From the NCBI RefSeq assembly GCF_051097895.1, contig NZ_CP142525.1, positions 1,410,001-1,442,000 on the forward strand: a stretch of DNA of 32,000 bases. Reading direction: 5' to 3'. The stretch is from Psychrobacter sp. HD31 (GTDB lineage Bacteria; Pseudomonadota; Gammaproteobacteria; Pseudomonadales; Moraxellaceae). Positions 1 through 32,000 of this stretch are shown here, piece by piece. How positions within the stretch are numbered: the stretch's first letter is position 1; every line of letters begins with the position of its first letter. The position numbers and the translations under genes were made by a program. Below the pieces are notes generated by a model. The model was given only the letters and a program-made list of their open reading frames with translations, was not told where the DNA came from and did not search any database.

Positions 1-437
1 GCAAGGGGGACTAACACAAAGTTACGTTTTAATAACCCGGCATGTGGCACGGTTAAGTCTGGCGTATTAATTACTTCATCACCATAAAGTAAAACGTCAA
101 CATCTAAACTACGCTCTCCCCAATGACGAAGTCGCTCACGTTTTGCATTGTTTTCTAACGACTGACAAAAATTTAAAAGCTCATGCGCTGTCAACGAGGT
201 TTGTACACCAACCACTGCATTAACAAAATTTGGTTGATCAGTCACCCCAAAAGGTGCAGACTCATAAAGAGAAGAGGCCTGTACCTCACTAAATTTCGGA
301 TGGTTTTGCATTGTCACAATGGCATGGGCTATGTGCTCGGCTGGTGTGCCAAGCGCATTAGTAATATTGCCACCCAAACCAAGAAAACATTGGGTTTTCT
401 TAGTTTCAGCTGGCTTTCTTATATCCATATTTTGCAT
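1..437 (-). CDS. folK: 2-amino-4-hydroxy-6-hydroxymethyldihydropteridine diphosphokinase (HPPK); C-terminus cut by window edge
   Basis: My own minus-strand translation from ATG 437 (alternative ATG 428) reads MQNMDIRKPAETKKTQCFLGLGGNITNALG...SLYESAPFGVTDQPNFVNAVVGVQT...RHWGERSLDVDVLLYGDEVINTPDLTVPHAGLLKRNFVLVPL. These match the HPPK conserved blocks (GLGSN, QPxFxNA, WGxRxLDxD, LxxPH, RxFVLxPL). It lies directly downstream of pcnB, as in E. coli pcnB-folK. It is absent from the ORF track because no stop falls inside the window. Confidence 0.85.
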   Translation of the reverse strand, partial: MQNMDIRKPAETKKTQCFLGLGGNITNALGTPAEHIAHAIVTMQNHPKFSEVQASSLYESAPFGVTDQPNFVNAVVGVQTSLTAHELLNFCQSLENNAKRERLRHWGERSLDVDVLLYGDEVINTPDLTVPHAGLLKRNFVLVPL

Positions 438-456
438 TGTTTATACCCAGCTATAT

Positions 457-2100
457 TTAGTTTTTACGTTGACGCTCATTAGGTACATAACGGGTATCTA
501 GCAACATGGACTCTAAGCGAGTAGCTTGCTGTACCGACTCAGTATTTTTTGATTTTCTCTTTGGTTTTTTATCAGCAGATGTCGGCTCTTTTAAAAACTT
601 AACCGACTCACCAACCATAAAAAGCGGTGATGGTTGCTTACCTTTTTTGTTATTTTTTCCCTCTAAAGACAACATTTTTAGCTGTGCTTTTTCTTGACTG
701 TCTTGCGTTACTGGTTTATTAACAGAAAGACCACTATCGAGATGTTTTCCATTGACAGAATTTACGGGTGGTTTCGCTTCAAAAACATCTTCAGTCACGC
801 CATTAGCGCGACGACTACGTCGACTACCACCACCGCGTCTCGTTTCTTTTGCAAATTGATCAATTTGTTTTTGTTTTTGTTTTTCTGTCAGGGTTTGGAA
901 CTCTTGCCACCAAGCACCCATGCCATTGGTTGGTTCAGCAAGCGGTGTATCTGCTTCACCACACATCTCACGCAACAACAAAAAGTCAAAACCTGCCCTA
1001 AATTTAGGATGTTCAATAAGTTGCATGATATTTTTTGCACGTGGATTCGCCAAACGAGGCTGCAACAACCACACCTCTCGTATAAACTGCTCTGCAAACT
1101 TTGGAATCGATGTTTTTAATCTTTGACGCTCTATCACCTTGCTAGCTGCTTTTTGCTGTGCATCGGCAAATGGCATGTTGCGTTTTTTATATTTATTTAA
1201 TTGATATAAGTAGTTACCCCATAACATTGCTGCATAAAAAAATGCGGGATTAATACTTTTGCCACTGGCAATCCGCTTATCAGTATTAATCGCTACTTGT
1301 TTAACTAATTTACTTGGTTTGTTGTCAGGATAAATAAATAAATGATCAATTGCCTTATATTCATATAAGATTGGCAACAAGGGCACAATATAACCACCAA
1401 TAAACATTTTTTGTGTTTCATCATACAAACGATGTGGAGAAACTTGGTCAAGCAATGCCCAATTTTTATCGTTAAACTGTTCTGATAAGTCCTTATCAAA
1501 TTCAAAATTAAGTTTTGCTTTAAAACGCAAGGCACGCAAAAGTCTAACTGGATCTTCTTCAATCCTTGTTGGTGCATGCCCTAGCAAGCGTAACTTATGA
1601 CCTTCAATATCGTCTATCGCGTTACAAAAATCTTTTACCACCCCTTTTAGCGGTTGGTAATAAAGAGCATTGATGGAGAAATCACGACGGTTAGCATCTT
1701 GTTTGATATCACCCCAAACGTTATCTCTCACCAACATGCCTTCTTCGGTCGTATAATTGTCGCCTTTTGGTGGTGCTCTAAAAGTGGCTACCTCAATCAT
1801 TTCTCGCCCAGAATACACGTGCGCTAACTGAAAGCGTCTACCGATAATACGGCATCGTTTACCAAACAACGCTTTAATCTCGTTTGGTTTAGCATTGGTC
1901 ACCGCATCAAAATCTTTTGGGTTTAAACCTAATAAGTTGTCTCGTACACCACCACCAACTATGTAGGCTTCAAAGCCTGCTTTGGTAAGCGTAGAGATAA
2001 CCTCAATAATTGAATTAGGTAAGCTTGATTTGGTCAACCCCAGTTGCTTGGCTGAAAGATCTGCCATGCAGATAACTCCTTGAAATAACGATATTGCCAA
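457..2100 (-). CDS. pcnB: poly(A) polymerase I (tRNA nucleotidyltransferase superfamily) with a long Lys/Gln-rich C-terminal tail
   Basis: The ORF is 547 aa. The N-terminal block AYIVGGGVRDNLLGLNPKDFDAVTNAKPNEIKALFGKRCRIIGRRFQLAHV...EVATFRA is typical of PcnB, and folK follows it. The true start may be the internal Met at 2067 (MADLSAKQ). Confidence 0.9.
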   Translation of the reverse strand: MAISLFQGVICMADLSAKQLGLTKSSLPNSIIEVISTLTKAGFEAYIVGGGVRDNLLGLNPKDFDAVTNAKPNEIKALFGKRCRIIGRRFQLAHVYSGREMIEVATFRAPPKGDNYTTEEGMLVRDNVWGDIKQDANRRDFSINALYYQPLKGVVKDFCNAIDDIEGHKLRLLGHAPTRIEEDPVRLLRALRFKAKLNFEFDKDLSEQFNDKNWALLDQVSPHRLYDETQKMFIGGYIVPLLPILYEYKAIDHLFIYPDNKPSKLVKQVAINTDKRIASGKSINPAFFYAAMLWGNYLYQLNKYKKRNMPFADAQQKAASKVIERQRLKTSIPKFAEQFIREVWLLQPRLANPRAKNIMQLIEHPKFRAGFDFLLLREMCGEADTPLAEPTNGMGAWWQEFQTLTEKQKQKQIDQFAKETRRGGGSRRSRRANGVTEDVFEAKPPVNSVNGKHLDSGLSVNKPVTQDSQEKAQLKMLSLEGKNNKKGKQPSPLFMVGESVKFLKEPTSADKKPKRKSKNTESVQQATRLESMLLDTRYVPNERQRKN

Positions 2101-2213
2101 TTTTATAAGAATTGTTTGGCTTAATGAATAGATGCTATTTTAACAAAGTTCCGTGTTAATTTCTGTAAGGACTTCTTTTTAAGTCGTTAAAACCTCACAC
2201 TATTCGTTCACTT

Positions 2214-2567
2214 TTAGTTAGCTGTTAATCTTCGACGATTCTTATTAACAGTTTTTATACCAATGCCATGCACCTTTGCCAAGTCATCTATTTGTTTAAA
2301 GTCACCAAACGCTTGGCGATAGGCGATAATCGCTTTGGCTTTTTTACTGCTGATACCCTCTAGCGTACTGAGTTCTGCCTCACTTGCCGTATTAATATTA
2401 ATTGGTACACGGCTATCTGCTAAGGTTTGCAACGCTTCTTGTTGCAATAAAAACTGATATGCCTTATTGGGGTCAGCAAAACATTGCGATGTTTGTGCGC
2501 AAGCGTACGATACAAACAATAAGATATAACTTACAAAAAAATATTTCAATAAAGTCGACTTAAACAT
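2214..2567 (-). CDS. comEA: ComEA-family helix-hairpin-helix DNA-binding (competence) protein with N-terminal signal/anchor
   Basis: The ORF is 117 aa. It has a hydrophobic N-terminus (LLKYFFVSYILLFVSYACA). This is followed by ININTASEAELSTLEGISSKKAKAIIAYRQAFGDFKQIDDLAKVHGIGIKTV, which matches the tandem HhH signature of ComEA. Confidence 0.8.
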   Translation of the reverse strand: MFKSTLLKYFFVSYILLFVSYACAQTSQCFADPNKAYQFLLQQEALQTLADSRVPININTASEAELSTLEGISSKKAKAIIAYRQAFGDFKQIDDLAKVHGIGIKTVNKNRRRLTAN

Positions 2568-2583
2568 CCGTATCTAATCTCAG

Positions 2584-3507
2584 CTATTTTTCAAAACTTT
2601 TCGCTTGTTCCCAGAGTCTATCCATTTCTTCAAGCGATGCCATTTCTGGTGTTTTATCATTTTTTGCCAGTTCACGTTCAATATATGCAAAACGAGAACG
2701 GAATTTATGGGTACAGGTTAACGCTGCCTTTTCAGCATCTATATCTAACTTTCGGGCAATATTGACCAAACCAAACATACAATCGCCCAACTCTTTTTCC
2801 ACCTCGGCTTTGTGTGCCTCAGTCAGCTTTAACCTGTTACTCTGGCTCTTATTTGGTAAAATCTCTTTCAGTTCGGCAATTTCTTCTTCTAACTTATCAA
2901 CAGCATCAGCAATGTCATCCCAGTCAAAGCCCAACTTGCCTGCATACTTTTGCAGTGCTTGAGCCTGCATTAACGCACTGCCTGTTTTTACCTTATCTAG
3001 TTTGCTCACAAACTTACCGCGTGCTTGCTTTTTAGCATTTTCTTCTGCTTTAATTTCATCCCAACGTTTTTTAACGGCTTCTTCATCTGGTAAATTTTGT
3101 TTATCAAACACGTGGGGGTGGCGACGGATAAGCTTTTCCTGCAAAGATTGTATGACATCATTTAGCCCAAAACGTCCTTGCTCTGCGTAAATCTGCGTAT
3201 GAAAGACAATTTGTAACAAGACATCACCCAACTCACTTTTTACATCTTCATCATCTTTATGACCATCTGCATAGTCCTGTTGAATTGCCTCAACAAGTTC
3301 ATAGACTTCTTCAATCGCATAGGGAATCAAACTTTTATTCGTTTGCTTAATATCCCACGGGCAGTCTTGACGCAAACGTGCCATTAGTACCAATAAATCA
3401 GCCATATCACCTGTCGCATACGGTGGGTTCAACAAAGTTGGCTGTGGTGATAACACATTCATAGCTTTATTATCAGCATTTATATTAAAAGTTGTTTGCT
3501 CTGTCAT
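2584..3507 (-). CDS. mazG: nucleoside triphosphate pyrophosphohydrolase MazG
   Basis: The ORF is 307 aa. It shows the two-MazG-domain pattern: LRQDCPWDIKQTNKSLIPYAIEEVYELVEAI...ELGDVLLQIVFH in the first half and EEIAELKE...ELGDCMFGLVNIAR in the second. Confidence 0.85.
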   Translation of the reverse strand: MTEQTTFNINADNKAMNVLSPQPTLLNPPYATGDMADLLVLMARLRQDCPWDIKQTNKSLIPYAIEEVYELVEAIQQDYADGHKDDEDVKSELGDVLLQIVFHTQIYAEQGRFGLNDVIQSLQEKLIRRHPHVFDKQNLPDEEAVKKRWDEIKAEENAKKQARGKFVSKLDKVKTGSALMQAQALQKYAGKLGFDWDDIADAVDKLEEEIAELKEILPNKSQSNRLKLTEAHKAEVEKELGDCMFGLVNIARKLDIDAEKAALTCTHKFRSRFAYIERELAKNDKTPEMASLEEMDRLWEQAKSFEK

Positions 3508-3596
3508 ATGTTCGCCATATTTAAGTTCTAAGATGAATAAATTTAGTGTAACATTAAAATAAGAAGTTTTATTTAAAATTAAAATATACCATAGAA

Positions 3597-4808
3597 GTGA
3601 TTATGAGTTTATCAACACAAGATTTAAAAAACATTACGGTCATTGGCGCAGGTTATGTTGGTTTATCAAATGCCATTTTATTAGCACAAGAGCATCTAGA
3701 CACCAAAGTTACGCTATTTGATATCAATAGCGATCGCATCGCTCAGTTACAACAACAAAAATCACCATTACAAGATAAAGAGATTATTGATTTTTTAAGC
3801 AACCAGCCTCTTAATTTTTTTGCAACAGATGATGCGTCTCACATATACAAAGACGCAGATGTCGCAATTATTGCAACGCCAACCAATTATGACATTGCCA
3901 GCGGAAAGTTTGACACCTCATCAGTTGAGTCCAGTATTAGATCCGTACGCGAACAAAATCCATCGGTACCAATCGTCATTAAATCGACCATCCCTATTGG
4001 CTTTACTAAAAACATCCATCAGCAATTTGATGAAAATATTATATTTATGCCCGAGTTTTTACGAGAAGGGCAAGCATTGTATGATAATTTGCACCCATCT
4101 CGTATTATTGTTGGTGCGACTAACCAACAAACTAATTTTGTAGAAAAATTAATGGCATTATATAAAAAAGCAAGTTTAGAAGAGCACCTTGAATGCTTGC
4201 AAATGCCGCCAACCGAAGCAGAAGCCGTTAAACTATTTGCTAATAGTTACTTGGCTACCCGCATCTCCTTTTTTAACGAGTTAGACAGCTTTGCCGAGTC
4301 AAACCAACTTGATAGTCAATCTATTATCACAGGTATTGGTCTAGACCCTCGCATTGGGCAACATTATAACAACCCATCTTTTGGGTATGGTGGTTATTGC
4401 CTACCTAAAGACACTCAGCAATTAAAAGCAAATTATGAAGGCGTACCATCTAACGTCATTCACGCAGTGGTGGATGCAAATAATACTCGAAAACGTTTTA
4501 TCGCACGGCAAATTATTGATAAAAATCCAAAAAGCGTCGGAATTTATCGTTTAAGTATGAAAAAAGATGCAGATAATTTTAGAGATTCAGCCATTTTAGA
4601 CATTATTAATACCTTAAAACAGCATGGGCTTACCATCACCATTTATGAGCCTGCCATTCAAGACAATGAATTTCAAGGATGTGCCATCATCGCTGATTTA
4701 AATACCTTTAAACAAGCCAATGATTTAATTGTTGCTAACCGCTGGCATGATGAGTTAAATGCCGTGGCTAAAAAAGTTTACACAAGAGATGTATTTGGGT
4801 TTAGTTAA
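3597..4808 (+). CDS. ugd: UDP-glucose 6-dehydrogenase (canonical, motif-complete)
   Basis: The ORF is 403 aa. It has the Rossmann loop VIGAGYVGLS, then PEFLREGQA, the K/N block AVKLFANSYLATRISFFNE and the nucleophile loop GYGGYCLPKD. The track start at 3597 is GTG; ATG at 3603 is the more likely start. Confidence 0.9.
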   Translation: MIMSLSTQDLKNITVIGAGYVGLSNAILLAQEHLDTKVTLFDINSDRIAQLQQQKSPLQDKEIIDFLSNQPLNFFATDDASHIYKDADVAIIATPTNYDIASGKFDTSSVESSIRSVREQNPSVPIVIKSTIPIGFTKNIHQQFDENIIFMPEFLREGQALYDNLHPSRIIVGATNQQTNFVEKLMALYKKASLEEHLECLQMPPTEAEAVKLFANSYLATRISFFNELDSFAESNQLDSQSIITGIGLDPRIGQHYNNPSFGYGGYCLPKDTQQLKANYEGVPSNVIHAVVDANNTRKRFIARQIIDKNPKSVGIYRLSMKKDADNFRDSAILDIINTLKQHGLTITIYEPAIQDNEFQGCAIIADLNTFKQANDLIVANRWHDELNAVAKKVYTRDVFGFS

Positions 4809-6121
4809 CTCTTACGTCCAATACCAATATAGTCGGATGTTAACTGACCAAGCTGGTTGGCAGTAAAAATATTTTGCGTATCGAAAACAGGCACAGCAAC
4901 TTCATTAACTCGTTCTACTTGCGGTGGCTGTTCATAATCCCAGTTTAATACAAAAATTGCTTGTGCCTGTTCAAGCTTATCATAAGGGTTGTTAATCAAC
5001 TCAAGCTTTGGTTGTTCAGGGTACAAGGCTAACAGTTCACCAGTTGCTTTATCGGCACAAACCAGCGTTTTAATATCATATGACCATAACAAACTTAATA
5101 GTGGATGAATTGCCGAGTTTTGCGTTCTTCCTGATCCCGCTTTATAGCTTGCCCCCCACACCATAACCGTTTTTTGTTCAATCAACCCATCAAAGTATTT
5201 CCAAAATTTCCTAAAAATCAGCTCTTTTTGGTCATCATTAATGTTACTCACAGCCTTGATTAGTTTGATATCCGTATTAGATTGCACAAAACTATTGGCA
5301 AGCATGTCTACTTCAGTTGGTAACGTACGACCACCAAACCCCCAACCTGCTTTTAGATAACTTGCACCAATCCTCTCATCAAGACCCATAATATGACTAA
5401 CGGTGGTAATATCCACCTCTTTCGCATCGGCAAGCCTTGATAGCTCGTTCATATAGCTTACTCGAGTGGCAAGCATGCCCATGATACTCCCCCGAGAAAA
5501 TTCAATTGTGGCAATATCCGCCACATACGACTGTTTTGATTGATGCATAAACGGTTGCATCATCGCCAGCCGTTGCCAGCTGTCTTTGGTTTTTTCACCC
5601 AATAACCAAAGTTTGGGGTTCAGCATAGAACTGTAAGCTTGCCCATCTTGTAAAAAAACAAAGGGGACATAATAAATCCATGGGCGATGAATTTTTTTAC
5701 TCATCTCATCAAAATAACCAATCTGGTTTTTACCTGACAAGATATATGCTGTTTTTTGATTTTGACTCGTATTCACAACATGAATAAATGTCTCTTCAAG
5801 GCTATTTATCTTTTCATTTTTTAGCGGATTAAACCAGTCATCATTAAAAAGCCATACAGCTTCCACATTATCTGACACATCATTTAACACACTATCAAAA
5901 TCAACGAATGATGAGGTTACAATCAAGTCTTTTTGCAAGTACAACTGCCATAGTGCCAATACATGATGCTCAAATTCATACTTCATCAATGTATCATTAA
6001 GATTATCTAATTTCGAAACCACTTGTACTTGATTACCCAAAGACGCCAAAACCACAGCAGAAGTTATGGCATCAATACTATGACCAAGAATAAGACAAGA
6101 CCTATTTTTTTGTAAGTGCAT
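4805..6121 (-). CDS. UDP-glucose/GDP-mannose dehydrogenase-family paralog lacking the NAD-binding and catalytic signatures (probable pseudoenzyme)
   Basis: The ORF is 438 aa and aligns without gaps to the neighbouring Ugd over the central domain (LATRVSYMNEL...MGLDERIG...GFGG). However, GxGxxG is replaced by GHSIDA, and Lys/Asn by Arg/Met. The nucleophile loop CLPKD is replaced by TLPTE. It is the last gene after galU-pgi. Confidence 0.7.
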   Translation of the reverse strand: MHLQKNRSCLILGHSIDAITSAVVLASLGNQVQVVSKLDNLNDTLMKYEFEHHVLALWQLYLQKDLIVTSSFVDFDSVLNDVSDNVEAVWLFNDDWFNPLKNEKINSLEETFIHVVNTSQNQKTAYILSGKNQIGYFDEMSKKIHRPWIYYVPFVFLQDGQAYSSMLNPKLWLLGEKTKDSWQRLAMMQPFMHQSKQSYVADIATIEFSRGSIMGMLATRVSYMNELSRLADAKEVDITTVSHIMGLDERIGASYLKAGWGFGGRTLPTEVDMLANSFVQSNTDIKLIKAVSNINDDQKELIFRKFWKYFDGLIEQKTVMVWGASYKAGSGRTQNSAIHPLLSLLWSYDIKTLVCADKATGELLALYPEQPKLELINNPYDKLEQAQAIFVLNWDYEQPPQVERVNEVAVPVFDTQNIFTANQLGQLTSDYIGIGRKS

Positions 6122-6141
6122 ATACTTTACCTATTACTGAG

Positions 6142-7932
6142 TTACGGGTTATTTTGATTACTTGAAGATTGATTTTGCATGATATGCTTCAATAATTGAT
6201 TGGTTGACTCATCAAAACTAAAACTTAAATCATCATTGCTGATATCAACATCGAAACAGTCGAACACTTCATTCGCAACCTTTTTCCCCATTTCTACGCC
6301 CCACTGATCAAACGGGTTAATCTCCCAAATAGTTGCCATAACAAATACTTTGTGTTCATATAAAGCTATGAGAGATCCTAGGCTATATGGCGTTAGGGAA
6401 TCTAATAAGATAGTGGTAGAAGGCTGATTACCATGATAGTTCTTAAATCTATCATTTAGAGAGGCTCCACTTTGTGATGCGCTATTTTTAGTCTCGTCAC
6501 TTGCTTGGTTACCAAATGCCAACACCCGTGATTGAGCCAAACAGTTTGCCAAACTTAACTGATGTTGTTGCTGTAAAGTTTGACTATGATTAGCACGATT
6601 AGTTTGTGTGACGTTAATATCAGCTTCACTACCAATTATATGATTATATCGTTCTACACAAGCAATAAAATCACAAGAAACTTTTTGAGTACCTTGATGG
6701 AGCAACTGATAAAAGGCATGTTGTGCATTTGAGCCAACCTCACCCCACAAGATTGGACAAGTATCATAATTAACTGCTTCACCTGTTTTAGTAACCGACT
6801 TACCATTACTCTCCATCTCTAGCTGAGTTAAATAACTTGGTAAGTACTTAAGTCTCCCATCATACGGCAATACTGTATGCGCATTTATGTTTAAAAAAGT
6901 ACTATTCCAAACCCCAATGAGTCCCATCATCACTGGCATATTTTGCTTAAAATCAGTATTAGCAAAGTGTTCATCCATTGCATGAGCGCCAGCCAATAGT
7001 TGATAAAAATTGTCCATACCAATACGTATAGCAACCGCCAGACCAATAGCGGACCACAACGAAAATCGCCCCCCTACCCAGTCCCAAAACCTTAACTGAT
7101 TGTCAGGATGAATACCCCATTTTGTTGCTTTTTGAGAGTTAGCAGATACACCAATAAAGTGGCGATGCAAAACGGTTGCTTTTGGCGCAAACTGACATAA
7201 CCAGGCAAGCGCTGTTTTAGCGTTAGATAAAGTGTCTAAAGTGCCAAATGATTTTGATGCGATAATAAAAAGTGACGACTCAGGATTTAACTTTTTTAAA
7301 AGCCCCTCTAGTTGACTGCCATCCATATTTGAAACAAAGTGCACTTTAATACTGGTATCCGACCACTCATCTAATGCAGAAGCTGTCATCAGAGGACCTA
7401 AGTCAGACCCACCAACACCCAAATTAACCACATCGGTAATGGCCTTGCCAGAATAGCCACGCCAAATGCCACCACGAATGCGATTAACTATTTTATCCGT
7501 TTGTTCTAGGCTTTGATGTACCTCAGCAACCACATCTTTACCATCAACCATTAATACAGATTGTTTAGGCAACCTTAATGCCGTATGTAGGGCTTCTCTA
7601 TCCTCGCTGTTATTAACTTTTTTTCCTTGCAGTAAATCGTCAATTTGTTTTTTTAGGTTTTTTTCATTAGCCAGTGCTAACAAACTATCAACCACCTGCT
7701 TATCAACAAGCTGTTTGCTATAGTCAAAATACATCCCGACTTCATTAATAACAAATTCTTGTTGTCTCGGTTTTTTTGAAGCCTGGCTATTAGACTGATT
7801 TTCTTTAATATCTTGTAAAAAAAGCTTGGGTAATGACCAAGGCTGACTGGCTAACCGCGCCAACTTTTGCCAACTTTGGCTATCATCAAAATTTTGGAAG
7901 TTATTGGGGTGGTCTGCAAGGAATTTAGACAT
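6142..7932 (-). CDS. pgi: glucose-6-phosphate isomerase
   Basis: The ORF is 596 aa. Recognisable PGI blocks include GVGGSDLGP, GRFSLWSAIGL, ESNGK, PILWGEVGSNAQHAFYQLLHQG and SLGSLIALYEHKVF...FDQWGVEMGK. It is somewhat longer than E. coli Pgi because of Q/N/S-rich insertions. Confidence 0.92.
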   Translation of the reverse strand: MSKFLADHPNNFQNFDDSQSWQKLARLASQPWSLPKLFLQDIKENQSNSQASKKPRQQEFVINEVGMYFDYSKQLVDKQVVDSLLALANEKNLKKQIDDLLQGKKVNNSEDREALHTALRLPKQSVLMVDGKDVVAEVHQSLEQTDKIVNRIRGGIWRGYSGKAITDVVNLGVGGSDLGPLMTASALDEWSDTSIKVHFVSNMDGSQLEGLLKKLNPESSLFIIASKSFGTLDTLSNAKTALAWLCQFAPKATVLHRHFIGVSANSQKATKWGIHPDNQLRFWDWVGGRFSLWSAIGLAVAIRIGMDNFYQLLAGAHAMDEHFANTDFKQNMPVMMGLIGVWNSTFLNINAHTVLPYDGRLKYLPSYLTQLEMESNGKSVTKTGEAVNYDTCPILWGEVGSNAQHAFYQLLHQGTQKVSCDFIACVERYNHIIGSEADINVTQTNRANHSQTLQQQHQLSLANCLAQSRVLAFGNQASDETKNSASQSGASLNDRFKNYHGNQPSTTILLDSLTPYSLGSLIALYEHKVFVMATIWEINPFDQWGVEMGKKVANEVFDCFDVDISNDDLSFSFDESTNQLLKHIMQNQSSSNQNNP

Positions 7933-7941
7933 AATGTTTAA

Positions 7942-8811
7942 TCAATCATTTAGTTGCTGTTGGGCAAAGTAAATAAATGCTTGCATATAAGTGCTCATAT
8001 CGCCCGCATCATAACTGGCACCTTTCATGGTCGTCACGTTTACACCTTTGGTATTAATCAATGCATCAATGGCATCTGTTAATTGTATTTCACCACCCAC
8101 AGAAGCCTTTGTTTTTGCTAAATGGTCAAATATTTCATTAGCAAATACATAACGCCCAACCACTGCTAAATTAGAGGGAGCTACTTCTTTACTTGGCTTT
8201 TCAATAAATCCCGCTACCGAAAAATTCAAATTACTTTGCGACTGTACCTTTTGTAAATCATCATCTGATTTTAGCTGGGCAATACCATATTTATGTACAT
8301 CATCATCACTAACTTCATCAACCAAAATCTGTGAATGATGCACAGCTTCAAACTGCTGAATCATATAGGCCAAGTTATCAGACTGCATATTGGTAGTGAA
8401 CGGATCTAAAACCACATCTGGCAGCATAACCACAAAGTCGTTTTCTCCAACGATTGGGCGAGCTGCTAATACCGCGTGTCCAAGCCCTAAGGGCTTACCT
8501 TGACGTATCATGGATACATGCACATCTTCTGGCAACCAATTTAAACTATCTGCCAGCTCATTTTTACCTTTGGTTCTAAGCTGAGTATCTAACTCTGCAT
8601 TTACATCAAAGTAGTTTTCAATCGCACTTTTTTGAGCATGACCCACCAAAACAATATGTTTTATTCCTGCTTTTACCGCCTCTTCTACCACGTAATGAAT
8701 TGCAGGACGATTACCCAAAGGTAACAGCTCTTTTGGGACAGACTTAGACAATGGCAACATTCGTGTACCAAACCCCGCAACGGGGATCACGGCATGGATA
8801 ATTTTTGACAT
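7942..8811 (-). CDS. galU: UTP--glucose-1-phosphate uridylyltransferase
   Basis: The ORF is 289 aa. The N-terminal AVIPVAGFGTRMLPLSKSVPKELLPL and later GLGHAVL and VGRYV motifs are typical of GalU. Confidence 0.92.
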   Translation of the reverse strand: MSKIIHAVIPVAGFGTRMLPLSKSVPKELLPLGNRPAIHYVVEEAVKAGIKHIVLVGHAQKSAIENYFDVNAELDTQLRTKGKNELADSLNWLPEDVHVSMIRQGKPLGLGHAVLAARPIVGENDFVVMLPDVVLDPFTTNMQSDNLAYMIQQFEAVHHSQILVDEVSDDDVHKYGIAQLKSDDDLQKVQSQSNLNFSVAGFIEKPSKEVAPSNLAVVGRYVFANEIFDHLAKTKASVGGEIQLTDAIDALINTKGVNVTTMKGASYDAGDMSTYMQAFIYFAQQQLND

Positions 8812-8922
8812 GATATTTCCTATTATTGTTATATTAAGTTTAATGAAAGTAAGCTGTCTTGTTCAAATCATAAGTCTAATAATCTTAGATGTCAAAAAAG
8901 ACATGATATTCTTTCAAAAATT

Positions 8923-8961
8923 CAAAAAATATAAGCCCTATGAGAACATCATAAGGCTTAT
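8923..8961 (-). terminator. rho-independent terminator after glmS
   Basis: The minus-strand RNA reads AUAAGCC-UU-AUGA-uguuc-UCAU-AG-GGCUUAU followed by AUUUUUUGAAUUUUUG. It lies 28 nt after the glmS stop. Confidence 0.7.
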
Positions 8962-8988
8962 TGATAAAATTAAGAGATAGTTATTACC

Positions 8989-10836
8989 TTATTCAACCGT
9001 CACACTTTTCGCCAAGTTTCTTGGTTGATCCACATCAGTTCCTCGAGTAACAGCAACATGATAGGACAACAACTGCACAGGCACACTATAAACAACTGGC
9101 GCTAATAACTCGTCTACTTCTGGTATATAAATAACGTGAATACCCTCTTCTTCTTCAATGCCAGAATTTTCACTAGCAAATACAAATAATTCACCATGGC
9201 GCGCATGCACCTCTTGCATATTTGCCTTTAACTTATCAAGCATACTATCATTTGGTGCTAACACAACCACTGGCATATCTTTATCAATTAGGGCAAGTGG
9301 ACCATGTTTAAGCTCACCGGCTGCATAGCCTTCTGCATGAATATAGGAAATTTCTTTCAGTTTTAACGCACCTTCTAGCGCAATTGGAAACTGACTATGA
9401 CGCCCTAAGAAAATTGTACTCGTCTTATTTTCAAAAGACTCTGTCCACTGTTTAATCGTTTTGTCTAGATTAACAGCCTGATAGAGTTGCCCTGATAGTT
9501 TATGCATCTGTCCAATGATGTGATTTTCAACAGATAGGTCAAGGCGCTGCTGAATACGACCAACTTTTAATACCAACAGCATAAGTGCAACCAACTGAGT
9601 GGTAAATGCTTTGGTAGACGCAACCCCAATTTCAACGCCTGCTTGTGTTGGTAAATAAATATCCGTTTCACGCACCATAGAAGAAGTCGGGACATTACAT
9701 AGTGCCAAAGTCTGTAAACCTTGGATATCATTATTCTTGTACATCTTCTGCACAGCTCGTAACGCCGACAGCGTATCGGCTGTTTCACCTGATTGCGAAA
9801 TACAAATTAATAGAGTGTCATCACAAACCACTGGATGACGATATCTAAACTCGCTCGCAATTTCAACAGAACAAGGCAATCTGGTTAATTGCTCAAACCA
9901 ATACTTTGCAACCAGTCCAGAATGATAACTGGTACCACAAGCAAGAATTTGCACACAGCGTACCTGTTGCAATCTTTCATTATGTACCCCTAAAAAATCA
10001 GGTTTTAAGTGATTGGTGGTTACTCCCATATCAAGCGTTCGACTAACCGCATCTGGCTGCTCGTAAATTTCTTTGAGCATATAGTGCTTAAACTCACCTT
10101 TATCGGCATTATGTTGAGTGGCGTCTAATTCCTTAATTGCACGTTTCACTGGTTGACCATTCGCAAATACCTCAACATGATTGCGTGTTAATCTAGCAAT
10201 ATCACCTTCTTCAAGATACATAAAACGATTGGTAACTGGCAATAAGGCTAACTGGTCAGATGCAATAAAGTTTTCACCAATACCAACACCAATCACTAAA
10301 GGTGAACCTAGCCTAACGGTTATCAACTCATCTGGATGATCGGCATGAATAACCCCTAAAGCAAACGCACCATGTAATTTAGGAACTACCAGTTCCACTG
10401 CTTTTAATAGATCTTGAGTGCTTTGATATGCGTAATGAATAAGGTGTGCCACTACCTCAGTATCGGTCTCTGATGTAAACTGATAACCTTCAGCTATCAT
10501 CTCTTTTTTCAACTGAGCAAAGTTTTCCACAATCCCATTATGTACAACTGAAATCTTACCAGATACATGAGGATGTGCATTATGCTGTGCTGGTTCGCCA
10601 TGCGTTGCCCATCGAGTATGGGCGATACCTGTTGTACCAACAAAACAACCACTATCCATATTAACAGCATCAACTAAAGCTTGTACTTTGCCAACCTGAC
10701 GTTCTCTATGAAGTTGATTATTCTGAATAATGCTTAACCCAGCCGAATCATATCCACGATATTCTAGACGTTTTAATCCTTCTAATAAGATTTCTACAAT
10801 ATTTCTTTGGGCAATTGCACCAACGATTCCACACAT
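8989..10836 (-). CDS. glmS: glutamine--fructose-6-phosphate aminotransferase (isomerizing)
   Basis: The ORF is 615 aa. It starts MCGIVGAI (N-terminal nucleophile Cys), has tandem SIS domains (ACGTSYHSG, SQSGETADT) and ends NLAKSVTVE. Confidence 0.95.
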   Translation of the reverse strand: MCGIVGAIAQRNIVEILLEGLKRLEYRGYDSAGLSIIQNNQLHRERQVGKVQALVDAVNMDSGCFVGTTGIAHTRWATHGEPAQHNAHPHVSGKISVVHNGIVENFAQLKKEMIAEGYQFTSETDTEVVAHLIHYAYQSTQDLLKAVELVVPKLHGAFALGVIHADHPDELITVRLGSPLVIGVGIGENFIASDQLALLPVTNRFMYLEEGDIARLTRNHVEVFANGQPVKRAIKELDATQHNADKGEFKHYMLKEIYEQPDAVSRTLDMGVTTNHLKPDFLGVHNERLQQVRCVQILACGTSYHSGLVAKYWFEQLTRLPCSVEIASEFRYRHPVVCDDTLLICISQSGETADTLSALRAVQKMYKNNDIQGLQTLALCNVPTSSMVRETDIYLPTQAGVEIGVASTKAFTTQLVALMLLVLKVGRIQQRLDLSVENHIIGQMHKLSGQLYQAVNLDKTIKQWTESFENKTSTIFLGRHSQFPIALEGALKLKEISYIHAEGYAAGELKHGPLALIDKDMPVVVLAPNDSMLDKLKANMQEVHARHGELFVFASENSGIEEEEGIHVIYIPEVDELLAPVVYSVPVQLLSYHVAVTRGTDVDQPRNLAKSVTVE

Positions 10837-11273
10837 ACCGGGATTTCCTCGTAATTAAATTAATAAATAATTTTTTCTTCTAAGTATTCTAGATTTTACG
10901 CTGTTATATAAAGTAGATAAAGGTTCATTTCACTAACGATTTGGAAATATAATATTTTAGAACGATTAATAATATAAGAACATAATTAGATACGTAAGAA
11001 CCACAATGATTATTAAAATAATAAACCATTATTTTAGTGAATATTATTGTTCTAATACCAAGAAGTTCTCAGATATTACAGAGACTAACCTTTATAATTG
11101 ATAAAAACATTAATAACAGTTTAACAAGTAAGATTTTTGATGTTTCAAATAAAAATCATAAAACTATAAATCTTCTCAACCTAGAAACTGCTTATGTAAT
11201 ATTTTATCTGCCAATTCAGAAAAACCATGAAGAAATTAAAATATAAAATCCAGACTATAAATTTTTAAAATCA

Positions 11274-12008
11274 TCACCCATACTCTTTTAGAAATAATGT
11301 AGGGTTGTCCGTAATTATCGTATCTACCCCTATATCAATAAGTCTATTGGCTACTTTTAAATTATTTACAGTCCAAGCAGTTACTTGAATTCCATAACGA
11401 TGACATAAACTCACAATCTCCTCTGTAATTAGCGTGTACTTTAAACCGACTGATTTTGCTTGTATTCTTAACAGTGAATTGACAAGATCTGCCTTCTTAA
11501 AGGTAGATAATACTAAAAGACCTCTAGAAAACTCTCTAAAACCTTTATGATTTTTCAAAAGCTCTAGCAACTGAATGTCAAAGCTTGTCAGAACAATAGG
11601 AAGCTTAAACAGTTCTGAATTACAAAAGTTTTGATAAAGGATATTGACCATTTTCCGTTTGTCCATCCTAGGATGCGTCTTTATCTCCAGTTCAATATGG
11701 TTATATCCATATAAATATGGAACAATTTCAGTAAGAGTTAACATTCTATGGCCAGTATTAACGAAAAAAACTTTTTTACAGTAATCAGCGGTTAACTGCT
11801 CTATCATACCTTGTTGTCTGCAAACTCTAGCCAACGTATTGTCATGTGCTAAAACCAGTTGATTATCAGAAGTAATTTGAACATCAAACTCAATCCCGTC
11901 AATACCCTCTTTAATCAGTCTATGGGCTTGAATAAAACCTTCCTTTGAGTTTTCAAGCACTTCTGCTTTAGCACCACGATGTCCTAATATTTTAATTTTA
12001 CAATTCAT
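11274..12008 (-). CDS. glycerophosphodiester phosphodiesterase (GDPD family), no signal peptide
   Basis: The ORF is 244 aa. ILGHRGAKAEVLENSKEGF...GIDGIEFDVQITSDNQLVLAHDNTL matches the GDPD HRG...E.D...HD signature. The C-terminal WTVN...GVDTIITDNP is also typical of the family. Confidence 0.85.
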   Translation of the reverse strand: MNCKIKILGHRGAKAEVLENSKEGFIQAHRLIKEGIDGIEFDVQITSDNQLVLAHDNTLARVCRQQGMIEQLTADYCKKVFFVNTGHRMLTLTEIVPYLYGYNHIELEIKTHPRMDKRKMVNILYQNFCNSELFKLPIVLTSFDIQLLELLKNHKGFREFSRGLLVLSTFKKADLVNSLLRIQAKSVGLKYTLITEEIVSLCHRYGIQVTAWTVNNLKVANRLIDIGVDTIITDNPTLFLKEYG

Positions 12009-12049
12009 TTTCTTATATTCCTAATATCATTTTTGAATATCAAGATACC

Positions 12050-12088
12050 ACAAAAAGCACACAGCACCTAATTGGTACCATGTGCTTT
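12050..12088 (-). terminator. strand-specific rho-independent terminator after the repeat-bearing TagF-like gene
   Basis: The minus-strand RNA AAAGCACAUGGUACC-aauua-GGUGCUGUGUGCUUU forms a 15-bp stem (three G.U wobbles) running into UUUUUG. On the plus strand the wobbles become C.A mismatches. Confidence 0.65.
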
Positions 12089-12115
12089 ATATTAAAGAGA
12101 AGTTTGAGAATAGAG

Positions 12116-13582
12116 CTAGAACGAAGGTTCACTGCTCTCTTGAGAGTTGGTAAGATTTTCTAACGCTTGATCTCGTTCGTCGCAAATCATTTCAATTGCA
12201 GCAAGAAAGTTTTTAGTACTTTCTTTATTAATATAGTCAACATCACCTAAAAAATATCGTTTTACTTTATTACGGTTTAACTTTATCGTATCTTCTTCCA
12301 TCTCACGATGAATAATAGTTATTATCTCATTGAAATTATTACTATTAATCATAATAGCACCATTAGTAATAAAGGGTTTGTCATTACGCTCAGTGGTTTT
12401 ATAAAACATATCAGTCATAAGCATTGGCTTATCAGTTGCTAAATAATCAATCGCTACTGCTGAATTGTCAAAAATAGCTAAATCTACATGTTCGTAAAGT
12501 GAATTGATATCACCTCCTATGACAACTTGAGCTTTAAAATGACCTGTTAAGCGTTTAATAATCTGGTCATTTATTTTTTTCGACTGTACTAAGCGACTAC
12601 CCGTATTTGGGTGCGGCTTATAAATCAAATATAAACTAGGATCTGCTAAAATCTCATCAATAATTTGTAGACCATAATCATTTAATGATGTGTAGTTCAT
12701 CGATTCATGCGTTGATTCCCATGTTGGCGCATATAACACAACTTTTCTATCTTCTATTGTAGAGTTCCCAAATAATAATTGATCATCTAAGATAGTTGGA
12801 TCTTTCTTTGCAACATCAGGTTTAGAAATTTTTTCAATATATTCTAATTGTGGTCGTCCAATAGTAATATAGCGATTCATATCTTTATTTAACAGATTAT
12901 TACTATATTTATCATAAGCTGCTGGACCAACTAAAAAAACATAATCATAAGCTTTTGTTTGATTACTGACGGTTGATAATTTATCGCTTTCTCCATGGTT
13001 GATATGAACATGAAATGCATCTCGTGTAATTAATGACTGGAAATTCTTTTGTCCATGATTAACATATAATACACATTTAAATTGACCTTGTTCATATACC
13101 TGCATCACATTATCTATCAAACGACAATAAACAACTTGAAAGTCTGTATTCTTTTTAATCCAGTCAAACGTTTCCTTCTTACGTACAATAAAAATAAAGC
13201 TTTTTACTTTCACTAACTCTTTTAGAGGACCTAACCATTGCTCTATTTGATATAGATTGCCCAATCCCCCATCAAAATATAAAGCGACTTCATCTTTCAA
13301 CTGAATATTATGAAAAATTCTATTTTCAGTGGTGGCTGCTTTCTTTGCCGGAGCCTTTGCAACTGGTTTCTTTGCCGGTGCCTTTGCGGCTGGTTTCTTT
13401 GCCGGTGCCTTTGCGACTGGTTTCTTTGCCGGTGCCTTTACGGCTGGTTTCTTTGCCGGTGCCTTTGCGACTGGTTTTTTCTGAACAACTACATTCTCAG
13501 CTGTTCGTTTGTATATACTGTCGGCAACAGAAATCAAAGGGGTCTTTAAAAATTTAGATACCTTGCTCATATCTTCTCTCAT
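12116..13582 (-). CDS. CDP-glycerol glycerophosphotransferase (TagF/TagB family) with N-terminal KKPxAKAPA polycationic repeat
   Basis: The ORF is 488 aa. The C-terminal two-thirds carry TagF-family blocks (VVLYAPTWES, LIYKPHPN, DLAIFDNSAVAIDYLATDKPMLM). Residues 35-82 are five 9-aa repeats. An alternative start is ATG 13570. Confidence 0.8.
   Translation of the reverse strand: MREDMSKVSKFLKTPLISVADSIYKRTAENVVVQKKPVAKAPAKKPAVKAPAKKPVAKAPAKKPAAKAPAKKPVAKAPAKKAATTENRIFHNIQLKDEVALYFDGGLGNLYQIEQWLGPLKELVKVKSFIFIVRKKETFDWIKKNTDFQVVYCRLIDNVMQVYEQGQFKCVLYVNHGQKNFQSLITRDAFHVHINHGESDKLSTVSNQTKAYDYVFLVGPAAYDKYSNNLLNKDMNRYITIGRPQLEYIEKISKPDVAKKDPTILDDQLLFGNSTIEDRKVVLYAPTWESTHESMNYTSLNDYGLQIIDEILADPSLYLIYKPHPNTGSRLVQSKKINDQIIKRLTGHFKAQVVIGGDINSLYEHVDLAIFDNSAVAIDYLATDKPMLMTDMFYKTTERNDKPFITNGAIMINSNNFNEIITIIHREMEEDTIKLNRNKVKRYFLGDVDYINKESTKNFLAAIEMICDERDQALENLTNSQESSEPSF
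13337..13480 (-). repeat. in-frame 27-bp tandem repeat, 5 full units plus a partial, encoding (KKPxAKAPA)n
   Basis: On the plus strand the unit ctggtttctttgccggtgcctttgcg[a/g] is read head-to-tail, with point differences only at the V/A codons. Confidence 0.95.
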
Positions 13583-13609
13583 AGTTTTCTTGTTTCTATA
13601 AAAAAGTTA

Positions 13610-14965
13610 CTAGGACTCTTTTCTGGAGTTAAATTTAGAAAAAACACTGTTAATACTTAAAATGTCTTGTCTTGTTAATCTATCTGATTCTTTTGATTCT
13701 CGCTGAATAACCGATAGAAACTCACTGAGTTCATATCTTAATCCATCACCATCCAATTCAAAATTATAGGTAAACTCTTCTGATGCATCTTCAAATCGGA
13801 TATGATACCTTCTGGTTAGCCACCATGGAGCAGGCACATAAATGTATCCTTTAGTTCCTGAAATAATCGCGCTACCTTCCGTCTTTGCACCGATGCCTAC
13901 TGTAGACGTAGAAATACCCTGTTCATGTTCTAAGATAATATTAGTATATCCATCTACACCAATCATTTCTCTTTCTATAAACTCAATTCTTGTTGGTGTC
14001 CCTAGTACTCTTTGTGCTAATAACAACGGATAAGTTGCTAATTCATTGACAGCACCACCATAAGGTGACTGCCACTCTCTAAGACTACGGTCTGTTATCA
14101 ACTTAGAGAATGATGCTCGAACTTCTACAACATCACCAATTTTCCCACGTTCAATTTCAGAAAGCAGTTTATTAAAACCAGGGAAAAAGGCTGTTTTAAT
14201 TGCTTCCATCAAAACCAAACCTTTTTCATCAGCTATATCATATAGTTCCTTTAGATGCTCAGCCTTTAGTGTAATTGGCTTCTCACACAATACATGCTTG
14301 CCTGCTAAAAGTGCCTGTTTCGCATACTCAAAATGAGTCTCATGAGGAGTAGCAATATATACTGCATCAATAGGTGTATTAAGCAAATCCTCTATATTAT
14401 CAAAACCATAATGGATTTTATGATCTCGAATAAACTTTTCAACATTCAATAAGTTTCGTGACATTACCCCATATATATCTGCATTATTAAGATGTCTAGA
14501 CTCTTTCACAAATCTACCAGCAATCCTACCAGTCCCAACAACACCAATATTGTATATTTTTAAAGTCTCAGCTCTTAGCATAGTACTAGAAATACCTTTA
14601 GTACGAGGCAAATATACGACTTTAGTATACTCATTCAAATAGTCAAACTTTCCTACCCAATCATCACCAATAGCAAAAATATCAATATCATATTTTTGCA
14701 TATCCGTCGCTTTTTGAAATTTATGATATTCAATAATAACTTCATCAACAAAATCTAATTCTTTTACAGCTGCCGCACGTTCTTCCACTGTCTGTAAAAC
14801 ATTAAGCTTACCACGAGAGCGATCATAGTCTTCATCTGTAACACCAACCACTAAATAATCACCCAACTCTTTTGCTCTACGAAGTAGATTAATATGCCCT
14901 ATATGCAGCATGTCATAAGTACCATAAGTGATAACTTTAGTTATACCTTTATTTTCTATATTCAT
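13610..14965 (-). CDS. fusion protein: TagD-type glycerol-3-phosphate cytidylyltransferase (N) + Gfo/Idh/MocA NAD(P) oxidoreductase (C)
   Basis: The ORF is 451 aa. The first ~130 aa read VITYGTYDMLHIGHINLLRRAKELGDYLVVGVTDEDYD...RTKGISSTMLR (HxGH and RTxGISST cytidylyltransferase motifs). The remainder begins YNIGVVGTGRIAGRFV and includes DAVYIATPHETHFEYAKQALLAGKHVLCEKP (Gfo/Idh/MocA Rossmann plus EKP). An AAGGA Shine-Dalgarno sequence lies 8 nt upstream of the ATG. Confidence 0.85.
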   Translation of the reverse strand: MNIENKGITKVITYGTYDMLHIGHINLLRRAKELGDYLVVGVTDEDYDRSRGKLNVLQTVEERAAAVKELDFVDEVIIEYHKFQKATDMQKYDIDIFAIGDDWVGKFDYLNEYTKVVYLPRTKGISSTMLRAETLKIYNIGVVGTGRIAGRFVKESRHLNNADIYGVMSRNLLNVEKFIRDHKIHYGFDNIEDLLNTPIDAVYIATPHETHFEYAKQALLAGKHVLCEKPITLKAEHLKELYDIADEKGLVLMEAIKTAFFPGFNKLLSEIERGKIGDVVEVRASFSKLITDRSLREWQSPYGGAVNELATYPLLLAQRVLGTPTRIEFIEREMIGVDGYTNIILEHEQGISTSTVGIGAKTEGSAIISGTKGYIYVPAPWWLTRRYHIRFEDASEEFTYNFELDGDGLRYELSEFLSVIQRESKESDRLTRQDILSINSVFSKFNSRKES

Positions 14966-15217
14966 AGTATAGTTCCTTAAGCAAAGACAATATTAATATA
15001 TCTGTGCCAATTCAATTATAGTCACAATATTGCAACAATTATTTTTTATAATCAGATAAACGCTATATTAGTTTAATTAGCGAGTCATCATTAAAATTTA
15101 TAATCAACTATCCATACATAGTATAGTTAATAACCTCTACCATAAATTTCATATAAAAATAAAGAAAATTATTCACTTATAGCTAAGGCTAATTTTTAGA
15201 GTACATACAAAAGTTAA

Positions 15218-16378
15218 TTATAAGTTTGAATTTAGAGTAGTATACTCATACAATTTGAATTCATCTTTGTTAAGAATTACAGAATTAGGAGTATCATACG
15301 CACTATCAAAATTTTTCATTGGTGTTTGCCAATCACCGTAGTTTTCAGTTAAATATAAATCAAAATCAGCAGGAATCAGATAGCTAGCACCTAGAAAATA
15401 ATGTTCTACTAGCTCAAAAGGCTTATTATGCCATTTTTGCTTTACTCCTGCATGCCAATAATCATCAAATTCACGATAAGTAATAAATACATCAACATTT
15501 GTTCCATTTAAATGGCGTAACTTAATCACATCACGAGTTCGGCTCTTGATAATATAAAAATTACCGGATGTTGCAATTTTTTGTATCAATTGCTCATAAG
15601 TATAAGTATCCCATACGCCAACATCTATGTCTTTATCATGCCCCAAGAAGTTATTTTCACGAATACAGCCAAGTAAAGTACCACTAATTAAGAAAAACTC
15701 AACACCTTTTTGGTCTAAAATTGTTTTTAAATCCTGCAAAGCAACATTTGCTTGTTTAGTATCAATATTTTTTACCAACTTAATACCTTTTACTCCCTTC
15801 CATGTCGGACTCTTTACAATCTCTAACGCTTCAATGGTTTGACCACAACGCATATATGCATTAATTTTCGCAGTAATCAAATCGTCATTATCTAATAAGC
15901 TTGTTTGACATTCCACTTCAGCTATATTACGTAAAAATCTTTCACAATCTTTTCCATTCTCTACCAAATTAGACATTAATAACCAAGATTTTTTTCGTGT
16001 TGTAAACTTTACCAAGCTTTCTAATAAACACCATGCTTCATTACAACGATTAATTCTAATTAAAATTTCTGTATATAAAAATACGACTTCCGCAATTTGA
16101 TGATAATCTGGAATTGACAGTACCTCATGTTCAGCTTTACCATAGTCAGCAAATAAAAAATAACTAAGCGCAGTATAGTAATGTCCAAGAAGTAAATTTC
16201 TATTTATTAAAAAATTAGCAATTTCTCGCACCTTAAAATGATTACCTTTGGAAAGGTAATACTCAGCTAAACCTGCAGAAATCAACATAGTTTTTGAGTC
16301 ACTATATTGACTGTCTCTTATGAGTCTTTTTCCAAGCTTCCAGCAATTATAAATACCAGAAGCTTTCACTTTTTTCAT
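15218..16378 (-). CDS. LicD-family phosphotransferase with ~230-aa N-terminal TPR-like helical-repeat region
   Basis: The C-terminal half reads VEFFLISGTLLGCIRENNFLGHDKDIDVGVW...YLTENYGDWQTP (LicD LLGxxR...DxDxD signature). The N-terminal half has repeated TPR-like A/G/Y-spaced helices (AGLAEYYLSKGNHFKVREIANFLI; LGHYYTALSYFLFADYGKAEHEVL). The track ORF extends to a GTG at 16504. I prefer ATG 16378, which has a GAGG 11 nt upstream and avoids the 86-nt overlap. Confidence 0.75.
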   Translation of the reverse strand: MKKVKASGIYNCWKLGKRLIRDSQYSDSKTMLISAGLAEYYLSKGNHFKVREIANFLINRNLLLGHYYTALSYFLFADYGKAEHEVLSIPDYHQIAEVVFLYTEILIRINRCNEAWCLLESLVKFTTRKKSWLLMSNLVENGKDCERFLRNIAEVECQTSLLDNDDLITAKINAYMRCGQTIEALEIVKSPTWKGVKGIKLVKNIDTKQANVALQDLKTILDQKGVEFFLISGTLLGCIRENNFLGHDKDIDVGVWDTYTYEQLIQKIATSGNFYIIKSRTRDVIKLRHLNGTNVDVFITYREFDDYWHAGVKQKWHNKPFELVEHYFLGASYLIPADFDLYLTENYGDWQTPMKNFDSAYDTPNSVILNKDEFKLYEYTTLNSNL

Positions 16379-16418
16379 ACTAAATATAACCTCGTATGCA
16401 CTTTTATAAGAACTCGAC

Positions 16419-17534
16419 TTATCTATTCCTATTTTTTTCTCTTTTATTAGCAATAATGCGCAACCTTCTTCGTATTTTGTAAAAGTACCACATATGACTA
16501 ACACTACGTTTCCATTTACCTTTTAATACCTCATTGATAGCCAAAATAACTTCGTCAGTCGCTTGATGAGTCGTGAAAAATAGTAAATCATATAGGTCTT
16601 GGGAGCAAACTACACCATGGGCTAAGGCCTTTTGAATCGTATCTTCTAAATCACTAGCATTATTTACTATATAACCTAATTCATCTCGTCTAGCTAACTC
16701 AAGACTCTTCTCACCAATTATATCGCCACAATTTTTTATTTGAGATTCTGGCAACCCCAGTAATAGCAGAGGCTTATAACAATAAATTCCTTCAAAGATC
16801 GCACCACTATAATCAGATAACAATACATCAGTTACTGATAATAATGACAAAAGCTCAGTATCTTCAAAGAAAAAAAATAAATGAGGATATTTCTGTCGAT
16901 ACACTTCTTTATCTTTAGTAAGTAAATCATTATGATGAATTTTAATAAGTATATTATATTCAGAATGTAATCGGCTTAACTCATCGATATAATAATCAAA
17001 ACTAGAGATATCTCCCCAACTCGGGGCATAAAGGATGGTTGGGTTATTTTTATTAATATACCGAGTATATTTCAATTTACTTTCATAATGAAATCTTGAG
17101 TTATACCATCGGTCAAATCTAGGACAGCCAGTAATCTTAGTCGGAGATAGATGAGATATTTTATGTTTTGTATATTCACCATACACTAAATTTAAATTTG
17201 CTAGTGCTCGCCAGTCTCCGTAGTTATGTTTTTCCTTAGCATAACCATATTGTAGCATCATCACTTTTGCTTTTGTAAACTTATAAATTTGTTCAAAGAT
17301 TGTTTGTACAATGATGATTCTTGCAAAATCTTGAATCGTCTCATGAACTTCCAAATAGTCTACTAAAATTACTGGATTTGAAATTTCATGTAAATAATCT
17401 TTTAAAACAAAATCACTTCCTGATCTTTTTACTTCCACTAAAGTTGCATTAGGTAGTCGTTGTAAAAGTGGTTTGAAATGCAAATACTGGAACATATTCC
17501 AAACTAAAAAGACTGTAGTTTTGTGGTTTGCCAT
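16419..17534 (-). CDS. CDP-glycerol glycerophosphotransferase (TagB/TagF family), short form
   Basis: The ORF is 371 aa. PTILYAPSWGD, LIKIHHN and DVLLSDYSGAIFEGIYCYKPLLLL correspond to the TagF-family blocks also seen in the 488-aa paralog. It has a basic C-terminal tail. Confidence 0.75.
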   Translation of the reverse strand: MANHKTTVFLVWNMFQYLHFKPLLQRLPNATLVEVKRSGSDFVLKDYLHEISNPVILVDYLEVHETIQDFARIIIVQTIFEQIYKFTKAKVMMLQYGYAKEKHNYGDWRALANLNLVYGEYTKHKISHLSPTKITGCPRFDRWYNSRFHYESKLKYTRYINKNNPTILYAPSWGDISSFDYYIDELSRLHSEYNILIKIHHNDLLTKDKEVYRQKYPHLFFFFEDTELLSLLSVTDVLLSDYSGAIFEGIYCYKPLLLLGLPESQIKNCGDIIGEKSLELARRDELGYIVNNASDLEDTIQKALAHGVVCSQDLYDLLFFTTHQATDEVILAINEVLKGKWKRSVSHMWYFYKIRRRLRIIANKREKNRNR

Positions 17535-17552
17535 TCTAATTATTTTAATAAT

Positions 17553-17580
17553 AAAAAAACCCCTCCATTATAGAGGGGCT
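17553..17580 (-). terminator. rho-independent terminator of the suc operon (after sucD)
   Basis: The minus-strand RNA reads CCCCUC-uauaaug-GAGGGG followed by UUUUUUU. It lies 59 nt after the sucD stop. Confidence 0.8.
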
Positions 17581-17596
17581 CCAGTATTACTTTCAA
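17567..17596 (-). promoter_or_regulatory. candidate sigma70 promoter for the island, overlapping the sucD terminator
   Basis: On the minus strand, TTGAAA (17596-17591) is followed by an 18-nt spacer and TATAAT (17572-17567). The -10 hexamer is the terminator loop. The first island gene starts at 17534. Confidence 0.3.
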
Positions 17597-17638
17597 GATA
17601 TTTCACACTTAACATACATTACAAATATTACAATTTCA

Positions 17639-18514
17639 TTACCAACCAGTCACTTCTGCAACTTTTTCGCCAATTTTAGACGGATCACGGGTGTAAGCAA
17701 TACCCGCTGCTTCAAATGCTTTAAATTTCTCTTCTGCAGTACCTTTACCACCAGAGATAATAGCACCAGCATGCCCCATACGTTTGCCTTTAGGTGCTGT
17801 CACACCAGCGATATAACCAATAACCGGCTTAGTAACATGGTCTTTAATGTAAGCAGCAGCTTCTTCTTCTGCTGTACCACCAATTTCACCAATCAATACG
17901 ATTGCCTCGGTTTGTGGATCTTCTTGGAACAGTTTTAACGCATCAATCTGGTTCATACCCGGGATTGGGTCACCACCAATACCAATACAAGTTGATTGAC
18001 CAAAGCCTAGTTTCGTTGTTTGTGCAACCGCTTCATAAGTTAACGTACCTGAACGAGAAATAACACCAACTTTACCTGGCAAATGGATATGACCTGGCAT
18101 AATACCAATTTTACACTCACCTGGTGTGATAACGCCTGGACAGTTAGGGCCAACCATCTTAACGTCGCCAGCTTGCTCGATATAGCGTTTGGCTTTTAAC
18201 ATGTCTAATGTCGGTACGCCTTCAGTAATCACTACGATTAGCTTAACACCAGCATCAACCGCTTCGATGATAGAATCTAATACAAATGGTGCTGGCACAT
18301 ATATTACCGAAGCATCCGCTTCAGTAGCTGCCATTGCTTCATTCATTGTGTTCCAAACTGGCAAACCTAAGTGAGTTTGACCACCTTTACCAGGCGTCAC
18401 ACCACCAACAATTTTTGTACCATATTCAATCGCTTGTTCTGAATGGAAAGTACCATTTTTACCTGTAAAGCCCTGTACTAATACTTTGGTATCTTTATTT
18501 ATCAATACGCTCAT
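17639..18514 (-). CDS. sucD: succinyl-CoA synthetase subunit alpha
   Basis: The ORF is 291 aa. [33 protein letters not shown] and [15 protein letters not shown] (phosphohistidine loop) are present. An AGGAG Shine-Dalgarno sequence precedes it. Confidence 0.97.
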
Positions 18515-18539
18515 TTTATTCTCCTATTATCCTTTTTAA

Positions 18540-19706
18540 TTATGCGTTCACAGCATCAACAATTTTTTGACCTGCTTCTGACAAACCAACTGCAGAAATA
18601 AGTTTCAAGCCAGACTCATCAAGCAATTGCGCGCCTTTTTCTGCATTGTTACCTTCTAAACGAACAACAACAGGAACTTTCACGTCAACTTCTTTCACAG
18701 CGGCAATAATCGCCTCTGCAATCATGTCACAACGAACAATACCACCAAAGATGTTGATTAAAACACCTTGTACGCTGCTATCTTCAAGGATAATTTTAAA
18801 TGCTTCAACTACACGTTCTTTAGTTGCACCGCCACCAACATCTAAGAAGTTTGCTGGCTGACCACCATACAATTTGATGATGTCCATGGTTGCCATTGCA
18901 AGGCCTGCACCGTTAACCATACAGCCAATGTTACCTTCTAACGCAACATAGTTTAGGTCAAATTCAGCGGCTTTAAGCTCACGCTCATTTTCTTGTGATG
19001 GATCATGTAGTTCTGCAATTTTTGGTAAACGATACAGCGCATTTGAATCAATACCAATTTTGCCATCAACACAAGCAAGTTCGCCATTTTCACGTACTGC
19101 TAGTGGGTTGATTTCAAATAATGCAAAATCATTTTCTACAAATGCGTTATATGCACCTAACATTAATTTAGTAAATTGATTTACTTGTTTGCCTTCAAGA
19201 CCAAGTTTAAATGCCACTTCACGTGCTTGGAATGGCAATAAACCAACTAATGGATCAACTTCAATTTTAAAGATTTTTTCTGGCGTTTCTTCGGCTACCT
19301 TTTCGATTTCAACACCACCTTCGGTAGATGCCATGAAAGTAACACGTCGGCTAGAACGGTCAACAACCGCACCTAAATACAATTCTGTTTGTACTGGATA
19401 CATGTCTTCACAAACAAGCACAAAGTTAACTGGCTGACCTTCAGCATCTGTTTGGTAAGTAACAAGGTTTTTGCCGATTAATTCATCAGTAATTTGTTTT
19501 GCTTCTTCACGTGATTTAGCAATTTTTACACCACCTGCTTTACCACGGCCACCAGCATGTACTTGTGCTTTAATTACTGCCATGTCGGTTGGTGTTTTAT
19601 CAAATGCTGCTGCTGCTTCATCACCACTATGCGCAATTATTCCTTCTTGAATTGGCAGTCCGTAGCTCTTAAGAAGCTCTTTAGCTTGGTATTCATGTAA
19701 ATTCAT
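18540..19706 (-). CDS. sucC: succinyl-CoA synthetase subunit beta
   Basis: The ORF is 388 aa. It starts [18 protein letters not shown] and carries [18 protein letters not shown] and [17 protein letters not shown]. Confidence 0.97.
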
Positions 19707-19752
19707 TGTATTTTCCTTCTATGGTTGTTCATGAATTATTGTTAAGTTTATA

Positions 19753-19782
19753 AAGCATGACAGAGTTCACACCATCATGCTT
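19753..19782 (-). other. intercistronic stem-loop between lpdA and sucC
   Basis: A perfect 8-bp inverted repeat AAGCATGA/TCATGCTT with a 14-nt loop lies 15 nt after the lpdA stop. There is no clean U-tract. Confidence 0.35.
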
Positions 19783-19796
19783 AAATTTAATACTAT

Positions 19797-21248
19797 TTAC
19801 TTACGTTTTTTACGTTGAATGGCATGAATTGCACGTCCATCTGCCGATAAGGCAGCTTCATGTACCGCTTCTGAAACAGTTGGGTGAGCAAATGTCATTA
19901 ATTGTAAGTCTTCGATACTTGATACAAACTCCATCGCGATCATACCTTGGTGTACAATATCTCCTGCGCCAACGCCAACCATATGCATGCCTAACAAGCG
20001 ATCCGTTTTTGCATCAGCAACCACTTTTACAAGTCCATTACCTTCGCCTTGCGCCAAAGCACGACCATTTGCTGCCAAACCAAATGAGCCAGTTTTCACT
20101 TCATGACCTTGCTCAATTGCTTGCTCTTCGGTCAAACCTACCCAAGCGATTTCTGGTGCTGTGTAAATCACACTGATAATGGTGTCATAGTTTACTTGTG
20201 CTTTTTCGCCATGAATACGCTCAACCGCCATCATGCCTTCTTCCATTGCTTTGTGTGCAAGCATAGGACCACGTACCAAGTCACCAATTGCATATACGCC
20301 ATCTAAATTGGTTTTACATTGGTCATCAACATCAACCAAACCACGGTCGGTTAATTGGATACCAGAGTTTTCACCCAATAGTTTTTCACTATAGGCACGA
20401 CGACCAACACAAACAATCAGTTTATCAAAGGTTTCTTCAGAAATTTCGCCACCTTTATCCGCGGTTACAACCACTTGACCGTCTTTTACTTCAGCGTTGT
20501 TTACTTTCGTATCAACACGGATGTCTAATCCTTGTTTTTTTAGTAGTTTCTGCGATTCTTTAGCAATGTCTTTATCTGCAGCGGCTAAAAATGATGGCAT
20601 TGCTTCATATACCACAACTTCAGCACCTAAACGACGCCATACTGAGCCAAGCTCAAGACCAATAACACCGGCACCAATCACACCCAAGCGTTTTGGTACT
20701 TCGCTAAACTCTAATGCACCTGTCGAATCAACAATATATTCACCATCTGTTTTGGCAACTGGGATATCAATTGGTACAGAACCAGCTGCTAAAATAACGC
20801 TTTTTGCCGTGATTGATTTGGCTTCTGAACCATCTAGCGGTGTAAAAGTAACTTTTTTATCATTACCTGTACCGTCTTCTAGTGTTCCCCAGCCTTGTAA
20901 CCAGTCAACTTTGTTACCTTTTAACAAGCCAGCAACACCAGCTGTTAACTGCTTAACAATCGCATCTTTACGTTCTAGCATTTTGCTAATGTCGATATTA
21001 ACATCACTTGTGTTAATGCCATGATCTGCAAGTTCATGTTGAGTGGCTTCAAAACGGTGAGAGCTGTCTAATAAAGCTTTTGATGGGATACAACCAACAT
21101 TCAAGCAAGTACCACCCAGCGCAGGCTCACCTTTATGCACACGTTTTTCGATACAAGCGACGCTCATACCAAGCTGTGCACCACGAATAGCCGCTTCATA
21201 GCCACCTGGTCCACCACCAATAACAACTAAATCATAATTATCTTTCAT
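19797..21248 (-). CDS. lpdA: dihydrolipoyl dehydrogenase (E3)
   Basis: The ORF is 483 aa. It has DLVVIGGGPGGYEAAIRGAQLG and the redox disulfide GGTCLNVGCIPSKALL. The C-terminal HAHPTVSEA motif is also present. Confidence 0.95.
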   Translation of the reverse strand: MKDNYDLVVIGGGPGGYEAAIRGAQLGMSVACIEKRVHKGEPALGGTCLNVGCIPSKALLDSSHRFEATQHELADHGINTSDVNIDISKMLERKDAIVKQLTAGVAGLLKGNKVDWLQGWGTLEDGTGNDKKVTFTPLDGSEAKSITAKSVILAAGSVPIDIPVAKTDGEYIVDSTGALEFSEVPKRLGVIGAGVIGLELGSVWRRLGAEVVVYEAMPSFLAAADKDIAKESQKLLKKQGLDIRVDTKVNNAEVKDGQVVVTADKGGEISEETFDKLIVCVGRRAYSEKLLGENSGIQLTDRGLVDVDDQCKTNLDGVYAIGDLVRGPMLAHKAMEEGMMAVERIHGEKAQVNYDTIISVIYTAPEIAWVGLTEEQAIEQGHEVKTGSFGLAANGRALAQGEGNGLVKVVADAKTDRLLGMHMVGVGAGDIVHQGMIAMEFVSSIEDLQLMTFAHPTVSEAVHEAALSADGRAIHAIQRKKRK

Positions 21249-21370
21249 AATATTTCCTTTAAAGGCTTTGTTTTATATTTGATTTTTAAAGTGTCAAACA
21301 ATTTGTTTTTATGTAAAACAAACTAATATATTGCGATTAGTTTTAATAATTCAAAAAAATACTTATTAAT

Positions 21371-21403
21371 AAAGGCGGACTGTCACAATTGCAATCCACC
21401 TTT
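21371..21403 (-). other. intercistronic stem-loop or partial terminator between sucB and lpdA
   Basis: The minus-strand RNA AAAGGUGGA...UCCGCCUUU forms a 9-bp stem with one G.U wobble, which would be a C.A mismatch on the plus strand. It lies 14 nt after the sucB stop, and the U-rich tail is not contiguous. Confidence 0.4.
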
Positions 21404-21416
21404 CTTTTTAGGCGAC

Positions 21417-22622
21417 TTATAAGTCAAGCAACAACATGGTTGGGTCTTCTACCAATTCTTTAATCGTTACCAAAAATTGTACCGCATCTTTACCATCAAT
21501 TAAGCGATGGTCATAAGATAGTGCCAGGTACATCATTGGTAAAATTTGCACTTCACCATTAACTGCCATTGGACGCTCATTAATCGCATGCATCCCTAAA
21601 ATTGCAGTTTGCGGTGGGTTAATAATTGGCGTTGACATAAGTGAACCAAATACACCACCATTAGTAATAGTAAACGTACCACCCATCATTTCTTCTAGCG
21701 CTAACTTGCCATCACGTGCTTTGCCAGCATATTCACGGATGCCAGCTTCTACATCTGCCATGCTCATGCGATCTGTATCACGCAGTACTGGAACAACCAA
21801 ACCACGCTCTGAAGAGACAGCAACACCCACATCATAATAGCCATGGTAAACAATATCATCACCATCAATTGAGGCATTAACTGCAGGGAAACGCTTCAAT
21901 GCTTCTGTGGCTGCTTTAACAAACAGACCCATGAAACCTAAACGCGTGCCGTGACGCTCTTCAAATTTATCTTTATACTTTTTGCGCATGTCCATTAATG
22001 GCTTCATGTTCACTTCGTTAAAAGTGGTTAACATAGCAGTTTCGTTAGTTGCTGCCAACAAACGACCTGCAACCGTTTTACGCAAACGTGTCATTGGTAC
22101 ACGCTCTTCAACACGCTCACCAACTGCTTCAGCAACAGGACGACCACTTGCCGTGGTAATTGAAGGATCAGTTTTTAAGGTTGGGTTTGCCATGTCTTCT
22201 TTAGTAACACGCCCACCACGACCGCTGCCTTGAACATCTGCAGGGTTTACACCTGATTCACGGGCTGCTTTACGTACTGCAGGACTGCCTTCAACATTTG
22301 CTTCATTAGCGCTAGTAGCGGCGGCTACTTCTGCTTTTGGTGCTTCTTCTGTTTGATTACTTTCACTAGGTGCCGCTGTACCTGTGGCTCCTGCTTCAAA
22401 CTCACCAATTAGCTCATCAGAAATAACCGTTTCATCAACACCTTTAATAATTTTTGTTACCACACCATCATCTGGCGCAACAACTTCTAAAACAACTTTA
22501 TCTGTTTCAATTTCTGCCAAGATGTCGTCACGATTAACTTGCTCGCCTTCGCTTACATGCCACTCAACAATTGTGCCATCTGCTACCGACTCTGGAAATA
22601 CGGGTGCTTTAATATCTGCCAT
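21417..22622 (-). CDS. sucB: dihydrolipoyllysine-residue succinyltransferase (E2 of 2-oxoglutarate dehydrogenase)
   Basis: The ORF is 401 aa. It has a single lipoyl domain ([11 protein letters not shown]), an Ala/Pro-rich linker and the catalytic C-terminus [10 protein letters not shown]. Confidence 0.95.
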
Positions 22623-22693
22623 GATAGGCTCCTTTTAAATTTTTAAATTCGTTTCTATATAATGTCGTAAATTAAATATGCAAACAAAATAGA

Positions 22694-22714
22694 TAGCCAA
22701 GTCTCTGCTGGCTA
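22694..22714 (-). other. short intercistronic hairpin between sucA and sucB
   Basis: A 6-bp stem TAGCCA/TGGCTA with a 9-nt loop lies 11 nt after the sucA stop. Confidence 0.3.
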
Positions 22715-22724
22715 CCTACTTTTA

Positions 22725-25550
22725 TCATGCTAATCTCAATGCTTTGTTAACCAATGCTTGCTGTTGCTCTATATGTATTTTTGGCGAACCAGTTGCCGGC
22801 GCAGCCGAAGCAGGTCTTGCTGAAGGTTCTATTAATTTTGCTTTGGTTGGATGAGGTAATACCACTTTAAATAGTTCTGGGGCAAGGTAATACCAAGCAC
22901 CTTGATTTAATGGTTCTTCCTGTGTCCAAATAATTTCTTGCAAGTTTGGATATTTTTCTATTTCTGCCAAAATTCGTTGCTCAGGGAACGGGTATAGTTG
23001 CTCAATACGCACAATAGCAACGTCATCCAAACCCGCTTCACGGCGTTTTTCTAAAATATCATAATAAACTTTACCGCCACACATCACTAAACGAGTCACT
23101 TTGCTGTTGTCTTGTGCATCGACTTCTGACAGTACGGTTTCAAACTTACCATTGGCAAGCTCTTCAAGATTGGATACAGCCAGTTTATGGCGCAACAAAC
23201 TTTTTGGAGACATGATAATCAAAGGTTTACGGATAGGACGCACCGCTTGACGACGCAACACGTGGAAAATTTGTGCTGGCGTTGTTGGCGTTACCACTTG
23301 CATGTTATCTTCTGCACACAACTGCAGGTAACGCTCTAAACGTGCTGATGAATGCTCTGGTCCTTGACCTTCAAAACCATGTGGTAATAGCATGGTTAGT
23401 CCATTAACTCGTTGCCACTTTGTTTCACCACTTGAAATAAATTGGTCAATGACTACCTGAGCGCCATTGGCAAAGTCACCAAACTGTGCTTCCCAAATGA
23501 TTAATGAGTCTGGCACAGTGGTTGCATAGCCATATTCAAACGCAAGTACCGCTTCTTCAGATAACAATGAGTTAAAGGTATCAAAACGTCCTGCTTGGCT
23601 GTTGCTAACATGCTGTAACGGCACATGGAAGGTACCAGTATTGATGTCATAAAGTTCACTATGACGATGTGAGAAGGTACCACGTCCTACATCTTCTCCG
23701 GTAATACGCACCAAGAAATCTTCATCTACTAAGGTAGCATAAGCCAACGTTTCTGCCGCACCCCAGTTTAAGGGTTGCTCACCTGTTTGCATGGCAAGGC
23801 GTTGTTCAACCACTTTGGCAACTTGACGTTGTAATTTATGACCTTCTGGCATTATTGCCATTTTACGACCAAACTCTTTTAGTTTGTCGATATCAACGCT
23901 GGTATCCCAGTCGTCTTCTAACTGATGACCAAGATATGGCTTCCAGTCTACAAATAATTTAGAGTCTGGTTGGCTAACCAACGAGTTAGCAACATATTCA
24001 CCACGATCTAATGACTCACGGTATTCATCTTCTAGTTGTTTTTCTTTCGCCGCATCAATCACGCCTTCGTCAATCAACTGCTGAGCATATTTTGCGCGTG
24101 TTGTTGGTAACTTTTTAATGACTGAATACATCAATGGCTGAGTTGCAGATGGCTCATCTGCCTCGTTATGACCGTTACGACGGTAACAAAAAATATCTAA
24201 TACAATATCTTTGTTAAATTCACGACGATAATCAAGGGCAATTTGCGCAGCATAAACAACCGCTTCTGGGTTATCACCATTAACGTGTAATACCGGCGCA
24301 TGCACCATTTTGGCAATATCGGTACAGTATTTAGTTGAACGAGCATCCTCTTTACGAGAAGTCGTAAAACCCACTTGGTTATTGATGACAATATGTACCG
24401 TACCACCTGTGTAGTAAGCACGTGTTTGTGACATCTGGAAGGTTTCTTGAACCACGCCTTGACCTGCAAAGGCGGCATCACCATGGATAACAATCGGCAA
24501 TACACTATCGCCTTCATCATCACCACGACGAACTTGACGAGCTCGCACTGAGCCTTCTAATACTGGTGATACAATCTCTAGGTGTGATGGGTTAAAGGCA
24601 AGTGCAAGGTGTGCTTCGCCGCCTGGCGTCATTACATTTGATGAGTAACCATTATGGTATTTAACATCACCAGAACCTTCGGTTGGTTGTACTTTACCAT
24701 CAAACTCATCAAACAAATCGGCAGGATTTTTACCCAAAATGTTGACCAGTAGGTTTAATCGACCACGGTGTGCCATGCCAATAACCATCTCTTTTGTGCC
24801 ATGTTCTCCAGCACGTTGGATGATTTCATTCATTGCAGGAATAAAGCTTTCACCACCTTCTAGACCAAAACGCTTAACACCAATATATTTACGGGCTAAG
24901 TATTTTTCTAAACCTTCGGCAGCCGTTAAACGCTCCAGAATCGAGACTTTTTTCTCGTTACTAAAGTTGATGTGACCTTCATTTTGCTCTAAATAATTTT
25001 GGAACCACTGCGTTTCTTCACTGGTGGTGGCATGCATAAACTCAGCACCAATTTGGTTGCAATAAACACGATCCATCATGGCAATAATGTCACGCAATTT
25101 TGCTTTTTGTTTATCCACTTTTAGGTTTTCAATTGGATACACATCATCTAAATCGGCTTCGCTTAATCCGTGGTAATGCAAAGTCAGTTCACTACGCACT
25201 TCTGGCTTTTGTAATCCTAAAGGATCAAGACTGGCTTGATGATGCCCACGTCTTCTATAAATAGATAGTAAACGCTGCACATTCATGTGTTTTAGGTTAG
25301 GGTCTAAATTTGCATCAGGTGCAAAATTTACTTGCTTATTGGCTGTTTGGTTACGTGCCAATAGTAAAAATTGATCTTGAATCGCGTGATGATGAGCATC
25401 ATCCCCTGTGGTATATTGCGAAAAATATTGTTTCCAATCTGCATCAACACTATTTGGGTCAGTTAGGTATTGCTCATACATTGCTTCAATGTATGTGGCG
25501 TTGTCGCCTGCGAGCTCAGTATGTCCTTGAGCATTAATATTATTTGTCAT
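22725..25550 (-). CDS. sucA: 2-oxoglutarate dehydrogenase E1 component (ThDP-dependent)
   Basis: The ORF is 941 aa. The N-terminal NATYIEAMYEQYLTDPNSVDADWKQYF is typical. Internal HRGRLN, GDAAFAGQGVV and HGFEGQGPEHSSARLER blocks are present. Confidence 0.97.
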   Translation of the reverse strand: MTNNINAQGHTELAGDNATYIEAMYEQYLTDPNSVDADWKQYFSQYTTGDDAHHHAIQDQFLLLARNQTANKQVNFAPDANLDPNLKHMNVQRLLSIYRRRGHHQASLDPLGLQKPEVRSELTLHYHGLSEADLDDVYPIENLKVDKQKAKLRDIIAMMDRVYCNQIGAEFMHATTSEETQWFQNYLEQNEGHINFSNEKKVSILERLTAAEGLEKYLARKYIGVKRFGLEGGESFIPAMNEIIQRAGEHGTKEMVIGMAHRGRLNLLVNILGKNPADLFDEFDGKVQPTEGSGDVKYHNGYSSNVMTPGGEAHLALAFNPSHLEIVSPVLEGSVRARQVRRGDDEGDSVLPIVIHGDAAFAGQGVVQETFQMSQTRAYYTGGTVHIVINNQVGFTTSRKEDARSTKYCTDIAKMVHAPVLHVNGDNPEAVVYAAQIALDYRREFNKDIVLDIFCYRRNGHNEADEPSATQPLMYSVIKKLPTTRAKYAQQLIDEGVIDAAKEKQLEDEYRESLDRGEYVANSLVSQPDSKLFVDWKPYLGHQLEDDWDTSVDIDKLKEFGRKMAIMPEGHKLQRQVAKVVEQRLAMQTGEQPLNWGAAETLAYATLVDEDFLVRITGEDVGRGTFSHRHSELYDINTGTFHVPLQHVSNSQAGRFDTFNSLLSEEAVLAFEYGYATTVPDSLIIWEAQFGDFANGAQVVIDQFISSGETKWQRVNGLTMLLPHGFEGQGPEHSSARLERYLQLCAEDNMQVVTPTTPAQIFHVLRRQAVRPIRKPLIIMSPKSLLRHKLAVSNLEELANGKFETVLSEVDAQDNSKVTRLVMCGGKVYYDILEKRREAGLDDVAIVRIEQLYPFPEQRILAEIEKYPNLQEIIWTQEEPLNQGAWYYLAPELFKVVLPHPTKAKLIEPSARPASAAPATGSPKIHIEQQQALVNKALRLA

Positions 25551-25865
25551 TTTCTGGTCTCATTTGACTTTGACAGGTAAAAAAAATAATCTGAGTTTCT
25601 GTGTTACACAAAGCATATTCTTTCAATAAAATATGCCTTCTTATCGTTGTTTAACACAGTCTCCTAGACATTATTCGTAGAATAACATGCCTTAATATAT
25701 CTCACAATTTGAATCAAAAATACCAACCATTAATTAGGTAAATAATGGTGAATTTCATCTATATTCAAATCATATACTCCTTGTAAATACAAGCAATCAA
25801 GGTATATTAGACAAATAACTGGATTTCCTTATCATTAGTATTGTAACAAACACTTATAAAAAAAT

Positions 25866-26519
25866 ATGAATAATTTAATATCTTTTCCACTTAAGTCTTC
25901 TAAAATAGCGATTATTTTAAATGGTGAGCGAGAATCCCACCTTATATTACAAAATAACTGGCATAGTTATGAACATATTATTGTTTGTGATGGCGCTTGG
26001 AATGACATAAACACTAAGCTAGTAGAAAAAGAGATAGATAAAATTACCGTTTTAGGAGACGGAGACTCTATTAAAAATAGTCCAAAAAACTTTATTAAAA
26101 TACAAGATGAAGATAGCACAGATTTTGAGAAAGCTATCAAGTGGCTACTAAAAAAAAATGCTCATAAAAAACAGATTCATGTTGATGTGTTTTGGGCAAA
26201 TGGTAAATCACTAGACCACACGCTTGGAAATTTGGCAATTGCCAGTCAATATGCACAAAAGGTCACTTGTCACTTTTATGCAGAACAACAATATTATCGA
26301 TTTGTAGAAAATGATTTTAGTATAAAGAGCAATGCTGAAAAAACGGTATCCATCTTCCCTTATCCTGAATACTTTGTAAAAAGCAGTAGCGGGTTGAAAT
26401 ATCCTATGTGTGATTACCCGATGCAGGTTAATACGCAACAAAGTTTACGTAATGAAATTTCAGCTAACGATGCTTTTATTGCAGGCACAGGCAGCTGCTT
26501 TGTTTTTATTCAACTTTAA
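25866..26519 (+). CDS. thiamine pyrophosphokinase (TPK/ThiN family)
   Basis: The ORF is 217 aa. VLGDGDSI, DEDSTDFEKAI and GKSLDHTLGNL are present, as are the C-terminal VSIFPY and GLKYPM. They appear in the same order as the GDFDS / KDxTD / DHxLGN / thiamine-binding blocks of bacterial and eukaryotic TPKs. Confidence 0.8.
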   Translation: MNNLISFPLKSSKIAIILNGERESHLILQNNWHSYEHIIVCDGAWNDINTKLVEKEIDKITVLGDGDSIKNSPKNFIKIQDEDSTDFEKAIKWLLKKNAHKKQIHVDVFWANGKSLDHTLGNLAIASQYAQKVTCHFYAEQQYYRFVENDFSIKSNAEKTVSIFPYPEYFVKSSSGLKYPMCDYPMQVNTQQSLRNEISANDAFIAGTGSCFVFIQL

Positions 26520-26573
26520 AAATTGTTTATGTATGACTGATTCATCAATTAATCTTTAGTAACTTTATCTTTT

Positions 26574-26610
26574 ACAAAAACAAAAACGCCCTCATACGAG
26601 AGCGTTTTTT
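26574..26610. terminator. bidirectional rho-independent terminator shared by the TPK gene (+) and sdhB (-)
   Basis: The stem CGCCCTC-atac-GAGAGCG is flanked by an A-run (acaaaaacaaaaa) on the left and TTTTTT on the right. On the minus-strand RNA the single mismatch becomes a U.G wobble. Confidence 0.7.
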
Positions 26611-26635
26611 AAATAAACATCAACTATTTATGTTA

Positions 26636-27346
26636 TTAACCAGCTTGGTCGATAAGCATGTTACGGATATGACCAATAGCTTTGGTTGGGTTTAACCCTT
26701 TAGGGCAAACAGAAACACAGTTCATAATACCACGGCAGCGGAAGATGCTAAACGGATCATCTAAACGAGCAAGACGTGCTTGTGTATCAGAATCACGGCT
26801 ATCAATAATAAAGCGGTAGCCATTTAGCAATGCTGAAGGACCCAAGAACTTGTCTGGGTTCCACCAGAATGATGGACAGCTAGTAGAACAACAAGCACAT
26901 AATACACACTCATAAAGACCATTGAGTTTTTCACGATCTTCTGGCGATTGCTTACGCTCAGCTGGTGGTGCTGGTTGGTCATTGATTAAGTATGGATGTA
27001 CTTTTTCATACTGCTCATAAAACTGGTTCATATCAACAACCAAATCTTTCACTACTGGCAAACCAGGTAGTGGACGGATTGTGATTTTTGCTGGCAAGGT
27101 ATTCATGTTAATAAGACATGATAAACCATTTTTACCGTTGATATTCATACCGTCTGAACCACAAATACCTTCACGGCAAGAACGACGGAATGTTAATGTT
27201 TCGTCTTGTTTTTTAAGACGTAATAGTACATCCAAAAGCATACGATCAGAGTCTAACAACTCAATCGTATAAGTCTGCATGTATGGTGCTGCGTCCTTAT
27301 CAGGGTCGTAGCGGTAGATTTCGATGGTGCGAGTACCTCGGCTCAT
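26636..27346 (-). CDS. sdhB: succinate dehydrogenase iron-sulfur subunit
   Basis: The ORF is 236 aa. The three Cys clusters are present: CREGICGSDGMNING, CVLCACCSTSCPS and CRGIMNCVSVCPKG. Confidence 0.97.
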   Translation of the reverse strand: MSRGTRTIEIYRYDPDKDAAPYMQTYTIELLDSDRMLLDVLLRLKKQDETLTFRRSCREGICGSDGMNINGKNGLSCLINMNTLPAKITIRPLPGLPVVKDLVVDMNQFYEQYEKVHPYLINDQPAPPAERKQSPEDREKLNGLYECVLCACCSTSCPSFWWNPDKFLGPSALLNGYRFIIDSRDSDTQARLARLDDPFSIFRCRGIMNCVSVCPKGLNPTKAIGHIRNMLIDQAG

Positions 27347-27366
27347 AATGCTAACTCCACACTTTT

Positions 27367-27402
27367 GTTGATACGGGCTATTTAACTTAGGCTGGTATCA
27401 AC
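27367..27402 (-). other. perfect 8-bp stem-loop in the sdhA-sdhB spacer
   Basis: The inverted repeat GTTGATAC/GTATCAAC has a 20-nt loop. It ends 20 nt upstream of the sdhB ATG, just before its GGAG Shine-Dalgarno sequence. Confidence 0.5.
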
Positions 27403-27433
27403 ATATTTTTGTTAATTAAATTTCTTTAGGTAA

Positions 27434-27463
27434 CCTTTTCTAGCCTATTAAGGTTAGAAAAGG
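27434..27463 (-). other. perfect 9-bp stem-loop in the sdhA-sdhB spacer
   Basis: The inverted repeat CCTTTTCTA/TAGAAAAGG has a 12-nt loop and begins 11 nt after the sdhA stop. An alternative 6-bp pairing AACCTT/AAGGTT overlaps it. Confidence 0.5.
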
Positions 27464-27474
27464 ATATTCACTCA

Positions 27475-29331
27475 TTAGTAAACACGTGGCTTAGGCACAC
27501 AGTAGTCTGCCGTTAGTGGCACTTTTCGTACTGGTTTGTAGATGATTTTATTATCTTCTGCATACCAAAGTGTGTGCTTCATCCACTCATGGTCATTACG
27601 TCCATTTGGTGCATAATCGTCATCAAGGGGCTTCTCATAATCTAACACGGTATGAGCACCACGGCATTCATGGCGGCTAGCTGCTGAAAGCATGGTTGCT
27701 TTTGCTACTTCGTATAGGTTTGCTACTTCTAACGCTTCAATACGAGCCGTGTTAAACACTTGTGATTTATCTTCAAGATGGATGTTTTCTACCTTGTCTT
27801 TTAATGCCAAGATTTTTTCAACACCTTCATCCATTAACTCTTGCGTACGGAATACACCTGCATGATACTGCATTGCTTCACGGATTTCATCTGCTACATC
27901 TTGTGCATAATAACCTTCAGTAGAGTTTTGAAGTTTATTGACACGTGCTAATGTTTCATCAAGTGTCGTAATTGCCAATGGTTTGTAAGTATGGTCTGTG
28001 TTGTTAAACTCATCAATGATATGTTTACCAGCAGCTCGACCGAATACAACCAAGTCAAGTAGCGAGTTGGTACCCAAACGGTTTGCACCGTGTACACTTA
28101 CACAAGCACATTCACCAATTGCATACAAGCCCTTAACAAGCTTACCTTCAGTATATAAGCCTTCTTCATCTACATTGCCATTTAAATCTGGTACTGTTAC
28201 CTGACCATGGATATTGGTAGGAATACCGCCCATTTGATAGTGAATGGTTGGTACAACTGGAATTGGCTCTTTAGTAATATCAACGTTAGCAAAGTTTTTG
28301 CCAATTTCAAATACCGATGGCAAACGCTTCATAATAGTTTCAGCACCTAAGTGCGTCATATCCATTACGATGTAGTCACCATTTGGTCCACAGCCACGAC
28401 CTTCTTTAATTTCTTGGTCCATTGAACGTGATACCAAATCACGAGGTGCCAAGTCTTTAACAGTTGGTGCGTAGCGTTCCATAAAGGCTTCGCCATCTTT
28501 ATTACGTAAAATAGCACCTTCACCACGGCAACCCTCGGTAAGAAGTACGCCAGCGCCAGCAACACCGGTTGGGTGGAACTGCCAAAACTCCATATCTTGT
28601 AGTGGGATACCAGCACGAACTGCCATACCAGCGCCGTCACCCGTATTGATGTAGGCGTTTGTTGATGCTTTAAAGATACGACCTGCACCGCCCGTTGCTA
28701 ATACTGTAGTAGGTGCTTGGAATACACCGATTTCACCGGTTTCTTGGTCGGTTGCGATAACACCGTTAATGTTACCTTCTGCATCTTTAATTAAATCAAG
28801 CGCAATCCACTCAACAAAAAACTGAGTACCTTGCTCCACATTTTTTTGGTAAAGCGTATGCAACAATGCATGCCCCGTACGGTCAGCTGCGGCACAAGCA
28901 CGTTGTACTGCTTTTTCACCATAGTTTGAGGTGTGACCACCGAATGGACGTTGGTAAATAGTACCATCTTCGTTACGGTCAAACGGCATACCAAAGTGTT
29001 CTAGTTCATAAACTACCTTTGGTGCTTCACGGCACATATATTCGATTGCATCTTGGTCGCCCAACCAGTCAGACCCTTTAACGGTATCATAAAAGTGGAA
29101 GTGCCAGTTATCATGCGCCATATTACCAAGACTTGCACCAATACCACCCTGAGCGGCTACTGTGTGCGAACGAGTTGGGAAAACTTTAGTAATCACCGCG
29201 ACATTAAGGCCGCCTTTGGCAAGCTGCAGTGAAGCACGCATACCAGAACCACCACCACCAACGATGACTGCATCAAACTGTAACGTTTTGATGTTTTCCA
29301 TATTTTTGTAGACTTCGTTATACTCCGCCAT
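27475..29331 (-). CDS. sdhA: succinate dehydrogenase flavoprotein subunit
   Basis: The ORF is 618 aa. It has FDAVIVGGGGSGMRA and the covalent-FAD His context TRSHTVAAQGG. HPTG and RLGTNSLLDLVVFGR are also present. An AGGAG Shine-Dalgarno sequence lies 6 nt upstream. Confidence 0.97.
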   Translation of the reverse strand: MAEYNEVYKNMENIKTLQFDAVIVGGGGSGMRASLQLAKGGLNVAVITKVFPTRSHTVAAQGGIGASLGNMAHDNWHFHFYDTVKGSDWLGDQDAIEYMCREAPKVVYELEHFGMPFDRNEDGTIYQRPFGGHTSNYGEKAVQRACAAADRTGHALLHTLYQKNVEQGTQFFVEWIALDLIKDAEGNINGVIATDQETGEIGVFQAPTTVLATGGAGRIFKASTNAYINTGDGAGMAVRAGIPLQDMEFWQFHPTGVAGAGVLLTEGCRGEGAILRNKDGEAFMERYAPTVKDLAPRDLVSRSMDQEIKEGRGCGPNGDYIVMDMTHLGAETIMKRLPSVFEIGKNFANVDITKEPIPVVPTIHYQMGGIPTNIHGQVTVPDLNGNVDEEGLYTEGKLVKGLYAIGECACVSVHGANRLGTNSLLDLVVFGRAAGKHIIDEFNNTDHTYKPLAITTLDETLARVNKLQNSTEGYYAQDVADEIREAMQYHAGVFRTQELMDEGVEKILALKDKVENIHLEDKSQVFNTARIEALEVANLYEVAKATMLSAASRHECRGAHTVLDYEKPLDDDYAPNGRNDHEWMKHTLWYAEDNKIIYKPVRKVPLTADYCVPKPRVY

Positions 29332-29373
29332 TACTTTCTCCTAAATTTAGCTTTTAACCTTTTATCTGCAAGC

Positions 29374-29760
29374 TTAGTTGCCCCAGAAAATCATTAAGCC
29401 CCAGAACATGAACACCAACGTAGCAATAATCATCGCCGCTTGTAACACAAAACGGATGCCTGATGCTGCAGGCCCGAGTTTGTTAGTTGTTACATAGTCA
29501 GTAAATATTGTCCACATACCAACCCATGCGTGTCCAGCCAAAGCCAAAATAGTTACTAAACTTAATAAACGCATTGGCAAGCTCATCATAAAGCAGTACC
29601 AGCTTTCATAAGTAACGTCGCCGCCAAACAAAAAGAAACCAAGCATTACCAAGCTATATAAAGCCAAAACAACTGCACTGATACGCTGTACCATCCAGTC
29701 ACGAACGCCTGAACCCGTTAAACCTATTGCACTATTTGTGCCTGTATTATATTTTTTCAT
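29374..29760 (-). CDS. sdhD: succinate dehydrogenase membrane anchor subunit
   Basis: It has three transmembrane segments and the block GHAWVGMWTIFTDYV (compare E. coli IHAWIGMWQVLTDYV). I prefer ATG 29760, which overlaps the sdhC TAA by 1 nt (TAATG), over the track start at 29775. Confidence 0.85.
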   Translation of the reverse strand: MKKYNTGTNSAIGLTGSGVRDWMVQRISAVVLALYSLVMLGFFLFGGDVTYESWYCFMMSLPMRLLSLVTILALAGHAWVGMWTIFTDYVTTNKLGPAASGIRFVLQAAMIIATLVFMFWGLMIFWGN

Positions 29761-30140
29761 TAGAACATCACCCATACAAATGAAGCTAGAATCACAATAA
29801 CAGCAAGAACAATACTAATCCATGCTGCTCTTCGCCCTGATTCAAGCTCCTCGTTCATGCCTAAATCAGCAAGCAAGTGTTTAACACCCATAACAAAGTG
29901 ATAGCCGGTTGCTGCAACAAAAACCCAAACTATAAAGCGGATAAACATATTATCGAAAATTGAAGCAAACCCTTCAGGTGACGATAGTGATGTCTGTAAT
30001 ACAAATAATAGAACTGGAATTAAAACAAACAAGAGAAGACCAGAAACACGGTGTAGAATCGACGCCATTGCGATAGGCGACTTAGCGTTAACACTTAAAA
30101 TCTGACCTACAGATAAATTAATCGGTCGTTTATTTTTCAT
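29760..30140 (-). CDS. sdhC: succinate dehydrogenase cytochrome b556 subunit
   Basis: KRPINLS...IAMASILHRVSGLLLF...SLSSPEGF...YHFVMGVKHLLADLG parallels E. coli SdhC. I prefer ATG 30140 (AAGGA 8 nt upstream) over the track start at 30200. Confidence 0.85.
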   Translation of the reverse strand: MKNKRPINLSVGQILSVNAKSPIAMASILHRVSGLLLFVLIPVLLFVLQTSLSSPEGFASIFDNMFIRFIVWVFVAATGYHFVMGVKHLLADLGMNEELESGRRAAWISIVLAVIVILASFVWVMF

Positions 30141-30942
30141 GGTGGATATCCTTATTTTATTAGGACATTCAGTCATATTCATTGAATCTGTAGCCGTCAA
30201 TAATTAAAGGTAATCACAACACACCTAAAGATACTCACGACTAAGCCAAGACTATGGCTAAGAAATTATAGAAAAGTAACCACTTTTGTAGTTATTATTT
30301 GAGTTACTGCTTATATAAATAATAAACCACAAAAGCCAAACAAGTAACCAGTTGATTAGCTGGCTTGTGCTATAAATTAAGCAAGTTAAATTAACAAATA
30401 GCTAGCTAAAAAAAAATTACGGTAACATTATAGAATGACTATTAATAAAAAACAAATGAAATCCACAAAGAAATAATGAAAATGATGGCTTATAAGTCAC
30501 TGTTTAATAGAACAATTCTCATTATCATGTAAAATTTAATTAACGATTATTTTTATCATTAAAAGCAATTTTTTTGTTATTTTCTTAATATAGAAAAATT
30601 TTGTTACGATAGTATCACTAATAATCAGCATTAATTTACGTGACAATATAATAACTTTGTATTACATTAATAAGGTTGAAGGACAACCCCTTTAGCCCTT
30701 TTTTTATAAAAAGAGCCAAATAAAAGGACCTGCGCAACCCCCTAAATGTGACTGCTTAGACAAAAAAGCAACTTACTTTTTAATTCATTTTTTGCGCTAA
30801 TGTTAACACTTGTTAAAGATTATCAAACATAAAACCTTCAAATATTTTGATAGATAAAACAATTGTTTATAAATAAGATAGGTGAGGACTTATCCTATTT
30901 TTCACATTCCACCCAATTTTTATAACAGCACGAGAGGACGTT

Positions 30943-32000
30943 ATGACAGAAAAAAATGCAAAACTATTGGTTGATGGCAAAGAATATGACTTGCCAATTA
31001 TGAACGGCACACTAGGTAACCCTGTTATTGATGTATCAGCAGTTCAGCAAGCAGGTTATTGGACATACGACCCAGGTTTTAAAGTAACCGCTCCTGTTGA
31101 ATCAGCCATCACGTTCATTGATGGTGGTAAAGGTCAATTATTACACCGTGGTTATCCAATCGATCAATTAGCAGACAATGCAGAATACCTAGAAGTTTGC
31201 TATGCCCTTTTATACGGTGACTTACCAAATAAAGCACAAAAAGATGAGTTTTATGCAAAAGTGCAAGCTCACACAGCCGTACATGACCAGTTACGCAAGT
31301 TTTTTGAAGGCTTTAGACGTGATGCCCACCCAATGGCGATTATGATTGGTGTTGTCGGCGCATTATCTGCTTTTTATCATAACGACTTAGATTTAAGTGA
31401 TGAAGAACACCGAGAAGTTACTTCTATCCGCCTAATTGCAAAAATGCCAACAATTGCAGCAATGTGCTACAAATATACCCGAGGCGAACCGTTCATGTAC
31501 CCTCGCAACTCATTTAGCTATGCAGAAAACTTCTTATATATGATGTTTGCGACACCAGCTGATCCTGAGTACAAAGTTAATCCTGTTTTAGTTAAAGCAA
31601 TGGATAAAATCTTTACATTGCATGCTGATCACGAACAAAACGCTTCAACGTCTACCGTTCGTTTAGCTGGTTCTACTGGTGCTAACCCATATGCTTGTAT
31701 TTCTGCTGGTATTGGTGCTCTTTGGGGTCCATCACACGGTGGCGCTAACGAAGCCGTACTAAACATGCTTGATGAAATTGGCACGGTTGAAAACGTTGCT
31801 GAGTTCATGGAAAAAGTTAAACGCCGTGAAGTTAAATTAATGGGCTTTGGTCACCGTGTATACAAAAACTTTGACCCGCGTGCTAAAGTTATGAAAGAAA
31901 CCTGTGATGAAGTACTTGATGCTTTAGGCATTGACGATCCACAGTTAGAACTGGCTATGGAACTAGAAAGAATTGCTCTAGAAGACCCATACTTTGTTGA
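30943..32000 (+). CDS. gltA: citrate synthase (type II), 3' end beyond window
   Basis: My own translation reads [34 protein letters not shown]...[20 protein letters not shown]...[45 protein letters not shown]...[22 protein letters not shown] Shine-Dalgarno sequence lies at 30932-30938. It diverges from sdhC as in E. coli. Confidence 0.95.

What the first reader, a model, noticed from the sequence alone, without database searches (positions are those of the whole stretch)
10837..17638. Low-GC five-gene CDP-alcohol / phosphodiester-glycopolymer (teichoic-acid-like) island wedged between the TCA operon and glmS, with no exporter or primer enzyme
Seen in sequence: five co-directional genes lie directly after the sucD terminator and before glmS, and all belong to phosphodiester-polymer chemistry.
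- TagF/TagB-like transferase (17534-16419).
- Helical-repeat+LicD phosphotransferase (16378-15218).
- TagD-type cytidylyltransferase fused to a Gfo/Idh/MocA oxidoreductase (14965-13610).
- A second TagF-like enzyme with a polycationic repeat N-terminus (13582-12116).
- A cytoplasmic GDPD phosphodiesterase (12008-11274).
The individual 60-nt lines I counted inside the block are 23-37% G+C, against 43-45% in sucD and glmS. Spacers are long and almost pure AT (252 bp and 437 bp). Ribosome-binding sites look weaker than the AGGAG-type sites of the sdh/suc genes. This composition fits a horizontally acquired insert.
Established knowledge: TagD plus TagF make poly(glycerol phosphate) wall teichoic acid in Firmicutes. 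TagF-like polymerases also build teichoic-acid-like capsules in a few Gram-negatives (Actinobacillus pleuropneumoniae, Neisseria meningitidis serogroups H/Z, Hib Bcs3), but there they sit inside ABC-transporter capsule loci.
Inference: none of the expected partner machinery is present in the 32 kb, namely TagGH/KpsMT-type exporters, flippases, Wzy, initiating transferases (TagO/WecA, TagA) and lipid-linker enzymes. So this is either a self-contained module that decorates an existing glycan (LOS, capsule or glycoprotein) with polyol phosphate, or a polymer pathway using machinery encoded elsewhere. I do not recognise this combination of parts, in this location, as a described system.
Basis: partly seen in the sequence, partly recalled or inferred. 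Interest (0 to 1): 0.75.

Follow-up and report, generated by a model that had tools for sequence, protein, structure and literature searches.

The report
Teichoic-acid-like capsule synthesis gene cassette
This low-GC five-gene block in a Psychrobacter genome is a swappable capsule-synthesis cassette whose first enzymes match the recently described 'transition transferases' that start glycerol-phosphate capsules in Actinobacillus, so it is a new variant of a known system and not an unknown one.

Summary
Five co-directional genes (11274-17534, minus strand) encode two TagF-like enzymes, a helical-repeat+LicD protein, a TagD-Gfo/Idh/MocA fusion and a GDPD. The block is 31.8% GC against 39.2% for the rest of the window.

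The window is from Psychrobacter sp. HD31. TagF1 aligns end to end with Actinobacillus pleuropneumoniae Cps3A (44% identity). The LicD protein matches Cps3C (49%), and the TagD domain matches CpsB (49%). [quoted passage not shown] So a primer enzyme is present and the combination is a described system.

In about 35 Psychrobacter genomes the sucD-galU junction is either empty or holds unrelated capsule cassettes (polysialic acid, Stealth/TagF-like, glycosyltransferases), often with a KpsS-family gene.

What differs here:
- there is no glycosyltransferase;
- the likely polymerase is a stand-alone TagF-like enzyme on a lysine-rich tether;
- TagD is fused to an apparently active oxidoreductase;
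- a cytoplasmic GDPD is present;
- no kpsS or exporter lies within 32 kb.

I could not test whether HD31 encodes KpsMTED/KpsSC elsewhere. Verdict: new variant of a known kind, moderate interest.

The parts
17639..18514 (-). sucD, the conserved left flank of the variable site
   Evidence: NF004230 E 9.5e-142. 90-95% identical in named Psychrobacter genomes (87% in one fragmentary Psychrobacter MAG), where the downstream content varies.
17556..17582 (-). Terminator-like hairpin plus T-run after sucD. A promoter-like site matching 11 of 12 positions overlaps it (17596-17567).
   Evidence: These are consensus matches only.
16419..17534 (-). TagF1: CpsA-type (TagB-like) priming glycerol-3-phosphate transferase ('transition transferase 1'), 371 aa
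   Evidence: PF04464. 44% identity over 344 aa to A. pleuropneumoniae CpsA, E 1e-104. End-to-end alignment with HH and SDxSGAIF motifs conserved. The last 40 residues carry net charge +12 against +11 in App CpsA. This matches the electropositive C-terminal helix noted for Cps7A.
15218..16378 (-). Helical-repeat (TPR-like) + LicD protein: CpsC-type poly(glycerol-3-phosphate) polymerase ('transition transferase 2'), 386 aa
   Evidence: PF04991. 49% identity over 363 aa to App Cps3C (P0127), E 1e-120. 42-43% identity to Neisseria proteins named 'capZB'. The GTLLG...DKDID motif is present. The N-terminal half gives only sub-threshold TPR hits. They fall at the same position as significant TPR hits in Cps3C and in the L002 orthologue.
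14966..15217 (.). 252-bp spacer of 23% GC separating the CpsA/CpsC-like pair from the TagD-GFO/TagF2/GDPD trio
   Evidence: The two halves differ in divergence from the L002 copy: 49-53% against 59-79%.
13610..14965 (-). TagD-type cytidylyltransferase (residues ~8-135) fused to a Gfo/Idh/MocA oxidoreductase (~138-451): CDP-glycerol or CDP-polyol supply
   Evidence: Pfam and NCBIfam. TagD domain: 1coz E 1.4e-34 and 49% identity to App CpsB. HxGH and RTxGISST residues are invariant in 36 homologues. AF2 model pLDDT 92; nearest structures are 3e9m, dihydrodiol dehydrogenase 2o48 and KijD10. GxGRIA, CEKP and GGAxNELxxYP motifs are present.
12116..13582 (-). TagF2: stand-alone TagF-like (GT-B) polyol-phosphate transferase, the probable serotype-specific polymerase. 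It has an N-terminal helix pair, a disordered lysine/proline/alanine tether and a catalytic domain. The true start may be Met5 (13570).
   Evidence: PF04464. AF2 pLDDT 84: helices 2-29, disordered 31-85, GT-B 88-450. Best fold hits are TarL 8va1, TagF 3l7j and Bcs3 8a0c. H191 and H324 are invariant in 40 family members. 74% identity to the L002 copy and 51% to a gene in the KpsS-containing cassette L004. Family size: 179 clusters at E<=1e-30.
13336..13477 (-). 27-nt tandem repeat, 5.3 copies, encoding (AKKPVAKAP)n in the TagF2 tether
   Evidence: TRF score 242, 92% matches. The tether has a different length and sequence in L002 (AKKPA x4) and in P0363 and P0376.
11274..12008 (-). Cytoplasmic glycerophosphodiester phosphodiesterase (GDPD), 244 aa, no signal peptide
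   Evidence: PF03009 E 4.6e-31, full length. Best solved relatives are 9f49/9euf GP-PDE domains (E 5e-23) and 2pz0. No hydrophobic segment. Also present in L002 and L097 but not in L004 or the App locus.
10837..11273 (.). 437-bp spacer of 22% GC between GDPD and glmS. It holds no KpsS remnant.
8989..10836 (-). glmS, a native-composition gene that lies at this junction only in the HD31/L002/L097 lineage
   Evidence: TIGR01135 E 2e-248. It is absent from the junction in all other Psychrobacter loci.
4805..8811 (-). galU-pgi-ugd-like genes, the conserved right flank of the variable site (nucleotide-sugar supply)
   Evidence: Pfam. These genes follow sucD directly in genomes with an empty site.

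Best explanation
The block is the serotype-specific biosynthesis cassette ('region 2' type) of a teichoic-acid-like, ABC-transporter-dependent (group-2-type) capsule. It sits in a Psychrobacter hot spot between sucD and galU where capsule cassettes are exchanged.

Proposed mechanism:
1. The TagD domain of the fusion makes CDP-glycerol. This is inferred from 49% identity to CpsB. The fused Gfo/Idh/MocA domain most likely supplies or remodels the polyol phosphate by an NAD(P)H-dependent step, for example reduction of a triose or ketose phosphate. That step is inferred and its substrate is unknown.
2. TagF1, the CpsA orthologue, transfers the first glycerol-3-phosphate onto the beta-Kdo oligomer of a lyso-phosphatidylglycerol anchor made by KpsS/KpsC.
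3. [quoted passage not shown]
4. TagF2, held near the membrane or the anionic linker by its N-terminal helices and lysine-rich tether, elongates the chain with polyol phosphate. No glycosyltransferase is present, so the product would be a pure polyol-phosphate polymer resembling type I wall teichoic acid.
5. The cytoplasmic GDPD trims or recycles glycerophosphodiester chains, or supplies glycerol-3-phosphate. This is inference only.
6. Export would use KpsMT/KpsED-type machinery encoded elsewhere in the genome. This was not shown.

Status of the steps. The activities in steps 2 and 3 were shown biochemically for the Actinobacillus orthologues. The orthology was shown here. All activities of the HD31 proteins are inferred.
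For: Orthology to the characterised system:
- TagF1 is 44% identical over 344 aa to App CpsA, and the TPR-LicD protein 49% over 363 aa to App CpsC (P0127). The TagD domain is 49% identical to CpsB.
- The App locus used is cpxDCBA-cpsABCDE. Its CpsD is essentially identical to PDB 8QOY 'Cps3D'.
- Cps7A is a Kdo-specific Gro3P transferase and Cps7C a LicD-family poly(Gro3P) polymerase. Both were characterised in PMC11666461.
- The electropositive C-terminal tail is shared with CpsA.

The site behaves as a capsule hot spot:
- L008 has neuC/neuA/neuB, a polysialyltransferase and a KpsS-family gene.
- L028 has a GT2+TagF-like 1016-aa enzyme, a Stealth protein and a KpsS-family gene.
- L004 has TagD-GFO, a TagF2 homologue (51%) and a KpsS-family gene.
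- Eleven further inserts hold nonulosonic-acid and glycosyltransferase genes and five Capsule_synth genes.
- The junction gene is named 'LipB/KpsS family' in many Psychrobacter genomes.
- Other genomes have an empty site.

Supporting features:
- Low GC, as is typical of group-2 region 2 (the generalisation is from my own knowledge).
- All five proteins are soluble.
- Catalytic motifs are intact.
- All five ORFs are intact in three assemblies despite 49-79% amino-acid identity.
Against: - No kpsS, kpsC, kpsMT or kpsED gene, or remnant, lies in the 32 kb.
- The three genomes with this block also lack the KpsS-family gene that accompanies most other cassettes at the site.
- I could not inspect the rest of the HD31 genome. 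A KpsS-based protein search returned no HD31 protein, but its list was saturated by closer relatives and is uninformative.
- TagF2 has only weak similarity to the polymerase domain of CpsD (27% over 111 aa), so its donor and acceptor are unknown.
- The roles of the GFO domain and the GDPD are guesses.
- The TagD-GFO fusion also occurs in Wzx-type loci, so it is not specific to group-2 capsules.
Confidence: 0.72

Rival explanations
1. Self-contained decoration module. The enzymes add single or short polyol-phosphate substituents to an existing glycan such as lipooligosaccharide, another capsule or a glycoprotein. The module needs no exporter of its own.
For: - No exporter, KpsS/C or initiating transferase lies in the window or next to the block in any of the three genomes.
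- TagD-GFO occurs with one LicD or TagF-like gene inside Wzx/Wzc-type loci, where decoration of a repeat unit is the natural reading.
Against: - TagF1 and the LicD protein are full-length orthologues (44% and 49%) of a Kdo-specific primer and a processive Gro3P polymerase, not of side-chain transferases.
- Three CDP-alcohol phosphotransferases are more than a single decoration needs.
- Relatives carry complete capsule polymerase sets at this site.
Confidence: 0.12
2. Orphaned cassette. The biosynthesis genes persist, but the lineage (2.17 Mb genome) has lost the Kdo-lipid anchor and export genes. The block is then silent, decaying, or makes a polymer that stays in the cytoplasm.
For: - The KpsS-family gene that flanks most other cassettes at the site is missing here, and glmS occupies that side.
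- The genome is small (2,174,416 bp contig).
- TagF1 and TagF2 have weak or absent Shine-Dalgarno sites.
Against: - All five ORFs are intact, with catalytic residues conserved, in three assemblies whose copies are only 49-79% identical. This argues for purifying selection.
- A terminator and promoter-like site precede the block.
Confidence: 0.08
3. Wall-teichoic-acid-like pathway on a polyprenyl carrier. The polymer is built on undecaprenyl-phosphate-linked sugar made by WecA-type enzymes encoded elsewhere. It is exported by a TagGH- or Wzx-type system and ligated to another envelope component.
For: - TagD, TagB-like and TagF-like families are those of the Gram-positive pathway.
- Nothing in the window fixes the anchor type.
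Against: - The closest relatives of TagF1 and the LicD protein are the Kdo-dependent capsule enzymes of Pasteurellaceae and Neisseria, not TagB/TarF.
- Neighbouring cassettes in the genus carry KpsS-family genes and no polyprenyl-pathway genes.
Confidence: 0.05

Closest known systems
Actinobacillus pleuropneumoniae serotype 3/7 capsule locus cpsABCD(E) with 'transition transferases' (Litschko et al. 2024, PMC11666461)
   Same: - A CpsA-type PF04464 primer with an electropositive C-terminal tail (44% identity).
- A CpsC-type TPR+LicD polymerase (49%).
- A TagD-type CDP-glycerol supplier (49%).
- All genes co-directional, low GC, encoding soluble cytoplasmic enzymes.
   Different: - Gene order is A-C-B, not A-B-C.
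- No CpsD-type multidomain TPR+TagF-like+glycosyltransferase polymerase. A 488-aa stand-alone TagF-like enzyme with a lysine-rich tether stands in its place.
- TagD is fused to a Gfo/Idh/MocA oxidoreductase.
- A GDPD replaces CpsE.
- The cassette is not adjacent to cpxDCBA-type export genes.
Neisseria meningitidis serogroup Z/H and related Neisseria/Pasteurellaceae capsule genes named capZB (CpsC homologues)
   Same: The HD31 TPR-LicD protein is 42-43% identical over about 90% of its length to proteins named capZB.
   Different: I did not examine the Neisseria loci here. From the literature they use multidomain TagF-like polymerases with glycosyltransferase domains (PMC5974469).
Campylobacter jejuni HS:1 capsule locus (HS1.09 polymerase, HS1.10 Cps3C homologue, HS1.11 TagD; PMC11924219)
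   Same: It has a TagD-type cytidylyltransferase, a CpsC homologue proposed to start the chain on poly-Kdo, and a TagF-like glycerol-phosphate transferase.
   Different: - HS1.09 is a 1095-aa TPR+TagF-like+GT4 enzyme that makes a galactose-glycerol-phosphate copolymer.
- No GFO fusion or GDPD is described.
- I made no direct sequence comparison here.
Gram-positive wall teichoic acid pathway (TagD, TagB, TagF/TarF, TarL)
   Same: - TagD domain E 1.4e-34 to B. subtilis TagD.
- TagF2 model's best fold hits are TarL and TagF.
- The logic of primer, then short linker, then main polymerase is shared.
   Different: - No TagO/TagA primer and no TagGH exporter.
- The linker polymerase is a LicD-family enzyme, not TarF.
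- The anchor is expected to be Kdo-lipid, not a polyprenyl-linked disaccharide.
Bifunctional CDP-alditol synthases (H. influenzae Bcs1; S. aureus TarI/TarJ)
   Same: Both couple a reductase with a cytidylyltransferase to make the CDP-activated polyol for a TagF-like polymerase. This comparison is from my own knowledge.
   Different: Those enzymes combine an IspD-type transferase with an SDR or MDR reductase. Here a TagD-type (PF01467) transferase is fused to a Gfo/Idh/MocA domain. Its substrate is unknown.
Group-2 capsule region 2 of E. coli K1 and N. meningitidis B (polysialic acid)
   Same: The same Psychrobacter junction carries neuC/neuA/neuB, a polysialyltransferase and a KpsS-family gene in strain I-STPA6b. 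This shows the site acts as a region-2-type slot.
   Different: The chemistry is different. In E. coli the region lies between kps regions 1 and 3. In Psychrobacter no exporter genes were seen at the junction, within the 10 kb beyond sucD that I could read.

Membership tests
CpsA-type transition transferase (TagB-like, PF04464) | PF04464 domain with full-length similarity to characterised CpsA | tested here: met
   PF04464 E 2.1e-10. 44% identity over 344 of 371 aa to App CpsA, which sits beside a CpsD identical to PDB Cps3D.
CpsA-type transition transferase (TagB-like, PF04464) | Long electropositive C-terminal helix | tested here: met
   Net charge of the last 40 residues is +12 in HD31, +13 in L002 and +11 in App CpsA. 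The feature is described for Cps7A. I did not model its helicity.
CpsA-type transition transferase (TagB-like, PF04464) | Transfers one Gro3P from CDP-glycerol to beta-linked Kdo | not testable with these tools
   This is a biochemical property, shown for Cps7A only.
CpsC-type LicD-family poly(Gro3P) polymerase | C-terminal LicD (PF04991) nucleotidyltransferase-fold domain with the acidic motif | tested here: met
   PF04991 E 8.6e-6. The GTLLG...HDKDIDV motif is present. 49% identity over 363 aa to Cps3C.
CpsC-type LicD-family poly(Gro3P) polymerase | N-terminal TPR domain | tested here: inconclusive
   HD31's own N-terminal half gives only sub-threshold hits (ANAPC3 E 0.14 at residues 67-120). 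Cps3C gives ANAPC3 E 2e-5 at 63-118 and the L002 orthologue gives TPR_14 E 3.5e-6. The alignment to Cps3C covers this region. I built no structure model.
Group-2 (ABC-transporter-dependent) capsule locus | KpsM/KpsT ABC exporter and KpsE/KpsD in or near the locus | tested here: not met
   None is in the 32-kb window. None appears among the 25 commonest Pfam families (of 66 matched; the rest were not listed) in junction cassettes of 11 relatives.
Group-2 (ABC-transporter-dependent) capsule locus | KpsS/KpsC beta-Kdo transferases (PF05159) | tested here: not met
   There is no gene or remnant in the window (tblastn best E 0.28). PF05159 genes are present at the same junction in L004, L008, L024, L028, L030, L036 and L039. 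A search for an HD31 copy was uninformative.
Group-2 (ABC-transporter-dependent) capsule locus | Variable, low-GC, serotype-specific biosynthesis region with soluble cytoplasmic polymerases | tested here: met
   31.8% against 39.2% GC. Presence or absence and cassette content vary among genomes. No transmembrane segments.
Wall teichoic acid pathway (Tag/Tar) | TagO/TagA-type initiation and TagGH export | tested here: not met
   No such families occur among the window ORFs.
TagD glycerol-3-phosphate cytidylyltransferase (TIGR01518) | HxGH and RTxGISTT motifs, and a score above the equivalog cut-off | tested here: inconclusive
   H21, H24, R121, T122, S126 and S127 are invariant in 36 homologues. 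1coz E 1.4e-34. However, the TIGR01518 score is 124 bits against a cut-off of 165, and the domain is fused rather than stand-alone.
Gfo/Idh/MocA oxidoreductases | Rossmann GxGxxG/A motif, EKP lysine and a catalytic Tyr/His in the C-terminal domain | tested here: met
   GTGRIA, CEKP (K229) and GGAVNELATYP (Y312) are present in HD31 and in the 29 closest homologues aligned. The fold matches 3e9m, 2o48 and KijD10 at TM 0.83-0.89 on the target. The substrate is unknown.
Glycerophosphodiester phosphodiesterase (PF03009) | Full-length GDPD TIM-barrel domain | tested here: met
   PF03009 E 4.6e-31 over residues 10-237, profile positions 1-243 of 244. The score is below the cut-offs of the UgpQ and GlpQ equivalog models.

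The most novel reading that the evidence does not exclude
The cassette makes something the Actinobacillus paradigm does not cover. The widespread TagD-Gfo/Idh/MocA fusion would be an uncharacterised bifunctional CDP-polyol synthase. It might reduce a cytidylylated or free triose/ketose phosphate to give a donor other than CDP-sn-glycerol-3-phosphate, or its enantiomer. The tethered TagF2 family would then polymerise that donor into a glycosyltransferase-free polyol-phosphate capsule. This capsule might be anchored or exported without the KpsS gene that accompanies other cassettes at the site. One hint that a redox step is essential: distant homologues that have lost the GFO catalytic Lys and Tyr are followed directly by a short-chain dehydrogenase gene.
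Probability: 0.2. Interest if true: 0.6.

Novelty: new variant of a known kind. Interest (0 to 1): 0.4.

Why it matters
- It extends the CpsA/CpsC 'transition transferase' mechanism, so far described in a few pathogens, to Psychrobacter (Moraxellaceae), where I found no earlier description.
- It shows that this module can be combined with a different, glycosyltransferase-free polymerase set.
- It identifies the sucD-galU junction as a capsule-cassette exchange site in Psychrobacter. The cassettes there include polysialic-acid, Stealth and TagF-like types, which is useful for capsule typing and as a source of new polymerases.
- It flags two uncharacterised enzyme types with many homologues that could be tested directly: the TagD-Gfo/Idh/MocA fusion, and the TagF-like enzymes with an N-terminal helix and a lysine-rich tether.
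- It corrects the first impression of an unrecognised stand-alone system.

Tried and rejected
- Exact-sequence look-ups of TagF2 and SucD found nothing. The HD31 chromosome itself is not readable with these tools; only a 4.6-kb Logan contig is. The genome-wide search for kpsMT/kpsSC was therefore impossible.
- A protein search seeded with a related KpsS-family protein listed only homologues of at least 67% identity, none from HD31. This is uninformative, not negative.
- The idea that TagD-GFO is a fusion of the pneumococcal CDP-2-glycerol enzymes Gtp2 and Gtp1 could not be tested. The primary paper is not held. The papers that are held give no domain information. No Gtp3-like gene accompanies the fusion in any locus seen, so I treat this as an untested lead.
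- PDB sequence searches for TagF1, TagF2 and the LicD protein found nothing.
- The fold search of TagF2 gave a generic GT-B/TagF-like answer with TM about 0.5. It does not identify the donor.
- The fold search of the fusion matched mostly uncharacterised oxidoreductases and gave no substrate clue.
- Literature searches found no description of the GFO fusion in capsule loci or of Psychrobacter capsule genetics. A search on the GP-PDE structures closest to the GDPD also found nothing useful.
- No tRNA or Rfam RNA marks the island borders.
- I considered a recent simple insertion shared by descent with the L002 lineage and rejected it. The flanks are 83-99% identical, but the CpsA/CpsC-like genes are only 49-53% identical. 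That is as far apart as each is from Actinobacillus.

Full report
**Source and layout.** The fusion protein is 100% identical to a protein of Psychrobacter sp. HD31, on a 2,174,416-bp contig. All genes below are on the minus strand unless marked.
- pcnB, a comEA-like gene and mazG
- a UDP-glucose dehydrogenase (+ strand) and a second ugd-like gene
- pgi and galU
- glmS (8989-10836)
- the five-gene block (11274-17534)
- sucD, sucC, lpdA, sucB and sucA
- a thiamine pyrophosphokinase gene (+ strand)
- sdhB, sdhA, sdhD and sdhC

**Observation check.** The five ORFs and their family assignments are confirmed by Pfam and NCBIfam.
- The block is 31.8% GC and the rest of the window 39.2%.
- Third-position GC is 0.24 in the block against 0.31 in the flanks (p = 0.0005).
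- The 437-bp and 252-bp spacers are 22-23% GC.
- A hairpin followed by a T-run lies after sucD.
- Shine-Dalgarno sites are missing only for the two TagF-like genes.
- No exporter, flippase, polymerase of the Wzy type, WecA/TagO/TagA or KpsS/C homologue lies in the 32 kb, and there is no KpsS remnant.
- None of the five proteins has a hydrophobic segment, so all are cytoplasmic or peripheral.

**The block is accessory.** I retrieved 80 loci using SucD as the query and mapped the window's proteins onto them. Among about 35 Psychrobacter/Moraxellaceae loci:
- sucD is followed within about 0.3 kb by galU-pgi-ugd...mazG in 9, and also in Moraxella osloensis;
- one extra gene intervenes in 8;
- inserts of 8 to more than 10 kb are present in at least 12.

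The four relatives closest by SucD (95%) either have an empty site (L007, L010, L077) or a different insert (L008). The same five-gene block plus glmS occurs at this junction in only two MAG assemblies, L002 and L097. The conserved flanks are therefore sucD and galU. glmS is part of the lineage-specific arrangement.

**What the other inserts are.**
- L008 carries neuC, neuA, neuB, a DUF6716 glycosyltransferase, an alpha-2,8-polysialyltransferase, an acetyltransferase and a PF05159 gene.
- L028 carries a 1016-aa GT2+TagF-like enzyme, a Stealth protein and a PF05159 gene.
- L017 carries glycosyltransferases.
- L004 carries TagD-GFO, two TagF-like genes (one 51% identical to TagF2), a TPR protein and a PF05159 gene.
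- Seventy-five ORFs from 11 further inserts are dominated by nucleotide-sugar enzymes, nonulosonic-acid genes and glycosyltransferases. They include five PF05159 genes. No ABC-exporter family is among the 25 commonest families.

The PF05159 gene is annotated 'LipB/KpsS family' across Psychrobacter. These are hallmark enzymes of ABC-transporter-dependent (group-2-type) capsules. The junction therefore behaves like a region-2 slot, with export genes encoded elsewhere in the genus.

**The key match.** The helical-repeat+LicD protein has 328 homologues. The best named ones come from Actinobacillus, Avibacterium and Neisseria, where some are named 'capZB'.
- The A. pleuropneumoniae homologue P0127 (49% identity) lies in a cpxDCBA-cpsABCDE locus. 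The CpsD of that locus is essentially identical to PDB 8QOY, 'TagF-like capsule polymerase Cps3D'.
- Against that locus, TagF1 is 44% identical over 344 aa to CpsA. The LicD protein is 49% identical over 363 aa to CpsC. The TagD domain is 49% identical to CpsB.
- TagF1 aligns end to end with CpsA and shares its strongly cationic C-terminal tail.

Litschko et al. (PMC11666461) characterised these enzymes. CpsA is a TagB-like, Kdo-specific transferase that adds the first glycerol-3-phosphate to the poly-Kdo glycolipid. CpsC is a LicD-family enzyme with a predicted N-terminal TPR domain that polymerises glycerol-3-phosphate. The main polymerase CpsD then elongates this linker. The block therefore does contain a primer enzyme, and three of its five genes belong to a described system.

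**What differs from that system.**

*No glycosyltransferase and no CpsD-type enzyme.* TagF2 (488 aa) stands in that position.
- Its model (pLDDT 84) shows two N-terminal helices, a disordered lysine/proline/alanine segment (residues 31-85) and a GT-B catalytic domain. The best fold matches are TarL, TagF and Bcs3.
- Two histidines, H191 and H324, are invariant in 40 family members.
- The family has 179 clusters at E<=1e-30. Most members are stand-alone enzymes of about 400-440 aa. They share an N-terminal 'MSKLxKLLxxPxxFF' helix, and several have lysine-rich tethers of differing sequence.
- In HD31 the tether is encoded by 5.3 copies of a 27-nt repeat.

*TagD is fused to a Gfo/Idh/MocA domain.*
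- The closest 120 homologues, all at least 52% identical, share this architecture.
- They head polysaccharide loci of several kinds, including Wzx/Wzc types.
- The oxidoreductase motifs are intact in HD31 and its 29 closest aligned homologues. More distant homologues have lost the catalytic Lys and Tyr. In at least one of these groups (P0107; loci L095 and L096) a short-chain dehydrogenase gene follows directly.
- Fold neighbours are mostly uncharacterised. They include the nucleotide-sugar enzymes KijD10 and GnnA.

*A cytoplasmic GDPD.* It accompanies the block in all three genomes. It is absent from the Actinobacillus locus and from L004.

*No adjacent KpsS-family gene.*

**Mosaic history.** Between HD31 and L002 the flanking proteins are 83-99% identical. 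The island proteins diverge unevenly:

| Protein | HD31 vs L002 identity |
|---|---|
| CpsA-like (TagF1) | 49% |
| CpsC-like (LicD) | 53% |
| GDPD | 59% |
| TagF2 | 74% |
| TagD-GFO | 79% |

The CpsA- and CpsC-like genes are about as far from each other as each is from Actinobacillus (44-51%). The 252-bp AT-rich spacer separates these two sub-modules. This pattern fits cassette exchange or diversifying selection, as is usual for capsule loci. It does not fit a single recent insertion.

**Most likely mechanism.**
1. CDP-glycerol is made by the TagD domain, with the GFO domain supplying or remodelling the polyol phosphate. The GFO role is inferred.
2. TagF1 primes a Kdo-lipid anchor.
3. [quoted passage not shown]
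4. TagF2 extends it into a glycosyltransferase-free polyol-phosphate capsule.
5. The GDPD trims or recycles chains.
6. Export uses Kps-type machinery encoded elsewhere.

Steps 2 and 3 rest on orthology to characterised enzymes. Everything else is inference. The largest gap is that I could not inspect the HD31 genome for kpsMTED/kpsSC.

**Verdict.** This is a new variant of a known kind of system, of moderate interest. The open biochemical questions are the function of the GFO domain, the product of TagF2, and the anchor and exporter used.

Noticed in passing
window 13336-13477: A 27-nt tandem repeat (5.3 copies, 92% matches) encodes the AKKPVAKAP tether of TagF2. The tether differs in length and sequence in the L002 copy and in other family members. 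Its copy number may therefore vary between strains.
   Followed up: partly
window 13570-13582: The annotated start of TagF2 (ATG at 13582) is probably four codons too early. The L002 orthologue and the wider family begin at 'MSKL/VSKF', which corresponds to Met5 (13570).
   Followed up: partly
window 8989-10836: glmS lies between the capsule block and galU only in HD31 and two MAGs (L002, L097). In all other Psychrobacter loci examined it is not at this junction. It occupies the position where other cassettes carry a KpsS-family gene on the opposite strand.
   Followed up: partly
L008 10984-18774 (Psychrobacter sp. I-STPA6b): A complete-looking polysialic-acid capsule cassette sits at the sucD-galU junction: neuC, neuA, neuB, a DUF6716 glycosyltransferase, an alpha-2,8-polysialyltransferase, an acetyltransferase and a KpsS-family gene.
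   Followed up: partly
L028 11475-17536 (Psychrobacter sp. ANT_WB68): The same junction holds a 1016-aa GT2+TagF-like enzyme together with a Stealth (hexose-1-phosphate transferase) protein and a KpsS-family gene. This is another phosphate-containing capsule type.
   Followed up: no
L095 10001-12072 and L096 (metagenome contigs): Distant TagD-GFO homologues (P0078, P0087, P0107) have lost the EKP lysine and the catalytic tyrosine of the GFO domain. In the two loci read for P0107 (L095, L096), a 243-aa short-chain dehydrogenase gene follows directly. This may be a replacement of the redox function.
   Followed up: partly
window 11274-17534 compared with L002 7725-13915: The island is mosaic. 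The CpsA- and CpsC-like genes are only 49-53% identical between HD31 and L002, while TagD-GFO and TagF2 are 74-79% identical and the flanks 83-99%.
   Followed up: yes
window 3597-4808 (+) and 4805-6121 (-): Two UDP-glucose/GDP-mannose dehydrogenase-family genes converge and overlap by 4 bp at their 3' ends. In P. immobilis (L091) a phosphoglucomutase gene occupies the position of the + strand gene.
   Followed up: no
window 25866-26519 (+): A thiamine pyrophosphokinase gene of low GC (32.9%) lies on the opposite strand between sucA and sdhB, interrupting the sdh-suc gene row. L097 also has a TPK gene upstream of sucA.
   Followed up: no
window 17567-17596: A promoter-like site matching 11 of 12 consensus positions overlaps the sucD terminator hairpin, immediately upstream of TagF1. 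It could drive the cassette independently of the TCA operon.
   Followed up: no
window 30200-32000: The stretch upstream of sdhC is AT-rich (29% GC at 30001-31000). It has no listed ORF of 50 aa or more apart from one 59-aa ORF. Any gene here probably runs off the window end.
   Followed up: no

Follow-up and report, generated by a model that had tools for sequence, protein, structure and literature searches.

The window, a 32,000-nucleotide stretch of the Psychrobacter sp. HD31 genome, contains an island of five co-directional genes with a GC content of 31–35%, lying between sucD (42% GC) on one side and glmS-galU-pgi (about 40%) on the other. In gene order the island encodes a TagF-like protein, a LicD-family protein, a two-domain fusion, a second TagF-like protein and a glycerophosphodiester phosphodiesterase (GDPD):

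17556–17582, minus strand: hairpin resembling a terminator, located behind sucD on the upstream edge of the low-GC island (by consensus match only)
16419–17534, minus strand: TagF/TagB-like CDP-polyol phosphotransferase (PF04464), first gene of the island (Pfam)
15218–16378, minus strand: LicD-family phosphotransferase, helical in its N-terminal part (likely ATG start at 16378; longest frame from 16504)
13610–14965, minus strand: TagD-type cytidylyltransferase::Gfo/Idh/MocA fusion gene, 451 aa (ORF, Pfam, PDB matches, AF2 model, contig check)
14567–14944, minus strand: cytidylyltransferase (CT) domain of the fusion, residues 8–133, with H21/H24 (HxGH), R51/K53, E79, K85, D102-W103 and RTKGISST
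14198–14557, minus strand: N-terminal Rossmann domain of the Gfo half, residues 137–256, with GTGRIA, S169-R170, H208/H211 and E228-K229-P230
13613–14197, minus strand: C-terminal domain of the Gfo half, residues 257–451, with K257, E308xxxY312, PWW 380–382 and K361 + E392
12116–13582, minus strand: second TagF-like transferase (PF04464), with N-terminal Lys/Ala/Pro repeats (Pfam)
11274–12008, minus strand: GDPD (Pfam)

The same gene order is found in L174 (79% identity), and in a Psychrobacter MAG (L173) the site after sucD likewise holds the fusion, together with two TagF genes and a PF05159 gene; sucD of this MAG and that of the window are 92% identical, which makes Psychrobacter the probable host of the window. 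The window genome has two copies of GDPD, against one in each of the 39 of 40 congeners with a match. KpsC/KpsS-family genes are present elsewhere in the genome, which suggests a group-2-type capsule as the product of the island. A separate, plain TagD is encoded with a LicD in another glycan locus of the same genome (G000:C1:676070-682138; L198 6070-12138), which comprises an NDP-sugar epimerase, LicD, the stand-alone TagD, Caps_synth, GT25, GT4 and a TupA-like ATP-grasp gene. At its N-terminus (window 13330–13500) the second TagF-like protein has about seven Lys/Ala/Pro repeats of AKKP type, which weakly match histone H1 and may form a polyanion-binding or disordered tail. The window also holds a convergent pair of UDP-glucose dehydrogenase-like genes, at 3597–4808 (plus strand) and 4805–6121 (minus strand); the minus-strand gene has no Pfam match to the NAD-binding domain and is 83% conserved in L174.

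The original prediction described the fusion as a single uninterrupted 451-aa reading frame, and this is confirmed, together with the placing of its motifs and with the addition of the strand (minus), which had been omitted: TYDMLHIGH lies at residues 16–24, RTKGISST at 121–128, IGVVGTGRIAGRF at 140–152 and HVLCEKP at 224–230, and the K229 codon occupies 14279–14281. The break that it had raised as a possible flaw, a stop or frameshift between the halves, is absent. A contig from the public run X1, the reads of which may not be independent of the assembly, runs through 14208–14802 and over the domain junction, showing neither differences nor gaps, no indels are listed across four sequencing runs, and both halves lie in one frame in 80 of 80 genome loci and 80 of 80 metagenome loci. 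An assembly artefact is ruled out by the junction-spanning contig and these 160 related loci.

Pfam places PF01467 at residues 12–132 (E 4e-18; 66.4 bits against a cut-off of 21), PF01408 at 139–254 (E 8e-28) and PF22725 at 269–375, and the HxGH and RTxGISxT motifs are near-invariant across 120 homologues. In sequence searches of the PDB the CT half best matches B. subtilis TagD (1coz, E 1e-34), and the Gfo half 3e9m, 3evn and DHDH 2o48. An AF2 model (pLDDT 92.9, pTM 0.88) has a complete Rossmann fold in the Gfo half; with GxGxxA and a C-terminal sheet domain, this half has the Gfo/Idh/MocA fold, and the top Foldseek matches are DHDH, 3e9m and related Gfo proteins (TM by target 0.83–0.89). The high pTM suggests that the two halves are packed in a fixed arrangement. 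The fusion is a member of both the PF01467 and the Gfo/Idh/MocA superfamilies.

The CT half is like TagD/TarD (B. subtilis 1coz, S. aureus 2b7l; A. pleuropneumoniae Cps3B/Cps7B) in its PF01467 fold, its HxGH and RTxGISxT motifs, its retention of TagD K46, E71, K77 and W95 and its association with TagF-like polymerases. It is unlike them in the added 315-aa Gfo domain, in the replacement of TagD K44 by Arg (R51/K53 align with TagD K44/K46), in the absence of equivalents of TagD W74 and Y49 across the fusion family, and in the family's altered RYVDEVI, the TagD dimer motif (PMC8262930). Against TIGR01518, the TagD equivalog, the fusion scores 124.2 bits with a cut-off of 165.4, and the genome's stand-alone TagD is also short at 136. 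We take W74 and Y49 to be pocket residues; stand-alone TagDs of the genus Psychrobacter mostly keep W74. The core CT residues (D48, R51-G-K53, R63, E79, Q84-K85 and D102-W103) are identical across the classes of partner gene considered below, which would fit one shared or similar-sized substrate. Comparison of the CT pocket by partner class gave no difference, and the pocket therefore could not name the substrate.

The catalytic triad of the Gfo family consists of K (from EKP), D and H/Y (PMC7535918, PMC5969746). In the window protein K229, E308 and Y312 align with EKP and DLGIY of DHDH, accompanied by GTGRIA and H208/H211, and the catalytic motif (K of EKP, D-x-x-x-H/Y; definition from PMC7535918) is present with Glu308 in place of the canonical Asp. 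Across 79 lysine-intact loci E308 is conserved in 100% and Y312 in 92%. From these residues, the window Gfo half looks catalytically intact, with its NAD(P) site kept. It is under purifying selection (dN/dS 0.094 against L174 and 0.135 against L173, with dS near saturation), which is not proof of catalysis because 36 of 55 full-length representatives at 50% identity retain the Gfo domain and have lost the lysine. In relatives without the lysine EKP is replaced by EIP, ETP, ENP, ESP or EPP. Many fused members thus have a degenerate Gfo half, and fusion alone does not imply redox catalysis. Lysine-intact members keep the catalytic set together: the NAD-site set is conserved at 85% in them vs 45% in lysine-lost members, and the catalytic set at 81% vs 35%. 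The CT core of lysine-lost representatives is still 94–100% conserved. The S169-R170 pair after strand 2 resembles NADP-type relatives; most intact members read N-P there, so the cofactor (NADPH or NADH) is uncertain.

The fusion had been described as unusual, which holds within the host genus, where 1 of 150 other genomes searched carries it, and fails across phyla. A first search returned at least 120 full-length relatives with 52–79% identity, and the 160 loci with the fusion come from about nine phyla, with hosts in Pseudomonadota, Campylobacterota, Bacteroidota, Bacillota, Actinomycetota, Verrucomicrobiota, Fibrobacterota and Melainabacteria, among others. A rare curiosity is ruled out, relatives making up at least 595 of 600 and at least 588 of 596 among the pattern matches listed, single-domain relatives included. 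The proposed role of the fusion in supplying a CDP-alcohol to TagF and LicD agrees with its surroundings, with LicD or TagF within 8 kb in 65 of 81 genome loci; NDP-epimerase-type genes occur near it in 16 of the 81 and IspD in 12. In Cocleimonas (L176) the fusion stands with LicD alone, as a module heading a Wzc/flippase locus. Members of this Gfo subfamily also occur joined to GDPD, LicD or metallophosphoesterase domains, and the GDPD and LicD fusions would tie it to phospho-polyol chemistry. A literature search for the domain pair, with most subscription journals outside its scope, found nothing relevant, and the architecture is apparently unstudied.

State of the catalytic lysine and gene neighbourhood go together. 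A short-chain dehydrogenase (SDR) or class V aminotransferase lies nearby, usually adjacent, in 27 of 27 lysine-lost vs 4 of 54 intact genome loci, and in 35 of 36 lysine-lost vs 0 of 17 intact metagenome loci with at least 1.5 kb of flank; these counts are biased in that the SDR and aminotransferase profiles were built from the same neighbourhoods, and other redox partners of intact fusions could be missed. The sole exception among lysine-lost metagenome loci, L156, carries a HisC-like aminotransferase as well as another Gfo that is intact, and five of six further divergent lysine-lost members fit the pattern, the sixth having too little flank. The distribution of GDPD is reversed (21 of 54 intact vs 0 of 27 lysine-lost genome loci). 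Fisher p-values (1e-17 and 5e-13) were set aside as evidence because kin share states. On a 154-row tree, which has long branches and some unsure placements and omits short-flank rows lacking a partner, the lysine state shows five or more changes, and independent pairs agree in 4.4 of 5 cases with none opposite (sign test p 0.06–0.25). One lysine-lost clade (ENP, with an aminotransferase) is nested within the marine intact clade that holds the window protein. The lysine/partner pattern, resting on about five independent losses, is suggestive. SDRs reduce carbonyls and aminotransferases aminate them; both act on carbonyls, and an intact Gfo half is therefore most simply read as doing the same job on a shared carbonyl compound. 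PDB searches with two SDR partners gave no match at strict thresholds, and the queries used recovered no close orthologues of the two SDR partner types in the window genome.

From the domains, residues, selection and neighbourhood described above we infer a redox activity, its direction, cofactor and substrate, the order of steps and the polymer as follows. We see about an even chance that the fusion is a bifunctional CDP-polyol synthase supplying the two TagF-like enzymes and LicD by reduction of a small keto-phosphate, most likely dihydroxyacetone phosphate (DHAP) or the corresponding CDP compound. The CT half would use CTP to attach CMP to the phosphate of a small alcohol or ketose, and the Gfo half, probably with NADPH, would reduce the carbonyl of that compound before or after activation. 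The likeliest substrate would be C3 (DHAP or CDP-dihydroxyacetone), preferred because it fits the TagD-like pocket, the GDPD link and the kinase-free module, with a C4–C5 alditol as second choice. The product would then be CDP-glycerol with its stereochemistry set by the fusion enzyme and not by the cell's sn-glycerol-3-phosphate pool, from which the two TagF-like enzymes and LicD may build or decorate a group-2-type capsule resembling teichoic acid. Precedents exist for either order of steps: activation before reduction in C. jejuni HS5.18/HS5.17 and pneumococcal Mnp1/Mnp2, and reduction before activation in CDP-ribitol synthesis (PMC10918830). The original prediction of a reductase half stands in so far as the residues look intact and keto-phosphate reduction is the most economical chemistry, and is weakened in that the fusion by itself is no proof of redox; its suggestion that the donor might be other than plain CDP-glycerol may hold, the lysine/partner pattern adding evidence, with plain CDP-glycerol as the main rival.

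That rival takes the CT half for an ordinary glycerol-3-phosphate cytidylyltransferase making CDP-sn-glycerol-3-phosphate, and the Gfo half for mainly a dimer scaffold, a cofactor sensor or the seat of an unrelated side reaction. We consider it possible rather than probable. TagD is the best match of the CT half, which keeps TagD K46, E71, K77 and W95 with Arg for K44, the product would need no reductase, and the GDPD neighbours of 21 of 54 intact loci could simply supply glycerol 3-phosphate (G3P). Persistence of the fusion with a degenerate Gfo half in many lineages points the same way, as do a predicted homodimer through the Gfo sheet and the altered RYVDEVI. The dimer scored 0.75 against 0.00 for the best control, passing a mark that 20 of 30 solved pairs and 1 of 23 single chains reach, with at least 78% contact agreement between runs and pLDDT of at least 87; this pass may be remembered from the known DHDH dimer. 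K361 and E392, retained even in degenerate members, lie in the predicted interface, which offers a possible reason why degenerate Gfo halves persist; the predicted dimer would back this rival as much as the CDP-polyol synthase. What a scaffold leaves unexplained is the joint retention of NAD-site and catalytic residues in lysine-intact members and the gain of an SDR or aminotransferase that accompanies lysine loss. The CT score below the TIGR01518 cut-off also counts against it, though the genome's stand-alone TagD falls below as well.

An unlikely variant reverses the chemistry: the CT half would make CDP-sn-glycerol-3-phosphate or another CDP-alditol, and the Gfo half would oxidise it or invert C2 by transient redox. 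The closest characterised Gfo relatives include dehydrogenases (DHDH/D-xylose dehydrogenase), transient-redox Gfo enzymes exist (RgNanOx, PMC7535918), and a feed from GDPD through G3P to the CT half fits such an order. Against it, the aminotransferase loci, which would need oxidation, are those without the lysine. The S-R pair after strand 2 also matches NADP-type relatives, and NADP use usually means reduction. We regard as very improbable a phosphonate route, in which the fusion would reduce phosphonoacetaldehyde and activate hydroxyethylphosphonate as the CT domain of Fom1 does. A weak likeness of the CT half to 5x3d (E 2e-9) and a resemblance of the partner aminotransferases to AepZ/PhnW, below cut-off, would favour it; it is largely refuted by the lack of a PEP mutase over the TIGR02320 cut-off in the 99.99% complete genome (115 vs 319.55 bits), and none is found among the annotated neighbour clusters.

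The CDP-polyol synthase reading has parallels in known systems. Bcs1/Acs1 of H. influenzae and TarI/TarJ of S. aureus likewise use a reductase and a cytidylyltransferase to supply a CDP-polyol to a surface polymer, Bcs1 as one polypeptide like the fusion. Their cytidylyltransferase is IspD-type (PF01128), whereas the fusion has no PF01128 match and a PF01467 CT half; the TarJ and Bcs1 reductases are of SDR/epimerase-type or MDR-type classes, unlike the PF01408/PF22725 reductase half. In C. jejuni HS5.18/HS5.17 (CDP-glucitol) and S. pneumoniae Mnp1/Mnp2 (CDP-mannitol) the CDP-ketose is formed first and then reduced with NADPH, by PF01128 and PF01370 enzymes that, unlike the fusion, are two separate proteins with a C6 substrate (PMC10918830). 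Such a CDP-ketose-first order would be the best account of how a single CT pocket can go with a Gfo, SDR or aminotransferase partner interchangeably. By analogy the fusion would work like these pairs without belonging to them, because they use IspD-type transferases and other reductase classes. DHDH 2o48, the 3-ketoreductase KijD10 and 3e9m/3evn share with the Gfo half the fold, EKP, the second-motif Tyr and dimerisation through the C-terminal sheet, and differ in being stand-alone, at 23–28% identity, with Asp for Glu308 and free or TDP-linked sugars as substrates. Channelling between the halves, which had been suggested, is unsupported, and the closest precedent is against it: by the title of Zolli et al., 2001 (cited in PMC10918830), the H. 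influenzae CDP-ribitol synthase does not channel.

New here are an intact, partner-free member of the family and the lysine/partner pattern. Hundreds of surface-glycan loci carry the gene under one-domain labels, 'Gfo oxidoreductase' or 'glycerol-3-phosphate cytidylyltransferase', and the polyol-phosphate linkers of those loci are therefore not predictable from sequence. If active, the fusion would be one more case in which a reductase and a cytidylyltransferase were paired independently, and the state of one lysine plus a neighbouring gene would predict polyol or amino-alcohol phosphate in the glycan. The window copy is a good member to assay because its catalytic residues are kept and it has no partner enzyme. 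A bolder and improbable extension is that the Gfo half is a new class of DHAP/CDP-dihydroxyacetone reductase yielding the sn-glycerol-1-phosphate enantiomer, so that the fusion makes CDP-1-glycerol, a donor regarded as likely absent from bacteria (PMC8262930). If so, capsule, O-antigen and flagellar glycan loci across many phyla would have this donor, and the SDR and aminotransferase swaps would re-route the same carbonyl intermediate.

No known glycan structure could be linked to a fusion carrier, the E. coli-labelled record L182 having none, and the Proteus and Morganella serotyping papers make no mention of the fusion. Among complete genomes labelled E. coli, L182 (NZ_CM143912.1, 8751–26301 of the locus) is the only one found to carry the fusion, within a cluster that resembles an O-antigen locus and has wzc-galE at its end; the arrangement looks Morganellaceae-like to us, and the record may be mislabelled. 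In two Akkermansia genomes (L043, 1990–9341, and L034) genes for a fucose permease, an isomerase and an FGGY kinase are immediately followed by LicD and an intact fusion, a possible hint at a ketose-1-phosphate substrate, or chance. Seven Lachnospiraceae loci (L041, L045, L053, L068, L070, L143 and L144) encode an additional lysine-intact member of this Gfo subfamily, either by itself or as a fusion with GDPD/LicD, which suggests two redox steps there. Close to the fusion in 19 of 81 loci (L076, 5420–7948, and 18 other Bacillota) is an 850-aa protein without a Pfam or NCBIfam match; it is nearly always encoded directly upstream of the fusion, and some of these loci lie near flagellin-like genes.
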